Assembly: GCF_023055435.1 (NCBI RefSeq)
Contig: NW_025964001.1
Location: 4,092,001-4,156,000 of the forward strand
Length of the DNA: 64,000 nt
From: Haliotis rufescens
Lineage: Eukaryota
Direction of reading: 5' to 3'
In this document: positions 1-64,000 of the stretch, piece after piece
Layout: each line of letters begins with the position of its first letter
Position numbering within the stretch: position 1 is the stretch's first letter
Translations under genes and position numbers: made by a program
The notes under the pieces: generated by a model
The model's input: only the letters and a program-made list of their open reading frames with translations
The model's database searches: none
Told to the model about the DNA's origin: nothing

Positions 1-216
1 CACACGCAACCTCATTGCGAACCATGTATACGTTCACTGCGTGTCGTGTGTGTCTCATAAATGTTTCAGTGACTAATGAAACAAGTACTGACAAGACATT
101 TCTGACAAATGAGATCGGATACACAAACAAACAATCAAAAAGCACTACCATTGTCAGCTGTGGATTCAGATCTGGCGAGCCAAGGCAGAGTCGGCACATC
201 GTTGTTCTGGAGTTGG

Positions 217-1080
217 CTGTCACTGCACGGAAACGATGAGGTCTGACGTAATCTCCCATGAACTGAGGTCTTGTGGCAAGTGGGTGTTTATTGAAATGAC
301 GGACAGCAACTGGTTCCAGGACATATCGGATGTACTGATTACATCTGAGGCAGCCTTGAAAAGTGACCAGGACCAGCTTGCAGTCTTGTGAGATACATCC
401 CAAAGCAATGCCAAACCTCGCCCACAAGGGACACATAAACATATATTCCTTGGGGTGTAGGCCACATCCCTGTGACTCCAAACCTTCAGTCAAATGGAAT
501 CTCTGATGGTATTCTGCCAGTAGGGGCGTTTGATGAATTTCCTGGACGCCATTCCTGCTGATCTCAAGGTTCTAGTGGACAGAAGTCGACTGGGTAGCCA
601 TTGTCCATTCAGGATGGGACTCGTTGCAAATGGCTGTCGTCGTACTAATTCAATCAGTGTCCTGTCATCACGCTGTGACGTCACGGGAGGTCGTACAGAC
701 CATGGTAGGTCTTTCACAGCATCGGGTTGACCATGGTTTCGAACAAGTCGGCTGATGACAGTGTAATGGTAGCTCATGAGAGCTTTGAAGGACAAACTCG
801 TGGAAGGCATTCACACTGTTTGTCATCATTGCGTCTCTGAAATCCTCCTTTGTGCCATGTTCACAGGGAAGGAATAGACGTTACAAGTCGGCGGATTTAA
901 ATACCCAAATTTGAATTCAGTATCTCATGGGGTCCTCTTTTCATGTGTCTTGGCATTTCCCCTGACAAAAGCATGCTTTTGTTAAACGTCACATAGTGTA
1001 TGCAGTCAATCGATTTTGTAGAACTATGTAATATTTACACAGTAAAAGCATGTTTGTTCCTCCAACCAAGATTGTTTATC
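217..1080 (-). mobile_element. Tc1/mariner transposon remnant
   Basis: Fragments RPPVTSQRDDRTLIELVRRQPFATS and AYTPRNI are similar to the transposase at 28016-29052. Boundaries are approximate. Confidence 0.75.
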
Positions 1081-1336
1081 ATCATTGCGTCTCTGAAATC
1101 CTCCTTTGTGCCATGTTCACAGGGAAGGAATAGACGTTACAAGTCGGCGGATTTAAATACCCAAATTTGAATTCAGTATCTCATGGGGTCCTCTTTTCAT
1201 GTGTCTTAGCATTTCCCCTGACAAAAGCATGCTTTTGTTAAACGTCACATAGTGTATGCAGTCAATCGATTTTGTAGAACTATGTAATATTTACACAGTA
1301 AAAGCATGTTTGTTCCTCCAACCAAGATTGTTTATC
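825..1336. repeat. 256-bp direct tandem duplication
   Basis: 825-1080 is repeated at 1081-1336 with one visible substitution (ttggc versus ttagc). Confidence 0.9.
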
Positions 1337-1440
1337 TGACTGTAGCATGAATAATGTTAGAAACACACAGTTAGTTATGTTTAATCTGTACATGGTAACG
1401 TTGATTACTATGATGTTAACACACAAAATGCTGGCCTTAC

Positions 1441-4400
1441 CTGCGCCTTGGCTGAGATTATTTGCTCCATGCTGTTGTTGGCACCCTGCAGTCCGTTGAT
1501 CTTGCCCAGGGCAAAGCTGGCCGCGTTCAGAACTTCAAGACTGTTGACATCCACGTTGAACAGACCCCCGGGCATACCTATGTCCCGCCTTTTGGCGCTG
1601 GTGCAACTATGGTGGGTCATATCGGTCATGTGGCTCCAAGGCTGGTCCCAGATAGTCACATCACAGATTTGAGTCTGAAACACACACACACACACAGTCA
1701 TCAATTACACGATCAAGACGCATATATACGTGTGGTTAGATGTATTTACTGGAAACTGGATCCATGACACGACAGATGTATTGGCTAGATACGGTGGGTC
1801 ATTACACGACCAAGATGTATTGGTTAGATACGGTGGGTCATTACACGACCCAGAGGTATTGGTTAGATACGGTGATTCATTCAACGGCCCAGATGTATTG
1901 GTTAGATACGGTGATTCATGACACAACCCAGAGGTATTAGCTGGATACGGTGGGTCATTACACGACCCAGATGTATTGGCTAGATACGGTGGTTCATTAC
2001 ACGACCAAGATGTATTGGCTAGATACGGTGGTTCATAACATGACCCAGAGGTATTAGCTGGATACGGTGATTTATGACGCGACCAGATGTATTGGCTAGA
2101 TATGGTGGTCCATTACACGATCAAGATGTATTGGCTAGATACGGTGGTTCATTACACGACCAAGATGTATTGGCTAGATACGGTTGTTCATGACACGACC
2201 CAGAGGTATTGGCTAGATACGGTGGTTCATTACACGACCAAGATGTATTGGCTAGACACGGTGGTTCATGACACGACCCAGATGTATTGGCTAGATACGG
2301 TGGTTCATTACACGACCAAGATGTATTGGCTAGATACGGTAGTTCATAACATGACCCACTGGTATTAGCTGGATACGGTGATTTATGACGCGACCAGATG
2401 TATTGGCTAGATACGGTGGTTCATTACACGACCAAGATGTATTGGCTAGATACGGTGGTTCATATCATGACCCAGAGATATTAGCTGGATATGGCGATTT
2501 ATGACGCGACCAGATGTATTGGCTAGATATGGTGGTCCATTACACGACCAGGGTGTATTGGCTAGATACGGTGGTTCATATCATGACCCAGAGATATTAG
2601 CTGGATACGGTGATTTATGACGCGACCAGATGTATTGGCTAGATATGGTGGTCCATTAACACGATCAAGATGTATTGGCTAGATATGGTGGTCCATTACA
2701 CGACCAGGGTGTATTGGCTAGATACGGTGGTTCATATCATGACCCAGAGATATTAGCTGGATACGGTGATTTATGACGCGACCAGATGTATTGGCTAGAT
2801 ATGGTGGTCCATTACACGACCCAGATGTATTAGCCATATACGGTGATGGACAAAGCTCATGGCATTGCTGAGTAAACTTCAAATGTCTCAGTCCTAGGCA
2901 AACAAACTTCAGCTGGAGTAGTATGATGGGTTTATGAAATATATTTACTTTTAATAAAGCAAAAAAAACCTTCCCATAATGACAAGAAATCTCTGTTGAA
3001 AACACGTTTTTTATACGAGACATACCTGGGTTCCATCACTCAGGCGGATCTTCAGCATGTAGTTGATGCCAGAAACCACCTGAAATGATATAAAATTGTT
3101 GCATTGAGGCCAGAGAAAACTCAGATCTTCTCTTAATAATGACATATGATCAATATCGGACAGAACACCCACACAGAGAAACCAGGAAACGACAACAAAC
3201 ATCAAAACTTAAAAAAAGATAGATGACGTAGTCATAACACACAAAATGCACATTTATAAATACTGTTTTATCATTACTGTATATTTATAAACGGTGACTG
3301 ATGTCAGTAATCAACTCTAGAAATTCTCATTTTGGTCAATTCCAAAGACATAGACATTATCAGGCTTCAGTGTTCATGGTTAGTGTTTATTCGGGTATTT
3401 ATTATCCCAAAACACACAACCGTGATAACGTTTTTATCAAATAATGTCATTCTTATATATCATTACGTAACAATGTCAGTCAGTCTGAAAGTGACAACTT
3501 GTCAATTCAGTTCCAACTGAAACACTATCTTGACGACAGTGACGTAACTACCACATAGCAAAAAAACCCAATTGACCATAGGTACTTTTTCAATTTGCGT
3601 TTCGCGGCAATCCATCGGTCCGCCCACTGGAGCAGTTTCCCTTTACGAAAGGGAAGCTACTCTAGTCTGTAAAACGCCAAGTTTGTTTACGTTTCGTAAC
3701 GGGATTACAGATTTCAGATTTCCCACACAGTCGCAAAATGAAACAAGGTATATTTCGGACATATACTGAACTGCAAAAGAAACGTCACCCCAAGTAACAT
3801 TGCTGAAAAGTTTACATTTAAATATCTGGGTAATTTTTGTCAAAGTTTCTAAAATTTAACATTACCTTGTCCGGAAAAATGAAATTTGATGACAAAAAAA
3901 CAAAGCGGATGACAATAAAACGGATCGCCCAAACGCATCACGGCAATGGCCATGGTAACCCGATGCACGTGAGTTCCGTGCAAATTGAAATGCACATGCG
4001 TTCCCCCATTTCTTGCCCTATAAAAATCCACCCAGATCGGATAACATTTATTCGTTATTGAATTGCTACCACATGCTAAGATTGACAAGAAATCAGTGAC
4101 ACCAAGCCCTTGGACAATTACAAGCTGGACAAACCGCCTTGCAAGTAGCCAATGCATTTCAAATCCACGTAAGGACCATATACAGGCTCCAGCAACGGCA
4201 CCAGACAACCAACACTACAGATAGTGGAAGATCAAGGGTCACCACTCGACGTCAGGATCGTCAGATTGTGCGACAGCATCTTCAAGATCGCTTTGTTACT
4301 GCTGCGGAAACTGCTCGACAGACCATGGGGATACACCAGAGACACATTAGTGTGTACAACGTGCGTCGACGATTGACGAGCAGACACCTCCACTGTCACA

Positions 4401-7097
4401 GGCCACACTGAGGACCCATTCTGACACCACGTCATCGCCGGGACCGTCTTCAGTGGGCAACACAGCACCAGCATTGGCGCCACCAGCAGTTGAGAAGAGT
4501 CCTCTTCTCAGGCGAGAGCCGTTACTGTGTCTCAACAGCAGATGGGAGAGAGAGAGTCTGTCGACGCCGTGGGGAACGTTATTCAGATGATTGTGTTGAT
4601 GAGAGAGACTCGTGGGGTGGTCCGAGCATCATGGTGTGAGGTGGAATTGGTCTTGCACAGAGGGTCGGCCCTCTGGTCTTCCAGAACATCGGTCCAGGGA
4701 GAGGCAATGGTGTCACAGCAGCTCGGTACATTGATCAAGTCTTGAGACCACACGCTATACCTAATTTGGCACGTCGCCGCAACCACGAATTTCAGCATGA
4801 TAAAGCCCGTGCCCACACTGCGAGAGCAACAAGAGACTTCCTACAGCAGAACGGCATCAAAACCATGCAGTGACCTGCCCTCAGTCCCGATTTAAATCCC
4901 ATTGCACCTGTAGGACGAGATTCAAAGACGGCTGAATGACGTCCGACCAAGGCCGACAACTGCAGCTGAACTGCATCAGGCGTTCCTCAGAGTGTGGCCT
5001 CCTGTGCCTATGGCCTTCATTAACCGCTTCATCCATTCCATGTATCGACGTTGAACGGCAGTCATCAATGCACATGGCGGACACACGAGATACTGACTTG
5101 TGATGCCATTTTCTCAGAGACTAATGTTGTGTTTCACTTTAAGAATATTTGACACTTTAATTTCAACCTTGATGATCAGTTTTGCCAAGTTTCATCTTTT
5201 TAATATGTCTCAAAGTATGTTTACAGTGTTTGGACAAATAAGGTTTCTCATATATCTATCCATGGTGACGTTTCTTTTGCGGTTCAGTATATTTCGTCCA
5301 AATGCAATTGTGTTTAATTCGAGGTCTACAAGTACAGAAATGTAACAGATACCTCGACTGTATTGATATTTTCCGTGTCACAGACTATTATTTATGTAAT
5401 GATAACAATTATCCTTGTAATTTGTCCAGGTACCCGACCATTAGTTCTGAATCGATCGCCGATTGACAAGGGTGATTCCATATTTGTTTGTTAACACTGA
5501 AAGTAGTACCCGCCTGACATCTCACATTTGCATCTTTATCCGAAAATGACCCTTTATCCGACTTTAGCCTACCGAGAAACCTACCCATTATATGATATAT
5601 GCAAGATATGATAGTTTATCCTCCTACTAACATACTTGGGTCTGGGCAGAGATGACTTGGTCCAGACTGTTGTCAGCCCCCTGTAGGCCGTTCAGTGTAA
5701 ACACAGCATAGAGCGCCATCCTCTGGATTTCTGGATCGGTGACATTGGCGGGGGTTGGAGCACCAACAAGCACGGCCCGCTTGCTGCTTGCAGTACATGC
5801 ATGCGTGGTTAATCGCTTGCCGTGTAGAATTGAATCAGAATAAAGGGTGACATCGCAGATCTGGGTCTGAAACACATCACTGCAATCATGTTATAAATGA
5901 GTTGAAATATGAATATCAAAAGGCTATTCTCAGGATATGGTGTGTAATTTCAAGCACACTTGTTATCCTGCTCCTTTTGATATCCACCTTATTACCACAC
6001 TGCAGTTTCATGTCCATTCTTGATTTGATGAGCTGCCATGAGCAAAGTCCTGTAACATGTCACGGGAGAGGTTGGGTAGAGAAGAGGTTAAAGCGTTCTC
6101 TCATTACTCGAAAGACCCTGGCTCGAACCCACACATGGTTACAATGTGTTAAAAGCGAGCATGACGCTCAGTCACTCATCAAATACTGCTGCCCCCAAAC
6201 GCCCGTCGAGACCAACAAGGACAGAAACAACATCTGCAGTGATGTTGTCGCCAGATGTTGACGGACTGGGTCAACGTGTCCTGCGCATCCGACAGCAGAC
6301 GCAGTGAGTGAGAGTGATAGAGGCACATTAGCATGTTAGCAGCTATATATATGTCAAGGAATGGCTCGTACGCAATGTTACACAGGTGTATACCGTATAT
6401 CTGATAGCCTGTGACATATGGCCTGAATATTTCAGTGAAGGTGTAAAACTCTGAAGAGAACTCACCGTCTGTCCGTTCTGCACCTTGAGGGACAGAAAGT
6501 AGTTGAAGCCAGCAATGCCGAAGGCACCGGCGCCAGGGACAACCTGTGAGGGAGGACAGTAATTGAGTCCAAATGATCAACTTTGGAAATAAATGGTATG
6601 AATCACATGCATTATCGATAGCAAATGATAAATTGCAAGTGTTGTTTAACGCAGCTGTATATCCAGGAATATGCGAGTTGTTGTAAGTACTTAAATTCTG
6701 GACCAGACAAACCAGTGTTACCATGACAACGACCCAGGCAACCTTGACAACTGATCCACTTAATTTGGCTTTGCGCCAATCTTAAGATACTAGGGACATA
6801 CTTGTCCCCGGAATCTTTGTTTACAATCTGTTTTGAAACATACCCAAATATACACGTTTTGGCGGACCAGGTGAGGTACACTCACTATTTACTGCGGAAG
6901 TAGGGACAGGCATATAGACAGACACCTACTTGAGTTTTAGCATTCAGAACAGACACGAGGCTTGCGTTCAGCTGGGTAACGGCGAAGCTTGACATCTGCT
7001 GAATGTCCCCTCTGGTCACGTCAGCATCCTTGGGGCTGCTTAAGAGTTGAGACGTGGCTAGTGGTAACACCACCAGGACCAGAGCTAGTATGTTCAT
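1441..7097 (-). CDS. Multicystatin paralogue (copy A), first five exons; continues beyond the left edge of the window
   Basis: Exons 6930-7097, 6466-6543, 5636-5866, 3026-3079, 1441-1674, all GT-AG, phase 0 and open. Same signal peptide as copy B. Linkers SSKR and AKRR. Domain 2 has QVVSG and QPW; domain 1 is divergent (QVVPGAGAFGIAG). Confidence 0.85.
1705..2845. repeat. 39-bp minisatellite in intron 4 of copy A
   Basis: Unit CATTACACGACCAAGATGTATTGGCTAGATACGGTGGTT, degenerate, just under 30 copies. Confidence 0.92.
3764..5289 (+). mobile_element. Tc1-family transposon with both TIRs and a disabled transposase, in intron 3 of copy A
   Basis: TIRs TACTGAACTGCAAAAGAAACGTCACC and GGTGACGTTTCTTTTGCGGTTCAGTA flanked by TA. 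Transposase remnants RVTTRRQDR, QHDKARAH and SPDLNPI with stops. Confidence 0.9.
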
Positions 7098-7559
7098 TCT
7101 TTGTGTAAGTAAAGTGGAACTATAATCCCTACTGAACTGACTGCTCTTTATATATGTGAAAACCGGCCTACGTTCAGCTGTTGTGTCCCAAGGTTGCCTG
7201 TGTGGGCCTGTTGATCTCTGTTTTGTAACATGACTCTGCGGCGTCCTAGGTCAGCGATAACGTTTCTTGTTGCATAATATATAGTTATACTTTCTACATG
7301 CCTGTTATATCATCAGAGCTCAAGTCTTAAAAACACCACGTAAGCTTATTGCAGTTATATATACTTAAAGGTAAGGCTGCAAAAAAATATTTTTTCCGTA
7401 TCACTGCACGCTAACTCTCACAGTCTACTTTCGAATTAAGGGTTCTGAGGAGAGAGTGAATTGTGGTTTCAAGTGGGTAATGTGACACCTAATATGTATG
7501 CTGACCTAAAACATATGTACATCATGTATATTGAATCAACCGTTATAAGAGGATATTCC

Positions 7560-8140
7560 TTTACTGCCGACTGAACCATCACCAAGAACGTGGTCAAAGG
7601 CTGCTATTGATATTGTTGGTCCTGTAGGAACAAATTTCTTGTTCACGATGGACTATGTTTCATCTTATCTATGTGCGGTGTTGATCCTAGACATTACCTC
7701 CACTGTGATAGAAGGACTGGTGAGGTTATTGTCGGAGCACTGGTTCCCTGATGGTATTGTAACTGACAATGGTAGGCAGTTTGTCGGTGAACAGTTTACA
7801 AAGTATCTCCAAATGCCTCATGTCATACATGTTCGTTCATCACCTCATTTTCCCAAAAGGAAAATTGATCGTTTTCATTGACTTCTGAAGAAATCATTTC
7901 GTACATCTGGTAGTGGTGGAAGACACTGAAAGAGATTTCTTCCATAATACTTCAGATGTATCGTGCTACTACTTATCGTGCAACTTTCGAGACTCCAGCT
8001 GTAATATTTCTCAACAGGGTATTTCAAGAAAGAATTGCCCGTGCTACATTTCGTTGAGCCTGATCTTTTGATGGCCAAGAAGTTGAAATATGCAGAGAAA
8101 ACGATAGCATATGCAGATAGGAAGCATGCTGTGACACAAC
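7560..8140 (+). mobile_element. Gypsy-like LTR retrotransposon integrase fragment
   Basis: WSKAAIDIVGP...FPDGIVTDNGRQFVGEQFTKYL...HVRSSPHFPK matches the rve integrase core; degenerate. Confidence 0.75.
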
Positions 8141-8143
8141 ATA

Positions 8144-9605
8144 TACTCAACAACAAAAGTTCCCGAGACACAAATATTTTAGTGTATTTTTCAAACAAGT
8201 AAAGTTTACTTTTCAATATTGTAGTACATGTATGGAATCAAGTCACAAAAAACGCAACTGCTTCAGAAAAGCATGCATTCCATGCAAAAGTTGACTTTTA
8301 TGCAAGCCCCATGCATTTCACTACCCAAGAATGGGTATAAATACATTTGCGTTAACTGGATTCCATATGCATTGTTTAGCATCCTGCTGACAACAACCAC
8401 TCAGAAAAACAACAAAATTACGCAATTATTCAACATTACGAAATGCCACGCCCGTCCGAAAATGAGCGTCTGCGAGCCATTGGTATGCTTGTAGCAGGAT
8501 CGAGTCAACGTGATGTTACAAGACAATTTAACTTCCACAGAAACACCATTTGGTGTTTATGGCAACGTTGGCAACACACGAATGCAGTCAGAGACCATCC
8601 TCGGAGTGGCAGGCCATGCGTAACCAATAATCGACAACTGGATTCGAACAACACACCTACGAAATCGATTCCAGCCAGCAACAGTGACTGCAAGAAGCAT
8701 CCCTGGCCTTCGACGAATATCTTCACAAACCGTTCGTCGTCGCCTCAGATGTGCAGGGATTGTCCCCAGAAGACCCGTCAGACGTTCCATTTTGACAGGA
8801 AACCACCGCCAAGCACGTCTACAGTGGTGCAGACAGCGTCTACGCTGGACGGCCATTCAGTGGGGACAAGTTCTCTTCACTGACGAGTCTCGTTTTCACC
8901 TCAGCCACAGCGATGGACGGATTCGAGTGTACCGACGTCGAGGTGAACGTTACGTCAATCACTGTGTCATGGAAGAAGATCGGTTCGGGGGCGGACTTCA
9001 GAAAATGCGTGATTGGTATGGGGTGGGGTGGGATTACAGCAAGACAGAGGACCCGTTTGATAGTGGTAAAGGGAAATCTCAATGACGAGATCATCGGCCC
9101 TGTTGTTCTACCGTTTTTGCGTCGCCATGGCCCAGGCATTACCTTTCAACATGACAACTCCCAGCCTCATATTGCTCGACTTGTTCAGGATTCTCTTCAC
9201 CAAAACAACGCGAATGTCATCCCCTGGTCGGCTCTCTCCCCTGATCTCTCACCAATCGAGCACATGTGGGATGAGATGGATCGGCGCCTTCGACGTCAAC
9301 CACGTGTTCCACAGACACTCCAGGAACTTAAGTCAAAAATACTCCAGCAGATATGGACAGATATCCCACAGAACTTTGTGCGACGCCTGGTCCATTCTAT
9401 GAGACGAAGATGTATTGCTTGCATCGCAACCAGATGTGGACACACACGCTATTGATTTGTAAATTTTCTGAAGTCAATATGGCAAATTAAACCATTTGAA
9501 CACTTACAGGAGTCCTTTATCTGTTGCAAACCGAAATTGTTTCAGATTTGGTAAAAAACATAACTTTGCACTTTGCAATGTCACAGGAACTTTTGTTGTT
9601 CAGTA
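8144..9605 (+). mobile_element. Tc1-family transposon with both TIRs and a frameshifted transposase
   Basis: TIRs TACTCAACAACAAAAGTTCCCGAGACA and TGTCACAGGAACTTTTGTTGTTCAGTA flanked by TA. MPRPSENERLRAIGML, FTDESRF, FQHDNSQPH and SPDLSPIEHMW are spread over three frames. Confidence 0.92.
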
Positions 9606-9924
9606 TATATATCAATGCATGTTTAATGAAGGGATGCTTCCTCTTCATAAAGCCTAAACCCATCATACTGCTGGCATTCATTAAGTTTAGATAGTGGAGA
9701 GAGAGTTCCAGAGGTGTTAGTGGCGGTCACTCACATCAGCTGTAAACACTGGTGGACAGAACAAGATTAACTGATAAAAAAAAAGCCAGAATCTCGTTTG
9801 TGAGCCCTCGGAATTTGTACAGACCATAGAGCTGAGGCAATCTAGACTTGCTAAAACATCTAGACTTGAGTTGGACTCTGGGAGACAAGGTTCAGGACAA
9901 GTTGTCGTGAAGTTTACAGTGAAA

Positions 9925-10680
9925 ACAATAGATGAAATGCTGGACTTCCTCATTGATAAATAACATTTATGTGGAATTTAGGGATAAGACATCAAGGCAA
10001 GAAGTATGCTTCTCCATGACCACCAGTTGTGCCTGCTCTTCTTGTGGATATCTTTCTTTATGCATATGAATCGTAATTTCTGCTCGGATTGGCGAAATCA
10101 AAACAAGGGAATTTGGCTTAAATTTAACTTAAGCTTCAGGTATATCGATGATCTGATACCATTTAATAAATAGTCAAACAGCCAATGTCCTTCCACTAAT
10201 TTACTCACTTTGAACTAGAAACAAAAGAGACAACCACCTCATCTGTTTCATATTCAGATCTTTGCATAAAGATTCAAAGTGACAACGAAAAGTTTAAAGT
10301 ATAATCGAGCATGCTCTTTCAACCAAGATTTCGAAGAGCGTCATACGACTCTTGCTCTGAGGCTGTTTCACCAAGGTTACAACATTCGAGGCCTCAGTAA
10401 AGTAAAGCTTTCAAAAGGTTTTATTGTAGACATGAGGATGACATTTCCAAATTTGACGCATCAGTGACAAAATTGATGTCCGATACAATTGCCTATTTTG
10501 ACTTACACCATATGTTCCCGTGTTTTTTCAGGTGAACATTTGACTTGCCTTTGCATGTGTTTGTGACGGGTGCCACTGGTGGGGCAGGATACGCTCATCT
10601 TTTCGCGGTATCATTACTATTTGATAGTGATTCATAAACACATGCTCATGATAAAGTTGGAATCATACAATCGACTCGGC
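9925..10680 (+). mobile_element. Penelope-like retroelement RT fragment
   Basis: Degenerate EMLDFLID, IFLYAYES, FRYIDDL and YNRACS motifs; homologous to 21585-22410. Confidence 0.65.
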
Positions 10681-10740
10681 TTTATTGTAATATGGTATTG
10701 TATTTTATTGTTGAACAATGATTATAACTGTGTTACATTC

Positions 10741-11360
10741 TGTTGAGATTCGGTCGACGTTCATGGCATTGTGTTTGGACAGTGATCAGTCGTCTGGAAG
10801 TTACTATCTTTAGATGCTAGTGTGGCGTGTAAACGTCCGGTAGGGCGTGGACTCATGCAGAATATTCTCTAATGTTCTAGTGCCGCTTGACTGGTAAGGG
10901 CATTGTGTAGAATTTCCAGTAGTTAGTGAGGCTGTATATAAGGGGACAACAGCGTGTTTACGTCTCTCTCGTGAATTTTATGACATCGGAACCAGCTTTC
11001 ATGTGAGGATCACTCATCTCGCTCACTCACGAGCCTTGCCCATCTCGGAAGCCTGACCACTGTCACCGCTGAGTGAATATATCTTATTATCACTGACTTT
11101 TGCTATCACCTCTGTATTTTTGTATTTGATACGTACCACTGCCATCATGTTACATATTGCCATTGAATATTGTACTACCATTCTATTGTATACTGCCATT
11201 GTAATTGCTGTGCAGTAATTTGTATTGATTTGTAAACTTAGTTAATTTTGAAATAGTTTTGTTGATTGTATTCCACATATTGGCTGTTTGTTGGTTTCTC
11301 ATTAAGTTCCTTTACGTACAGATGTCTGGGTGAATTTCAATTTATCAAATCGACACAACG
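10741..11360 (+). mobile_element. Putative solo LTR, duplicated at about 25169-25755
   Basis: About 620 bp with TGTTG...CACAAC-like ends and an internal TATATAA followed by a T-rich region. No clear target duplication. Confidence 0.35.
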
Positions 11361-12523
11361 TATTTCGAAAGCAACATAATTGAGCCCCTGTTTACGTTGG
11401 AAAATTGAGCTCCTAAACATTAAAAAAGATGCTGATCTCAAACCAGAATCCGCCCGTCCAGTGGCATAATGTTTCATAATCCATGTTCCAGACTGTGACA
11501 TCTAGTCGCCTTCACCTTATACTAAGTCTCATCAAATTTCGATAAAAACACACACTCAAGTTAAAGGTTTTTGACATTTATTCAACATGGAGGTACCTTG
11601 ACCTTCAATAAAGCAAGCTATTGCATTGTCATTTCATGAGTGAATGACCTTCAGACTGACCTTGGCATTTGATACAGTCATTACATATAAGCAGAAGAAT
11701 CTCTGCACTTATACATAGCAGACGTAATTCAAACTTAACGTGTCGCCTTTATTAGTTGAAACAAAATCAGAAAGTGCACTATCGCGTAACTGGATGGAAG
11801 GAGCACTGCTTACCTTTTTGCGAAAACCTGTTGTCATCACTGATTGTCATATAATTTTCACACTTTATCTGACCTTCAATGTCACCCGATCATATGTCAG
11901 AAGAAATCCCTATGTGTGTATAGGACATATATCGGGTACGAAGTCTCTAACATCAGCCACAAGCGTGCTGTTGGGAAAACCTATTGTGGCTGTGGCTGTG
12001 GCTGTGGCTGTTGCTTAAGAAGTATTTGTCCACATGGTAACTCAAATCGAATCAAATCGCATTGCAAAATATTACAGGTCACCGGATCAGCTTGCTTACA
12101 AACTGCCTTGTCGAGTTCATAAATAGAATACAACTAAAAGTATGAAAAAAAGCCATTCACTTGTACCACATGTTTCTGTGTTTATTTCAGGTAAACATTT
12201 GGCTTTCCTTTGCATATATTTGTGATGGGTGTCACCGGTGGGAAAGGGTACGAAGTAACTCTGCACGTTTGCATATTGACATTACCATCTCGTCCTATCG
12301 AGTCTACATTTATAATCAGATTATTGGTCACAATGCAGACATACAGACTGGCAGATTTTTATTCAGTAAAAGGTCGATTGCCTAAAATACACACAGTATA
12401 GTTATTGTCATTGTATAAATTACACTATTGAAACATAATATCAGCTTGTGTCATGTGTTGCCAATGATTTGCTTCTGTTTTTGTTTACATGATAAATAAA
12501 CACTAAGTCTCTATTCGTTGAGA

Positions 12524-12690
12524 GGGGCGGTCGGGTAGCCTAGTGGTTAAAGCGATCGCTCGTCACGCCGAAGACCCGGGTTCGATTCCCGACATGGGTA
12601 CAATGTGTGAAGCCCATTTCTGGTGTCCCCCGCCGTGATATTGCTGGAATATTGCAAAAAGCGGCGTAAAACAATACTCACTCACTCACT
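12524..12690 (+). mobile_element. tRNA-derived SINE with target-site duplication
   Basis: A box TAGCCTAGTGG, B box GGTTCGATTCCC, (ACTC)n tail, TSD CTATTCGTTGAGA (12511-12523 and 12689-12701). Empty site in the duplicate near 27127-27139. Confidence 0.92.
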
Positions 12691-13014
12691 ATTCGTTGAG
12701 ATTATTATTATAGGAAAATGAATACAGATTTGTTTTAACAATGTACATAATATACCCTCTTCTTAATTTTCTATGAATATGACATGTGAAGAATACATGG
12801 ATATCATATTAATGGAGATTTGAATCGTTTATGAAACCTTTGGTGATGATCTTTCAGATGCATAACTGTATAACATGTACTATCTGACGTATCTCCGTTT
12901 GAAAACAACTATAAAGTAATTAACCCTGCTTCTGTTGCAAGGGATATCCTGAATGCATATTCTTAACATAATAAATACCAGTTAACGTTAACACAGCTAG
13001 TACAATCAAATAGT

Positions 13015-13142
13015 ATTTAGTGCAAAATGTTTATTTGTAAACAAAAACATCAACTATAAAATATAACAACACTATATATTGACAAGAAAACAGCAAATCA
13101 CTTGAAGAAGAGAGCACAGTCCGTGGATAGGTTTGAACCCAT
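13015..13142 (-). other. Probable non-coding last exon (3' UTR) of copy B with AATAAA
   Basis: A GTATG donor directly follows the TAG at 13576. Acceptor tcttttcag ends at 13143; AATAAA at 13030-13035 (minus strand). Paralogous segment at about 27450-27576. Confidence 0.55.
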
Positions 13143-13575
13143 CTGAAAAGATATTCAATCACACAATAAATATAATGTCAGAAGAACTATATCCGTATCA
13201 GTAGGAGTGCTTATCTCGAAAGATTATCACTAATGGCCTGGAGCAAGGCACACTTTTCGAGAATAACCGAGAGTTACGAGGAATAATTGGTAAGTTTGAG
13301 TTGCGAGCAGGTTATTCTAAATATTACATGTAGTTTTTTAGGTTTTTTTAATCTGAAAAAATGCAGCTGCAGGAGGGCTTCCTGTTGACACATCAGCTCA
13401 GTTGGCCCGACGTCGTTTGTGACGTCATGAACCACCAGCCTCTTTGCAAACAATGAAAACAAAGGAACAATTGGAAAATAAAACAATCAGAATTAAGCAA
13501 ATAATGTTCAGTGAGAATAACTGAAAATGATATCCTCGATATCTGTGTCCCTATGGGTAAAACAATATAGCATAC

Positions 13576-16500
13576 CTAGGCCAGTTGTCCACATGAGTCG
13601 GATACCAGCTGATATTTAGGATCATTCCACGCCTGGTACCACACCGACACCGTGCACGCCATACGCTGCAGCAAAGAAACAAAGACTCACCAACCTAAAT
13701 AACAAAGACTTAATAAAACAAAACAAGCCATAATGAGAAATCTTATTTTCCCCGACACCATGTTTCTGAAGAACATGGCCCTTATCTCTGTTTACCTGGG
13801 GCATGCTGTTGCTGGCGGGACAGTCGGTGATTCCTTTGCCGGTGCTGTCGTCGTTGTTCATGCAAGAGGATGTCACAAGGTGAAGGTCAAACGAGTACTT
13901 CATGCCAGCCACAACCTGTAGACAGTCAAATTGATCTTCAACAACAGAATAACACGACCTTACGTCACATACCACACCTAGAGGTTTCAATGGTGTAGGC
14001 TTCCAAAGGTTATATCTTTGGAGCAATCATTAGGCGTTCCTTGTATTCCAACATGAACACACACGAATAGCCCGGTTTCAAGTAAACGGCCTTAAAGAGT
14101 GATAATTTGATGTTAAGGCTTAAGGGGACAATCTATTTGCCTAATATTTCATATAATCAAGCTGAGGGGTAGATCATTTCATTTCACGGTTGGTGATATA
14201 AAAATGTTGGGAAAAGATAGATTTGTATGACCCACGTCGCACTTAAACTTTACCAGCCTCCATATAGCTGGAATATTGCTACGTACGGCGTTAGACAACA
14301 AACAAATACACTGTGCCACCACTCCCATCTGATGTCTTAATTACCAATAATGACGTCTGTGTTAACAAAACTAAAGAGAGTGTATAAATACGTTAATTGT
14401 TATGACTTCTTATATTGTGCTGCGTGTCCAGATGTGTGGATACCAACAGTGTACATTCATAACGGAAGACGACCTGTGAAGATCCAGGCTAGAATAGGTC
14501 TTCAACAACCCATGCTTGTCGTAAGAGGCGACTATGCTTGTAAGAGGCGACTAACTGGATCGCATGGTCAGGTTCCATCCATACCAATCAGAGACCACAC
14601 CACAATTTGAGAACAAGGTATTTCGCTGAATTGGTTGATGCATGTCATCATGTCCAAAATGCGTGAATTGATGCTCATGATATCATTCACTGGATTGTCT
14701 GTTCCAGACTCGATGATTTAGAGACCGCCGTCATATAGTTTGACTATTGCTGAGTATGGTGTTTAACAAAACATAATGGACGACACAGCTTCGGTAGTAA
14801 TAATAGGGTGTCAAACGTTGCATCATTGGTTTATCCTTAGGGATTCCTTGTATTCCTTTTGATGAAAGAACTGACTGACGATGATCTCGTTCAGTGTTAT
14901 GGGGTATACCTGTTGTGTGACGTGGTCCACTTTCTCAGTCACCATCCGGAACATGTTGTTCATCTTTCCATTCAAAGCGTCTTCTACAAACGACACAGCT
15001 TGCTGCACTGGAGCCGTGAGATTGGCGGGCTCCACACCTCCCACAAAAAGACCTCTCTTGCTGACAGCGGAGCATTTGTGCTCTGTCACCTTCTTTGTGT
15101 TGGTCCAGGATTGGTACCATATCCTCACTTCACACATCTGGGTCTGGGGGTATACAGCACAACCATTAACAGAGTGAGTGAGTGTGCTTTACTGACAGTT
15201 TAAAAATACCACAGCTTTAGTTTGAAAGAGATCTTAAGAGCAAAAACAAAATATATAGAAATGTATAAAGCGGTGTTCTTCTTATGAAAAATGGCATACT
15301 CATTTTACATCTTCAATCTCATAGTGCCCAACTAGTTACAACTACTGAAAACAAATCTTAGCTCACCTTATCTCCATTCTGAAGACTCAGGGTAAGGATG
15401 TAGTTAATACCGGAGACGATCTGAAAGAAAGACATTTTTGAGATGTCGTGCGTCTGAATCCATTTCTTTGACACATACATGAATGGGTATAATGTGATGA
15501 TTGTAGGTCTACACGCAGAAGAAACGTTCCCAAGAACGTATTTAAACAATGTATTTCTATTAACTGTTCTTCAACACTATCCTATGCATTATTGAACAAT
15601 AATACACATTAACAGAAACATCCGTACTTGTTTTCTGGCGTTAACGACTTTGACTAGAGAGTTCTGTTCTCCTTGAAGTCCGTTGATCTCCGTGACAGCG
15701 AAGTTGGCCACTTCCTTAATCTCTGCACTGTTGACGTCCACAGCAGTGACGCCCCCGAGAAGACCCAGTGCACGCTTTGTCACCTGGGTACAGCTGTGCT
15801 GTGTCATCTCCAATTTGTTGAGCCAGGGCTGAGACCAGACCTTCACGTTACAGATCTGGGTCTGAGGGCAGACAGGAGACATAATGATCAGGTAACAGGT
15901 GTAGAATAGAGGCATAGTTGAACAGGTGTAGCGTTACAGGTGTACCGCTGAGAATGTTTCTAACTACTGTCCAGATCTTCACACTAGATCTAGATCTGCG
16001 GACAGACAGGGGGCTTATTAGTCAGGTAACAGTTATAGAACAACATAAAGTACATCATCCTCAAAACATTTAGTTTTAGAATGTATCTGACATCTATCAA
16101 AACAAATAATATAACAGGACTCACCTTGTCCCCTTCCTTAATACGTATGGCCAGGACGTAGTTCACTCCAGCAACAACCTGAAACGTTTGAAGAAACGTT
16201 TGAAGAAGTATAAAGGACATGCATTGTGCACTGTGTGTACTACCTGTATAATTATGTACTGCTTAAGAAATATCTTAGGTAAAGCTCAGGCAACCTCTCA
16301 CAATATTTGTCACAGAAATATCATTATTGCATGCTGCTTCTGGTATAGGCCTGATACAATACCATTTTCCTTGACACAAGTAAGCTTTGGTTATGGGACA
16401 TGTATACAGCCAAACGATCTTGTAGAATTATGAGTAATATGTACATGTGTAAAGTCAATGCTGGCCTTACTTGAGTTTTGGCTGAGATAATTTGCTCCAT

Positions 16501-19500
16501 GCTGTTCTGGGCACCCTGCAGTCCGTTGATCTTGCCGAGGGCAAAGTTGGATATGTTCAGTACTTCAAGGCTGTTGACGTCCACGTTGGTCAGACCCCCG
16601 GGCATCCCGTTCCGCTTGGTGGCGGTGGTGCAGCTATGGTGGGTCAGCTTGGTCATGTGGGTCCAGGGCTGGTCCCAGATGGTCAAGTCACAGATCTGGG
16701 TCTGTAGCAAAGTCATCGATTACATGACCGGGACGAGTGGTCACATGTATTGACTGGACACAGTGATCCATTACACGACCAGGGCGAGTGGTTAGATGTA
16801 TTGACTGGACACAGTGATCCATTACACGACCAGGGCGAGTGGTTAGATGTATGGACTGGACACAGTGATCCATTACACGACCAGGACGAGTGGTTAGATG
16901 TATTGACTGGACACAGTGATTCATTACACGACCAGGGCGAGTGGTTAGATGTATTGACTGGACACAGTGATCCATTACATGACCAGGACGAGTGGTTAGA
17001 TGTATTGACTGGACACAGTGATCCATTACATGACCAGGACGAGTGGTTAGATGTATTGACTGGACACAGTGATCCATTACACGACCAGGACGAGAGTATG
17101 TAAGATGTATTGACTGGACACAGTGATCCATTACATGACCAGGACGAGTGGTTAGATGTATTGACTGGACACAGTGATCCATTACATGACCGGGACGAGT
17201 GGTCACATGTATTGACTGGACACAGTGATCCATTACATGACCAGGACGAGTGGTTAGATGTATTGACTGGACACAGTGATCCATTACACGACCAGGACGA
17301 GTGGATGGATGTATTGACTGGACACAGTGATCCATTACATGACCAGGACGAGTGGTTAGATGTATTGACTGGACACAGTGATCCATTACATGACCAGGAC
17401 GAGTGGTTAGATGTATTGACTGGACACAGTGATCCATTACACGACCAGGACGAGAGTATGTAAGATGTATTGACTGGACACAGTGATCCATTACATGACC
17501 GGGACGAGTGGTCACATGTATTGACTGGACACAGTGATCCATTACACGACCAGGACGAGTGGTTAGATGTATTGACTGGACACAGTGATTCATTACACGA
17601 CCAGGACGAGTGGTTAGATGTATTGACTGGACACAGTGATCCATTACACGACCAGCGCGAGTGGTAAGATGTATTGACTGGACACAGTGATCCATTACAC
17701 GACCAGGACGAGTGGATGGATGTATTGACTGGACACAGTGATCCATTACACGACCAGGGCGAGTGGTTAGATGTATTGACTGGACACAGTGATCCATTAC
17801 ACGACCAGGACGAGTGGTTAGATGTATTGACTGGACACAGTGATCCATTACACGACCAGGACGAGTGGATGGATGTATTGACTGGACACAGTGATTCATT
17901 ACATGACCGGGACGAGTGGTTAGATGTATTGACTGGACACAGTGATCCATTACACGACCAGGACGAGTGGTTAGATGTATTGACTGGACACAGTGATCCA
18001 TTACACGACCAGGACGAGTGGTTAGATGTATTGACTGGACACAGTGATCCATTACACGACCAGGACGAGTGGATGGATGTATTGACTGGACACAGTGATC
18101 CATTACACGACCAGGGCGAGTGGTTAGATGTATTGACTGGACACAGTGATCCATTACACGACCAGGGCGAGTGGTTAGATGTATGGACTGGACACAGTGA
18201 TCCATTACACGACCAGGACGAGTGGTTAGATGTATTGACTGGACACAGTGATCCATTACATGACCGGGACGAGTGGTAAGATGTATTGACTGGACACAGT
18301 GATCCATTACACGACCAGGACGAGTGGATGGATGTATTGACTGGACACAGTGATCCATTACACGACCAGGACGAGTGGTTAGATGTATGGACTGGACACA
18401 GTGATCCATTACACGACCAGGACGAGTGGTTAGATGTATTGACTGGACACAGTGATCCATTACACGACCAGGACGAGTGGTTAGATGTATTGACTGGACA
18501 CAGTGATCCATTACACGACCAGGGCGAGTGGTTAGATGTATTGACTGGACACAGTGATTCATTACACGACCAGGGCGAGTGGTTAGATGTATTGACTGGA
18601 CACAGTGATCCATTACACGACCAGGACGAGTGGATGGATGTATTGACTGGACACAGTGATCCATTACACGACCATGACGAGTGGTTAGATGTATTGACTG
18701 GACACAGTGATCCATTACACGACCAGGGCGAGTGGTAAGATGTATTGACTGGACACAGTGATCCATTACATGACCAGGACGAGAGTATGTAAGATGTATT
18801 GACTGGACACAGTGATCCATTACACGACCAGGACGAGAGTATGTAAGATGTATTGACTGGACACAGTGATCCATTACACGACCATGACGAGTGGTTAGAT
18901 GTATTGACTGGACACAGTGATCCATTACACGACCAGGACGAGAGTATGTAAGATGTATTGACTGGACACAGTGATCCATTACATGACCAGGACGAGTGGT
19001 TAGATGTATTGACTGGACACAGTGATCCATTACACGACCAGGACGAGTGGTTAGATGTATTGACTGGACACAGTGATCCATTACACGACCAGGACGAGAG
19101 TATGTAAGATGTATTGACTGGACACAGTGATCCATTACATGACCAGGACGAGAGTATGTAAGATGTATTGACTGGACACAGTGATCCATTACACGACCAG
19201 GACGAGAGTATGTAAGATGTATTGACTGGACACAGTGATCCATTACACGACCAGGACGAGAGTATGTAAGATGTATTGACTGGACACAGTGATCCATTAC
19301 ATGACCAGGACGAGTGGTTAGATGTATGGACTGGACACAGTGATCCATTACACGACCAGGACGAGTGGTTAGATGTATTGACTGGACACAGTGATCCATT
19401 ACACGACCAGGACGAGAGTATGTAAGATGGATTGGTTGGAATTAGCTCAGCTTCTGTTTTCGCTATCCATGGCACATTGCCGAGTAAACTCCAAATATAT

Positions 19501-22500
19501 TAGTCCTCGACAAACACGGTTGAGCTGGAGTAGTTTGACGGGTTTATTAAACCCTCTCCATTGTCTAATAAATACTCATAAGACTATTCGTCACAAGAAA
19601 TCTCTGCTAAAAACACATTATTTTATACAAGACATACCTGGGTTCCATCAATCAGGCGGATCTTCAGAATGTAGTTGGTGCCAGCAACCACCTGAAATAA
19701 GATAAGATTGTTGTGTTGACGCCAGAGAAACAACTCAGATCTTCTCTTAATAATGAAATATAAACAATATCTGAAACAGTGAAATCAATAAACGAAAACA
19801 AACATCAAAATTTGAAAAGATGTTAAAATCGATACTGCAGTCGGAAACACATATTTATAAATTATGTCATAGCACACTATTTACTTTATAAACGGTGACT
19901 TAGCCTAGACCTATACCAGGAGACACCAATATTAGGTGAGTTATCGAAGAAGAATTTGTCACATGACAAATTATATCCGCCTTCTAAGATACCTGGGTCT
20001 TGGCAGAGATGACTTGATCCAGACTGTTTTGGGCCCCCTGTAGGCCGTTCAGTGTAGTCACAGCAAAGGTCGCCATCCTCTGGATATCTGTACGGTTGAC
20101 ATCGACGGAGGTTGGAGCACCAACAAGCACGGCCCGCTTGCTGCGTGTAGTACATGCATGATGGGTAACACGCTTGTCGTTCAGCCATGCACGTGACCAG
20201 ATGGTAACAGTGCAGATCTGGGTCTAGAACACATCACCGCAATTGTGTCATAAGGATTTGAAAAAAAGAAAATCAAACACAATCGTGGTGATTCAAGTAC
20301 AGAATCCGTCCCCATTACATGTGAACAGCCTTAACCATGGCAACACCATCTGAAATGGAGTCTCTGGTTCGAATCCACACATGGTAACATTGTGTTAAGT
20401 GCATTCTGGTTGCCCCGCCATATGGATGGGATAGTGTTAAAAGCGGCGTCATCAACATTTGACCCTACTCGTCTGCAACACTTCGCGGGACTCTAAAACA
20501 CCCCTATCTGCGTCCCATGGAATCGTCTGGACCAACAAGGACAGAAGCAACAACAGTTGGGATGATGTCTCCAGATGTTGATGGGGAGCAGACGTAGTGA
20601 ATGAGAATGAGAGAGCAATAATAACTATTAACTATTCATGTACATCGACGAATGCTTGTTTTTTACCAGTGGGATGGCCACAGGGAGAGAGAGAGACAGA
20701 CAGACAGACAAAAGACAGACAGACAGAGAGAGAGAGAGAGAGAGGGGGAGGGGGTATGCACAATTCTTCAGAGGCCGGGATCTTAAGGGCTGAGTCACCC
20801 AATAATGAGGACATGTAAGCTTAGTGAGTGCTGGCATATCAGTGTGTAAAAATCTGAAGAGAACTCACCTGCTGTCCGTTCTGTATCTCGATGGTCAGTA
20901 AGTAGTTGACGCCAGAGACAACCTGTGAAGAAGAAGAAGTAAAAGCTCAGCATCTGAAACACAACTCCGGTGTTCCGAACTCGGATATAGCGAAGTATAG
21001 GCCATCATAATATTGAGTTCAAATAATCAACATTGGAAAACATAGTACAGAACTATAAATCACACGCATTATAGTAAGCTGTGCAATTCCCTCCTGGTGT
21101 CGTTGATAAACAGTGAATGTTGTTTAACGTTGCAATTTGCAATTTCCCAGCAATATTATGACGATGGTAAGTAATCGTGTTTGAACCAGGCAAACCAGTA
21201 AGCGATAGCATGAGCAACGATCCGCTATCGGGGCCTGATGGCACGTTGTCAGAGCTTGACCAACCCCTCCTGTTGGCTCTTAAACCAAGCTTGGGATGCA
21301 GGAGACCTAATCTCCCCCAGAGTCCTCACCAGGTTCCCAACTAATAAAAATAAGGCTGTAATAAGTATGACAATAATAAAAAGACCAACCCCTGGATTTA
21401 CATGAAATGCGTTAGTTCTCAGAATAGATTATGTTTAGTTGAGTCAAATATACAATTTAATTTATTTTTATATGATGACACCCTAATATATCTTTTTTTT
21501 ATTCACGGTGCCTAAATTCAATCCCCAAATAGTTTATTGTCCACTTTTTTATAAGCATAAAATCTATTTATTCCGCAAAAACAAATGCTGGACTACCTCT
21601 TTGATAACATCAATGTACACTTTGGAGGTAGAACATTTGAGCAACATTTGTGCTCCCCTACTTGCTAATCTGTTTCTCTATGCATATGAATCGGAGTTTC
21701 TCTTCGGATTGGTAAAAAGAAAAAAAAGGGTAATTTATCTGAGAGGTTTAACTTTAACTTCAGGTATATCGAGGATCTGATGTTGTTCAATAACAATCAA
21801 AGAGCCAGTTCCCTTCCACTGTTTTACCCACCTGAACTAGAAATAAAGGAGACCAGTGAGACCGCCACGTCCATTTCATATTTAGATCTATGCATAAAGA
21901 TTCAGAGTGACAAAACATTCTCCACAAGACTGTATGACAAGAGGGATGACTTCAACCTTCCAATAGTCAACTTTCCCTTCATGTCTAGCAATATTCCTGC
22001 AGCTCAAGCCCGTGGTGTCTACTTTCACAAGTTTTGAGGTTCAATCGAGAATGGTCTCAAAATTGCAAAGAGCGTCATGCAACTCTTGCTTGGAAGTGGT
22101 TTGATGAAGGTTGCAACATTCAGGGCCTCAGTTAAGCTTTCAAATATTTTATGGTAGACATGTGGATGACATTTCCAAATTTGCCGCATCAGTGACAAGA
22201 ATGATGTCTGATGCAATTCCCTATTTTTTTCCCGTTCCCGTGTTTTTTAAGGTGAACAATTAACTTGCCATTGCATGTGTTTGTGACGGTTGCCACCGGT
22301 AGGGCAGGGCACGCTCCCCTTTTCGCGAACACCTGGTATCATCACTATTTGATAGTGATTCATAAACGGATACTTATGAAAACAGTCGGAATCACACAAT
22401 TAACTCTGCTTTTTGGCAAGCATGTCTTATTAATATGGAAAATAGATTGTCGCTTATATCTACACAGCTCTTAGCAATATTCTAACAATATCACGGCGGA

Positions 22501-22802
22501 GGACACTAGAAATGAGCTTCCGACATTGTACCCATTTCAGGCCTTCGCGTTAACCACTAGGCTACCCCGCCGTCCCTATTTACTGCAGAGGTAAAAACAG
22601 ACATATAGATACCTACTTGAGTTTTAGCATCCACTACAGACACCAGAGTGTTCTGTGACCCGAGGAGCGTGTTCAGCTGGGTTAGGGCGAAGCTTGCCAT
22701 CTGCTGAATGTCGTCCCTGTTCACGTCGACAGCCACGGGGCCGCCTATGAGTTGAGACGTGGCTAGTGGTAACACCACAAGGACCAGAGCTAGTATGTTC
22801 AT
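13576..22802 (-). CDS. Secreted five-domain multicystatin precursor (copy B, complete, 513 aa)
   Basis: Exons, all GT-AG and phase 0: 22617-22802, 20869-20922, 19993-20223, 19638-19691, 16471-16701, 16125-16178, 15628-15861, 15367-15420, 14910-15143, 13796-13915, 13576-13665 (1542 nt including TAG). Signal peptide MNILALVLVVLPLATS. Five QxVxG motifs formed across junctions (QVVSG, QVVAG, QVVAG, QIVSG, QVVAG). N-terminal G/GG in each domain, PW-like second loops (RAW, QPW, QPW, QSW, QAW) and paired cysteines. Linkers RSKR, ATKR, VTKR, VSKR. Confidence 0.9.
14468..14770 (+). mobile_element. SINE-like dispersed repeat (third family) in intron 9 of copy B
   Basis: GACCTGTGAAGATCC...CAACCCATGCTTGTCGTAAGAGGCGAC...GGATTGTCTG recurs at about 24377-24565 and 30527-30860, and on the minus strand at 45040-45300 and 55545-55810. 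Confidence 0.7.
16720..19428. repeat. 51/54-bp minisatellite (about 50 copies) in intron 4 of copy B
   Basis: Unit TGACTGGACACAGTGATCCATTACACGACCAGGACGAGTGGTTAGATGTAT, with a 54-bp variant containing GAGAGTATGTAAG. Confidence 0.97.
21585..22410 (+). mobile_element. Penelope-like retroelement RT fragment in intron 1 of copy B
   Basis: CAPLLANLFLYAYE, YPPELEIKET, SYLDL and LYDKRDDFNLPIVNFPFMSSNIP. The paralogous copy is at about 39585-41240, interrupted by a minisatellite. Confidence 0.75.
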
Positions 22803-22850
22803 TCTTTGTGTAAGTAAAGTGGAACTGTAAGCCCTACGGATATTGACTCC

Positions 22851-22970
22851 TATATATATGTGAAAACCGTCCCACGTTCAGCTGTTGTGTCCCAAGGTTG
22901 GTTGTGTGTGCGTGGTGATTGTCGTCTACTATGTCAGGTGACTCACGGCATCCGAGGTCAGCGATAACGT
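22851..22970 (-). promoter_or_regulatory. Proximal promoter of copy B (TATA box, AP-1/E-box-like and AGGTCA/GATA motifs)
   Basis: TATATATA about 50 nt upstream of the ATG, at the same position in copy A (7147-7155) and copy C (41692-41700). TGACTCA at 22939-22945. AGGTCAGCGATAAC shared with copy A. Confidence 0.55.
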
Positions 22971-24569
22971 TTTCTGTTGCTTAATATGAAGTATTACTTT
23001 CTACATGCCTGATGAAATGCCAACTGAGCCTAAATCTTAAAACAACACGAATCACTTAGATGAATTTCATTGAATCATTTTACGTTGATATTTGAATGAT
23101 AGGTAAGTAAAGGTAGATATTCATGTACTCAATTGAATTTTTCGTTTTTAGTTTTAAGGGCATATCGTAGGACAGTGGTGAAAGTCTTAGTATCTGTAGA
23201 TATGTTTCCTGGGGATCAGTTACCTGCCGATACTGGTCTTATCTCTGACGTAGATTAACCGTGTTTTTGTATGGACTTCGCAACTCCAATACATAAATAA
23301 AACATATTCTGATTACAGTTTTAAGTGTATCGGTCACTTAGTGCTGATAGCACGGAAACTGTACTCTGAGTTCGGATCTTTTCCTCTTGTTCTGTGTATT
23401 TGCATGATGAGATACAGGAGGCATAACATCAAAACTGTCTTGGTTAACTTGAAGATAATATATTTTAAGAATTCAAACAATACAAACAAAAACATGTTCA
23501 AAACAAAAATATGTTTCAATATGTAATTTCAGTATTGATTGTTTTGTTATTGGGGGTTTGGGAAGATTTTAGGTAAGTTCCTAATTAAGAGGTGTCATTT
23601 TGCTGGCCCCCTGATCTTCCACATGAAACACGTTATTTAGATGGGTGTCCTTGTTTGAAGAGACAACTGATTCGAGAATCAGTGGAGAGCTGTAGGCAGC
23701 GTCGGTGTATGTCTATGGCCTCATTCCATGTATCATTATCATCAGTGCTTCAGGCCTGGGATTATTATCGATTTGCCTCAGTAAATGCTTAAAAACATAA
23801 ATTATGGTACGATTCCGACTATGTCATAAGCTTATGTGTAGGGGTAGTGCAGTGCGGCGTCAGGCAATAAATACATATATTTTTCTGCAAATTGTGTGGA
23901 TGGCAGCTGCTACCGGTAGGGCAGGACATGCTTTCTATTTTTGCGACCACCTGGTGTCATCACTGATTTTCAGTGGTCTGTTACGCCGAATAGAATCCGT
24001 TTCAAGACTGGTTATTCTTTTGTATTGACGTTTTATATGCACTTGAACGGGGACGATGTTTCTGCTGGTGGACTGAAGTCCCCGAGTTTAAGCACATGAT
24101 CAGTAGCATGTGATGGAACTGGGTCACTGACATAAAAAATGTTACTTCAAAACTGTCTCCCAAAGGTTATTCTCTTGCATTGAAAGTTTATATATATTAT
24201 GATCATGAAAGGGTTTTGTCACTTTTATTTGACCTTCATTTGACCTACGTCAGAAGAAATCTCTATGTGTGTATCAAATAGTTACGATACCACGTGTTTG
24301 CAAAAAGGTGAGTCTATCCTACCCCACCCTTGGCACCATCACAAACACATGCAAAGGCAAGTCCATTGTTCAGCTGACCCGTGGAGATCCAGGTTAGAGT
24401 TGTTCTTCAGCAACCCATGCTTGTCATAATAGGCGACTAATGGTATCAGGTGGTTCAGGCTCGCAGACTTGGATGACGCATGTCATCGTATCCCAATAAC
24501 GTGGATCCATGCTCATGATATCAATCACTGATACAGACTCGATTATTTACAGACCGCCGCCATATTACT

Positions 24570-25110
24570 TTAGCTGCAGGTATAACGATGATGTGATATC
24601 ATTCTATAACAATCAAATAGTCAATTACCTTCCACTGATTTACCCACCTGAACTAGAAATAAAGGAGACCAGTGACACTGTGAGACTGTATGACAAGAGG
24701 GATGACTTCAACCTTCCAATAGTCAACTTTCCCTTCATGTCGAGCAGTGTTCCAGCAGCTCCAGCCTCTGATGTCTGCATTTAAAGTACAATTGAGCATG
24801 CTCTTTCTAACAAGATCTCAAAGAGCATCATACAACTCTTGCTCAGAAATTGTTTGATCAAGGTTACAACATTCAAGACCTCAATAAAGCTTTCAGAAAG
24901 TTTGATGGTAGACATGTGGAGGACATTTCCAAATTTGACGCATCAGTGACAAAAACTATGTCCATGCAATTCTCTATTTTGACTTGTGCCACCAGTTGGG
25001 CAGGATAGCTCACCTTTTTGCGAACACCTGGTATGATTACCATTCGATAGTGATTCATAAACACATGCTCATGATATAGTCGGAATCGTTTATTCGACTC
25101 TGCTTAATGC
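24570..25110 (+). mobile_element. Penelope-like retroelement RT fragment
   Basis: RYNDDVI...YPPELEIKET...LYDKRDDFNLPIVNFPFMSS. Confidence 0.7.
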
Positions 25111-27760
25111 AGAGATAGTGGATATGGTTTTGTCGCTTTATTTATTGTAATATGGCAGTGTATTGTATTGTTGTGATTCGGTAGACGCTCATTCCATTGT
25201 GTTTGGACAGTGATCAGTCGTCAGGAAGGTACTATATTTAGACGCTAGTGTGGCGTGCATACTTCCGGTAAGCCGGTAGTGCCGATAGACTGGTGAGGGC
25301 TCTGTGTACACATTTCCAGTAGCTAGTGAGGCTGTTAATAAGGGGACAAGAGCGTGTTTACGTCTCTCTCACGAATTTCATCACATCGGAACTAGCTTTC
25401 ACGTGAGGATCACTCATCATCCCCGATTCCCTGTCTAGCCCATCTCGGAAGCCTGACCACTGTCATCGCTGGGTGAATATATCTTATTATCACTGACTTT
25501 TGCTATCACCACTGTATTTTTGAATTTAATACTAACCACTGCCATCATATTACATACTGTCAATGAATATTGTACCACCACTCTATTGTCTACTGTCATT
25601 GAATTTTCTGTGCCGTAATTTGTATTGATTTGTAAACTTAGTTTATTTTGTTACATATTTATTGATTGCATACCACTTGTTGTTTGTTGGTTGGTTTCTC
25701 ACTAAGTTCTAACCCAGATTTCTGGGTTAATTTCAATTTGGGAATCGACACATAACTTTTTTCGAAAAAACTTAATTGAGCCCCTGTTTACGTTGGAAAC
25801 TTAATTGAGCTTCTGAACATTAAAAAAAGATGCTGATCTCAAACCAGAATCCGCCCGTCCAGTGGCATAACGTTTTCATAATATTTACATGTTTCAGACT
25901 GTGACATCCAGTCACCTTGACTTTATATGCCTCGTCAAAGTTCGAACAAAAATACTCAAGTTAAAGGTTTTTGACATCTACTCAACATGGAGTTACCTTG
26001 ACCTTCAATAAAGCAAGCTATTGCATTGTCATTTCATGAGTGAATGACCTTCAGACTGACCTTGGCATTTGATACAGTCATTACATATGATGTGCGTTTT
26101 CACGTCTTTTTAATTCCGAGTGACTCTCAGCTCGCACTTGTGAAATCAAATCAAGGGTATTTGGCCTAGAAGTTTAACTTAAGCTTCAGGAACAGCGTTG
26201 TCCATGGTCAAATGGCCAAATTTCCTTCCAGCCGTTGGTGGGACATTTCACAGCCAAAAGTGTTTCTGTGTTTTATTTCAGGTGAACCTTTGACTTGCCT
26301 TGCATGTGTTTGTGATGGGTACTTATAAGCAGAAGAATCTCTGCACTTATACACAGCAGACGTAATTCAAACTTAACGTATCGCCTTTATTTGTTGCAAC
26401 AAAATCAGAAAATGCACTATCGCGTAACTGGTTTGAAAGAGCACTGCTTACCTTTTTGCGAAAACCTGTTGTCATCGCTGATTGTCATATAATTTTCACA
26501 CTTTATTTCACCTTCAATGTCACCCAAACATATGTCAGAAGAAATCCCTATGTGTGTACAGGAGGTATATCGGGTACGAAGTTTCTTACATCAACCATAA
26601 GCGTGCTGTTGGGAAAACCTATTGTGGCTGTGGCTGTGGCTGTTGCTTAAGAATTATTTGTCCACATGGTAACTCAATCGAATGAAATCGCATTGCATTA
26701 TATTACAGGTCACCGGAGCAGCGTGCTTACAAACTGCCTTCTCGAGTTCATAAAAGTTTGACAAAAAGCCATTCACTTGTACCACATGTTTCTGTCTTTA
26801 TTTCAGGTAAACGTTTGACATTCCTTTGCATGTATTTGTGATGGGTATCACCGGTGGGAAAGGGTACGAAGTAACTCTGCCTGTTTGCATATTGACATTG
26901 CCATCTCGTCCTATCGGGTGTACATTTATAATCAGATTATTGGTCATAATGCAGAAATACAGACCGGCAGATTTTATTCAGTATAAGGTCAATTGCCCAA
27001 AAATACACACAGTATAGTTATTGTCATTGTATAAATTACTTTATTGAAACATAATATCAGCTTTTGTCATATTTTGTCAATGATTTGCTTCTGTTTTTGT
27101 TTACATGATAAATAAACACTCAGTCTCTATTCTTTGAGATTATTATTGTAGGAAAATGGATACAGATTTGTTTTATAAATGTACATGATATACCTTCTTC
27201 TTATTTTTATACCAGTGTGACATGTGAAGAATACATGGATATCATATTAATAGAGATTTGAATCGTTTATGATACCATTGGTGATGATCAGACGCATAAC
27301 TGCATAACATGTACTATCTGACGTATCTCCGTTTGAAAACAACTATAAATTAATTAACCCTGGTTCTGTTGCAAGGGATATCCTGAATGCATATTCTTAA
27401 CATAATAAATACCAGTTAAAGTTAACACAGCTAGTACAATCAAATAGTATTTAGTGCAAAATGTTTATTTGTAAACAAAAACATAAACTATAAAAAATAA
27501 CAACACTATGCATTGACAAGAAAACAGCAAATCATTTGAAGAAGAGAGCACAGTCCGTGGACAGGTTTGAACCCATCTGAAAAGATATTCAAACACACAA
27601 TAAATAAAATGTCAGCTTCAAATCATTTTCGGTAATGAAGAGGAAACAAGTGTTTCTTTTTAAAATTTGTTTAAAATGTTCTGATAATTATATATGTGGA
27701 ATGCATTCCTGACACAAAACACCTTCATCTGACATGTTCTTCGTCCGACCAGAAGAACTA

Positions 27761-29324
27761 TACACAAAGAAAAAAGTTAAGCGCACCCTGATATATTTCA
27801 TTATTGTTTGGTTTCAATATTTGTAACAGTCATGAAAGATATAATTACGGGAAGAATTATGTTTTCTCGAGAAGATGCGTCATGCGTGACGAAAGCTCAC
27901 GTGCAATGCATGGTCTGCCCGTGCAGCATGCTACCCTCGAGCATCTCTAAAAGCAGTATATCCAAACGTTAAAATTGCTTTCTTAAGCTCGGTTTTAAAC
28001 AGTTATTACATGACCATGGCACGAAGGCGATTATCAAACGCCACAAGATGGCAAATAATCGGCATGCATAACGCAGGAATGTTCTGTAATGCCATTGGTC
28101 GGAATTTGGGTTATACCCACAACCCGTTTAGTCGAGAAACATGCTCAGACCTCCTGTGACGACACATCGCGAAGAAAGGGACCTCCTTCGTCTCATACGC
28201 CGAGAACCCTTTTTAACAAGTACTCGTCTGAAACAGCTGTGGTTGCCAAATCGTCGTTTCAGCACCAGAACCGCCAGGGACAGGCTGAAAGCAGCTGGAC
28301 TGAGGGCTAGACGAGTCATAAAGTGTCCCTTGTTGAGAGGTCACTACAAAGCTGCTCGTTTAGCATGGTGTATTGCGCGACAAATCTGGAATCTGAGAAC
28401 TTGGAGACGGATCCATTGGTCAGACGAAAGTCGCTTTCTGCTCCACGTCACTGATGGAACAACGAGAGTTTGGAGGCACCGGCACACGGCCTACACCCCC
28501 AGGAACATTAAACCGACTGTTGCATATGGAGGGGGCTCGGTAATGGTTTGGGGGTGTATCTCTCATGATTGCAGGTTGGATTTGGTCACAAAAAGGGACA
28601 ACTTAACAGGGGCTCAGTACATCCGGGACGTTTTGCGGCCAGTCGTCGTTCCTCATTTTGACAACCACCCTCTTGCTACTCGACCTCAATACATGGATGA
28701 CAATGCCAGGCCTCATCGTTCGCATGCAGTCGTGGATTACATGAGGGCCAATGCAATAACGACTCTACCCTGGCCAGCAATGAGCCCAGATTTGAACCCC
28801 CTTGAACATGTTTGGGATATTCTGGGGCGGCGCATACAGGCACGAGATCCTCTTGTGCAAGATTTACGCCAATTGGAAGCAGCATTGCATCAGGAGTGGT
28901 TGTTGTTTACCCATCAACAGATCCAACGTCTGACTGGGGGTATGAGACGTAGGGTCGAATGCTTCATCAGGGCACTTGGCGGTTATATATCCGCTACTGA
29001 TCTGTTTCACATGTCATGTCAAGTAGAGACTTTAAGGAACATTTTCACATGAAACATCAAACGTAGCTCGTTTACTTAATTATACAGCTACCTACTTTTT
29101 TAGGTATTGTCTCAGGTCAAAAACAGTACATGTGTTACCATGATGTTTTTGTCAGTAAATTTCAATCACAACTCTCCAATATCTTCTTTATTTGTTGTCA
29201 AATGTTTGTTCTATCCGATGACATTGGTATCGCCAAGCTCCTGTGGTCAGTCATCCCATGCCAAGAGTTTTGCCATTTGTCATGGTTCAGAAATAAGCGT
29301 GTGCTTAACTTTTCTCTCTGTGTA
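27761..29324 (+). mobile_element. Tc1 (DD34E) transposon in the 3' UTR intron of copy C
   Basis: TIRs TACACAAAGAAAAAAGTTAAGCGCAC and GTGTGCTTAACTTTTCTCTCTGTGTA with TA flanks. WSDESRF, DDNARPH and SPDLNPLE with 34-residue D-E spacing; N-terminal HTH region deleted/frameshifted. Empty site in copy B at about 13180-13215. Confidence 0.93.
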
Positions 29325-29637
29325 TATATGTGTAACAGAAGGAGTGCTTATCTAGGAAAGATTATCACTAATGACCTGGAGCAAGGCACACGTTTAGAGA
29401 ATAACCGTGAGTTACGAGGAAGAATTGGTAAGTTTGAGTTGCGAGCAGGTTATTCTAAATATTACATGTAGTTTGTTTGTGACGTCATGAACCACCGGCC
29501 TCAATGCAAACAATGAAAACAAAGGAACAATTGGAAAAAATAAACCAATCAGAATTAAGCAAATAATGCTCAGTGAGATTAACTGAAAATGATATCCTCT
29601 ATATCTGTCTCCCTATGGGTAAAACAATATAGCATAC

Positions 29638-32584
29638 CTAGGCCAGTTGTCCTCATGAGTCGGATACCAGCTGATATTTAGGATCATTCCATGCCTGGTA
29701 CCACACCGACACCGTGCACGTCATACGCTGCAGCAAAGAAACAAAGACTCAACAACCTAAATAACAAAGACTTAATAAAATAAAACAAGCCATAATGAGA
29801 AATGTTATTTTCCCCGACACCTTGTTTCTGAAGAACATGGTCCTTATCTCTGTTTACCTGGGGCATGCTGTTGCTGGCGGGACAGTCGGTGATTCCTTTG
29901 CCGGTGCTGTCGCCGTTGTTCATGCAAATGGATGTCACAAGGTGAAGGTCAAATGAGTACTTGATGCCAGCCACAACCTGTAGACAGGCAAATTGATCTT
30001 CAACAACAGAATAACACGACCTTACGTCAAATACCACACCTAGAGGCTTCAATAGTGTAGGCTTCCAAAGGTTATATCTTTGGAGCAATCATTAGGCGTT
30101 CCTTGTATTCCAACATGAACACACACGAATAGCCCGGTTTCAAGTAAACGGCCTTAAAGAGAGATAATTTGATGTTAAGGCTCAAGGGGACAATCTATTT
30201 GCCTAATATTTCATATAATCAAGCTGAGAGGTAGATCATTTCATTTCACGGTTGGTGATATAAAAATGTTGGGAAAAGATAGATTTGTATGACCCACGTC
30301 GCACTTAAACTTTACCAGCCACCATATAGCTGGAATATTGCTACGTACGGCGTTAGCCAGCAAACAAATAAGCTTTGCGACCACTCCCATCTGAGGGAAC
30401 GATGTCTTAATTATCAATAATGACTTCTATGTTAACAACACTTGCTACGTTAATTGTTATGACTTCTTATATTGTACTGCGTATCCTGATGTGCGGATAC
30501 CAACAGTGTATATTCCTAATGGAAGACGACCTGTGAAGATCCAGGTTAGAATAGGTCTTCAACAACCCATGCGTGTCGTAAGAGGCGACTATGCTTGTCC
30601 TAAGAGGCGACTATGCTTGTCGTAAGAGGCGACTAACTGATCGCATGGTCAGGTTCAATCCATACCAATCAGAGATCACACCATAATTTGAGGATAAGTT
30701 ATTTCGCTGAATTGGTTGATGCATGTCATCATGTCCCAAATGCGTGAATTGATGCTCATGCTATCAATCACTGGATTGTTTGTTCCAGACTCGATGATTT
30801 AGAGACCGCCGTCATTAAGTTTCACTATTGCTGAGTATGGTGTTTAACAACAAACAAACAAACGTTGCATCATTGGTTCAATCTTTAGGGATTCCTTTTG
30901 ATGAAAGAACTGTATGGCGATGATCTCGTTCAGTGTTATGGGGTATACCTGTCGTGTGACGTGGTCCACTTTCTCAGTCACCATCCGGAACATGTTGTTC
31001 ACCTTTCCAGTCAAAGAGTCTTCTGCAAACGACACGGCTTGTTGCACTGGAGCCGTGAGATGGGCGGGCTCCACACCTCCCAGAAAAAGACCTCTCTTGC
31101 TGACAGCGGAGCATTTGTGCTCTGTCACCTTCTTTGTGTTAGTCCAGGATTGGTACCATATCCTCTCTTCACACATCTGGGTCTGGGGGTATACAGTACA
31201 ACCATTAACAGAGTGAGTGAGTGTGCTTTACTGACAGTTTACAAATATCACAGCTTTAGTTTGAGAGAGAACTTAAGAGCAATAACAAAACCCGTGTATA
31301 AAGCGATGTTCTTCTTATGAAAATGGCAACCCATTTTACACCTTCAAACTCATAGTGCCCAACTAGTTACAACTCCTGAAAACAAATCTTAGCTCACCTT
31401 ATCTCCATTCTGAAGACTCAGGGTAAGGATGTAGTTAATACCAGAGACGATCTGAAAGAAAGACATTTTTAGAAACTTAAATACGTCGTGCGTCTGAATC
31501 CATTTCTTTGACACATACATGAATGGGTATAATGTGATGATTGTAGATCTACACTCAGAAAAATGTTCCAAAGAACGTATTTGAACAATGTATTTCCATT
31601 AACTGTTCTTCAACACTATCCTATGCATTATTGAACAATGACACACATCAACAGAAACGTCCGTACTTTTTTGACTAGAGAGTTCTGTTCTCCTTAAAGT
31701 CCGTTGATCTCCGTGACAGCGAAGTTGGCCACTTCCTTAATCTCTGCACTGTTGACGTCCACAGCAGTGACGCCCCCGAGAAGACCCCCGGCACGTTTTG
31801 TCACCTGGGTACAGCTGTGCTGTGTCATCTCCAATTTGTTGAGCCAGGGCTGAGACCAGATCTTCACGTTACAGATCTGGGTCTGAGGGCAGACAGGAGA
31901 CATAATGATCACGTATCAGGTGTAGAATAGAGGCATAGTTGAACAGGTGTAGCGTTACAGGTGTACCGCTGAGAATGTTTCTAACTACTGTCCAGATCTT
32001 CAAGCTACAGATCTAGATCTGCGGACAGACAGGTGGATTAATAGTCACGTAACGGTTGTAGAACAACATAAAGTATATCACCCTCAAAACACCCTCAAAA
32101 TGTATCTGATATCTTTCAGAAAATATAATAAAACAGGACTCACTTTGTCCCCTTCCTTAATACGTATGGCCAGGACGTAGTTCACAACAGCAACAACCTG
32201 AAACGTATGAAGAAGTATAGATGGACACACAAGGATCCCCCTTGTTCACTGTGTGTACTGAGTGTATACTAGTACTTATGTACTGCTTAAGAAATCACTT
32301 ATGTAAAAGGCAACCTCTCACAATATTTGTCACAGAAATATCATGATTGCATGCTGCTTCTGGTATAGGCCTGATACAATACCATTTTCCTTGACACAAG
32401 TAAGCTTTGGTTATGGGACATGTATACAGCCAAACGATCTTGTAGAATTATGAGTCATATCAACATGTGTCAAGTCAATACTGGCCTTACTTCAGTTTTG
32501 GCTGAGATAATTTGTTCCATGCTGTTCTGGGCACCTTGCGGTCCGTTGATCTCGCCCAAAGTTGGCCATGTTCAGTACTTCAAG
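29638..32584 (-). pseudogene. Multicystatin copy C, decayed 3' exons (domains 3-5)
   Basis: Exon remnants 32491-32584, 32144-32197, 31667-31882, 31398-31451, 30949-31182, 29858-29977, 29638-29727. Lesions relative to copy B: 5-nt deletion near 32555, QVVAG changed to EVVAV, CAA to TAA at 31694-31696, 18-nt deletion near 31668 removing the motif Gln, TGT to TGA at 29653-29655. Confidence 0.88.
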
Positions 32585-35500
32585 TGGTGAGGTCACCAAG
32601 ACCAATACGTACCTGTTTTCTTTTGGTATTCCGACTCTTCCACCTTCAATTCGAGCAGGATATTGTAGTATCAAGGTTGATATGTAAATACCAAATCCAC
32701 TTAATGCTACAAGTGTCAACATTATGGCCATGGTTCCAGAGCTTGGGACAAACAGGCTGCGTGTCATCGCTGTGGTGGCAATTGTGCAGACAGTTATGAG
32801 TGTGATCAAGATCCCTCATGTGTGAATTGTGGCGGTAACCCTGTTTCCTCGTCAAAAGAATGTCCAGTATGGAAACGCGAGTCAAAGGTTGTCAAAGTCA
32901 AACATGAGCGGAACATCTCTTTTCAGGATGCTAAGAATATTGTTTTAGATGAAGAACAGTAGGTTCGAAATTCTTACTCTGCCGTTGTTTCACGACCAAA
33001 TTGACGGCCTGTTCCCCAGCCTGTTTCACACACCACTGTCGGATGTCAGACAGATTACACATTGACCACAACGGAATCACCTGAAATTCTTTCACTTTCT
33101 TCTAATTCAGCAACTGTTTTAGAAACTGCCAGTTCTCATACACCTACCCCAAAACCAGCTAGGAAATCAAATCCAAATGTTGACTACTCATTAACAAAAG
33201 GCAAATAAGGGTCTCCCTAAGGGTCATAGAGATCCTGTTACTATGTTTAATAGGTTTGGTGTGTTCGAGGACATGGATGTGTCTTCACAAAACACACGAT
33301 CCAGATGCCATTCCCCTAGGAAAAAAGGCTGTGAGCGGTCTCCTGTCATTGCACCATAATGCATAGTAACACAATTATACAATGGAACTGTCGATGGCTA
33401 AGGGCGAATTTTGATGAGGTTAAATTTCTATCTAAAGAACTTAATCCCGTGGCTTTTGTCTTCAAGAAACATATTTAAGAGAATGCGATAATCTTGACTA
33501 CCGTCAATATCATATGTTTCATTCATATGCGAAGGTTACCAATGGTAAAAGAACGGGTGGTGCCAGTGTACTCGTTCGCGTGGAACATTACACAGTGCTG
33601 TACCACTAAATACCAACCTACTGGCGGTTGCAGTACGAATAACTCTGCATATTGCTATAGCTTTATGTTCTCTGTATTTACCACCATCCACTGCACTTCA
33701 GATAAAAGATTTAGATACTCTTATCCTAATCCATTTTTGCTTATGGGCGATCTTAATGGTCACAACCCATTGTGGGGTTCGGGTGATCAAAATTATAAAG
33801 GAAAAATACTTGAAAAGTTGCTCCAGAAGCAGGGTCTCTTTCTATCTAATGATGGTAGCAACACGTATTTACATCCAGCGACTGGTACTTACTCAGCTCT
33901 TGATTTAGCCTTTGCTGATCCGTCTCTTTTGGATGAGTTCTCATAGTCAGTACATGATGACCTGTGTGGGAGTGATCATTTCCCAACCATACTCAAAACC
34001 TTTGAACATTTTATTGATGATCCTGATCAGATCAGATCATTTTCGGATAAATTAATAAACATTGCCACAGAAACCATGCCCAAGACCTCGACAAAAATCC
34101 ACATGTAAAAACACCATGGTGATGATTGTAGAAAAGCTAGGAAACATAGGAAAAAGTCTGAAAGAGTGTTTAATAAACAGCCCACGGCCAATAATTTAAA
34201 CTGCTTACGAATGTCAAAAGCAAAGGTTCGTAGAACAATTAAACAAAATGAACGTACAAGCTGGAAATAGTTTGTTTCGAAAATACATTCTCGTACCCCC
34301 CTTAATAAAGTATGGAATATGATAAGAAAGATAAAAGGAAAGGGGTCTCAGCGCAATATTCAGCATCTACAATCATGATGTATTGACATCAAAACAGGAT
34401 ATTGCTAATAAGTTGGCAGAAACGTTCAGCCAAAATTCCTCATCTGCCAACTATGACCCAAAATTTCTAAAATTTCTAAATCAGCAGGAAAGGAAAATTC
34501 TGAATTTTCGGTCTGATGGTTCAGAGGATTACAACGAATCCTTTTCCTTGACTGAGTTACAAGAGGCTTTGAAGAAGGCTCATGATACAGCCTCTGGGCC
34601 AGATGACGTACATTATCAATTTTTGAAACATCTTCCTGACCCTTCTCTGTTAACCCTTTTATCCATATTTAATAGTATATGGGAAAATGGTAACTTCCCT
34701 CCTTCCTGGCATGAGGCTACTATAATACCTGTGCCTAAACCAGGTAAGGATCACACATTCTTCAAATTACAGACCTATTGCTCTGACAAGTTGTCTCTGT
34801 AAAACCATGGAACAGATGATCAACTGGCGTCTCGTTTGGTTTCTTGAATCAAATAATCTGATCACAGACATTCAGTGTGGTTTTAGACACCAGAGGAGCA
34901 CCATCGATCATCTTGTCCGATTGGAATCATTTGTACGGAATGGCTTTGTAAACAAGCAGAATGTTGTGTCGATCTGTTTTTATCTTGAGAAGGCTTACGA
35001 TACCACATGGAAGTATGGTATATTAAAAGATCTCCACGACATGGGTTTACATCACTCGCTTTTTAGAAGATAGAAAATTTAAAGTTAGAGTAGGCTCCAC
35101 ATTGTCCGAAATATATGATCAGGAAATGGGGGTCCCTCAGGGCAGTATTTTATCAGTGACACTTTTTAGCACACAAATCAACATTCTTGCTAAGGTTTTA
35201 AATGAAAATATTGATGGTTCGTTGTTTGTTGACGATTTTAATGTTTCATGCCGTGGTGCAAATATGAATACCATTGAGAGACAATTACAACTTTGTCTCT
35301 ATAAAATACAAAAATGGGCCTTTAGAAAATGGTTTTAAATTTTCCAAAACTAAAACCTGCTGTGTTCATTTTTGCAACAAACGGAAACTGCATAAAGATC
35401 CAGAATTGACTTTAAATAATATTCCAATAAAAGTGGTCAAAGAAACCAAGTTTTTTTGGTATTACCTTTGATAAAAGTTATCATTTAAACCTCACATTAA

Positions 35501-37085
35501 AAATCTTAAAGCTAGATGTTTGAAAGCGCTTGACATTTTAAGGTAGTGTCAAATGATAGGTGGGTTGGTGATAGAGAAACACTATTACATCTCTATAGAA
35601 CTTTGATAAGGTCTAAACTTGATTACGGCTGCTTCATTTATGGTTCAGCTCGTAAATCATACATTCGAGTACTATTCACCATCAGGGACTTCGGTTGTGT
35701 CTTGGAGCATTTAGGACATCGCCAATTGACAGTCTATATGTGGAAGCCATTGAACCCAGTCTTAGCCTAAGACGAATAAAACTGGCATTACAATATATCA
35801 CTAAACTCCGCTCCAATCCTTCTAATCCAGCATTTAACAATATCTCCCGTGCTCCATATCAGCATTTATATATCAGAAATCCAAACACAATCCCACCACT
35901 TAGCATTCGCTTGCAATCCCATATCAAGGATGCCCATTTAAATCTCTCTGCCATTGCCGAATACAAAATGTCAGAAATGCCTCCTTGGCAATCGATACAA
36001 CCTGATGTTAATTTAGAATTAGCGAACCTGAAGAAGTCTGACACTAATCAATTATTTTATCAACAAGAATTTCATGAACTGAAGAACCGATACTCCTCTA
36101 ATACCAGTATTTACACTGATGGTTCAAAAGATGGCGAAAAGGTGTCTGCTGCAGCTGTTGCTAACAATCATACAGTGTCTATACGTATAACTGACGGAAG
36201 TTCGATATTTACGGCAGAAGCTCAGGCTATATTATTAGCTTTGCAATATATTGAACAGTCTTCTAAACGCAGTTTTCTCATATTATCTTATAGTTTGTCC
36301 TGTTTACAGGCAATCAAAAATCGAAAAGTGGATCATCCATTTTTAGCTGAAATTTTAAGGTGTCATCTCAATTAAGCCGTAGCTGGAAAAGATGTAATGT
36401 TTTGTTGGCTGCCAAGTCATGTTGGCATTAGGGCAACTGTAAAGCAGATTCTTCGGCAAAAGCCACTCTTAATAAACCAACTTCAAACACAAACTTCCCA
36501 TATTCTGATCTAAATCCTTCCATCAGACAATATGTGAATGATCATTGGCAAACAAGCTGGAATACCAAGACTATGAACAAACTTCATGCTATCAAACCAC
36601 TGATTGGAGGTAATGCACGTTCTGGTTTATATCGTCATGATGAAGTTGTTTTACAGCGGTGCCGCAATGGCCACAGTTATTATACACATTCATTTTTATT
36701 GAAGGGTGAAGATCCACCTTTTTGTATACCTTGCCATAGCCCTCTTACTATAAAGCACATTCTGCTGGAATGTGTTGATTTTGCACTTGTCAGACAACGT
36801 TTTTATGATAATGTTCATACCTTATCTGAACTTTTTACCACAGTTTCTAATCACTTGATATTAGCGTATTTAAAGGAAATCAAATTCTCATTGATAAAAT
36901 ATAGATTTATACCTGAACAGTCAGTCTTTCACCTATGAATGTAATACATGACTGAGATTTTAGTGATTTTCAACATCACTTTTATTATATTCGTTGATAT
37001 ATGTTTACACAAAGGGCATTTCTCGCCGCGAAAAGCTGCAAAAGTGCTGATTCGGCGTAAAGAAATATTCACTCACTCACTCACT
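32585..37085 (+). mobile_element. Non-LTR retrotransposon (I group, Nimb/I-like), 5'-truncated and degenerate, inserted in exon 5 of copy C
   Basis: ORF1 remnant with zinc knuckles (CYKCQHYGH, CVNCGG). ORF2 from about 33359 carries APE motifs (IIQWNC, MGDLNGHNPLWGS, GSDHFP), RT (GPDDVHY, GVPQGSILS, FVDD), RNase H (IYTDGSK, FTAEAQAI, WLPSHVG) and a C-terminal CxxC..H...C. (ACTC)n tail at 37071-37085. Many stops and frameshifts. Confidence 0.93.
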
Positions 37086-40000
37086 CCCGTTCCGCTGGTG
37101 CAGCTATGGCGGGTCAACTCGGTCATCTGGGTCCAGAGCTGGTCCCAGATGGTCACGTCACAGATCTGGGTCTGAAACACAGTCATCGATTACATGACCG
37201 GGACGAGTGATTAGATGTATGGACTGGACACAGTGATCCATTACACGACCAGGGCGAGTGGTTAGATGTATTGACTGGACACAGTGATCCATTACACGAC
37301 CAGGACGAGTGGTTAGATGTATTGACTGGACACAGTGATCCATTACACGACCAGGGCGAGTGGTTAGATGTATTGACTGGACACAGTGATCCATTACACG
37401 ACCAGGGCGAGTGGTTAGATGTATTGACTGGACACAGTGATCCATTACACGACCAGGGCGAGTGGTTAGATGTATTGACTGGACACAGTGATCCATTACA
37501 CGACCAGGACGAGTGGTTAGATGTATTGACTGGACACAGTGATCCATTACACGACCAGGACGAGTGGTTAGATGTATTGACTGGACACAGTGATCCATTA
37601 CATGACCAAACACGATTGAGCTGGAGTAGTTTGACGGGTTTATTAAACCCTCTCCTTTATCTAATAAATACTCATAAGACTATTAGTCATAAGAAATCTC
37701 TGCTAAGAACACATTATTTTATACGAGACATACCTGGGTTCCATCAATCAGGCGGATCTTCAGAATGTAGTTGGTTCCAGCAACCACCTGAAATAAGATA
37801 AGATTGTTGTGTTGACGCCAGAGAAAACTCAGATCTTCTCTTAATAATGAAATATAAACAATATCTGAAACAGTGAAATCAATAAACGAAAACAAACATC
37901 AAATTTGAAAAGATGTTATGATCGATACTGCAGTCGGAAAACACATATTTATAAATTATGTTATACCACACTATTTACTTTATAAACGGTGACTTAGCCT
38001 AGACCTATACCAGGAGACACCAATATTAGTTATATATCGAAGAAGAATTTGTCACATGACAAATTATATCCGCCTTCTAAGATACCTGGGTCTTGGCAGA
38101 GATGACTTGATCAAGACTGTTTTGGGCCCCCTGTAGGCCGTTCAGTGCAGTCACAGCAAAGGTCGCCATCCTCTGGATATCTGTACGGTTGACATCGACG
38201 GAGGTTGGAGCACCAACAAGCACGGCCCGCTTGCTGCGTGTAGTACATGCATGATGGGTAACACGCTTGTCGTTCAGCCATGCACGTGACCAGATGGTAA
38301 CAGTGCAGATCTGGGTCTAGAACACATCACCGCAATTGTGTCATAAGGATTTGAAAAAAGAAAATTAAATCAAACACAATCGTATTCTGGGTGCACGGCC
38401 ATATGGATGGGATAGTGTTAAAAGCGGCGTCATCAACATTTGACCCTTCTCGTCTGCAACACTTCGCGGGACTCTAAAACACCCCTATCTGCGTCCCATG
38501 GAACCGTCTGGACCAACAAGGACAGAAGCAACAACAGTTGGGATGATGTCTCCAGATGTTGATGGGCAGCAGATGTAGTGAATGAGAATGAGAGAGCAAT
38601 AATAACTATCAACTATATATGTACATTGACGAATGCTTGTTTTTTACCAGTGGGATGTCCACAGCGAGAGAGAGAGGGGGGGGGGGGGGGGGTGAGCGGG
38701 ATGTGCACAATTCACAGGTCTTCAGATGCCGGAATCTTAAGAGCTGAGTCACCTAATAATGAGGACATGTAAGCTTAGTGAGTGCTGGCATATCAATGTG
38801 TAAAAATCTGAAGAGAACTCACCTGCTGTCCGTTCTGTATCTCGAGGGTCAGTAAGTAGTTGACGCCAGAGACAACCTGTGAAGAAGAAGAAGAAAAACC
38901 TCAGCATCTGAAACACAACTCCGGTGATCCGAACTCGGATATGGCGAAGTATAGGCCATCATAATATTGAGTTCAAATAATCAACATTGGAAAACATAGT
39001 ACAGAACTATAAATCACACGCATTATAGTAAGCTGTGCAATACCCCCAGCCCCCTCTAACCACCCACCCCACCCCACCCCCAACCCCATCCCCCACCCCC
39101 CTGGTGTCGTTATAAACAGTTAATGTTGTATAACGTCGCAATTAGCAATTTCCCAGCAATGTTATGACGATTGTAAGTAATCGTGTTTGAACAAGGCAAA
39201 CCAGTAAGCGATAGCATGAGCAACGATCCGCTATCGGGGCCTGATAGCACGCGGTCAGAGCTTGACCAAACCCTCCTGTTGGCTCTTAAGCCAAGCTTGA
39301 GATACTGGAGACCTAATCTCCCCCAGCGTCCTCACCAGGCTCCCAACTAATAAAAATAAGGCTGTAATAAGTATGACAATAATAAAAAGACCAACCCCTG
39401 GATTTACATGAAATGCGTTAAATCTCAGAATAGATTATGTTTAGATGAGTCAAATATACAATTTAATATATTTATATATGATGACACCCTAATGTATCTT
39501 TTTTATTCACGTTACCTAAATCCAATCCCAAAATAGTTTATTGACCATTTTGTATAAGCATAAAATCTTTTTTTTTTCGCAAAAACAAATGCTGAACTAC
39601 CTCCTTGATAACATCAATGTACACTTTGGAAGTAGAATATTTGAGCACCATTTCTGCTCCCCTACTTGCTGATCTGGTTCTGTATGCTTATGAATCGGAG
39701 TTTCTTTTCGGATTGGTAAAGTAAAAAAAAAGGTAATTTATCCAAGAGGTTTAACTTTAGCTTCAGGTATATCGATGATCTGATGTTGTTCAATAACAAT
39801 CAAATAGCAGACTCGGTGACCAGTAGGTCATCGTACCATACTTTCAACCACAGGACTGTCTGGCCAAGACTCGGTGACCTGTAGGTCATCGAACCATACT
39901 ATCAACCACAGGACTGTCTGGCCTAGACTCAGTGACTTGTAGGTCATCGTACCATACTATCCACCAACAGGACTGTCTGGCCTAGACTCAGTGACTTGTA

Positions 40001-41643
40001 GGTCATCGTACCATACTATCAACCACAGGACTGTCTGGCCAAGACTCGGTGACCTGTAGGTCATCGTACCGTACTATCAACAACAGGACTGTCTGGCCAA
40101 GACTCGGTGACCTGTAGGTCATCGTACCATACTATCAACCACAGGATTGTCTGGCCAAGACTCAGTGACCTGTAGGTGATCGTACCATACTATCAACCAC
40201 AGGACTGTCTGGCCAAGACTCGGTGACTTGTAGGTCATCGTACCATACTATCAACCACAGGACTGTCTGGCCAAGACTCGGTGACCTGTAGGTCATCGTA
40301 CCGTACTATCAACCACAGGACTGTCTGGCCTAGACTCAGTGACTTGTAGGTCATCGTACCATACTATCAACCACAGGACTGTCTGGCCAAGACTCAGTGA
40401 CCTGTAGGTCATCGTACCATGCTATCAACCACAGGACTGTCTGGCCAAGACTCGGTGACCTGTAGGTCAACGTACCGTACTATCAACCACAGGACTGTCT
40501 GGCCTAGACTCAGTGACTTGTAGGTCATCGTACCATACTGTCAACCACAGGACTGTCTGGCCAAGACTCAGTGACCTGTAGGTCATCGTACCGTACTATC
40601 ACCCACAGGACTGTCTGGCCAAGACTCGGTGACCTGTAGGTCATCGTACCGTACTATCAACCACAGGACTGTCTGGCCAAGACTCGGTGACCTGTAGGTC
40701 ATCGTACCGTACTATCAACCACAGGACTGTCTGGCCAAGACTCGGTGACCTGTAGGTCATCGTACCGTACTATCAACAACAGGACTGTCTGGCCAAGACT
40801 CGGTGACCTGTAGGTCATCGTACCGTACTATCAACCACAGGACTGTCTGGCCAAGACTCGGTGACCTGTAGGTCATCGTACCATACTATCAACCACAGGA
40901 CTGTCGCACCATACTATAGAAGCTGTTTGATTCAGGTTGCAACATTCAGGGCCTCAGTAAAGCTTTAAAAATATTTTATAGTAGACATGTGGAGGACATT
41001 TCCAAATTTGACGCATCAGTGACAAGAATGATGTCTGACGCAATTCCCTATGTTGACTTGTCCCGTGTTTTTTTTAAGGTGAACAATTTACTTGCCTGTG
41101 CATGTGTTTGTGACGGGTGCCACCGGTGGGGCATGTCACGCTCCCCTTTTCGCGAACACCTGGTATCATCACTATTTGATAGTGATTCATAAATAGATAC
41201 TTATGATACAGTCGGAATCACACAATCAACTCTGCTTTTTGGCAAGCATGTCTTATTAATATGGAAAATAGATTGTCGCTTATATCTACACAGCTCTTAG
41301 CAATATTCTAACAATATCACGGCGGAGGACACTAGAAATGAGTTTCCGACATTGTACCCATTTCAGGACTCGAACCCGAGCCTTCACTTTAACCACTAGG
41401 CTACCCCGCCGTCCCTTTTTACTGCAGAGGTTAAAAAAAAGGCAGTTTGACACCTACTTGAGTTTTAGCATCCACGACAGACACCAGAGTGTTCTGTGAC
41501 CCGAGGAGCGTGTTCAGCTGGGTAAGGGCGAAGCTTGCCATCTGCTGAATGTCGTCCCTGTTCACGTCGACAGCCATGGGTCCCCCCATGAGTTGAGACG
41601 TGGCTAGTGGTAACACCACAAGGACCAGAGCTAGTATGTTCAT
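37073..41643 (-). CDS. Multicystatin copy C, 5' part: potentially intact two-domain cystatin (207 aa) truncated by a LINE
   Basis: Exons 41458-41643, 38823-38876, 38086-38316, 37734-37787 and 37073-37171 read without interruption. The frame ends ...HSCTSGTGVSE-TGA inside the antisense LINE tail. Whether it is expressed is inference. Confidence 0.65.
37190..37608. repeat. 51-bp minisatellite (about 8 copies) in intron 4 of copy C
   Basis: Same unit and same intronic position as 16720-19428. Confidence 0.95.
39810..40905. repeat. 58-bp minisatellite (about 19 copies) in intron 1 of copy C
   Basis: Unit GACTCGGTGACCTGTAGGTCATCGTACCATACTATCAACCACAGGACTGTCTGGCCAA. Confidence 0.95.
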
Positions 41644-42061
41644 TCTTTGTGTAAGTAAAGTGGAACTATAAGCCCTACGGATACGGCCTCCTATATATAT
41701 GTGAAAAAACCGTCCCACGTTCAGCTATTGTGTCCCAAGGTTGGTTGTGTGTGCGTGCGTGGTGATTGTCGTCTACTGTGTCACGTGACTCACGGCCACC
41801 GAGGTCAGTGACTACGTTTCCTGTTGCTTAATATGTATATAATACTTTCTACATGCCTGATGAAATGTCAACACAGCACATATCTTAATAACACCACGTA
41901 TAATTGATCATTGCGAGAATTTCATTACACCATTAAACATTTATATTTGGTGACAAAAACCAGTAAAACATTTGATAGCTTCATTGTTCATTTAAATGTC
42001 ATTTTTATCTTATTATAATCAAGTCTTCTTTTCGAATGCCTTTGAATTAAATCAGGATAAA

Positions 42062-42389
42062 GGTGAGGTGAAATGGGGTTTAACGTCGCGTCCAAGATTA
42101 TTGCACTTATATATCTGTGTGTGTGGCTGCTTGTACTAGTCCGGACTGATGTCGATTTACAGTGCTAGTTCACTGAGATACCATGCTGCAGTTTAACATG
42201 AATACCCCACTCAGACACAGTATACTGACTCCGAGCCGACCAGTCCTTGTTTTAGCCCCTTAATGCCGGGTAAGACAGGGTAACAACAAATACCATCTTT
42301 TGACGTATTTTGGTATGACGCGGCCGGGGATCGAACCCCGGATCTTCCGCTCTCCGGGCGGACGCTCTACCACTGGATCACGGAGGCGG
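42062..42389 (-). mobile_element. tRNA-derived SINE, second family
   Basis: Minus-strand head with GATCCAGTGGTAGAG and GGTTCGATCCCC boxes; tail GACGTTAAACCCCATTTCACCTCACCT. Confidence 0.75.
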
Positions 42390-42823
42390 CCTATAACAGG
42401 AGGAAACTGGCTCAGTGGTGACAGTTGTTATCTGTAGATATGTTTCTAGGGGAGAAGTTTGTTGTCGGTACTAGTCTTATCACTGACGTAGATCTAACCG
42501 TGTTGTTGTATGGGCTTGTGACGAAGAAAACATGGTCGACATTTCACAGTACATAGATAAAACATATTCCAAATCTTGTTTTAAATATATAGGTCAATTA
42601 GTGCTGATAAATGGGGAACTTAACTCGGAGGTCGGATCATTTCCACTTGTTCTATGGATTATTATTATTATTACGCAATGTAGACTAACATCTAGAATCT
42701 GAAATGAAAATATTTTACAGAAAGAAACAGTTGCTAAATTATCTTAATGAAATACAATAAAAAGGAGCCCAGGGACTCTCTTCATTTTCAGAATCTGGAC
42801 TTGCATGGGCTGTATAGGATATA

Positions 42824-42998
42824 CAGTAAACTACGGTTATAACGAACACGCTTGTAACGAACTAACGGATATAACGAAATAACTTTTTAGTCCAGACTAT
42901 ATGCTGTAGTTATGCTGTATATATGCTCATAACGAATTACGGTTATAACGAACTAAAATTACTAGTCCCTTTGAGTTCGTTATAACCGTAGTTTACTG
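42824..42998. mobile_element. Tc1/pogo-type MITE
   Basis: Perfect TIR CAGTAAACTACGGTTATAACGAAC with TA flanks. Confidence 0.85.
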
Positions 42999-43071
42999 TA
43001 TTTGTTTCAGGGTCTGTATGGCAGACTATAAACAATGGTGCAGAGTTGAATAGAGGTTAGCTGCCTCTTAA

Positions 43072-43724
43072 AGGGCAAGTTCACACGGAAATGAACCAAT
43101 TTTTCTTGTACTTTTTCCACATTAAAAGTGTTAACATAGAAGTGTCATAGACAAAAATATAAAAACATCATATTTAATTAACATATTTTTTGCATTAAAA
43201 CGATTTATATTTTTCACATTTACCAAGTGTTCTATTTCCATAACAAAAACACCATGGCTTATGCCCCTTGCAATATGACGTCATTGGTGCCAATTGATAA
43301 ACATTATGACGTCATCATGCTTTGTTAGAGCCGCTTCACGTGGTGTAGGTACAGTTTTGTGATTCTAGCGTCTCAGATGCCAGCCAGAATTGTGTTATGC
43401 TGAGTCACTACTGCGCCAGAGTGTGTCGTAGACCATGTTGTTTGACCGCAAACTGGTCCTTGATATCTTTTGCTTTGAGAATAGACAGGGACCCAGTTGA
43501 ATTGGCACCAATTACGTCATAATCTAAGGGGGATAACTCAGGCCTATTTCGCTCGTCAAACGAAGGCCTCATAACGGCATATCATTTTAACACTATTGTG
43601 AGCTTCCTACTTTCACTGTGAAAAAAAATTAGTGTATATTTTCAAACACAGATACTAATTAATTCTAAAATTGCGTTTTGTTTAGAAAGAGAAAGAAAGT
43701 GATTTTTGCGTGTACACTTCCCCT
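43072..43724. mobile_element. Non-autonomous TTAA-target DNA transposon (Kolobok-like)
   Basis: Imperfect TIRs AGGGCAAGTTCACACG and CGTGTACACTTCCCCT, flanked on both sides by TTAA. Confidence 0.7.
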
Positions 43725-45039
43725 TTAAAAGCTTTTGACACGAACTTTAAAATACAAAAATGATGTTAAAAAACCATGCATGTTTGGTTTAACCATATTT
43801 TATTCAACTCTACTTGAAAGGGATAGGTAAACAGGTCCGACTGGCTTACTGGCTATACTGCTCCCTGTTACATGAATACATTTGGATAGACATCAAAACT
43901 TTAAGGTCAAGAAACAATACAGAGTGTAACGGTTCAGGGGGTGGATATTGGGGTACAGCTCTGGTAGCGAATTGTGGATCACTCCCAATACCACCAACCA
44001 CACAGTTTTAATTATTTAATTTTTCAAGAATAATTTCACAATTAAGAATTGCACAATGAGATTTATTAATTTACAAGAATATAATTATTCTTTTGACATT
44101 TCAGTTAGGAAGATGTACAATAAATATAAAATACTTGAATGTCAACTCACATATCTCGGCTCGAACCGGCTTTCACTCACGTATCATAAAATCTACAACC
44201 GATCAAACTGTCAACAAAGTGACGTCATACCGGAAGTAGTCTCTCGCACGAGGATACGGTCGGTGGAACGTGGGGAAATTGCACTCCACCAGTGACAGAA
44301 GTTATTTTACTTCGAGTCACGGCTGTGTAGTAATATACAATGCATTAAGATGGACTAGATGCACTTTTGTAGCCATACAAGGCTGATTTAAGCCATTATG
44401 CTACAAGAAGTAGTTTCGTGGAACAGACTCACGAATATAGGTGACGTCACACGAACTATCACGTTGCCAAATCGAAACAGGTGATTTAGAACGTGTTCAC
44501 ATTTTGTTTTTGCACATTAAACAAACAGTCAGTAAGATCAGTGGTGATATACGTTAATTCATGTAGCAATAACGTATATATTTACGGTAGTATGCTGTAT
44601 CACATACAACATATACAATATGATTCATCTCACTGTCTACTGACCGAAATGTACAAAAGGCTTGTACATTACACAGAGTAAGAAGACCATTCGTGTTACC
44701 AAGACTACAGTCATTAGATATAACCTTAATATATAGTCATAGGTCTACCACTATTTTCTATGAAATCATGGACAGACATAAGCACGTTGTGGTTGACATC
44801 TCTTGTTAAATTCATGTTACTCTACAATGCTGTTTTCAGATCAAACCCTTTGTGTAGCAGTACATAGTGCTTCTTCTCTTACGATACGTAGGACAAGTAA
44901 AGAGTGAGTGAGCGAACACTTTAACCACTGGGCTACCCGACCGCCCCAGGACAAGTAAAGAAGTGCAGTGGAGACTCCAAATATAAATCGCACTGACAGT
45001 CTGTCTTGCTGAAATATTTTAAATGTGTTTCAACTTTAT

Positions 45040-45300
45040 AGTTTGTTTGTTTGTATGTTGTTTTACGCCGCACTCAGCAATATTCCAGCTATATGACGGC
45101 GGTCTGTAAATAATCAAGTCTGGAGCAGACAATCCAGTAATTGACATTATGAGCATCGATCCACGCAATTGAGATCGATGACATGCATTAACCAAGTCAG
45201 CGCGCCTGACCACCCGATCCCGCTAGACGCCTCTTACGACAAGCATAGTCGCCTTTCACGGCAAGCATGGGTTGCTGAAGACCTATTCTACCCGGGTCTT
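45040..45300 (-). mobile_element. SINE-like dispersed repeat (third family)
   Basis: Reverse-complement match to the 14468 repeat; ends TAGCTGGAATATTGCTGAGTGCGGCGTAAAAC with an (AAAC)n tail. Confidence 0.75.
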
Positions 45301-47250
45301 CAACTGTATAGACGAGCATGGACAATTTGACATTATCGAGTACCGTCAAAGTATATACAAGTTTCAGAAGTATTCAATGCCATTTTAAAACCTTCTGTAC
45401 CTGCTATATACTTAACATCATCTGCTAACAGATTACAAGCATGTCAATCCTACAGAGAAACGTCACTGAAGTTTTCTGTAATGATAGAATATCAAGTAAA
45501 AGCTGCATTAGAACTTCATCTTCGTATCGGTGAATCGCGGTACTGATACACACGATATGGGATATCATTGTTAGGTTTTGGTGACATATGTCTGTCTGAA
45601 ACTACACGTTTAATCGCAAGTGTTAATTAGGCGTTGGCAAACCCACCAATGTATCCATTACGCCTCTAATATAGCATGCTCTTCTTACATGATTTCACAT
45701 TTTCGCGAACACCTGGTGTCATCACTCTTTGATAGTGATTCATAAACACATGTTCATGATCAGTCGAAATCGTTCAATGAACTCTGCTTTTAGTTAAAAT
45801 GTCTTACTTTATGGTATTTCTTATGGTTTGGTCACTTTAATTTAGGTGCAATCTTCAAATGTCATCTAGGAAAGATCGCGTTCCTGGCATGCACCATGTT
45901 ATGTCAGCATAGTTTATCAGCGTGTTTGTGCCTACATGTTATATGAGAATGTTATTCCAGCCTGTGATGACAGAATGTTATACAACATTGCAATACCATA
46001 ATGCTGACTAAGCAGAATTACAGTTGTTTCCATTGACTTATTGCTTTTTCGTCACTTCTTCCAAAGACATATAGCGACAGTTGACATGTTATCTATTATT
46101 ATCAACTAAAATCACTTACTTGACTTTAGCCTGAAATATTATTACTTTTGGACCTGTAAATAAACAGTTTCTTCCTTGTTTGTGAGAGTCAAGAAGGCCA
46201 GATCTGTACATAGAATAACGTTATTTCCTGGTCGGAGTCTTTAGTGGGCTGGGTCGTATGACTCGCGAATAAAGGATGGTTATTACTGAATGCATTTAAA
46301 CAAAGGGATTAGTCCGGTTTATGGAAAGAAGTTTATGTCTGATAGCCCTATATTTGTCAACCGGGGAAATATCTACGACTGACGTTACTTTGTATTTCAA
46401 CCCACTTTAAGCTGGCAAGTCGTGATATAACAGATTTTAAACTCACTTTTCCGGTATATCGCCCACGAGTGTACACGCTGAAACTAAGTACATTTCCGTA
46501 AACAGGTATTTCGTGACAAAATCTCATGAAGGACAGAGTTAAGTTACACTAGTAAACAAACCTTCATCATTTTCATGGTTTGAAATATCCTTTTTCCTGC
46601 ATGGACGAGAAAGCATCCGAGGAACCTGGACACACATTTAGGGGTGGGAGTGTTAGGATGTGAGGATGAGTTGGGGAGGATGGGGGTTGGGATGTGAGGT
46701 TAGGTTGGGTTCAGTGTTTAGAATAATGCATGGTGAAGAAAATTTCCTCCTATTGATTATTAATTACCAATGCCTGGAACACTGCACACCTCTGTGTGTA
46801 TAATAATAAAATGGTGTATAAAATAAAATATATCTTTGCGCATTTAAAAGCTGTGGGCGATGCAGATTTATGACAAAGCTATCTGTGTTTGTAAGACTTG
46901 ATCTGCATGGTGGTCAGACTCGCTGACTTGTAGGTCATCGTACCATACTATCAACCACGGGACTGCCTGGCCCAGACTGTCATTAGATGAAATATTGCTA
47001 ACGGTGTTGCAACTTATAAGGAATTTATTCTTTCTCAAATTCTAGACGGACAGAGCAATATATACACTCACTGATATTGTCAGCCAGTCACGCCATGCTG
47101 ACGCTATTTCGTCCCACATTTCCCATTTTCATGTGGCTTCAAGGTTTCAGATAGCATATTTTGTTTTAAGACAAATTGCATTTGATGTCTATAAAATGTT
47201 CCATTTCAATTATCTATCCTCGGTTTTAGAAACATTAACTATCAAATACA

Positions 47251-47340
47251 TTTTCTTGGCGCTGACCAGAGAGGTCTGTGCCTCTTGAAGTCCGTTTGCC
47301 TCCGTGAGAGCGCAGTTGGCCACTTCCTGAATCTCCACTA
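47251..47340 (-). pseudogene. Isolated relic of a multicystatin long exon
   Basis: Translates as VEIQEVANCALTEANGLQEAQTSLVSAKK, alignable to copy B exon 7 AEIKEVANFAVTEINGLQGEQNSLVKVVNARK. Confidence 0.7.
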
Positions 47341-47378
47341 ACATTTTACCAGGACAAAGATATAATCGTGGTTCGTTA

Positions 47379-47513
47379 CGGTAAACTACGGTTATAACGA
47401 ACTAAAAGGGATTCGTTACAGGCACATATACAGCAAATGGACGGGACCCCCAAAACAGTTCGTAATATCCGTCAGTTCGGTATAAGCGTGTTCGTTATAA
47501 ACGTAGTTTACTA
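47379..47513. mobile_element. Second, more diverged copy of the same MITE
   Basis: CGGTAAACTACGGTTATAACGAAC ... GTTCGTTATAAACGTAGTTTACTA with TA flanks. Confidence 0.8.
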
Positions 47514-48429
47514 TAGGATCCAGATGGCGCAAACGACACACACTGTTCTGAGTACTGTGTCATATTTATAGAGCTCGTTCCCGTTTTGAATGCTCTCAAG
47601 CAAGAGACAAACCTGACCAAGACACCATGGGTTACCAGGCCGAAGGACGGCATATCTTAGCTAGATCTCCAGAATGGCTTCCTCGATGTGACGTCATCAG
47701 CTTCATACGTATTTGGTCTTAGCGCCACGACTATCGTAAGCCTATGTTAAAATATTGGAGTTGCGATCATCTTAGCGCTAAGATCGCTTTGTACAAGTGG
47801 GCCCAGGACTAATGGTAACTGTATCAAAGAGTACTTTTTTCTTTTTTCATGGGACAGGGCGAGGTGGGGTGTGGTACGGGGAGTTTTTTGTGTGTTTTCA
47901 GCATGTTTGTAACATTTGCAGGTACATCTATTAATTGGGCGGGTATTAGTGCACAGAAACGTCACAATTGAAATCAATATTACAGCTCAACCATTCAAGA
48001 TGGTATTTTGCTACATATTATTGTTCACCATATATTTTATCATCATGGCAATGCCACACTCCTCACTGTAAACTATTCCTAACCAACAACATGTGTCGTG
48101 ATGGTCTGCACGTTCATTGTATATGTTCGGGATAATCTCAGTTGGCAAATGCAATGAGGGCCAGACGTCCCACTCAAGAGTCAATGTATGAAAAGGGCTC
48201 CGACAGAGGAGTTGAGAAGCATTAAGCAACACACACTCATTGCATCCAAGAGACTTTGTTTCAGCACAGGCTTCAAAATATCTCTGTACAATTTCTGCCA
48301 ACCCCCTTTAGGTACGCGGGATTCAGGGGTCTATTTACGGGGTATTCGGGACTCAGCAGTGTGGTGCGCGGGACTCATATAAATGTGTACTTGGTACGCA
48401 GATTCAACGTTTTTTGAAAAATTATTTGT

Positions 48430-48760
48430 GTACGAGAAAGTTTCCGATATATATTTCAATAACGAGAAAATAAATGAAATAACGAGAAAAAATCGAAATT
48501 TTGAGGGTTTTTACACAAACTTGAAATAACGAGAAAATAATCGAAGAAACGAGAAAAAATCGAAATTTCGAGTTTTTGTAATAAACTTGAAATAACAAGA
48601 AAATAATAGAAATGACGAGAAAATAATCGAAGTAAAGAGAGAAAAAACTCGAAGCAACGATAAATAATTAAAATAACGAATAAATAATCGAAATTACGAG
48701 AAAAAACTCGAAGTAACGAGAAAATAAATGAAATTACGAAAATATAATCGAAATAATTTA
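48430..48760. repeat. Degenerate A-rich tandem repeat of about 20 bp
   Basis: Recurrent AACGAGAAAATAATCGAAAT. Confidence 0.8.
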
Positions 48761-50161
48761 ATTAAAATATATATGCTACCAAAGTGGCACCATTAGGCTT
48801 TCGTAGGATTCAGGGGTGAGAGCAAATTAGAATAAGATTGAAAAATATGATGATGTTTGGGATTCAGGGGAGGAGAGGTGGCATCATCAACTTTACCTCG
48901 TGAGTTGTCTGGTAGCTCAAACATCATGATTGAGTGTTGTTTCGTAATTATGTTCAGTTCTTTTTGTGACGTTATGGGGACTTTAAGTGAATACATGTAC
49001 AATGTTTTTTATCAGTATCGTTGGTTGTTTGTGTATATATGAATCAGACCAGGCTCGTCATGTACATTCATGGGAGTCGTACAGCAGGCATGTCAACTCG
49101 TTTGTGAATTAGAATAAATAAACATTGCTCAGAACTCTGGCATATAAAAATATGAACCCACTGAGTCATTCAAGAGACAATACTGTTACAATCAGATAGT
49201 TCCCAGCCACCAAATGGCGTACAACTTACAAGGCCATACTTTTAAGGTTACTTTTCACATCACTGCGTATTATCTTGAGTCAACTGACAAATACATCTGT
49301 GTTTTTCAAGCAAAACAAACTTGGTATTTTCACACGCGCAGAACCAAAACTGATGCATTTAGCGCCAGACAAATACAATTACATCAAAACTAGGAAGTGC
49401 AAACCCTCCCATCCCTACATATTTACCTATCGTGTGTATTTGTTGTGGTAAGACATTGTACACTGCTGTCTGTGTTGCGTCGCCATTGGTGTTTGCTTTA
49501 CACTAACAATGATGTCCTGTCGTGAAAATACCGGGAAAAAGAATTTAAACTTAAAAAGGAAACAAACAAGAAAGGTTATACGATGGTTGCAAAGTTGTGT
49601 TGGGTCTTCAATGTTTGCAGTGTTTCAAAAACAGTTTTCAGACGTTTTTCGTCTTGATAACGTCTGTAATTTTTTGGCCAAATCCGATTTTCACGTGTTA
49701 GAAACCGGTATTTTTCTCGCTTCTCTTGATATTTACCCTGCATTACTTCGGGGTTGCCTCCTACATCAAGCAGACACGCCGTGATATAACTGGAAAACTG
49801 TTCAAAGCGGCGTTAAACACAACTCACTCACTCTTGATACTAACCAGTTGTTTGCACCCTCATCACTCTGAGAGCATGCATGATTACTGAGCAGCCTCGC
49901 ACCTAATTCGTTAGCCGTTATCATAGGAATCATCACAGATGGGTGATCAACTCAGTAACAATGTTAGAAATTAACACCACCATTAGGTTTGTAATACAGT
50001 TGACACTGGCCAAGTACTTTACCTGGCGTAGACACAACCTGTAACCGCTAGATGGCTGCAATGTTACCCATGTGATGCTAAATGTTTATTCATGCAACTC
50101 AGTTCAGTGATTGGTGAATCGGAAAATAACCTTATGAGGCTGCCAACCCCCTTGAGTAGGC

Positions 50162-51170
50162 GGTATTCGGGGGTCTATTTAGAGGGTATCCGGGATCCAT
50201 CAGTGCAGTACGTGGTATTCGGGGGTCTATTTAGAGGGTATCCGGGATCCATCAGTGCAGTACGCGGTATTCGGGGGTCTATTTAGAGGGTATCCGGGAT
50301 CCATCAGTGCAGTACGCGGTGTTCGGGGGTCTATTTAGAGGGTATCCGGGATCCATCAGTGCAGTACGTGGTATTCGGGGGTCTAGATGGTATCCGGGAT
50401 TCATCAGTGCAGTGCGTGGTATTCGGGGGTCTGTTTAGAGGGTATTCGGGATCCATCAGTGCAGTACGCGGTATTCGGGGGTCTATTTAGAGGGTATCCG
50501 GGATCCATCAGTGCAGTACGTGGTATTCGGGGGTCTGTTTAGAGGGTATCCGAGTTCCATCAGTGCAGTACGTGGTATTCGGGGGTCTAGAGGGTATCCG
50601 GGATTCATCAGTGCAGTGCGTGGTATTCGGGGGTCTGTTTAGAGGGTATTCGGGATCCATCAGTGTGGTACGCGATATTCGGGGGTCTATTTAGAGGGTA
50701 TCCGGGATTCATCAGTGCAGTGCGTGGTATTCGGGGGTCTGTTTAGAGGGTATTCGGGATCCATCAGTGTGGTACGCGATATTCGGGGGTCTATTTAGAG
50801 GGTGTCCGGGATTCATTAGTGCAGTACGCGGTGTTCAGGGGTCTATTTAGAGGGTGTCCGGGATTTATCAGTGCAGTACGCGGTGTTCGGGGGTCTATTT
50901 AGAGGGTGTCCGGGATTCATCAGTGCAGTACGCGGTGTTCGGGGGTCTGTTTAGAGGGTATTCGGGATTCATCAGTGCAGTACGCGGTATTCGGGGGTCT
51001 GTAAGAGGGTATTCGGGATTCATCAGTGCAGTACGCGGTATTCGGGGGTCTATTTAGAGGGTATTCGGAATTCAGTGCAGTACGCGGTATTCGGGGGTCT
51101 ATTTAGAGGGTATTCGGGATTCAGTGTGGTACGCGGTATTCGAGGGTCTATTTAGAGGGTATTCGGGATT
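50162..51170. repeat. 52-bp minisatellite (about 19-20 copies)
   Basis: Unit GGTATTCGGGGGTCTATTTAGAGGGTATCCGGGATCCATCAGTGCAGTACGC. Confidence 0.95.
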
Positions 51171-51988
51171 CAGATTCAACAATTTTAAAAATCCTTTTTA
51201 TACCCTCTAAACAGACCCCCAAATATATATATATATATATATATTTTTTTTTTTATTTTTTTTTTTTAAACTAATTTTACTTCAAATCCCACCCTTTTAT
51301 GACCTGCGACTGACATTCTGCCTATGTAAAGTTGTTGTGTTAAGTTGTATTCGGGGTTCAGGGGTGAGCAAATAAGACTCGGAGTTGGATGGTATTCGGG
51401 ATTCAGGAAAGGAGGGGGTCAACACCCTCCCTTATTGAGGAGGTTGTGGAAATCAGACAGGACCTTTTCGCGAGGAATAACTCGTCTGGCTTCGGAAGGT
51501 CATCCAGCTTATCGAAACTTTATATCGACGACCTTTTATGTTATTATCAGTACTCGTAGTAAATAATGATTATTCAGTCATATTTCACAGATATATTTTG
51601 CAACCTTTTTTTTATAACGAGGTCGACATTATTTGTAGCAATAATCATCATCACTGCAGGCCAATAAAACATAACCTGTCAACACGATTCCACTTTGCGT
51701 ACTGAGAAAGTTATTAACACAGTCTGGTGACGTCACTTCTTGTTTTTTAAACGATACGTGGCCAGTGCAGTATAAGCCATTCAACACGAGAGTATACCAT
51801 GCCTCACTAGCTTACATAATATGAAAGTTAAATGCACTTCTGGTCAGATGGTATCACTTCTAACTGAAAAAATACATGTTTGAAATCGTTTTTAGCCTCT
51901 TTCAAACCTAGGTGTCATCATTGGTGATGCCAGGTTTCAACGTTGATGTTTACAGGCGAGAACGGAAGACTGACGATCACGTGACTGC

Positions 51989-52149
51989 GAGTGAGTATGC
52001 TTTTACGCCGCCTTTAGCAATCTTCCAGCAATAACACGGCGGGGGACACCAGAAATGGGCTTCACACATTGTACCCATGTCGGGAATCGATCCCTGGTCT
52101 TCGGCGTGACAAACGAACGCTTTCACCACTAGGCTACCCGACCGCCCCC
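51989..52149 (-). mobile_element. tRNA-derived SINE, same family as 12524-12690
   Basis: Reverse-complement match over the full length, including the A and B boxes and the tail. Confidence 0.88.
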
Positions 52150-52252
52150 AGGCGACTGTGAGTCGGGTGAGTGAGTTGTGTTAAATGCCGTTGTGAACAG
52201 GTTGGCTAAACGTGAATACTTTACGGCTAAATAATTACGATGGGACATGAAA

Positions 52253-52493
52253 TGTGTGCGTGTGTGTGTATGAGATTGCGAGTCTGTGTGTGTGTGCATG
52301 CGTGCGTGCGCGCGCGCGCGTGGGTAAGCATGAGTGTGTGTTTGTGTGTGTGTGCGTGCGCGTGCGTGCGCGTGCGCGTGTATGAGTGAGAGTGTGCATG
52401 TGTGTGCGTGCCTGTGTAATGTGTGCTCGCGTGTATGAGAGAGAGAAAGCGTGTCTACGTGTGTGTGTACGAATGTGTGTGTGTGCGCACGTG
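52253..52493. repeat. Compound (GT)n/(GC)n microsatellite
   Basis: Alternating purine-pyrimidine tract. Confidence 0.9.
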
Positions 52494-55083
52494 TAAAGAT
52501 AATTTTCTTTTCTGTTATGCCACAATCGATCACCCTGTCTGCCATCTTAGAGGCGCATGATTTTAAAGTGTGTGACACATGAGCTGTAATTGTTTGAATC
52601 ACATGGTGTTTCTTCACCACTTCCGGGCAGAGGCTGGTACGTTTGCCCTCTAAACGAGACTTGACACATAATTCCCACATGTAGTTTGTTAAAAAAGGAA
52701 ACACGTGACTTCAAAGCTCAACTGAACAGTTGTGGAGTATTACACTTGATTGAAAACAGCATTCATTTCTACACGACATGTATCCCCACTGCATGAGTAT
52801 TAAATTACACAGTCATACCTCAATACAACCCGCATTTGGCTGCGTCATGTGCGTTGAGGGCTAAAATTACTTCATCAGACCTGCCATGGAGGCGCAGCGG
52901 TACAAGGTCAGAGGTTGAAGTTGTGTCAAAAACAATATAAAAAACCTTCTGCATACCAAATTTGATAATTATATATGCAAATGGTTCAATAATTAAAAAA
53001 AAAAGGTACATGTTCGGAACATCAATGCAAAGTTCAGCTTCATAGGCCTTCATAGTTTACAACAGACAGACAACGCGCCAACTGTTAGTTCACGTGAGGT
53101 CAAAGGTACTTAAGTGACCCTCGAGTGCCGAAATACATTGTAACAACCTCAATAATGTGTGGTCTTGTTAGATAATGGGAGATAAACGGCACATAACTTG
53201 TAAACAAACGTGAACCGAAAAAACCATCTGGTCATAGAGTACAGCAGAAGGGCGACATATTGTTTGAACAAAAGGACTCCTGTATGCCTGGTCGGCCCCG
53301 TCCAGCAGATAGAGTGGTGGCCAAGTCTGACCTACTTGTGAGTGAGTGAGTGTTGCGCCGCTTTGGCGTGATTCGATATACCACGATAAGTCAGGTGACT
53401 GTCAGGTGACTGTCAGGACACCCAGGGGGTGGTAGACGTATACCAGCTGAGCACGAGTATGGCGCTGACAAACCAAGAATCATTACAAGGGCGAATCTGG
53501 GATTCAAACGTACGAAAACCGGATCCTGGCACCGGTAAGAGACGCAACTCTGCACTTAGGCGATCACCATGTCGTTCCATTTGTTAACTGCAAAGACAGG
53601 CAGTTGCTGCAATACAACATTTAAAATGCATCTTTCAATTCGAAAGGGCCTTGTTCCCATCTCGTTCGACTTTAAATATCGAACCTGGATTAACTTTTTT
53701 TAATTACAATTTAATTTCGTTTCCAATAGTGATTGTATAGAATTGTGTTCCATTACGAATTTGCATTTTTAAGAAATCTGGATGCTGCAAAAATACATTA
53801 ACCGCATACATAAATTGAAAAATATATTTTCATAAGTGATGAGAAGCAATAATGTTTTTAAATAAACCCTCCGGAGGAGACCACATATTTCATGCGCGAT
53901 CCGCTTTAAAAAGCTGCAAACGCTCCTGGCTTGGTGTTGAGATTACGGGGGAGCCCTTTTCACAGATATTTTTGCAACGTCCCAAACGTTGTGAGGTGAA
54001 GATGATTGTACTATGATAGAGACGTGCATGTACGTGTGTGTGGCTGCTTGTACCAGTCCGGATGGCCTTTACGTGACAGTAAGCTGATTACTGTAGAGTG
54101 AGTAAGGTCAAGGTTTAACGCCGCTTTTGAGATTGTTCCAGTTATATCACAGCGTGTCAGCCTAATATGTGAGGTAAGTGATGCAGGTCTCAGACGTTTA
54201 CCAAGTCAGTGAAACCCACGAGCACGGATATGGTGCTGACAAATCTAGAAATAACGCGAACCGGGATTCGAACCCACGATCAAAGCAAAAGGCGGCGCCT
54301 AAGACGACTGGGCCACCATAGCCTACAGATTACTGAAGGAAGGGCGCTGGACAATGAATCTAGAGTGGAAGTCTATTTACGGAATGAGTTAATGCTGCAT
54401 ATTGATACTGTCTGTAATATCTTATAAATAAATTATATGAGTGAGTATTGGAAGGCGCGAAAGGGCCAAGTCAACCAAGTCAGCGAACCTGACCACCCGA
54501 TCCCGTTAGTCGCCTTTTACGGCAAGCATCATATGCTGAAGAATCAACACGAGAATTTGTGAATTTGTGAGTAAAAGCAAAGACCATTGGTTTCTGGCTA
54601 GCGAAACAAAATCCGTTTAATGAAAGAGTAAACGTAAGATATATCTTTTTGTTCCTTAAAACATGTCAGCGGACATCATAGTGTGGTATCCTACTCCTGC
54701 GAGCATACATATACTACTCACAATTTGCTGAGGATAAACTTCTAAAAAACACCCGACAAATAAAGATTGAAATATCCCGGTACACAATGTTTGAGGTCCT
54801 ATGTGGATAAACCAATTTCATGATGAACGGACGGAAAACCGGTGTATCGTGACAGAATCGTTGAACATCACTACCTGAGAGCACAACATTTGCTACTGTG
54901 GATTACAACTGAATGCAGTTATGCCGCCTCGGCGTCAAAGATGCCGTTTGACAACCGAAGAGTTAGGCAGATGCACGGCCATGCTTGAAACATGGTCAAC
55001 ACAATGTCACGTTGCTAACGTCTTCGCTGTCAGCCAAAGTGTGATCAGGACATGGAATCGATACCAGACGTTTGGATCAGCGA

Positions 55084-55442
55084 TAGGGTTGCGACCGGGT
55101 ACGAAAACTGAACTCGAGGACCCGGCAGACAATACCCGAACCGGACTCGAGTACCCGTAGTTCAATGTTGTCCCACTTGTTTGTAATGCTTTTGCGAATA
55201 AAAGGTCATCAAACATCTATTGATCTATTCTAAGGTATTATGTTTTTTATTAAATGCCTGCATGGCTTACCTAAAATATTTGAACGTTTGTCCGCTTTGT
55301 CGTCCATTTTGAAGTGACTTACGAGTTACTAAAGGCGATAAGAGTTATCTCCCCTGAACGGGTACTCGAGTCCTGAAAATTGGACTCGAGTCCTAAGCTA
55401 CCTGACCCGTTATCGGGTACTCGAGTACCCGTCGCAACCCTA
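55084..55442. mobile_element. hAT-type MITE
   Basis: TIRs TAGGGTTGCGAC and GTCGCAACCCTA, with an exact 8-bp target duplication ATCAGCGA at 55076-55083 and 55443-55450. Confidence 0.9.
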
Positions 55443-55544
55443 ATCAGCGACCCAGCGACACGCAGGGGGTCGACAGCCTTCCGCTACTCTGCGGGAAGAC
55501 AGGTTTCTCCTCCTTGCAGCAAGACGTCATCACTTCGTGACTGT

Positions 55545-55810
55545 TGTTGGTTAGTTTTTTGTTTAACGCCGCACTCCGCAATATTCCAGCTATATGACAG
55601 CGATGTGTAAATATAATCGAGTCTAGACCAGACAATCCAGTGATTGATGTCATGAGCATCGATCCACGCAATTGGGATCGATTACATGCTTCAACCATGT
55701 CAGCGAGCCTGACCACCCGATCCAGTTAGTCGCCTCTTACAAGTATAGTCGACTATTAAGGCAAGCATGGGTTTGCTGAAGACATTCTAACCCGGATCTT
55801 CACGGGTCGG
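55545..55810 (-). mobile_element. SINE-like dispersed repeat (third family) nested in the Tc1 fragment
   Basis: Same sequence as 45040-45300. Confidence 0.75.
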
Positions 55811-57743
55811 GGTCGTCGTCGTCAATGTTTCAGAAATGACCTGCGGAACGCCAGTAGCGTTAACGCTATTACTCAGACAGTGCGTAATGGTCTCCTGTGT
55901 GGCATGGCAAGTAGACAGATTTCAGTAGATCAAGTAAGGATAAGATTTATGGATCACTTGCTTGATAACGGTGTTAGAACCAACACCGAAACGTCGCTCT
56001 GAATTGTAATACTTACTTAGTACTCCAACTTCTAAATGCCTATCAAAAAAGCGTCCAGACCATTTTCGCCCCAGTAAAAAGTATATCACCATTACCCCAT
56101 GAAAGGTATGAAGGCTTGACCTTAGGCTTGAAACAATAATTTCACCTGATCGTCACAAACAAGAGTTTGTATTCCTGTTGTCAACCATAGAGCGTTCTTT
56201 GGGAAATTAGACTGATTCAGTCAGTGGACAACCCTATTCAGGTTCTTGCAACGAATTGGTTGGTGTGGACAGCCCTGGCCAGAGATTCTTTCTCAAATTA
56301 AGAATGTTCCTGAATCATAGTCACTAAAAATCTGATGACATGGAAAGAGGGGTTACTGGCAGTCATATTTCGCTTGAAAAACCAGTTATGTAGTCAAGGG
56401 GGAACAACTCTACTTGGTTGTAGTCAACACTTTCACACGTCGGAAGCTAACAGCAAAGAAGTCAACGCACTTAAGTTTTCATTATCCCATCTTGGGCAGG
56501 GAACTATTGCCATCTTGAATATCATTGCAATCATATTCCGGCATGTCATCTTCATTCAGTAAAGCCAGCAGGCAGCTGCAAAGGATGTATAAGTTCAATG
56601 GCCCCAACACAATATCCCCACAGGGATAGGACACAGGACACCACTTTCATTAAGAAATAACAGGAGACAATATTGCCAAGAAAGATGTATTTAACAATGA
56701 AGACATGTTTCATAAGTAACGCATTTTGAACATAAAATATCCACTAAAATCTCTTCAACAACCGATTTGCTCAGCAGTTTCTGGAACCGCATCCCCAGTT
56801 TTCCTGATCAGTGTCACACTGGCTCCTAGATGTCAGTCTCAGAAACAGCTAGATACAACAGTTGTCAATGTACATGATACACAATACCAATTATCCACCT
56901 ACTATTAATTACAGGGCTCTATTCTCACTGACTATTGTTATAGTTGGACACTAACAACAAGGCCAATTTAACAAGAAACATTAAAATAAAATTACAATAA
57001 AATATTTTTATAAAATCTATGAATGTTCCTGAATGAAATCAGAAGATGCACACAGTTCGGCTCGGATGATGGTTTAAAACAAAAGATATGACATGTTTTG
57101 TACAATGACAGGCAACAATTAATATGCTTTACCATGCTCCTGTCATATGGGAGAAGACGATGAACTTGCTGTGATGGTCTGATTCATGGAAAGTATCTCT
57201 AATTATGCACATAATCAATTGTTTTTCATGATTCACATTAATGAACATCTACAAAGATGACGAATGACCTAAAGAACAAGATTAAGTGTAAGAAATAGCA
57301 ACATGACTAATGTCCATCTTCTTCATGAAGACTTGATAAATGCATTCTACAGCTGATGCAAAACTGTTTCATTCCTGTATTCTTTTCCTTTTACAAAAAC
57401 ATTGTGTAACTTCACGGAACAGACAGGATTTTATATACAGTTGATACACAAGCACAACACTGCACCAAAACAGTAACATGAAGACACTGAGAAATTCAAA
57501 GAAATATGTTCAGGTTGAATGATCAAGGACATGATCCCTGTCTTGTGGGTTCCGGAGTACGGCTGAGAGGTAGAAATCATGTCGAGGTGTACCTCATACA
57601 ACAGGCTTGAACACAGGTCTCCTGACATCTGTCGCTGAAGTATACCCATCAACCGATCCATGCTTCTCCCCTACTCCTCCCTTGCTTGACACCAGGGCAC
57701 TGGTGACTTAAGGAAACTGACTATAGGTGTGATGTTGAAGCCA

Positions 57744-60700
57744 CTATTTGTTGCTGTAGTTGCCATAGCCCCAGCTGCCGTACTGTTGATTCTGGTTGTT
57801 GTAGTTGCCACCCTGACCCCAGTAGTTCTGTCCCCAGCTGCCTTGACCTCCCCATTGACCGTATCCCTGGTTTGATGAACCCTGGCCATAACCACTCCAC
57901 TGAAACAAAAATGTTAAAAATGTTCCACAGATAAAAAAAAACAAGACACAACAGCCAAACGTTCTTACCAAAACCTGTAGTCCTGAAGTCCTTGCCAAAC
58001 TGTCCAATAGTGAAGGTATCATGAGGACTAGTAGAAATGTGCCATGTTTTATGTTATTATTAGGACTAGTGGACTAGAAACTTATCACAAGAATCTAATT
58101 GGCTACTGCTATTATAACTCACTGTACTTACATTATAGTTAGGGTTGTTTGAGCCCCAAGATCCCTGGTTGCCCCATGAACCCTGGTTCCCCCACGACCC
58201 CTGACTGCCCCAGGAGCCTTGCTTGTTGTAGGAGCCCTGGTTGTAACTGCGATTATGGTTGTAGTTGCGGTCATAGGACTGAAAAATGACAATGTTCATC
58301 AAAATATTTATTATATGGATTCCATGTCCAAAGGATATAATCATAATATAATCATAATATATGCATGTCTAATGCACTAATACCATGCACTGGTACATGT
58401 TCAAAGTGCAAAAGATAAATCGTTATGAAAACAGACACTGCAACTTAGGCATCATACGAAGTGAAAAGATGTGTATTCAGTTTCGATACAAAATATTCAA
58501 AGCTGCTAGCTCATATAATGTCAAGGGGAAGAGTTCCACAGGACTGGCACACACACATTTTGCATTTATGTCCCCTCTTACAGGTTACATTTAACTCATA
58601 CAGATTCTTTATGATTATCCTTAACCGATACAAAACTGGTTATCAGTGTCTACTCGTCTAAGGGATAATCTCTAGATTTCTTCCCTTTACTTGCAGATGA
58701 CCCCAACCAAACTGTACTCAGCAAGTGGGATGTGAGTGGATTAAAACCTGTGGATGTTTCTTGGTCAATATCTGGTGTTGGTTCTAAGGGGCTCAGATAG
58801 GAGTTCTGCATCAACTTCATGTGAAGTCTATCACCTTCAACTGAAGGGCTGAGTATTTGTATTAGGCAATTAAAAATCAAATTACCTGTGCCTGTCGACC
58901 TCCAGATCTATCCTGGTCATCATAACGTCCCCCACCTGATTTGTAGCCTGCAAAAGATAACAACAGGTTATACTTCTTTGTCACTCTCCATGGAATCATT
59001 TTTGGCTTGTCTCTAAAATCTCCAAATAGTCCAATAGAAATATTGTAAAAATCAACATATCAAATATATTTCTGGTACATATCTTGGAGACATGTTTCAG
59101 CAACACCCACCTCCATAACCACCTCCTCTACGGTCATATCCCCCACGGTAGCCTCCTCTACCACGATCACGTTGGTCATAGCCACCACGACGATCGCGGT
59201 TGTCATAACGACCTCGACCTGAAATTCATAGTGGTCAAGAATCATGTAATCATAAACTGTAGTGCTTGTTTACTGAGATGCTGAGTATGCAATCTTCAAC
59301 TCAACACTTGTCATGCTGGAAATTAATTTTTATCTTAATGCGTTCTCCGTACATATTCTTATTGATAATGCATCGAAATAATAAACTAGAGGCCTGATCT
59401 ATTAATGAATAACATCTTTTCATTAAATGTAATGAATGAAAGTCCTATATACAATGTATAGGTTAGAGCATGTGGACCTGGTGCTTAGGCGTTGATTCAA
59501 CAATGGTTACGATTAGTCACCAGGGTCCGAGTCCTGTAACCTTAGCACCTTAAACATTGGTTTGATGACTGTACATGAAAAGACATTCTAGAACTCTTAT
59601 GCTTCAGTGTGAGAACACTGAGTGCGTGACCCACATGAATATATTCTGTGTCTTTGGCACATGCATCTCACTCTTTGGCAACTTTGGTTATGAAACGCTC
59701 ATCCCAGGGCAAATATACAATTCATATTGGACCAACTCTCGTCTCCCACTCACTTAGCAATTGATTGATTTGATTCATTGTAAAATAATGTAATGGCCAA
59801 AGACATTGAGGCCACAAAATCAATTAGGGAATTATCCAGGGTTCTAAACAAATTTCTTTTGGTAGACAAATTGGGAAAATATATTATTAGAAGTTCTTAC
59901 TTTCCTAAATTCAGGGAAAATTTGTGCCATATGTCATTACTTGTTACTTCCCGACAATGGGTTTTGTGCCCTATGGCATACTAGTTACTTCCTGACAATG
60001 GTTTGTGTGCCACATGGCATACTTGTTACTTCCCGACAATGGGTGTTGTGCCCTATGGCAACCTTGTTACTTCCTGACAATGGGTGTTGTGCCACATGGC
60101 ATACTTGTTACTCCCTGACAATGGGTGTTGTGCCACATGGCATACTTGTTACTTCCCAACAATGGGTGTTGTGCCCTTTGGCATACTTGTTACTTCCTGA
60201 CAATGGTTGGTGTGCCATATGGCATACTTGTTACTTCCTGACAATGGGTGTTGTGCCTGATGGCATACTTGTTACTTCCTGACAATGGGTGGTGTGCCCT
60301 ATGGCATACTTGTTACTTCCTGACAATGGGTGTTGTGCCCTATGGCGTTACTTCCTGACAATGGGTTTTGTGCCCTATGGCGTTACTTCCTGACAATGGG
60401 TGTTGTGCCACATGGCATACTTGTTACTTCCCGACAATGGGTGTTGTGCCATATGGCATACTTGTTACTTCCTGTCCTATGGCATACTTGTTACTTCCTG
60501 ACAATGGGTTTTGTGCCACATGGCATACTAGTTACTTCCTGACAATGGTTTGTGTGCCACATGGCATACTTGTTACTTCCCGACAATGGGTGTTGTGTCC
60601 TATGGCATACTTGTTACTTCCTGACAATGGGAGTTGTGCCACATGGCATACTTGTTACTTCCTGACAATGAGTGTTGTGCCACATGGCAAAGAGATTGTA

Positions 60701-63314
60701 TGCAATGCAAATAATATAAAGTTAATGATTAAAAACTCTTCCCATTTATTGGCCCTGTTATCAAGGTAATAAAGGTTATCACCACAAAGCCATACAATAA
60801 GTAATGAGTTATATTATATGTTTACATGATTTGGGAAATGTTAAATTCTGATTTTGGAATTGTTTTATGAAATTTTCTGCAGACTTGATGCTGAAGATTA
60901 GCCTCTGAGCAGGTCCAGATAAATCTGTCAATGTTTCTCTTTTGTTGCCTTAAATCTTAAAGAATATATGGTTTGTTGACATGCAATAACCTATCATGTT
61001 CAGTTGTTATGAAGTACATAAATTCACTGTAGAATAGAATTTGGAATGACACTGGCATTGCTCATGACTACTTGATATTGACCCATATATATTGATTTTG
61101 TGTAGTGAGTTGACAGAAACTAAACGGAAGTGCCAGTCTTACTTTCACTTCTTCCTCAGAGGCCGACCACGGTCTAACTATCTGAAGCTAGCTGGTGTTT
61201 TATCAAGAGGCAGGAGGCCCCTTGTTTATATGTATCAATTAGCCCTGTCAACCAAAGGAACGTCAGTCCTTAATAGAGTCAACTGACGGTCCTGTTCTGG
61301 GTTATTGCTACTACCATCAAGAAGCAAGTTCAATCACTATGTAAATGAATTACAACTTAAAAAACAAAAATCTAAATTCTTAAGGGCATATTAAATACCC
61401 GATATGAAATACATATTACATTGTTACTTATAAAACCAAGAATGTACGCTCATGAAGTCAATGTGCATGTATAAGGATTAGACATGTATCTATAAAGGCT
61501 ATTGTGTGCTATCATGACTATTTAGGAACAAGATACAATTTGTCTTTAGTTGATTATTTTAATTTCCATCCAACCCCCCTACCAAAACCCAGTGCTGTGC
61601 TTGACAGGTCCAGCATTCCCAGAGACAGTAATGAGGAGCTGAAGCGATATTACTGATAACAGTCAGTAGAGGAGAGCAACCTAAGCTGTTGTCAACAACA
61701 CCTATGGTCGGCCCTTAAAGAACTGCCTATTCAAAATCCCAGATTACTGTTGAAATAACATCCTTGAAGTCAGCTGCAAGTATGCCCAAGGCTAAAGCAA
61801 TCAGCTACATCTTCAGATAATGGCAACAAGTGATTATGATTTGCTTGTAATAAATATTGCTATCGAACATTCACCATCTTTCATTTGATAATTTTACTTC
61901 ACAAAAGTAGATATTTCCTTTGAATCAGATGATAGGGACATTGTTCATCTTCTCCATTTGCTGACATCATGGGACACTTCTACACCCATCATCATGACAG
62001 TAAGAGGAACAATGGCACAGATTTCGTGCACCACAACTTACTATCACTATGACCAGATCTTATGGCTCACTTGATAGTGCCAGCGTAAGGGCAGGTAACT
62101 ATTCTAACTAGTTCATGTGCCATACATAACAGTAGTCATTTTTAAATAAGTGTTTTAGGAAAAAGAATGTTTCAAGGTTACAAGTCAATGAAATCTATTC
62201 AGAGAATGTTCCTTATCTCGAATACTGCAGACTAGACTGCAACAAAATGCACTTCTTTATGTCATTTGATATAAATTAAGCTCAAGTTCGGGTATTTTAA
62301 CGTCCACAGCTCGTGAGAGTGACAAAATTATTGTGCACAACCAACATTTCTTACACCATCAGGTTAACTTCAACTAATAACTAGGCCTTCACATTTTATA
62401 CTCACAAGTTACTGTGATTCAATAACTTTAGTTCAGTAAGTATAGGGCACAAATATTGTAAATAAATACAGAGCAATATATAAATTAGAGCAACCTTACG
62501 AGATGCGCGAGACAGTTTACAACAGCGGACATAGGTGTGAAGGCCTTTTCTTGTTTCCATAGAAATTATAGTGGTTTTGAGCTGTGAAATATATTGTTTC
62601 CATGGGAACGATTACTTATTAATATGTAGTATAAATGTGAATTCCACAATTACTCAGTGGGATACGGCGAGAAATGGCTTCCTGTCTGAAATACTATGTT
62701 TTCATTACTGAATGGCAATGATGTATCAAGCACACCTACCCGAGAACCTATCTCCTCTGAATCTCTTGTCCGGAGGAGGGAGAGCTGCCTGGCCTTCTTT
62801 GCGGTACTTCTCTACCAGCTTATCGATCTCTTCCTTGTCCTGCTCAGTGAACTCTACACCGTCAAACAGAGACCCTGTTTCTGGCAATGTGAAATTAGCT
62901 GTGCGAAGAAAAAACGAAACAAGATCAGTATGGATACAAAATGTCCACATGAATTTCCTCAGCATCTACCCTGACGAAATTCATAAGTGGAGAACCCAAC
63001 ATCTAAGACTATCTTAACCTGAGCAAGATTAACATGCTTATGGGTGAGCTACATAGTTAGGGTCTAAAATAAGCTTCAAGAAGGCTGACAGGAGAATAAC
63101 AATCGGCAGCAGGTGCCCGCCCCCTTATCCGGCGGCGATCCCTACCTTTCATTTCAAGAACAGCTTTTTCTGGCACCTCTTTTCCCTCTTCCTTCTCCCT
63201 TTGGGCAATGCGGGTTTTGAAATCCTCATCAGTAGGTACTACCACAATCGCCTTGCGTTGGAAACCTTCAAAAGGCTGCATTTTACGTCTCCGGGCTGAT
63301 GCATACACATTTGT
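57744..63314 (-). CDS. HNRNPUL1: Heterogeneous nuclear ribonucleoprotein U / U-like 1 family protein, last six coding exons (5' exons outside the window)
   Basis: Exons 63146-63314, 62740-62898, 59111-59218, 58886-58947, 58132-58278, 57744-57899 with compatible phases. [27 protein letters not shown]...AVLEMKANFTLPE is the end of the hnRNP U AAA/P-loop domain, followed by an RGG box and a G/Q/N/Y/W-rich tail. U versus UL1 cannot be resolved in an invertebrate. Confidence 0.9.
59925..60689. repeat. 41-bp minisatellite (about 18 copies) in an hnRNP U-like intron
   Basis: Unit CTTGTTACTTCCTGACAATGGGTGTTGTGCCACATGGCATA. Confidence 0.93.
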
Positions 63315-64000
63315 CTAATCGGCAAATAAGAACATAATAGATCATGAGTCTCGTCTCCATCTCGTTCCTTTGCCAACCGGATGTTATCAGTGGCATACAT
63401 TGTCATTACGTTGTAAAAACATTATTACATCATGTCCAGCATCCGATGGTATCTGCAAGACACTTCAAGAAACACATGTTACATGGTTCATACAGTCGCT
63501 AACTGCCTAGTTGCCTATCGTTTGTCCCGCTCTATTCCGCGCCTAGCCCTAACATCCCTATCCGTTTTCCCCCCTCCATGGAAAGCTAAGTCTCCATGGG
63601 ACTTACCTTCAAAGCTGAAAAATAAAACTCACCTGCACAGATAACCATTGAGTAGATGTACTTAATGTAGAATATTTCATACGCAGCTTTGGAATCTCAG
63701 CTTGAGTACATGTATGTATATAAGGTCACTCCCAAAGCAGTCATGCTGGTCATAGGAATAGCAATCATAGTGCTCATCATAATAGGAAATAGTGAATAGA
63801 TGAGCCAAGAGCAACCTCGTCCCGATCACCACCTATGCCTTGCCATAGATAATCATACCAATCAGCTAATGTGGCCAACCAACATCTCAATGCTAACAAA
63901 ATACTGTCAAAACTCTAAAAACAGCCTCAGTCTTGAACAACTTCAATTTCAAACTTATTTTCCACATGTTTGAAATCAAGAAACAAGTCAATTTTCTTGA

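What the first reader, a model, noticed from the sequence alone, without database searches (positions are those of the whole stretch)
5636..7097. Copy A domain 1 has all three protease-binding elements remodelled but keeps its frame and disulfide
Seen, relative to copies B and C: N-terminal IGGP becomes LSSP; QVVSG becomes QVVPGAGAFGIAG through an in-frame 24-nt insertion (exon 6466-6543 is 78 nt, not 54); WSRAW becomes YSDSI; and 18 nt are deleted in frame after the helix. The signal peptide, splice sites, both cysteines and the KR linker are retained. Inference: coordinated change on the binding edge with only in-frame indels suggests a new target, such as another protease class or a non-inhibitory ligand, rather than decay. 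Cystatin folds are known to be redeployed this way (fetuins, latexin, cathelin).
Basis: partly seen in the sequence, partly recalled or inferred. Interest (0 to 1): 0.75.

Follow-up and report, generated by a model that had tools for sequence, protein, structure and literature searches.

The report
Remodelled first domain of abalone multicystatin
The first of six protease-inhibitor domains in an expressed abalone gene has lost or rebuilt every loop that normally grips cysteine proteases yet still looks folded and is kept in a second species, so it is probably a retargeted or retired module, not a dying gene.

Summary
Copy A is an intact 13-exon, six-domain secreted cystatin polyprotein on the minus strand. 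It equals the RefSeq model "multicystatin-like [Haliotis rufescens]" (P0029, 610 aa).

Contigs of four runs join its first four exons at exactly the modelled GT..AG sites, 78-nt exon included.

Domain 1 (D1) keeps a cystatin fold in two predictions, with the first hairpin turn grown from 3 to 9 residues.

Against six canonical D1s of H. asinina and H. rubra, 21 changes arose on copy A's lineage and 4 on copy B's (p=0.0009). dN/dS of A against B is 0.98.

The H. cracherodii orthologue keeps every remodelled element. There D1 differs at 5 of 96 residues, the rest of the protein at 30 of 498. That is a burst of change followed by stasis.

"Not decay" is supported for the gene and the fold. "New target" is untested. 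In-frame indels prove little, because five downstream domains enforce the frame.

My odds: retargeted or otherwise selected module 0.45, inert but foldable leader 0.35, residual inhibitor 0.12.

The parts
6930..7097 (-). Copy A exon 1. It encodes the signal peptide (7097-7050), the N-terminal trunk with LSSP (7043-7032) in place of IGGP, the shortened helix, and the 18-nt deletion junction between 6957 and 6956.
   Evidence: Translation and splice context. Nucleotide alignment to copy B. Spliced contigs end or join at 6928/6930. Equals P0029 residues 1-56.
6466..6543 (-). Copy A exon 2, 78 nt. It encodes the QVVPG motif plus the inserted AGAFGIAG (24-nt insertion at 6507-6530) and strand beta-3.
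   Evidence: Joints 5866|6466 and 6541(+2)|6928 appear in X1, X2, X9 and X13. Equals P0029 residues 57-82.
5777..5866 (-). Domain 1 part of exon 3: Cys (5857-5855), YSDSI second loop (5842-5828), Cys (5797-5795), Lys-Arg linker (5782-5777).
   Evidence: Equals P0029 residues 83-112.
5636..5776 (-). Domain 2 part of exon 3 (N-terminal trunk and helix of domain 2).
3026..3079 (-). Copy A exon 4 (domain 2, canonical QVVSG hairpin).
   Evidence: Joint 3077(+2)|5634 in X1 and X2.
1441..1674 (-). Copy A exon 5 (end of domain 2, linker, start of domain 3). Eight further exons lie before the window start, at window coordinates -34 to about -5278, and end in a TAG.
19993..22802 (-). Copy B domain 1 (exons 22802-22617, 20922-20869, 20223-19993): the canonical reference state (IGGP, QVVSG, WSRAW).
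   Evidence: Equals P0027.
38086..41643 (-). Copy C domain 1 (exons 41643-41458, 38876-38823, 38316-38086), also canonical (MGGP, QVVSG, WSRAW).
   Evidence: Equals P0045.

Best explanation
Shown:
- Window 7097-5777 (minus strand) encodes the signal peptide and first domain of an intact, transcribed six-domain secreted cystatin polyprotein. Its domains are separated by Lys-Arg sites.
- After copies A and B separated, and before the H. rufescens and H. cracherodii lineages split, this one domain went through a burst of protein change.
- The trunk Gly-Gly became Ser-Ser.
- The QxVxG hairpin gained eight Gly/Ala-rich residues.
- Both tryptophans of the second loop were replaced.
- Six residues were deleted after the helix. 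This loop aligns with the Ser-Asn-Asp loop of chicken cystatin.

Inferred:
- The three-part wedge that blocks papain-like proteases is dismantled, so D1 most likely no longer acts as a canonical tight inhibitor of those enzymes.
- The fold, the disulfide and the Lys-Arg site remain. D1 would therefore still be secreted and, if the Lys-Arg sites are cut as in other polyproteins, released as a free protein of about 95 residues.
- Since the burst it has changed no faster than its sister domains. I read this as renewed purifying selection on a module that now does something else. The most likely role is binding a different partner through the enlarged first loop and the rebuilt second loop.

The new role and partner are not shown by anything here.
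For: - Intact gene: every exon translation is a contiguous piece of P0029, residues 1-610.
- Transcription: three GT..AG joints fall exactly at the modelled exon ends. The two within D1 are seen in X1, X2, X9 and X13, the third in X1 and X2. Spliced contigs have word depth of about 900-1350 in X1 and X2; intron-containing contigs there have 18.5 or less.
- No retrocopy: the genome holds no intronless or further A-type copy.
- Fold kept in AlphaFold2: A-D1 has helix 30-43, strands 46-58, 68-79, 82-93 and 99-108. Mean pLDDT over the 10-residue blocks spanning residues 21-60 and 71-90 is 73-80. The first loop is 59-67, with pLDDT below 50 at 61-65. In copy B the same turn is 3 residues, 64-66.
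- Fold kept in the Atlas model: residues 17-112 match cystatin clusters at TM 0.81.
- Asymmetric change: in D1, 21 changes are A-derived and 4 B-derived. The same ratio is 11:3 in D2, 2:3 in D3, 2:6 in D4 and 5:3 in the last domain.
- Not an old paralogue: dS of D1 (0.26) is close to dS of D3 (0.23) and to the 16.5% mismatch of aligned non-coding flanks.
- Conservation: H. cracherodii P0044 keeps LSSP, QVVPGAGAFGIAG, YSDSI and the deletion. D1 differs at 5 of 96 positions, the rest at 30 of 498, the edge at 1 of 34.
- Burst then stasis: D1's share of change fell from 21 of 30 before the species split to 5 of 18 after it (Fisher p=0.007). Against D3 alone p=0.003.
Against: - Pairwise dN/dS of D1 is 0.98, as expected for neutral drift. 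The lineage estimate of 1.65 rests on an assumed equal split of 14 synonymous changes and is not significant (p=0.14).
- A-derived changes are spread over the helix and strands as well as the edge (p=0.17).
- The insertion is Gly/Ala-rich, looks like a slippage product and is predicted disordered.
- The frame, splice sites, signal peptide and a foldable domain are all needed by the five downstream domains, whatever D1 does.
- The slowdown test uses protein counts only. Gene conversion between A and B in the 3' domains (dS 0.08-0.09 in D4) inflates D1's early share.
- If the other domains of copy A evolve at a mean omega of 0.6 or more, 5 of 35 differences in D1 is compatible with a neutral D1 (P=0.11 or more).
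- No binding partner, activity or tissue is known.
- Both AlphaFold2 alignments have only 10 rows, and mean pLDDT is 66-68.
Confidence: 0.45

Rival explanations
1. D1 is an inert leader domain. It lost its inhibitory function and is no longer selected for any binding. It persists only because it carries the signal peptide, must stay in frame, and must fold well enough for the five working domains behind it to be secreted. The remodelled loops are relaxed-constraint debris.
For: - dN/dS is 0.98 against copy B.
- Changes are not confined to the edge.
- The Gly/Ala-rich insertion is predicted disordered.
- Pfam finds only 5 cystatin stretches for six domains, and A exon 1 has no Pfam hit where B exon 1 has one.
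- Another degenerate domain exists in this gene family: P0026 domain 7 scores 79 bits in the family HMM.
- The time since remodelling may be short, because the two species differ at only 35 of 610 residues.
Against: - D1's share of change dropped after the species split (p=0.007; p=0.003 against D3 alone). Constant neutral decay does not predict this.
- D1 now differs less between species (5 of 96) than canonical domain 2 (12 of 94).
- The edge shows 1 change in 34 positions.
- Both cysteines and the Lys-Arg site are kept in both species.
Confidence: 0.35
2. D1 is still a cysteine-protease inhibitor with shifted specificity. The letters Q-V-V-P-G still fit QxVxG. The changes would be arms-race tuning towards a particular papain-like enzyme, of a pathogen or a digestive one, with an unusually open cleft.
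For: - The QxVxG letters are retained.
- The fold and disulfide are retained.
- The estimated A-lineage omega is above 1.
- Copy B's own second loop already departs from the Pro-Trp seen in domains 2-4: it reads WSRAW.
Against: - All three wedge elements changed at once. The trunk Gly-Gly is lost, the hairpin turn went from 3 to 9 residues, and both Trp are lost.
- From recalled mutagenesis of chicken cystatin, cystatin C and stefin A scaffolds, each such change alone costs orders of magnitude in affinity. This was not checked in a paper here.
Confidence: 0.12

Closest known systems
Multicystatin polyproteins (potato multicystatin, PDB 4lzi and 2w9p; abalone 'multicystatin-like' RefSeq models)
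   Same: A tandem chain of cystatin domains in one secreted or stored precursor. 4lzi is the best Foldseek hit of the whole model (E=5e-17). Copy A is itself the RefSeq entry XP_046351314.2.
   Different: In potato multicystatin the domains are canonical inhibitors (recalled). Here one domain of six has lost the canonical contact elements. The abalone domains carry one C-terminal disulfide and Lys-Arg linkers.
Kininogen domain 1 (recalled as the non-inhibitory first cystatin domain of a three-domain chain)
   Same: It is the first domain of a multi-cystatin chain, with the fold kept while later domains stay canonical. Kininogen clusters are structural neighbours of residues 17-112 (TM 0.77-0.79).
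   Different: Kininogen is vertebrate-specific and old (Kordis and Turk 2009, passages read). The abalone change is confined to one clade and is recent. That kininogen D1 is inactive is recalled, not checked here.
Fetuin-B, latexin and the CRES subgroup: cystatin folds that lost cysteine-protease inhibition and gained other roles
   Same: A cystatin fold with mutated contact regions. Fetuin-B and latexin complexes with metalloproteases are among the Foldseek hits (ranks 3-13). [quoted passage not shown]
   Different: Fetuin-B and latexin use two cystatin-like domains plus a special linker (recalled). The A-D1 to D2 linker is an ordinary Lys-Arg spacer like the others. No metalloprotease link is shown here.
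Adhiron/Affimer and stefin A peptide-display scaffolds (PDB 4n6t)
   Same: Engineered cystatins in which protease binding is removed and new binding is created by inserting residues in the two hairpin loops and altering the N-terminus. These are the same three sites that changed in A-D1. 4n6t is a Foldseek hit (rank 50).
   Different: They are man-made. The design details are recalled, not read here. In A-D1 only the first loop is lengthened; the second is substituted without a change in length.

Membership tests
Cystatin fold (Pfam PF00031, type-2-like) | One alpha-helix packed across a five-stranded antiparallel sheet | tested here: met
   AlphaFold2 model of P0029 gives strand 23-25, helix 30-43 and strands 46-58, 68-79, 82-93, 99-108. 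The Atlas model of residues 17-112 matches cystatin clusters at TM 0.81 over 88 residues.
Cystatin fold (Pfam PF00031, type-2-like) | Significant match of domain 1 itself to the Pfam cystatin profile | tested here: inconclusive
   A exon 1 has no hit, while B exon 1 has E=2.2e-4. P0029 gives 5 stretches for six domains and P0027 gives 5 for five. The tool does not say which domain fails. The joined D1 was not searched on its own.
Canonical papain-inhibiting cystatin | Conserved Gly in the N-terminal trunk | tested here: not met
   QLLSSP in A and in the H. cracherodii orthologue. A Gly is kept in that trunk segment in B, C and all six outgroup D1s.
Canonical papain-inhibiting cystatin | QxVxG in a tight first hairpin | tested here: not met
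   The letters QVVPG remain, but eight residues follow them before strand 3. The predicted turn is 9 residues against 3 in copy B.
Canonical papain-inhibiting cystatin | Trp (Pro-Trp) in the second hairpin | tested here: not met
   W-S-R-A-W became Y-S-D-S-I, so both Trp are lost in A and in P0044.
Canonical papain-inhibiting cystatin | Measured inhibition of papain-like proteases | not testable with these tools
   This needs recombinant protein and enzyme assays.
Abalone multicystatin polyprotein | Signal peptide, C-terminal disulfide pair and Lys-Arg linker after the domain | tested here: met
   Residues 1-16 are identical to copy B. Cys86 and Cys106 are present, and KR is at 111-112. The signal peptide was read by eye, not predicted with a tool.
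Legumain-inhibiting cystatins (C, E/M, F type) | Asn-containing loop between the helix and strand 2 | tested here: not met
   The six deleted residues G-S-Q-N-T-L lie where chicken cystatin has its ...ASNDK... loop, in a weak alignment of B exon 1 to 1yvb_I (E=0.16). The role of that loop in legumain binding is recalled.
Fetuin-B / latexin type metalloprotease inhibitors | Two cystatin-like modules joined by a specialised inhibitory linker | tested here: not met
   The D1-D2 linker is CTASSKR|AVLVG, like the other linkers of A and B. The fetuin linker motif is recalled, not taken from a call.

The most novel reading that the evidence does not exclude
Domain 1 of copy A is a natural loop-grafted cystatin scaffold. 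After an episode of positive selection in one abalone clade, its enlarged Gly/Ala/Phe first loop and Trp-free second loop bind a new partner. That partner could be a non-papain protease or a pathogen or self protein. The domain is delivered as a free module by Lys-Arg cleavage of the polyprotein.
Probability: 0.3. Interest if true: 0.6.

Novelty: new member of a known kind. Interest (0 to 1): 0.4.

Why it matters
Cystatin domains that give up protease inhibition for new roles are known mainly from old vertebrate families, where the transition itself can no longer be seen.

Here the transition is young and can be dated. The canonical state survives next door in copies B and C and in two other abalone species. 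The derived state is shared by at least two species and is expressed.

That makes a clean pair of natural proteins for asking what it takes to retarget or retire a cystatin wedge. It also tests directly whether a dead domain inside a polyprotein is kept only by the reading frame.

For abalone biology it flags one member of a small immune or digestive inhibitor cluster as functionally different from its neighbours.

Tried and rejected
Rejected readings:
- (1) Pseudogene or downstream lesions. All 13 exons are open and match P0029. The long intron after exon 5 holds a transposon remnant and a 256-bp duplication but no exon damage.
- (2) Not transcribed. Spliced contigs exist in four runs.
- (3) Processed retrocopy as the source of the joined form. 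The genome search found only copies B and C.
- (4) D1 exons acquired from an older, more divergent paralogue. dS of D1 (0.26) is not above that of D3 (0.23) or the non-coding flanks.

Searches that led nowhere:
- Full-length proteins with an A-type D1 in the 90% clusters, using P0029 residues 17-112 as query: only P0029's own cluster scored, 1 of 80 candidates. That cluster also holds H. cracherodii P0044.
- Short fragments, using exon 3 as query: 2 candidates, none scored.
- Papers. 'cystatin' with 'Haliotis' gave 37 papers; 15 were listed and none is about this gene by title or abstract start. 'multicystatin' with 'abalone' gave 0. The search for 'multi-domain cystatin', 'multidomain cystatin' or 'multicystatin' gave 144 papers; 25 were listed and none is on molluscs.
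- Of Kordis and Turk 2009 (PMC2784779) I read 12 passages only. Its additional file 5, which lists lophotrochozoan multidomain cystatins, is a supplement that I could not see and may bear on novelty.

Not done:
- I did not search or fold a spliced model of my own. The joined step was left out, and the database proteins P0029 and P0027 that one search returned were used instead.
- A codon-model test on the A lineage could not be run, because no DNA of the orthologues from other species was available.
Full report
**What is there**

The finding lies on the minus strand. Three tandem paralogues of a multi-domain cystatin gene start at window 7097 (A), 22802 (B) and 41643 (C).

Each cystatin domain is built from phase-0 exons. 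A long exon carries the end of one domain, a Lys-Arg linker and the start of the next. A short 54-nt exon carries the QxVxG hairpin.

Copy A's first exons are 7097-6930, 6543-6466, 5866-5636, 3079-3026 and 1674-1441. All have canonical AG/GT borders. The gene then leaves the window.

In the 40 kb fetched upstream of the window I found the remaining eight exons, down to a TAG at about window coordinate -5278.

Every exon translation is a contiguous piece of one database protein. That protein is P0029, 610 aa, "multicystatin-like [Haliotis rufescens]", XP_046351314.2. It lies on a contig of the same length as the window's contig.

Copy B equals P0027 (513 aa, five domains). Copy C's first two domains equal P0045 (207 aa).

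I did not search or fold a spliced model of my own. That joined step was left out, and these returned database proteins were used instead.

**The observation**

All four changes are real.
- The trunk reads QLLSSP in A, QLIGGP in B and QLMGGP in C.
- Exon 2 is 78 nt in A against 54 nt in B and C. One 24-nt insertion at 6507-6530 turns VVSGVNY into VVPGAGAFGIAGFNY.
- WSRAW became YSDSI.
- One 18-nt deletion between 6957 and 6956 removes G-S-Q-N-T-L after the helix.

The signal peptide is identical in A and B. Both cysteines and the Lys-Arg site remain.

Two refinements apply. The letters Q-V-V-P-G still fit QxVxG, so it is the length of the turn that changes. And 5636-5776 belongs to domain 2, not domain 1.

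The deletion junction and two substitutions beside it create an Asn-Ala-Ser sequon that copy B lacks (read by eye).

**Is it alive?**

Contigs of four coded runs were laid on window 2900-7400. X1 and X2 carry the label organism A, X9 organism C and X13 organism D.

They join 5866|6466 (skipping 599 bases) and 6543|6930 (skipping 386) in all four runs. They join 3079|5636 (skipping 2556) in X1 and X2. Each joint has CT..AC ends on the plus strand, which is GT..AG on the gene's strand.

The runs are only guessed to be RNA. The spliced form itself is the evidence, and the genome has no intronless copy.

Spliced contigs have word depth of about 900-1350 in X1 and X2. Intron-containing contigs there have 18.5 or less. 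No joint that skips the 78-nt exon was listed, though contigs drop rare variants.

One 376-nt contig of X9 spans exons 1-3 with 3 other letters in all.

Both 'would refute' conditions that can be tested on sequence therefore fail: the gene is transcribed and it has no downstream lesion.

**Fold**

AlphaFold2 on a 10-row alignment gave mean pLDDT 67.5 for P0029.

It models A-D1 as:
- a short N-terminal strand, 23-25
- helix 30-43
- strand 46-58
- a 9-residue loop, 59-67, with pLDDT below 50 at 61-65
- strands 68-79, 82-93 and 99-108

Block pLDDT is 73-80 over residues 21-60 and 71-90 and falls to 63-65 at the domain's C-terminal end. The other domains give similar values.

The model of P0027 gives B-D1 helix 30-47, a 4-residue link, strand 52-63 and a 3-residue turn at 64-66, then the same sheet. 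So the helix is four residues shorter in A, the link after it is halved, and the first hairpin turn is three times longer.

The Atlas's own model of residues 17-112 matches cystatin clusters at TM 0.81, and also matches monellin and kininogen clusters.

Foldseek on the whole model finds potato multicystatin 4lzi (E=5e-17), fetuin-B, latexin, cystatin C, cystatin E/M and the Adhiron scaffold.

Pfam finds five cystatin stretches in six-domain P0029 and five in five-domain P0027. A exon 1 alone has no hit where B exon 1 has one.

**How it evolved**

Eight other D1s are close to one another. They come from copy B, its H. cracherodii orthologue, four H. asinina proteins and two H. rubra proteins. 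They score 138-147 bits on a family HMM. A-D1 scores 82 and its H. cracherodii orthologue 80.

I polarised the 34 A/B differences in D1 with six outgroup D1s. The result is 21 A-derived, 4 B-derived and 9 ambiguous (p=0.0009).

The same ratio (ambiguous sites omitted) is 11:3 in D2, 2:3 in D3, 2:6 in D4 and 5:3 in the last domain.

Nei-Gojobori estimates for A against B, by domain:

| Region | dN | dS | omega |
|---|---|---|---|
| Signal peptide | 0 | 0.071 | 0 |
| D1 | 0.259 | 0.264 | 0.98 |
| D2 | 0.145 | 0.160 | 0.91 |
| D3 | 0.062 | 0.233 | 0.27 |
| D4 (part) | 0.041 | 0.087 | 0.47 |

Aligned non-coding flanks differ at 117 of 709 columns. The D1 exons are therefore not an older import.

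If synonymous changes split evenly between the two lineages, omega on the A lineage is about 1.65. That is not significantly above 1 (p=0.14).

A-derived changes fall on 9 of 26 edge positions and 12 of 62 others (p=0.17). Counting all differences gives 15 of 26 against 19 of 62 (p=0.03).

H. asinina P0026 shares copy A's extra fifth domain yet has a canonical D1. The remodelling therefore followed the origin of the A-type gene, if no gene conversion intervened in H. asinina.

**A second species**

P0029's 90% cluster also holds P0044 (610 aa, H. cracherodii, XP_071079363.1). It has LSSP, QVVPGAGAFGIAG, YSDSI and the six-residue gap.

Differences between the two species:

| Domain | Differing residues |
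|---|---|
| D1 | 5 of 96 |
| D2 | 12 of 94 |
| D3 | 7 of 97 |
| D4 | 4 of 96 |
| D5 | 5 of 94 |
| D6 | 2 of 117 |
| Edge positions of D1 | 1 of 34 |

The B orthologues differ at 1 of 94 in D1 and 19 of 513 overall.

D1's share of change fell from 21 of 30 (A-derived, against D3+D4+D6) to 5 of 18 between the species (p=0.007). Against D3 alone p=0.003. Using all A/B differences instead, p=0.18.

If D1 were neutral now and the rest had a mean omega of 0.3-0.5, then 5 of 35 differences falling in D1 would be unlikely (P=0.001-0.049). At omega of 0.6 or more it would not be unlikely.

**Reading**

Shown:
- an intact, expressed gene
- a domain that keeps its fold but lacks each canonical contact element
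- change concentrated on one lineage and one domain
- the derived state shared by two named species and carried by contigs of two further coded organism labels

Inferred:
- Canonical papain-type inhibition is lost. This rests on recalled mutagenesis of cystatins and on the design of Adhiron and stefin scaffolds, which disable binding at the same three sites.
- The deleted loop aligns with the ...ASNDK... loop of chicken cystatin (weak alignment, E=0.16). I recall that loop as the legumain site of type-2 cystatins.

What favours a selected role over inert persistence is the burst-then-stasis pattern and the untouched loops in the second species. What favours inert persistence is omega of about 1, the spread of changes over the whole domain, and a disordered low-complexity insert.

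I put a retargeted or otherwise selected module at 0.45, an inert foldable leader at 0.35, and a residual inhibitor with shifted specificity at 0.12.

**Known and new**

The gene is already annotated. Earlier notes of this scan describe copy B as a five-domain Lys-Arg polyprotein and copy C as a possible two-domain gene.

Cystatin domains that lost inhibition are a known kind. Examples are fetuins, latexin, cathelicidins and the CRES group (passages of PMC2784779).

I found no paper on abalone multicystatins. Supplements of PMC2784779 were not visible to me.

This is therefore a new, young and datable member of a known kind.

Noticed in passing
window 170-915 and 817-1336: The 1.5-kb intron between copy A exon 5 and the next exon holds a dispersed repeat with at least 57 other matches in the genome at 66-88% identity. 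Its minus-strand translation looks like the C-terminal part of a Tc1/mariner transposase with stops (by eye, recalled motif). A 256-bp unit is duplicated in tandem at 99% identity.
   Followed up: partly
window 1773-2845, 16711-19416, 37177-37608: The same intron of domain 2 carries a minisatellite in all three copies: 39 nt x 27.6 in A, 51 nt x 52.5 in B and 51 nt x 8.5 in C. Both periods are multiples of three. In B the array is open for 903 and 920 codons on the gene's strand; in A it is not. The RefSeq proteins do not include it.
   Followed up: partly
window 6054-6152: A short dispersed repeat of about 100 nt lies inside intron 2 of copy A. At least 35 other copies were listed at 77-83% identity. 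It may be a SINE-like element; this was not tested.
   Followed up: no
window 31664-31882, 32150-32194 and 37088-37171: Copy C has an in-frame stop in the exon homologous to B 15628-15861, a changed hairpin (VAVVNY), and a truncated domain-2/3 junction exon. RefSeq models only its first two domains, as a 207-aa protein (P0045). H. cracherodii has a 209-aa counterpart (P0047).
   Followed up: partly
P0026 (H. asinina), last domain: The likely H. asinina counterpart of copy A has seven domains. Its last one has lost QVVAG and the Trp loop, and scores 79 bits on the family HMM, as low as A-D1. Domain-level degeneration therefore recurs in this gene lineage.
   Followed up: partly
window 5636-5776, 3026-3079 and 1588-1674 (domain 2 of copy A): Domain 2 keeps all canonical motifs. 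Yet it is the fastest-changing domain between H. rufescens and H. cracherodii (12 of 94), and its omega is 0.91 against copy B.
   Followed up: partly
window 5815-5810 (A) and the matching place in B exon 20223-19993: D1 of both A and B has an internal Lys-Arg just after the second loop (GKR in A, DKR in B). The H. asinina and H. rubra D1s have Lys-Gln or Thr-Gln there. It is a possible extra dibasic site.
   Followed up: no
L007, about window coordinates -38375 to -35515, plus strand: Further cystatin-like exons lie on the opposite strand about 35 kb upstream of the window (tblastn E down to 8e-14). The cluster therefore extends beyond copies A to C.
   Followed up: no
window 39809-40905, 50155-51169, 59922-60689: Other long tandem arrays: 58 nt x 18.9 inside copy C's first intron, 52 nt x 19.8 in a stretch with strong GC skew (0.22), and 41 nt x 13.8.
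   Followed up: no

What the first reader, a model, noticed from the sequence alone, without database searches (positions are those of the whole stretch)
13576..22802. A prohormone-like cystatin polyprotein: five inhibitor domains each separated by a Lys-Arg cleavage site
Seen: splicing 11 exons gives a signal peptide plus five cystatin domains, and every inter-domain linker ends in a dibasic site (TTRSKR, TTATKR, TQVTKR, SAVSKR; copy A has ASSKR and SAKRR). Cleavage there would give N-termini AVLVGAP, NGMPGGL, ALGLLGGV and GLFVGGV. That puts the conserved cystatin Gly 5-6 residues from a free end, much like QLIGGP after signal removal. Established: KR and RxKR are proprotein-convertase/furin sites, and the N-terminal Gly segment, QxVxG and PW form the papain-family binding wedge. 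Inference: one transcript delivers a fixed-ratio cocktail of five separately released inhibitors with different specificities. Multi-domain cystatins are known in other lineages; whether this convertase-punctuated form has been described I cannot check. Caveat: domain 1 also contains an internal KR (DKRV).
Basis: partly seen in the sequence, partly recalled or inferred. Interest (0 to 1): 0.9.

Follow-up and report, generated by a model that had tools for sequence, protein, structure and literature searches.

The report
Abalone five-domain cystatin precursor gene
A red-abalone gene, already annotated as "multicystatin-like", encodes a secreted chain of five cysteine-protease-inhibitor domains joined by strictly conserved Lys-Arg sites; these probably let cellular convertases cut it into five small inhibitors, a design shared with insect, bivalve and amphioxus relatives.

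Summary
On the minus strand, 11 exons (22802..13576) with GT-AG, phase-0 introns join into a 513-aa protein: a signal peptide plus five cystatin domains. It is 100% identical to RefSeq "multicystatin-like isoform X1 [Haliotis rufescens]". Spliced contigs from four public runs confirm seven of the ten junctions. Each of the four linkers carries Lys-Arg 4-5 residues before the next domain's conserved Gly.

The convertase reading is plausible but unproven. All 41 inter-domain linkers in ten Haliotis multicystatins (three species) keep [KR]R. The flanking linker residues, linker length and the KR codons themselves vary. The internal KR of domain 1 is not conserved. In an AlphaFold model of the H. 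asinina orthologue, three of the four KR sites lie in the lowest-confidence stretches and the fourth in a weaker dip. The genome encodes convertase P-domains.

Dibasic linkers 3-5 residues before the conserved Gly recur in multicystatins of insects, an isopod, a bivalve and amphioxus. A Manduca precursor of this kind is published, so the design is not new. Only linker 1 (RSKR) fits the furin consensus, and no protein-level evidence was available. I rate it a new member of a known kind, of moderate interest.

The parts
22617..22802 (-). Exon 1: start codon, signal peptide (residues 1-16) and the N-terminal half of cystatin domain 1, up to the Q of QVVSG
   Evidence: Pfam Cystatin E=2.5e-5 on this exon alone. 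N-terminus identical to P0154.
20869..20922 (-). Exon 2 (54 nt): the VVSG..NGQQ hairpin of domain 1
   Evidence: Canonical AG and GT sites, phase 0.
19993..20223 (-). Exon 3: C-terminal strands of domain 1, linker 1 (R-S-K-R, codons 20145-20134) and the N-terminal half of domain 2
   Evidence: This is the only linker with the furin-type R-x-K-R motif.
19638..19691 (-). Exon 4 (54 nt): the VVAG hairpin of domain 2
   Evidence: Its 3' end appears as the loose end joined to exon 5 in the RNA contigs.
16471..16701 (-). Exon 5: end of domain 2, linker 2 (T-A-T-K-R, KR codons 16617-16612) and start of domain 3
   Evidence: The joint 16178/16471 is seen in runs X1, X5 and X7.
16125..16178 (-). Exon 6 (54 nt): the VVAG hairpin of domain 3
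15628..15861 (-). Exon 7: end of domain 3, linker 3 (Q-V-T-K-R, KR codons 15777-15772) and start of domain 4
   Evidence: Used as the query.
15367..15420 (-). Exon 8 (54 nt): the IVSG hairpin of domain 4
   Evidence: The joints 15420/15628 and 15143/15367 are seen in all four runs.
14910..15143 (-). Exon 9: end of domain 4, linker 4 (A-V-S-K-R, KR codons 15059-15054) and start of domain 5
13796..13915 (-). Exon 10 (120 nt): the VVAG hairpin of domain 5 plus an insert carrying the extra Cys pair
   Evidence: Domain 5 has 4 Cys.
13576..13665 (-). Exon 11: last strands of domain 5 and the stop codon; a splice donor follows directly
   Evidence: The loose end at 13576 in all four runs continues at 13142.
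13117..13142 (-). Start of a 3'-UTR exon. The 3'-UTR intron is 13575..13143; the exon's end was not determined.
   Evidence: The loose-end consensus matches here exactly.
1441..7097 (-). The full gene has 13 exons and six domains (610 aa) and continues about 5.3 kb beyond the window's start. Its linkers are SSKR, AKRR, VTKR, QTKR and VNKR.
   Evidence: Identical to P0156, 'multicystatin-like [Haliotis rufescens]'.
29638..41643 (-). Exons 1-4 are intact. Exon 5 is split by about 4.5 kb of inserted DNA. There are in-frame stops in the exon 7 and exon 11 equivalents. The KR linkers it still has are unchanged.

Best explanation
This is the red abalone (Haliotis rufescens) 'multicystatin-like' gene. 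It makes an abundant spliced mRNA for a secreted 513-aa precursor of five family-2 (I25B) cystatin domains strung on short flexible linkers.

Inferred mechanism: the signal peptide sends the chain through the secretory pathway. There kexin/furin-type proprotein convertases cut after the Lys-Arg of each linker, and a carboxypeptidase trims the basic pair. The products would be five separate inhibitors of about 10-13 kDa, made in equal amounts from one mRNA. Each would have a free N-terminal trunk of 4-5 residues before the conserved Gly, the segment that together with the QxVxG and Trp loops forms the wedge entering the cleft of papain-like peptidases.

The five domains are old and individually conserved, so they probably differ in target range. 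Domain 5 is closest to cystatin E/M.

Shown: the gene model, transcription and splicing, the cystatin identity and fold, conservation and predicted flexibility of the KR sites, and convertase genes in the genome. Inferred: the cleavage itself, the enzyme responsible, and the different specificities.
For: 1. The gene model is proven by identity to RefSeq P0154 and by spliced contigs.

2. Cystatin identity:
- Pfam PF00031 matches single exons.
- The 76%-identical H. asinina orthologue P0002 has five PF00031 stretches at E=6.5e-60.
- The AlphaFold2 model of P0002 (mean pLDDT 86.4) shows five helix-plus-sheet units.
- Foldseek matches that model to cystatin C, cystatin E/M and tarocystatin at target TM-scores of 0.8-0.92.

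3. Constraint on KR:
- 41 of 41 linkers in ten Haliotis proteins from three species keep [KR]R.
- The residues between the last Cys and KR, and the linker length, vary.
- The KR codons differ among linkers: AAG CGG, AAG CGT, AAG AGA, AAA CGT, AAA AGA.
- The internal KR of domain 1 is not conserved.

4. Accessibility: pLDDT falls below 50 at residues 108-113, 302-307 and 397-402, and to 61 in the block 201-210, of P0002. These stretches are the KR linkers. pTM is 0.38, which fits beads on a string.

5. Position rule across animals, from the 141 representative hits:
- 171 of 299 inter-domain linkers carry [KR]R, against a background of 0.0031 per dipeptide position in domain cores.
- The P1 Arg lies 3-5 residues before the conserved Gly in 95 of those 171.
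- Among the 43 proteins with three or more linkers, 14 have the motif in all linkers and 9 in none.
- Many insect linkers are full R-x-K/R-R.

6. The own genome has at least five loci with the convertase P-domain PF01483, three of them at 85-93 bits.

7. [quoted passage not shown] From my memory, a cystatin of about 11.5 kDa purified from hemolymph derives from that precursor.
Against: No protein-level evidence was reachable: no N-termini, no product sizes and no tissue labels, because run metadata are coded.

Only linker 1 (RSKR; RTKR or RAKR in the other species) has the P4 Arg that furin-type enzymes need. Linkers 2-4 have Ala or Val at P4. They would need a KR-type enzyme, and it is unknown whether the expressing tissue has one.

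A free N-terminus is not required for inhibition. From established knowledge, the internal domains of kininogen and the uncut potato multicystatin both inhibit, so cleavage is not forced by function.

The conservation evidence comes from paralogues and three congeneric species, so the 41 linkers are not independent events.

The structural support is a model of the orthologue, not of this protein, and low pLDDT is only a proxy for exposure.
Confidence: 0.55

Rival explanations
1. The protein works as an intact five-headed inhibitor, like potato multicystatin or the kininogen heavy chain. On this view the Lys-Arg pairs are not convertase sites in vivo. They would be kept for another reason, such as linker solubility or charge, or binding to an anionic matrix.
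For: Three of the four linkers lack the P4 Arg of the furin consensus. Other animal multicystatins do without dibasic linkers: 9 of 43 proteins with three or more linkers have none, and instead carry long Pro/Ser/Thr-rich linkers. So an uncut array is a viable design. From established knowledge, uncut multidomain cystatins are active. The best PDB sequence match is potato multicystatin 4lzi.
Against: A charge or solubility role would not need exactly K/R-R at a fixed distance of 3-5 residues from the conserved Gly across phyla. It also would not explain invariance in 41 of 41 Haliotis linkers while every neighbouring linker residue varies. Nor does it explain the full R-x-K/R-R motifs in the insect relatives. 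The tendency of proteins to have the motif in all linkers or none points to a processing function.
Confidence: 0.2
2. Cleavage happens, but not as a clean intracellular convertase step at all four sites. One possibility is that only the furin-type RSKR of linker 1 is cut in the Golgi, releasing domain 1 from a four-domain remainder. Another is that the exposed KR linkers are cut after secretion by trypsin-like proteases of the gut, the hemolymph or pathogens. Product ratios would then vary with context and would not be fixed.
For: P4 Arg is present, and conserved across the three species, only in linker 1 (TRSKR, SRTKR, SRAKR). The linkers are predicted to be flexible and exposed, so any Arg-specific protease could cut them. 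From memory, trypsin releases active units from potato multicystatin, and trypsin-like processing was suggested for the Manduca precursor.
Against: A trypsin-like enzyme needs only one basic residue, yet the pair is invariant. The conserved aliphatic or basic P4 with K-R fits kexin-like specificity (from memory of Kex2 enzymology, not tested here). A secreted protein meets Golgi convertases before it meets anything else.
Confidence: 0.2

Closest known systems
RefSeq 'multicystatin-like' proteins of Haliotis (H. rufescens P0154 and P0156, H. rubra P0001 and P0155, H. asinina P0002 and its paralogues)
   Same: P0154 is this very protein (100% identity). The others share the domain order, the exon-encoded modules and a K/R-R in every linker.
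   Different: Domain number ranges from 2 to 8 among the paralogues. These are automatic annotations. None of the open papers I could search describes their function or processing.
Manduca sexta multidomain cysteine protease and cystatin-like inhibitor precursor (Miyaji et al. 2010, Insect Biochem Mol Biol 40:835), with its lepidopteran relatives among the hits (P0044, P0076, P0033)
   Same: A secreted array of tandem family-2 cystatin domains, treated as a precursor of small inhibitors. In the lepidopteran relatives retrieved here, the linkers between the last Cys and the next conserved Gly carry R-x-K/R-R 3-5 residues before the Gly.
   Different: The insect proteins are 1500-2900 aa, have up to 17 domains and are fused to a cathepsin F-like peptidase. 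The abalone protein has five domains and no peptidase, and three of its four sites are plain K-R without P4 Arg. I saw the paper only as a reference title; what I say about its contents is from memory.
Potato multicystatin (PDB 4lzi, 2w9p) and other plant multicystatins
   Same: Tandem cystatin domains in one chain. It is the best solved-structure match by sequence (E=9.7e-33) and by fold. The helix motif of the abalone domains (such as V-A-N-F-A-V-T-E-I-N) resembles the phytocystatin LARFAV-type motif (my reading).
   Different: The plant proteins have no signal peptide, no disulfides and no dibasic linkers (from memory). Multidomain cystatins arose independently in separate lineages (PMC2784779). 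Any release of single domains from the plant proteins is by non-specific proteolysis.
Vertebrate kininogens (three cystatin domains)
   Same: Secreted multi-cystatin chains built by repeated duplication of an exon set. The abalone introns fall after the Q of QxVxG and three residues before the C-terminal Cys pair. From memory, these are the intron positions of vertebrate type-2 cystatin and kininogen domains.
   Different: Kininogen domains stay joined, and the regulated cleavage releases a kinin peptide rather than the inhibitor domains. Kininogens are restricted to vertebrates. 'Kininogen-like' names among the amphioxus and locust hits are automatic labels.
Molluscan cathepsin F-like proteins with N-terminal cystatin domains (scallops P0158 and P0160, limpet P0164)
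   Same: Their cystatin domains are also followed by C-x(n)-K-R just before the next Gly-Gly. The KR-linked cystatin module is therefore older than the abalone cluster.
   Different: They carry an I29 propeptide and a C1 peptidase domain. The H. rufescens cathepsin F-like proteins P0162 and P0163 show no K-R between their two cystatin domains.

Membership tests
Cystatin family 2 (MEROPS I25B, Pfam PF00031) | Significant match to the cystatin domain profile | tested here: met
   Single exons reach PF00031 at E=2.5e-5, 1.9e-4 and 2.8e-5. P0154, which is this protein, has PF00031 precomputed. The orthologue P0002 has five stretches at E=6.5e-60.
Cystatin family 2 (MEROPS I25B, Pfam PF00031) | The three-part binding wedge: an N-terminal Gly, the QxVxG first hairpin, and a Pro-Trp or x-Trp second hairpin | tested here: met
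   All five domains have the Gly (LIGG, LVGA, MPGG, LLGG, FVGG) and a QxVxG motif (QVVSG, QVVAG, QVVAG, QIVSG, QVVAG). All have a Trp loop: PW in D2 and D3, AW or SW in D1, D4 and D5.
Cystatin family 2 (MEROPS I25B, Pfam PF00031) | Secretory signal peptide and two disulfides in the C-terminal half | tested here: inconclusive
   There is a hydrophobic N-terminus with A-T-S before Q17, but no signal-peptide predictor was run. Domain 5 has four Cys as in type-2 cystatins. Domains 1-4 have only the C-terminal Cys pair.
Cystatin family 2 (MEROPS I25B, Pfam PF00031) | Cystatin fold (a helix packed on a five-stranded antiparallel sheet) | tested here: met
   The AlphaFold2 model of the 76%-identical orthologue has mean pLDDT 86.4 and five helix-plus-sheet units. 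Foldseek target TM-scores to cystatin C, cystatin E/M and tarocystatin are 0.8-0.92. The window's own protein was not modelled.
Cystatin family 2 (MEROPS I25B, Pfam PF00031) | Inhibition of papain-like cysteine peptidases | not testable with these tools
   This needs Ki measurements with recombinant domains.
Proprotein-convertase-processed polyprotein precursor | Entry into the secretory pathway | tested here: inconclusive
   The N-terminal signal-like sequence and three N-x-S/T sequons argue for it. No predictor or experiment backs this.
Proprotein-convertase-processed polyprotein precursor | A dibasic (K/R-R) or R-x-K/R-R motif at every unit boundary, conserved in relatives | tested here: met
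   The motif is in 4 of 4 linkers here and in 41 of 41 linkers in ten Haliotis proteins. The codons vary while the residues do not. A full R-x-K-R occurs only at linker 1.
Proprotein-convertase-processed polyprotein precursor | The sites lie in exposed, unstructured segments | tested here: met
   In the orthologue model, pLDDT is below 50 at three KR linkers and 61 at the fourth, with no secondary structure there. This is a prediction only.
Proprotein-convertase-processed polyprotein precursor | Convertases present in the organism | tested here: met
   The convertase P-domain PF01483 matches seven places in the own genome, three of them at 85-93 bits. Co-expression was not testable.
Proprotein-convertase-processed polyprotein precursor | Cleaved products observed with the predicted termini | not testable with these tools
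   No proteomic data were reachable. None of the open papers I searched covers abalone multicystatin.
Insect-type multicystatin-cathepsin F precursor | A C-terminal I29 propeptide and C1A peptidase domain after the cystatin array | tested here: not met
   The protein ends 29 residues into exon 11, right after domain 5. The stop codon is retained in the transcripts. P0154 has only the PF00031 and PF16845 cystatin-type hits, plus a PF03713 hit of unknown weight, and no PF00112.

The most novel reading that the evidence does not exclude
Dibasic-punctuated cystatin arrays may be an ancient, bilaterian-wide class of 'pro-inhibitor' polyproteins that has gone largely unremarked. On this reading, convertase cleavage 3-5 residues before the conserved Gly does more than separate the domains. 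It would activate the internal ones by freeing the N-terminal trunk, so that convertases license cysteine-protease inhibition. The abalone tandem cluster, built of phase-0 cassettes, would tune the composition of the released cocktail by gaining, losing and degrading domains.
Probability: 0.2. Interest if true: 0.65.

Novelty: new member of a known kind. Interest (0 to 1): 0.4.

Why it matters
If the Lys-Arg sites are used, one abundant abalone mRNA delivers five distinct cysteine-protease inhibitors in equal amounts. That is relevant to abalone immunity, digestion and disease resistance in aquaculture.

The wider point is the position rule found here. A dibasic site lies 3-5 residues before the conserved Gly in multicystatins of molluscs, arthropods and amphioxus. 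This gives a sharp, cheap test of whether a free N-terminal trunk matters for these inhibitors: compare the intact chain with the cut chain and with KR-to-AA mutants.

If the sites are not used, this is simply an annotated multidomain cystatin.

Tried and rejected
Searches with the gene model. The joined 11-exon model was never typed or sent to a search tool. Searches went exon by exon, by reference. The exons were joined only inside local scripts, to check the frame and to compare with database proteins. Once P0154 proved identical, database ids were used. Searches failed on my coordinate order and were repeated correctly.

Exon-level Pfam. It was weak for exons 5 and 9 (E=0.2 and 0.12). That is a limit of half-domain queries, not evidence against the family.

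Literature. Ten paper searches found no open paper on abalone multicystatin and none that links multicystatin with furin; the single hit was irrelevant. 'MsCPI' gave only unrelated acronyms. The Manduca paper is not held, and two conference-abstract volumes did not contain it. Two broad queries returned mostly irrelevant papers. The oyster hemolymph paper concerns cystatin B only. The Fasciola paper says nothing on processing.

RNA runs. No holder is recorded as RNA. I infer RNA from the small contig sets, the spliced joints and the exon/intron depth contrast. Tissue and organism labels are coded, so no expression site can be given.

The very high depth at 14213-14757 looked like a small RNA gene. 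Rfam and tRNA scans were empty, and the stretch is an interspersed repeat with more than 8000 first-look candidates in the genome.

dN/dS between the two intact paralogues is 0.81 overall and 1.36 for exon 3. It rests on few sites, and I take it to reflect the degenerate domain 1 of the 610-aa paralogue. I did not use it as evidence for or against the KR reading.

I considered a retrocopy or an assembly artefact. I rejected both because of the introns, the RefSeq identity and three tandem copies with matching structure.
Full report
WHAT IS THERE

The window has no N runs. On the minus strand between 22802 and 13576, eleven exons are bounded by canonical AG and GT sites. All lengths are multiples of three, so every intron is phase 0. 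The exons are 186, 54, 231, 54, 231, 54, 234, 54, 234, 120 and 90 nt long.

Joined in a local script, the exons give an open frame of 513 codons. The protein has a hydrophobic N-terminus followed by five cystatin domains. Each domain is encoded by three pieces:
- the N-terminal trunk and helix, up to the Q of QxVxG;
- a 54-nt hairpin exon (120 nt in domain 5);
- the last strands, which share an exon with the linker and the first piece of the next domain.

The four linkers therefore lie inside exons 3, 5, 7 and 9, not at splice junctions.

INDEPENDENT CONFIRMATION

I did not send the joined model to any search tool. Searches were made exon by exon, by reference.

A search with the H. asinina orthologue returned P0154, 'multicystatin-like isoform X1 [Haliotis rufescens]', 513 aa. 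Its contig is 67,865,795 bases long, the same length as the window's contig. The joined translation is identical to P0154 at every residue. The organism is therefore red abalone, and the gene is already annotated.

Contigs of four small public runs from four studies and three coded organism labels were laid on 13450-16712. They show:
- joints at exactly the predicted borders of exons 5/6, 6/7, 7/8, 8/9, 9/10 and 10/11;
- a loose end at 16704 that reads the reverse complement of the end of exon 4, across the 2.9-kb intron;
- exon depths of roughly 700-4000 against about 0-50 in non-repeat intron bins.

The stop codon is retained. A further intron (13575..13143) follows it directly and leads to a 3'-UTR exon.

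CYSTATIN IDENTITY

- Single exons hit Pfam Cystatin.
- The 76%-identical, colinear H. asinina orthologue P0002 has five Cystatin stretches at E=6.5e-60.
- Its AlphaFold2 model (mean pLDDT 86.4) has five helix-plus-sheet units.
- Foldseek matches that model to cystatin C, cystatin E/M, tarocystatin and potato multicystatin (sequence matches).
- All five domains keep the trunk Gly, QxVxG and the loop Trp.
- Domains 1-4 have one Cys pair and domain 5 has two.
- Predicted products after cutting and trimming are 10.0, 10.1, 10.1, 10.2 and 12.7 kDa.

THE LYS-ARG SITES

The linkers read C-TTRS-KR|AVLV-G, C-TTAT-KR|NGMP-G, C-TQVT-KR|ALGLL-G and C-SAVS-KR|GLFV-G. Of the seven dibasic dipeptides in the protein, four are these.

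The window holds two more tandem copies.
- A six-domain, 13-exon paralogue starts at 7097 and runs about 5.3 kb past the window's start. It is identical to P0156 and has linkers SSKR, AKRR, VTKR, QTKR and VNKR.
- A decayed copy lies at 41643-29638. Exon 5 is split by about 4.5 kb, and there are stops in the equivalents of exons 7 and 11.

In ten Haliotis multicystatins from H. rufescens, H. rubra and H. asinina, all 41 inter-domain linkers carry K/R-R. The residues before and after the pair, and the linker length, vary. The codons differ among linkers (AAG CGG, AAG CGT, AAG AGA, AAA CGT, AAA AGA), so the residues are what is being kept.

It is DKQV in H. asinina and DTQV or DKQV in H. rubra. 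The internal pair is not under the same constraint.

In the orthologue model, pLDDT falls below 50 at three KR linkers and to 61 in the block holding the fourth. pTM is 0.38, which suggests independent domains on flexible tethers.

The genome encodes several convertase P-domains.

HOW GENERAL IT IS

Exon 7, which spans a linker, found 141 representative proteins, most with several cystatin domains. I segmented them with a profile built from the abalone domains. The results:
- 171 of 299 inter-domain linkers contain K/R-R, against a background of 0.0031 per dipeptide position in domain cores.
- The P1 Arg lies 3-5 residues before the conserved Gly in 95 of those 171.
- Among the 43 proteins with three or more linkers, 14 have the motif in all linkers and 9 in none. 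The latter have long Pro/Ser/Thr-rich linkers.

Named carriers include Lepidoptera, a beetle, a locust, a leafhopper, stick insects, the isopod Armadillidium, the bivalve Mactra and amphioxus. Scallop and limpet cathepsin F-like proteins also have C-x(n)-KR just before the next Gly-Gly. Many insect sites are full R-x-K/R-R. The design is therefore old and widespread, not specific to abalone.

LITERATURE

Kordis and Turk (PMC2784779) record multidomain cystatins in lophotrochozoans and arthropods as independent duplications, and do not mention furin. Santamaria et al. (PMC3407033) describe arthropod multicystatins, many of them fused to a C1A peptidase.

[quoted passage not shown] From memory, it derives a hemolymph cystatin of about 11.5 kDa from a 2676-aa precursor.

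No open paper links multicystatin with furin or treats abalone multicystatin.

INTERPRETATION

The best reading is a secreted precursor cut at the linker Lys-Arg pairs by kexin/furin-type convertases into five single-domain inhibitors. Each would have a short free trunk before the conserved Gly. I put this at 0.55.

The main weaknesses:
- Only linker 1 has the P4 Arg of the furin rule. The others, with Val or Ala at P4, need a KR-type enzyme. From memory, kexin tolerates aliphatic P4; this was not tested.
- Uncut multidomain cystatins are known to inhibit.
- No protein data were available.

The rivals are an intact five-headed inhibitor (0.2) and partial or extracellular cleavage (0.2).

The idea of different specificities has indirect support. 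Each domain is 65-83% identical to its H. asinina counterpart but only 22-56% identical to the other domains. Domain 5 alone matches cystatin E/M-type chains.

VERDICT

Novelty is low to moderate, because this is an annotated gene of a known kind with a published insect precedent. The cross-phylum position rule for the dibasic site is the most useful new point.

Noticed in passing
window 16711-19416: Intron 4 holds a 51-bp minisatellite of 52.5 copies with 94% matches. It creates spurious ORFs of 903 and 920 aa on the minus strand and a local rise in GC skew.
   Followed up: partly
window 14213-14757 (intron 9): RNA-like contigs pile up here at depths of 10^4 to 10^5. Rfam and tRNA scans found nothing. 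The stretch is an interspersed repeat with more than 8000 first-look candidates genome-wide, so the depth comes from other loci.
   Followed up: yes
window 13143-13575: A 433-nt intron starts immediately after the stop codon and leads to a 3'-UTR exon beginning at 13142. The same UTR exon sequence, with one mismatch, sits at 27551-27576 below the decayed copy.
   Followed up: partly
window 1441-7097 and about 5.3 kb beyond the window's start (G000:C223:4086722-4099097): The neighbouring 610-aa paralogue has a sixth domain from an extra two-exon cassette. Its domain 1 has lost the trunk Gly (QLLSSP) and the loop Trp, and has an 8-residue insert in QxVxG. dN/dS against copy B is 1.36 for exon 3.
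   Followed up: partly
window 29638-41643: The third tandem copy has exon 5 interrupted by about 4.5 kb (37037 to 32560) and in-frame stops in the equivalents of exons 7 and 11. Exons 1-4 remain intact.
   Followed up: partly
window 47255-47338; also G000:C223 near 4078001-4078210: There is an isolated 25-residue fragment resembling exon 7. About 14 kb before the window's start there are remnants resembling exons 10 and 11. Both suggest further decayed members of the cluster.
   Followed up: no
window 13796-13915 and 14910-15143 (domain 5): Domain 5 is the only domain that matches cystatin M/E-type chains by sequence. By eye, it keeps an Asn-x-Met-Phe stretch where cystatins C and E/M have their legumain-binding Asn. 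It may be a legumain inhibitor as well as a papain-type inhibitor.
   Followed up: no
all exon borders of the gene, 13576-22802: The two introns within each domain fall after the Q of QxVxG and three residues before the C-terminal Cys pair, both in phase 0. From memory, these are the intron positions of vertebrate type-2 cystatin genes, which would make the gene structure ancient. This was not tested here.
   Followed up: no

What the first reader, a model, noticed from the sequence alone, without database searches (positions are those of the whole stretch)
14910..20922. All-phase-0 two-exon cassette out of register with the domains, allowing chimeric cystatins
Seen: the gene is an array of [54-nt exon + 231/234-nt exon] x4, and every coding exon length is a multiple of 3. 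Each long exon codes the end of one domain, the KR linker and the start of the next, and each QxVxG motif is created at a splice junction (Q|V). Inference: the array grew by duplicating this offset cassette. Skipping or unequal crossover of any cassette keeps the frame and joins the N-terminal trunk and helix of one domain to the hairpin loops of another, a built-in route to new inhibitor specificities.
Basis: partly seen in the sequence, partly recalled or inferred. Interest (0 to 1): 0.75.

Follow-up and report, generated by a model that had tools for sequence, protein, structure and literature searches.

The report
Abalone five-domain cystatin gene, phase-0 exons
This is an already annotated abalone gene for a secreted chain of five cysteine-protease inhibitor domains; its unusual exon pattern is inherited from ordinary cystatin genes, and there is no sign that it is spliced into hybrid inhibitors.

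Summary
On the minus strand there are four [54-nt + 231/234-nt] exon pairs. All exon lengths divide by 3, all introns are GT..AG, and every QxVxG is split Q|V. The gene runs beyond the given span (13576-22802): 11 coding exons, five cystatin domains, 513 aa. It is identical to RefSeq "multicystatin-like isoform X1" of Haliotis rufescens.

- **Intron positions:** the first matches one of the two conserved cystatin C introns (aa 55 and 93). For the second I rely on recalled numbering.
- **Splicing:** spliced contigs from four runs show only adjacent-exon junctions among the listed joints. The two RefSeq isoforms differ only in the last exon.
- **Paralogues:** the three tandem copies here have 6, 5 and 2 domains. 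Both changes lie inside long exons at the linker, in register with the domains.
- **Other species:** RefSeq models of H. asinina and H. rubra do carry offset units and hybrid-type domains. I could not check their DNA, and AU tests are weak.

Verdict: a new member of a known kind, of modest interest.

The parts
22617..22802 (-). Exon E1 (186 nt): start codon, hydrophobic signal-like N-terminus, and the N-terminal part of domain 1 up to the Q of QVVSG
   Evidence: PF00031, 24.9 bits, profile positions 1-44. Identical to P0154 residues 1-62.
20869..20922 (-). Exon S1 (54 nt): VVSG loop plus strand 3 of domain 1
   Evidence: In the structure model the strands 52-63 and 67-77 flank the Q62|V63 junction.
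19993..20223 (-). Exon L1 (231 nt): strands 4-5 of domain 1, the KR linker, then the N-terminal part, helix and strand 2 of domain 2
   Evidence: The linker 107-115 has pLDDT below 50.
19638..19691 (-). Exon S2 (54 nt)
   Evidence: The loose end at 16704 in all 4 runs reads into this exon.
16711..19416 (.). 51-bp minisatellite, 52.5 copies, inside the S2-L2 intron
16471..16701 (-). Exon L2 (231 nt)
   Evidence: Joint 16178/16471 seen in 3 of 4 runs.
16125..16178 (-). Exon S3 (54 nt)
15628..15861 (-). Exon L3 (234 nt)
   Evidence: PF00031, 24.7 bits. Joints on both sides.
15367..15420 (-). Exon S4 (54 nt)
   Evidence: Joints 15143/15367 and 15420/15628 seen in 4 of 4 runs.
14910..15143 (-). Exon L4 (234 nt). 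Relative to copy A it is a mosaic: the 5' ~78 nt match A's L4a, and the rest matches A's L5'.
13796..13915 (-). Exon X5 (120 nt): VVAG loop, strand 3 and a two-Cys loop of domain 5
   Evidence: Joint to L4 seen in 3 of 4 runs.
13576..13665 (-). Terminal exon Z (87 nt + stop): strands 4-5 of domain 5
   Evidence: Joint to X5 seen in 2 of 4 runs.
1441..7097 (-). Copy A, 5' part (E1, a 78-nt S1, L1, S2, L2). The gene continues to window coordinate -5278 in L001. It has six domains and 610 aa.
   Evidence: Equals P0156.
29641..41643 (-). Copy C. E1-S1-L1-S2 and the first 84 nt of L2 are intact (RefSeq model of 207 aa, two domains). A 4.5-kb insert follows, and then decaying exons (L3 with TAA, Z with a stop).

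Best explanation
The finding is the middle of a constitutively spliced abalone gene. The gene encodes a secreted polyprotein of five cystatin (cysteine-protease inhibitor) domains joined by Lys-Arg linkers. It is one of three tandem paralogues.

The exon pattern is inherited. The first of the two introns inside each domain lies at the position of the first intron of vertebrate type-2 cystatin genes, at the tip of the first hairpin (Q|VxG). The second lies at the turn before strand 4, and I read it as the second of those introns on recalled numbering. There is no intron between domains, so the last exon of one domain and the first exon of the next form one long exon.

Because both introns fall between codons, every internal exon is symmetric. 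This is a by-product of descent, not an adaptation.

Domain number changes in evolution mainly through homology-driven unequal recombination. Within a gene, the only similarity between repeats is in the exons. Transposon truncation also contributes.

**Shown here:** the gene model, the splicing, the paralogue structures, and the breakpoints of copy A against B.

**Inferred:** secretion, inhibitory activity, cleavage at KR, and the recombination mechanism.
For: - **Exon model:** coordinates, phases and splice sites are.
- **Splicing:** contigs from 4 runs carry all 6 of the 6 junctions in the laid stretch. Exon bins have depths of hundreds to thousands; intron bins have 0-50.
- **Match to RefSeq:** the exon-by-exon translation equals RefSeq P0154, 513 aa.
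- **Cystatin identity:** PF00031 hits on E1 and on the second half of the L exons. Best PDB sequence hit is potato multicystatin 4lzi, E = 6.3e-35. The AF2 model gives helix plus strands in each of the 5 domains, with low-confidence linkers.
- **Intron positions:** cystatin C introns lie at amino acids 55 and 93, and the structure is conserved with salivary cystatins and kininogen (PMC2189307 abstract). P0154 residues 17-76 align to cystatin C chain residues 8-69, which puts Q62|V63 at 55|56.
- **Copy A against B:** B's L4 equals A's L4a over the first ~78 nt (27-28 of 30 identical per window). After that it equals A's L5' (29-30 of 30). The flanking introns follow the same pattern.
- **Homology only in exons:** no similarity between introns of different cassettes.
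- **Copy C:** it ends just after the last Cys of domain 2. The insert carries endonuclease and RNase H remnants.
Against: - Contigs drop rare variants, and 106 of the 121 joints were not shown, so rare skipping isoforms are not excluded.
- Eight of the 18 Haliotis proteins decoded have type orders that change at exon boundaries. Examples are N3+M2+C2 in two H. asinina paralogues and N1+M1+C2 in H. rubra. So out-of-register events probably occur and persist.
- The phase of the human introns, and the Q55 and Cys numbering, are recalled rather than shown by a call.
Confidence: 0.75

Rival explanations
1. One reading: the offset, all-phase-0 cassette works as a diversity generator. Exon or cassette skipping in RNA, or intron-based unequal crossover in DNA, routinely joins the front of one domain to the hairpins of another and so makes new inhibitor specificities.
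For: - All exon lengths divide by 3.
- Hybrid-type domains occur in RefSeq models of H. asinina (611 and 703 aa; 285 and 279 aa) and H. rubra (420/421 and 781 aa).
- RefSeq isoform X2 of this gene splices X5 to a terminal exon that lies beyond copy A. So long-range in-frame joins are at least modelled.
Against: - None of the 15 listed joints skips an exon.
- No RefSeq isoform returned here for H. rufescens, H. cracherodii or H. asinina lacks a cassette.
- Both domain-number changes readable in this genome are in register with the domains.
- AU tests cannot reject other placements of the 30-aa C parts (p = 0.49 and 0.285).
- No functional data exist.
Confidence: 0.15
2. The hybrid arrangements in other abalone species are artefacts. 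Because all exons are phase 0, gene predictors can skip exons lost in assembly gaps, or join exons of neighbouring tandem paralogues, and still keep an open frame.
For: - The H. rubra 781-aa model repeats a three-domain block at about paralogue-level similarity. Its first exon is shared with isoform X1 of the neighbouring 421-aa model. It also joins S4 directly to a terminal exon.
- The H. rubra contig is only 411 kb.
- The H. asinina 285 and 279-aa models have an odd N-terminus with no signal-like start.
Against: The extra S2+L2-type unit occurs in two separate H. asinina models (611 and 703 aa) on a 66.9-Mb contig. The two copies of the unit differ from each other, as real duplicates would.
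Confidence: 0.3

Closest known systems
Vertebrate type-2 cystatin genes (cystatin C, salivary cystatins)
   Same: - QxVxG, a second-hairpin Trp and a C-terminal disulfide are present.
- There are two introns per domain. The first matches amino acid 55 of cystatin C. For the second (amino acid 93) the match rests on recalled Cys numbering.
- Domain 5 has four Cys and a 120-nt middle exon. The 114-nt size of the cystatin C middle exon is my recollection.
   Different: There are five domains in one chain. Domains 1-4 lack the first disulfide loop, so their middle exon is 54 nt. There is no intron between domains.
Kininogen (three cystatin domains)
   Same: It has tandem cystatin domains, and its exon-intron structure is conserved with cystatin C (PMC2189307 abstract).
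   Different: From my recollection, not from a call: each kininogen domain has its own three exons, with introns between domains. Here the domain junctions lie inside exons. Kordis and Turk state that multidomain cystatins arose independently in different lineages (PMC2784779).
Potato multicystatin (PDB 4lzi) and other invertebrate multicystatins
   Same: - Potato multicystatin is the best PDB sequence match: three stretches, E = 6.3e-35.
- Of the 150 best library hits to the long-exon profile, 141 have two or more matched stretches, up to 17.
- Named examples are Armadillidium 'Multicystatin', Cherax, Schistocerca 'T-kininogen 2' and a Lethocerus venom cystatin.
   Different: These are independent origins according to PMC2784779. 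In Cherax, isoform X4 lacks a 134-aa block that runs from linker to linker, so it is in register with the domain.

Membership tests
Cystatin family (Pfam PF00031, type-2-like) | Profile match above the curated cut-off | tested here: met
   E1 scores 24.9 bits and L3 24.7 bits against a cut-off of 22.2. L1 scores 22.0, L2 12.4 and L4 13.1, but each of these exons holds only half a domain. PF00031 is precomputed for P0154.
Cystatin family (Pfam PF00031, type-2-like) | QxVxG first hairpin, Trp in the second hairpin, N-terminal Gly | tested here: met
   QVVSG, QVVAG, QVVAG, QIVSG and QVVAG: 5 of 5 domains. Trp in the second hairpin: 5 of 5. Pro-Trp: 2 of 5. Gly or Gly-Gly before the helix: 5 of 5 (read).
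Cystatin family (Pfam PF00031, type-2-like) | Cystatin fold (a helix packed on an antiparallel sheet) | tested here: met
   The AF2 model has helix plus four long strands in each of the 5 domains, with domain pLDDT about 70-85 and mean pLDDT 65.8. I ran no fold search. The PDB sequence hits are all cystatins or cystatin-derived scaffolds.
Cystatin family (Pfam PF00031, type-2-like) | Inhibition of papain-like proteases | not testable with these tools
Conserved type-2 cystatin gene structure | Intron after the Q of QxVxG (amino acid 55 of cystatin C) | tested here: met
   PMC2189307 abstract. P0154 residues 17-76 align to 1g96_A residues 8-69, which places Q62 at residue 55. The Q55-G59 numbering is recalled.
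Conserved type-2 cystatin gene structure | Second intron at amino acid 93 of cystatin C, just before strand 4 | tested here: inconclusive
   In all 5 domains the intron lies 3 residues before the Cys of strand 4. The match to 93|94 rests on recalled Cys97 numbering.
Multidomain cystatin polyprotein | Two or more cystatin domains in one reading frame and one transcript | tested here: met
   Five domains. Contigs join L2-S3-L3, for example X6 record 21. RefSeq model of 513 aa.
Multidomain cystatin polyprotein | Cleavage at the dibasic linkers | not testable with these tools
   KR is present in 4 of 4 linkers. There are no protein data.
   None of the 15 listed joints skips an exon (106 not shown; contigs only). 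Isoforms X1 and X2 differ only in the last exon.

The most novel reading that the evidence does not exclude
In abalone the multicystatin cluster evolves by recombination at or near exon boundaries. This repeatedly builds hybrid inhibitor domains: the N-terminal trunk, helix and strand 2 come from one domain and both hairpins come from another. Such hybrids are kept as working genes, for example the N3+M2+C2 domain shared by two H. asinina paralogues. That would be a natural shuffling route to new protease specificities.
Probability: 0.2. Interest if true: 0.55.

Novelty: new member of a known kind. Interest (0 to 1): 0.33.

Why it matters
The case shows how a repeat protein can have its exon units offset from its folding units. 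It also shows that this offset alone does not decide how the repeats evolve.

In this genome, the domain-number changes I could read sit at the linkers inside exons. Other abalone species may hold hybrid domains. If those hybrids are real and active, the cluster would be a compact natural system for studying how cystatin specificity is divided between the N-terminal part and the hairpin loops.

Otherwise this is an ordinary, already annotated protease-inhibitor gene.

Tried and rejected
- **Separate trees for domain parts.** I built trees for the N parts and for the M+C parts from six collinear genes. The type clades are recovered, but the relations among types are an unresolved polytomy. The order in which the array grew, and whether it grew in register, cannot be read from them. 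The 18-aa short exon alone was too short for the tree tool.
- **AU tests on the 30-aa C parts.** They could not reject placing the H. rubra domain-1 C part with type 1 (p = 0.49), or the H. asinina domain-3 C parts with type 3 (p = 0.285). Those type calls rest on the best tree (support 85.6) and on identity (86% against 55%).
- **Similarity between introns of different cassettes.** None was found.
- **Single-domain secreted cystatin in the same genome as an internal control.** The PF00031 scan found only this cluster and one stefin-like exon on another contig, which has its QMVAG inside an exon.
- **Literature.** Searches listed no paper on abalone multicystatin. PMC6003135 has no occurrence of 'cystatin'. 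The search for the Gln55 numbering and PMC5072729 did not give it. This library lacks most subscription journals. I did not ask for any supplementary files.
- **Not possible here.** I had no DNA of the H. asinina or H. rubra loci, no raw RNA reads (the raw runs offered were miRNA libraries), and no reads over the 5' half of the gene.
- Exons were searched one by one. For whole-protein steps I used database proteins that the tools returned.
Full report
**What is there.** The gene lies on the minus strand. Exon by exon it reads as follows.

| Exon | Window coordinates | Length |
|---|---|---|
| E1 | 22617-22802 | 186 nt |
| S1 | 20869-20922 | 54 |
| L1 | 19993-20223 | 231 |
| S2 | 19638-19691 | 54 |
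| L2 | 16471-16701 | 231 |
| S3 | 16125-16178 | 54 |
| L3 | 15628-15861 | 234 |
| S4 | 15367-15420 | 54 |
| L4 | 14910-15143 | 234 |
| X5 | 13796-13915 | 120 |
| Z | 13576-13665 | 87 + stop |

All 11 coding exons have lengths divisible by 3, and all 10 introns are GT..AG. All five QxVxG motifs are split after Q. Each long exon runs from strand 4 of one domain, through a KR linker, to the Q that ends strand 2 of the next domain. The gene is longer than the given span and has five domains, not four.

**Cystatin identity.** Pfam PF00031 matches E1 and the second half of the long exons. The best PDB sequence match is potato multicystatin, E = 6.3e-35. An AlphaFold model of the RefSeq protein shows helix plus strands in each of five domains, with low-confidence linkers (mean pLDDT 65.8). 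In that model the first intron falls at the tip of hairpin 1 and the second at the turn between strands 3 and 4.

**Transcription and splicing.** I had one counted read-laying run.
- All 6 exon junctions in that stretch appear as joints: Z|X5 in 2 of 4 runs, X5|L4 in 3, L4|S4 in 4, S4|L3 in 4, L3|S3 in 3, and S3|L2 in 3.
- A loose end at 16704 reads into S2 in all four runs.
- Exon bins have depths of hundreds to thousands; most intron bins have 0-50. So these runs behave as RNA, although they are only guessed to be RNA.
- Of the 15 joints listed, 6 are these junctions and 9 lie in 14281-14722, a very deep repeat inside the L4-X5 intron. None joins non-adjacent exons.
- A further 106 joints were not shown, and contigs drop rare forms. 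Rare skipping is therefore not excluded.

**It is an annotated gene.** A profile of nine long exons found 317 library proteins at E ≤ 0.001. Of the 150 listed, 141 have two or more matched stretches. A search with the 516-aa hit returned named RefSeq proteins.
- P0154, "multicystatin-like isoform X1 [Haliotis rufescens]", 513 aa, equals my exon-by-exon translation.
- Isoform X2 (P0171) differs only in the last exon. That exon lies at window coordinate -14053 to -13967, beyond copy A.
- A cDNA-derived H. discus hannai protein is collinear with S3 through Z.

**The exon pattern looks inherited.** The abstract of PMC2189307 says that the cystatin C gene is interrupted at amino acids 55 and 93, and that this structure is conserved with salivary cystatins and kininogen. 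P0154 residues 17-76 align with cystatin C chain residues 8-69, which puts Q62|V63 at 55|56. In all five domains the second intron lies three residues before the Cys of strand 4. Its equivalence to 93|94 rests on recalled Cys numbering, as does the phase of the human introns. What differs here is that no intron separates the domains. A stefin-like exon elsewhere in this genome has its QMVAG inside an exon.

**Paralogues in this genome.** All 14 long-exon matches in the 1.33-Gb assembly lie in one 45-kb stretch.
- Copy A (window 7097 to -5278, 610 aa) has six domains, and all its exon lengths divide by 3, including a 78-nt S1.
- B's L4 matches A's L4a over its first ~78 nt. From the codons after the last Cys onward it matches A's L5'. 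The flanking introns follow the same pattern, with a 22-nt overlap.
- So B and C differ from A by one whole domain of about 1.9 kb, with both breakpoints inside long exons at the linker. Which form is ancestral is not settled. Both forms also exist in H. asinina.
- Copy C is cut in L2 just after the last Cys of domain 2 by a 4.5-kb insert with endonuclease and RNase H remnants. Its downstream exons carry stops. RefSeq models it as a 207-aa protein, and H. cracherodii has a 209-aa counterpart.
- Both changes are in register with the domains.
- Introns of different cassettes share no detectable similarity. Homologous crossover within a gene can therefore start only in exons. That last step is my inference.

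**Other species.** I split 18 Haliotis proteins at the exon-equivalent points and typed each part. Ten are collinear. Eight are not.
- The H. asinina 611 and 703-aa proteins have an extra unit of S2 type plus L2 type. It gives a domain with an N3-type front (N3 clade support 98.3) and type-2 hairpins (78-86% identity, against 55-61% for the next type).
- The H. rubra 420/421-aa models lack L1+S2.
- The H. asinina 285/279-aa models read N2+M3+C4.
- The H. rubra 781-aa model looks like two neighbouring paralogues joined together.

However, they are gene models whose DNA I could not see, and AU tests on the short C parts are not decisive.

**Deep history and context.** Trees of the parts do not resolve how domains 1-4 arose. 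Multidomain cystatins are reported from lophotrochozoans and are said to have arisen independently by domain duplication (PMC2784779, passages read). In a crayfish multicystatin, one RefSeq isoform lacks a 134-aa block that runs from linker to linker.

**Verdict.** This is a normal member of a known kind with an inherited exon pattern. Evolution by repeat-unit gain and loss is real. Hybrid domains may exist in congeners. Splicing-based hybrid production is not seen.

Noticed in passing
window 16711-19416; also 37177-37608 and 1692-2821: A 51-bp minisatellite fills the S2-L2 intron: 52.5 copies in copy B and about 430 bp in copy C. Copy A has a roughly 60%-similar array at the same place.
   Followed up: partly
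window 14236-14775: Part of the L4-X5 intron has contig depths of 10^4 to 10^5 in all four runs, with many odd joints and loose ends. It looks like a dispersed, highly transcribed repeat.
   Followed up: no
window 32595-37092: The insert that breaks exon L2 of copy C has plus-strand ORFs matching endonuclease-reverse transcriptase (Exo_endo_phos_2, E = 3.4e-11) and, weakly, RNase H. This is a decayed non-LTR retroelement.
   Followed up: partly
L003, window coordinates -13792 to -14053: An orphan X5-like fragment and an intact terminal-exon copy lie beyond copy A. RefSeq isoform X2 of copy B uses this terminal exon, about 27 kb from X5.
   Followed up: partly
window 47264-47335: A lone fragment resembling the helix part of a long exon (71% identity to L3 over 24 aa) lies upstream of copy C.
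   Followed up: no
window 6466-6543 and 5636-5866: Domain 1 of copy A has a 78-nt short exon (a 24-nt in-frame insertion in the VVxG loop). It also lacks the second-hairpin Trp.
   Followed up: partly
copies A and B, exon by exon: Identity between A and B is uneven. The first half of L3 is 99% identical at nucleotide level, but L1 only about 81%. This suggests gene conversion or unequal constraint along the gene.
   Followed up: no
L002 4020-4187 (G000:C445): A stefin-like exon with QMVAG inside the exon. It follows a long Cys-rich tandem repeat ORF.
   Followed up: partly

Follow-up and report, generated by a model that had tools for sequence, protein, structure and literature searches.

A two-domain cystatin gene ended by a LINE in an abalone multicystatin cluster: transcription in the genus and probable retention by selection

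A cystatin cluster with one interrupted copy

The window (the whole 64-kb stretch of Haliotis rufescens DNA analyzed here) contains three tandem minus-strand genes made up of cystatin domains, copies A, B, and C (Table 1), with KR pairs separating the domains. The copy B product is identical to the NCBI “multicystatin-like isoform X1, Haliotis rufescens” (P0004). Copy C has the exon layout of copy B, with introns diverged from it by about 6%. Elsewhere in the cluster domain number varies by exon duplication; at copy C it varies by LINE truncation.

Table 1. Features of the cystatin cluster, in positions of the window.
Feature	Position	Strand	Remarks
Copy A, 5′ part	1..7097	-	gene extends past the left edge of the window; product of 610 aa (P0006); outgroup
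Copy B	13576..22802	-	intact, 11 coding exons, 513 aa, five domains; parent-type paralog
Copy C, stranded 3′ half (rest of exon 5, exons 6-11)	29638..32584	-	frameshift, two stops, 18-nt deletion
Degraded 5′-truncated LINE in copy C exon 5	32585..37085	+	antisense to gene; (CACT)n tail
Poly(A) addition site, after CA	36964	-	X7 record 25: 20 T before 36964
AATAAA, antisense strand of LINE 3′ end	36981..36986	-	family-wide
TGA used in H. rufescens frame	37073..37075	-	inside (GAGT)n tail
TGA used by frame without the 10-nt deletion	37079-37077	-	
Copy C exon 5, host part; domain 2 end	37085..37171	-	carries P187L and 10-nt deletion in H. rufescens
Copy C exon 4; VVAG of domain 2 QxVxG motif	37734..37787	-	
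Copy C exon 3; domain 1 end, KR linker (109-110), domain 2 start	38086..38316	-	local B/C conversion tract
Copy C exon 2	38823..38876	-	
Copy C exon 1, coding part; hydrophobic signal-like N-terminus, domain 1 start	41458..41643	-	copy C starts at 41643
TATA-like box of copy C	41688..41700	-	present in copy B too
Minisatellites, in order: intron 4 of B, of C, and of A; copy C intron 1	16711-19416, 37177-37608, 1773-2845, 39809-40905		

Exon 5 of copy C is interrupted by a LINE of about 4.5 kb, inserted 5-7 nt past the KR codons that end domain 2, that is, just past the domain 2/3 linker, where an earlier note on this DNA had placed it. Remnants of an ORF1 zinc knuckle, an endonuclease, a reverse transcriptase, and an RNase H-like region are present. 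The endonuclease (PF14529, 43.4 bits, cut-off 27.4) and reverse transcriptase (PF00078, 45.6 bits, cut-off 29.6) are recognizable in broken frames; the RNase H match is weak (19.2 bits, below the 25.8 cut-off). It may belong to the I-group clades, which bear RNase H. It has many relatives, at 91-94% identity, and all 29 of those fetched (from 40 scored matches, of 260 candidates) carry the (CACT)n tail. Its 5′ truncation is about 1.1 kb: four of five relatives share that much sequence beyond its 5′ end, and the fifth shares 0.5 kb. No target-site duplication, which LINEs usually but not always produce, was found flanking the insertion, which instead replaced 35 nt of exon 5. Several tRNA-type SINEs in the window (12523-12690, 51989-52148, and others) have a (CACT)n tail and a 3′ end similar to that of the LINE, suggesting that it may be their partner; for gastropod MetaSINEs such as HalSINE1 no partner LINE was known, according to the available part of the source (PMC4824008).

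On the gene strand the exon 5 frame reads ...RHSCTSGTGVSE-stop. The stop and the poly(A) signal that had been proposed for it, a TGA within the antisense (GAGT)n run and the AATAAA that follows, are both present, and a second AATAAA is found at 36700. The (GAGT)n run yields a TGA in all three frames within 12 nt, and the antisense AATAAA is present in 26 of the 29 other copies examined. Both features therefore come automatically with this LINE family: their presence says nothing of selection, only their use matters, and the idea that a stop plus an AATAAA is too unlikely to have arisen by chance can be dismissed. The 3′ UTR to 36964, about 110 nt, is antisense LINE. This LINE-derived stretch (36964-37069) has 11 private letters in 106 nt, while the adjacent LINE body has 12 over 360 nt (p = 0.008); eight of the 11 are also found in run X7 (see below), so these arose early. 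They may reflect either remodeling after capture or an unsampled subfamily.

The two halves of copy C differ in condition. As reported in the earlier note, exons 1-4 are free of lesions. Their frame is open and they have GT-AG ends; exon 1 has six differences from copy B, two of them nonsynonymous, and exon 3 has 2 in 231 bases. What remains of exon 5 does carry lesions: over 75 nt it differs from copy B at seven positions, one of the changes being P187L in the PW motif, and the 10-nt deletion reported to have removed the KR linker is confirmed in the H. rufescens sequence, at about 37093-37096, where it takes out the KR codons. Past the LINE there are a 5-nt frameshift at about 32556, Q-to-E and G-to-V changes in the domain 3 QVVAG motif, an 18-nt deletion at the end of exon 7, and two premature stops (TAA at 31696-31694 and TGA at 29655-29653). 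The lesions described earlier for this half thus stand, with one correction: two of the eight amino-acid differences from copy B in exon 9 are changes on the B branch, with copy A as outgroup. At 27118-27615 copy C also retains a counterpart, 93% identical, of the untranslated last exon of B, complete with the AATAAA.

Transcripts ending in the LINE, and the age of the insertion

A search listed 24 runs, none recorded as RNA; five were examined, all from organisms other than H. rufescens (X1 and X5 are from organism A, X7 from organism B, and X11 from organism C). That H. rufescens is missing from this set is no evidence of silence there. Over the stretch 36500-37176, contigs in four of four runs pass directly from the start of exon 5 to exon 4 sequence and are therefore spliced. 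In three of the four (X1, X5, and X11) a single contig joins exon 4, exon 5, and the LINE tail, reaching to 36818, to 36969, and past 36500, respectively. The X1 contig, of 534 nt, runs from exon 3 through exons 4 and 5 into the LINE with introns 3 and 4 removed, and intron 3 is skipped in X11 as well; the exon 2-3 joint is present as loose contig ends in all three RNA-type runs. Contig depth at exon 5, which is not a ranking of expression, is higher for C-type than for B-type contigs in X11, while X1 and X5 have no B-type contig there.

A 141-nt contig from X7 runs from 37084 to 36964 and then into a 20-letter poly(A), 17 nt after the AATAAA; the genome has CA at this point and no long A run. 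This contig stops short of exon 5, and is assigned to the copy C locus because it has three differences from this copy, compared to nine from the nearest of the 29 family copies; its best other genomic match is 92%. Polyadenylation close to 36960, which the earlier note had looked to transcripts to confirm, is thus found, in an organism other than H. rufescens. The poly(A) was seen in one of the four runs, and longer 3′ ends occur besides it. Together with the chimeric contigs and a gene model from a second species, it upholds the central proposal, that the LINE donates a stop codon and poly(A) signal and that a two-domain transcript is made.

The contigs differ from the H. rufescens sequence by a few percent and are therefore from other species. 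Two automated NCBI gene models also cover the locus: a 207-aa model (P0007) identical to the copy C frame, and a 209-aa model from H. cracherodii (P0009) ending ...SATKWNGSE, the sequence that the LINE tail gives when the 10 nt are not deleted. This counterpart, together with the junction contigs, places the insertion before the split of these species. Among the matches listed, X1, X5, and X11 likewise have the 10 letters, giving KR-NGSE-stop, and all four runs have proline at 187; the PW is also present in P0009. Among the species compared, the 10-nt deletion, P187L, and T137A were found in H. rufescens only and are late changes of its lineage. Since the 10 letters are present in P0009 and in these contigs, the original end was KR-NGSE-stop. 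The deletion is no part of the gene's origin, and the idea that it created the new end can be rejected. The second KR has been lost twice by different routes, by deletion in H. rufescens and by an R-to-W change in H. cracherodii, which may be read as relaxed constraint.

A near-length protein search with P0007 gave one hit among 364 candidates, an H. asinina model of unrelated architecture, and no further two-domain forms; an exact look-up of single-exon products gave no match, as expected for partial sequences.

The predicted two-domain protein

P0007 matches the cystatin family (PF00031) in two stretches, at 94 bits compared to a cut-off of 22.2. Its structure model (mean pLDDT 76.6, from an 11-sequence alignment) has two complete cystatin folds, each with a helix and four to five strands, matching solved cystatins. 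The last strand ends at residue 202, the LINE-derived residues are disordered, and the 10-nt deletion falls after the last predicted strand. Cystatins are marked by an N-terminal glycine and a QxVxG loop (PMC7913475), and both are intact in each domain (G20/G21 and Q62-G66; G115 and Q157-G161). Type 2 cystatins (I25B) have PW in the second hairpin loop; at this position domain 1 reads AW in copies B and C alike, and domain 2 of H. rufescens copy C reads LW. LW is also found at this position in two domains of an H. rubra paralog (P0002), so that P187L need not inactivate; the solved potato multicystatin has VW and EW. Residues 1-17 are hydrophobic by eye. With one cysteine pair per domain and two domains, the protein is not a strict type 2 cystatin (I25B: two disulfide bonds, single domain), and by sequence is best filed as multicystatin-type.

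Conservation, conversion, and comparable cases

As an alternative to selection, the earlier note had suggested recent gene conversion from copy B. Across the 5′ half as a whole this can be rejected: B and C introns differ at 148 of 2378 sites upstream of the LINE (6.2%) and at 124 of 2021 downstream (6.1%; p = 0.95), so there has been no wholesale conversion. It does hold locally. Intron 3 has just 7 differences in 297 nt (p = 0.001), while introns 1, 2, and 4 are as diverged as the downstream introns; in exon 3, H. rufescens B and C share letters at 38299 and 38184 that contigs from other species mostly or wholly lack. Exon 3 and intron 3 thus form a local B/C conversion tract, and part of the conservation here is borrowed from copy B. 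Three residues (K319, I374, and N498) common to H. rufescens B and the dead half of C, and absent from copy A (P0006) and from B of other species (P0008 and P0011), suggest that there may be conversion tracts downstream too. Exons 1 and 5 have not been reset in this way, since the C-specific residues M19, M23, V181, Q190, E193, and R196 are common to both named species.

The claim that selection continued on the 5′ half only has moderate support, from conservation across species; the dN/dS contrast between the halves is not significant (p from 0.06 to 0.54). Between B and C, exons 1-4 differ at 4 of 391 nonsynonymous and 6 of 134 synonymous sites (p = 0.02), or 9 of 452 and 7 of 148 with exon 5 included (p = 0.08); the downstream exons differ at 24 of 668 and 12 of 187 (p = 0.10), and dN/dS for the dead half is near 0.33-0.56. 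The ratio does not differ significantly between upstream and downstream exons (p = 0.16 for exons 1-4, 0.54 with exon 5), nor does the nonsynonymous rate on the C branch (p = 0.06 and 0.34). The C branch is longer than that of B even in introns (45 compared to 19 sites, with A as outgroup), making polarization with copy A unreliable.

Protein-level selection on copy C is nevertheless likely, on the grounds of its cross-species conservation. Between H. rufescens and H. cracherodii, 6 of 201 residues differ in C, 4 of 201 in B, and 17 of 203 in A. Under neutral simulation about 17 changes would be expected in C at 4% divergence (P(≤6) = 0.001) and nine at 2% (P = 0.25), and the frame would stay open with a chance of 0.05 or 0.23, respectively. 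These divergences are assumed, no neutral distance having been found for this species pair; non-coding distances for other North Pacific abalone pairs are 0.059-0.090, as given in the available part of PMC2704960. No exonic indels were seen in exons 3-4 in any of the four runs, among the matches listed. In the same exons X11 has five nonsynonymous and three synonymous differences from H. rufescens C, a ratio that would amount to weak constraint, although B- and C-type contigs are not fully separable there.

A LINE-terminated gene is thus real and transcribed in the genus, and protein-level selection, with local conversion, is likely. The explanation we favor, and think probably correct, is that copy C is a LINE-interrupted duplicate whose spliced mRNA ends in the LINE tail in related species, and which encodes a working, secreted two-domain cysteine-protease inhibitor under purifying selection. 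The antisense LINE interrupted the fifth exon of a duplicated multicystatin gene; the frame reads through into the LINE tail, where (GAGT)n stops any frame, and polyadenylation occurs, in one run, 17 nt after the built-in antisense AATAAA. With its stop in the new last exon, the mRNA would be expected to escape nonsense-mediated decay. The product would be secreted and a convertase would cut the KR sites, so that copy C would add to the supply of domains 1 and 2 but not of domains 3-5; in the original form, a cut at the second KR would strip off the LINE-derived residues. Short B/C conversion tracts would act on both halves. In the parts of the literature searched, no paper was found showing KR processing of a multicystatin.

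A transcribed pseudogene, with a surviving promoter, RNA terminated by the LINE, and a frame kept open by short conversion from B plus chance, would account for several of these observations: the stop and AATAAA are automatic in the LINE family, exon 3/intron 3 has undergone conversion and the dead half may have done so, and the dN/dS contrast is not significant. We consider this unlikely, since introns 1, 2, and 4 are as diverged as the downstream ones, the C-specific residues of exons 1 and 5 are common to both named species, the same conversion failed to save the 3′ half, and the frame is open in two annotated species, with the simulated chances given above. It is harder still to argue that copy C was alive in the ancestor and remains so in other abalones while decaying in H. 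rufescens. The open frame through both domains, the position of the deletion after the last predicted strand, the LW of P0002 and the VW/EW of potato multicystatin, the intact TATA box and splice sites, and the NCBI protein model all speak against it, even though, of the species compared, it alone has the frameshifting deletion, T137A, and the second-binding-loop change P187L, and the RNA contigs are all from other organisms. Near-identical tandem copies with minisatellites are hard to assemble, and an uncollapsed haplotype or mis-join might produce copy C or its LINE junction; this is refuted for practical purposes by the 6% difference between B and C introns and by the presence of the junction in contigs from other organisms and in the model from a second species.

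On the favored explanation, that of a selected two-domain gene, a broader role can be imagined, which we offer tentatively and with more doubt than belief. The LINE family might act as a portable antisense terminator, with a stop in every frame and an AATAAA within 110 nt, resizing modular genes. At copy C it would have landed behind a convertase site, the first product being a clean two-domain precursor from which the LINE-derived residues were cut off; the gene might then have been kept for millions of years by altering the proportions in which the cluster releases its inhibitor domains.

Copy C is a transposon-truncated gene of the Veneno/CHKov1 type, with an insertion in a coding exon and a spliced transcript ending in the element (in RNA from other organisms). 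In the Drosophila Veneno-Doc allele, a non-LTR retrotransposon in a coding exon likewise gives a shortened, polyadenylated chimeric transcript and an early end to translation; that case, in the available part of its description (PMC9304006), arose recently, is polymorphic, and has had its gain of function tested, whereas copy C is old, occurs in several species and at a domain boundary, is a duplicate with a surviving full-length paralog, and has a predicted function. The Drosophila CHKov1-Doc allele, as far as the accessible text goes (PMC3197678), shares the coding-sequence insertion, truncated mRNA, shorter protein, and a tandem duplication in the region, but there the duplication followed the insertion and the benefit is mapped, while in abalone one member of a duplicate pair took the insertion, and its benefit is inferred. 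In mammalian premature polyadenylation by L1 and SINEs (“gene-breaking”), antisense-strand LINE poly(A) signals similarly end host transcripts; those cases are mostly intronic or deleterious, in the portion of the source at hand (PMC6466679), while this one is an exonic, putatively RNase H-type LINE whose tail also gives the stop. Other multicystatins (potato, 4lzi; arthropod, in the available part of PMC3407033; abalone, P0001-P0006) have tandem cystatin domains with QxVxG motifs and the same fold; the abalone domains differ from the others in having one cysteine pair and KR linkers.

Documented cases of useful transposon-truncated proteins are few, and mostly recent fly polymorphisms. Copy C is old, present in several abalone species, and beside an intact paralog, with its dead 3′ half still attached as an internal neutral control; it offers a testable case of an exonic LINE changing domain number, and of distinguishing, within a tandem cluster, the effects of selection and of gene conversion. 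No description of the locus or its LINE origin was found in the portions of literature searched, though an NCBI gene model exists.

On the B branch, with A as outgroup, there are 15 nonsynonymous changes and one synonymous (p = 0.14), due either to positive selection or to A/B conversion distorting the polarity. Beyond copy A (L006, about G000:C223:4077944-4078208) lie an isolated fragment of exon 10 and a complete last exon; the NCBI isoform X2 of copy B (P0010) ends with the product of this last exon, about 27 kb from B's exon 10. The intron 4 minisatellite has 52.5 units in B and 8.5 in C, with a related 39-nt unit in A, and an array of 18.9 units of 58 nt in copy C intron 1 is missing from B. 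An exon-7-like relic (47263-47335, 85% identical to B) upstream of copy C, close to a single unit of this 58-nt minisatellite, appears to be the trace of a further lost copy.
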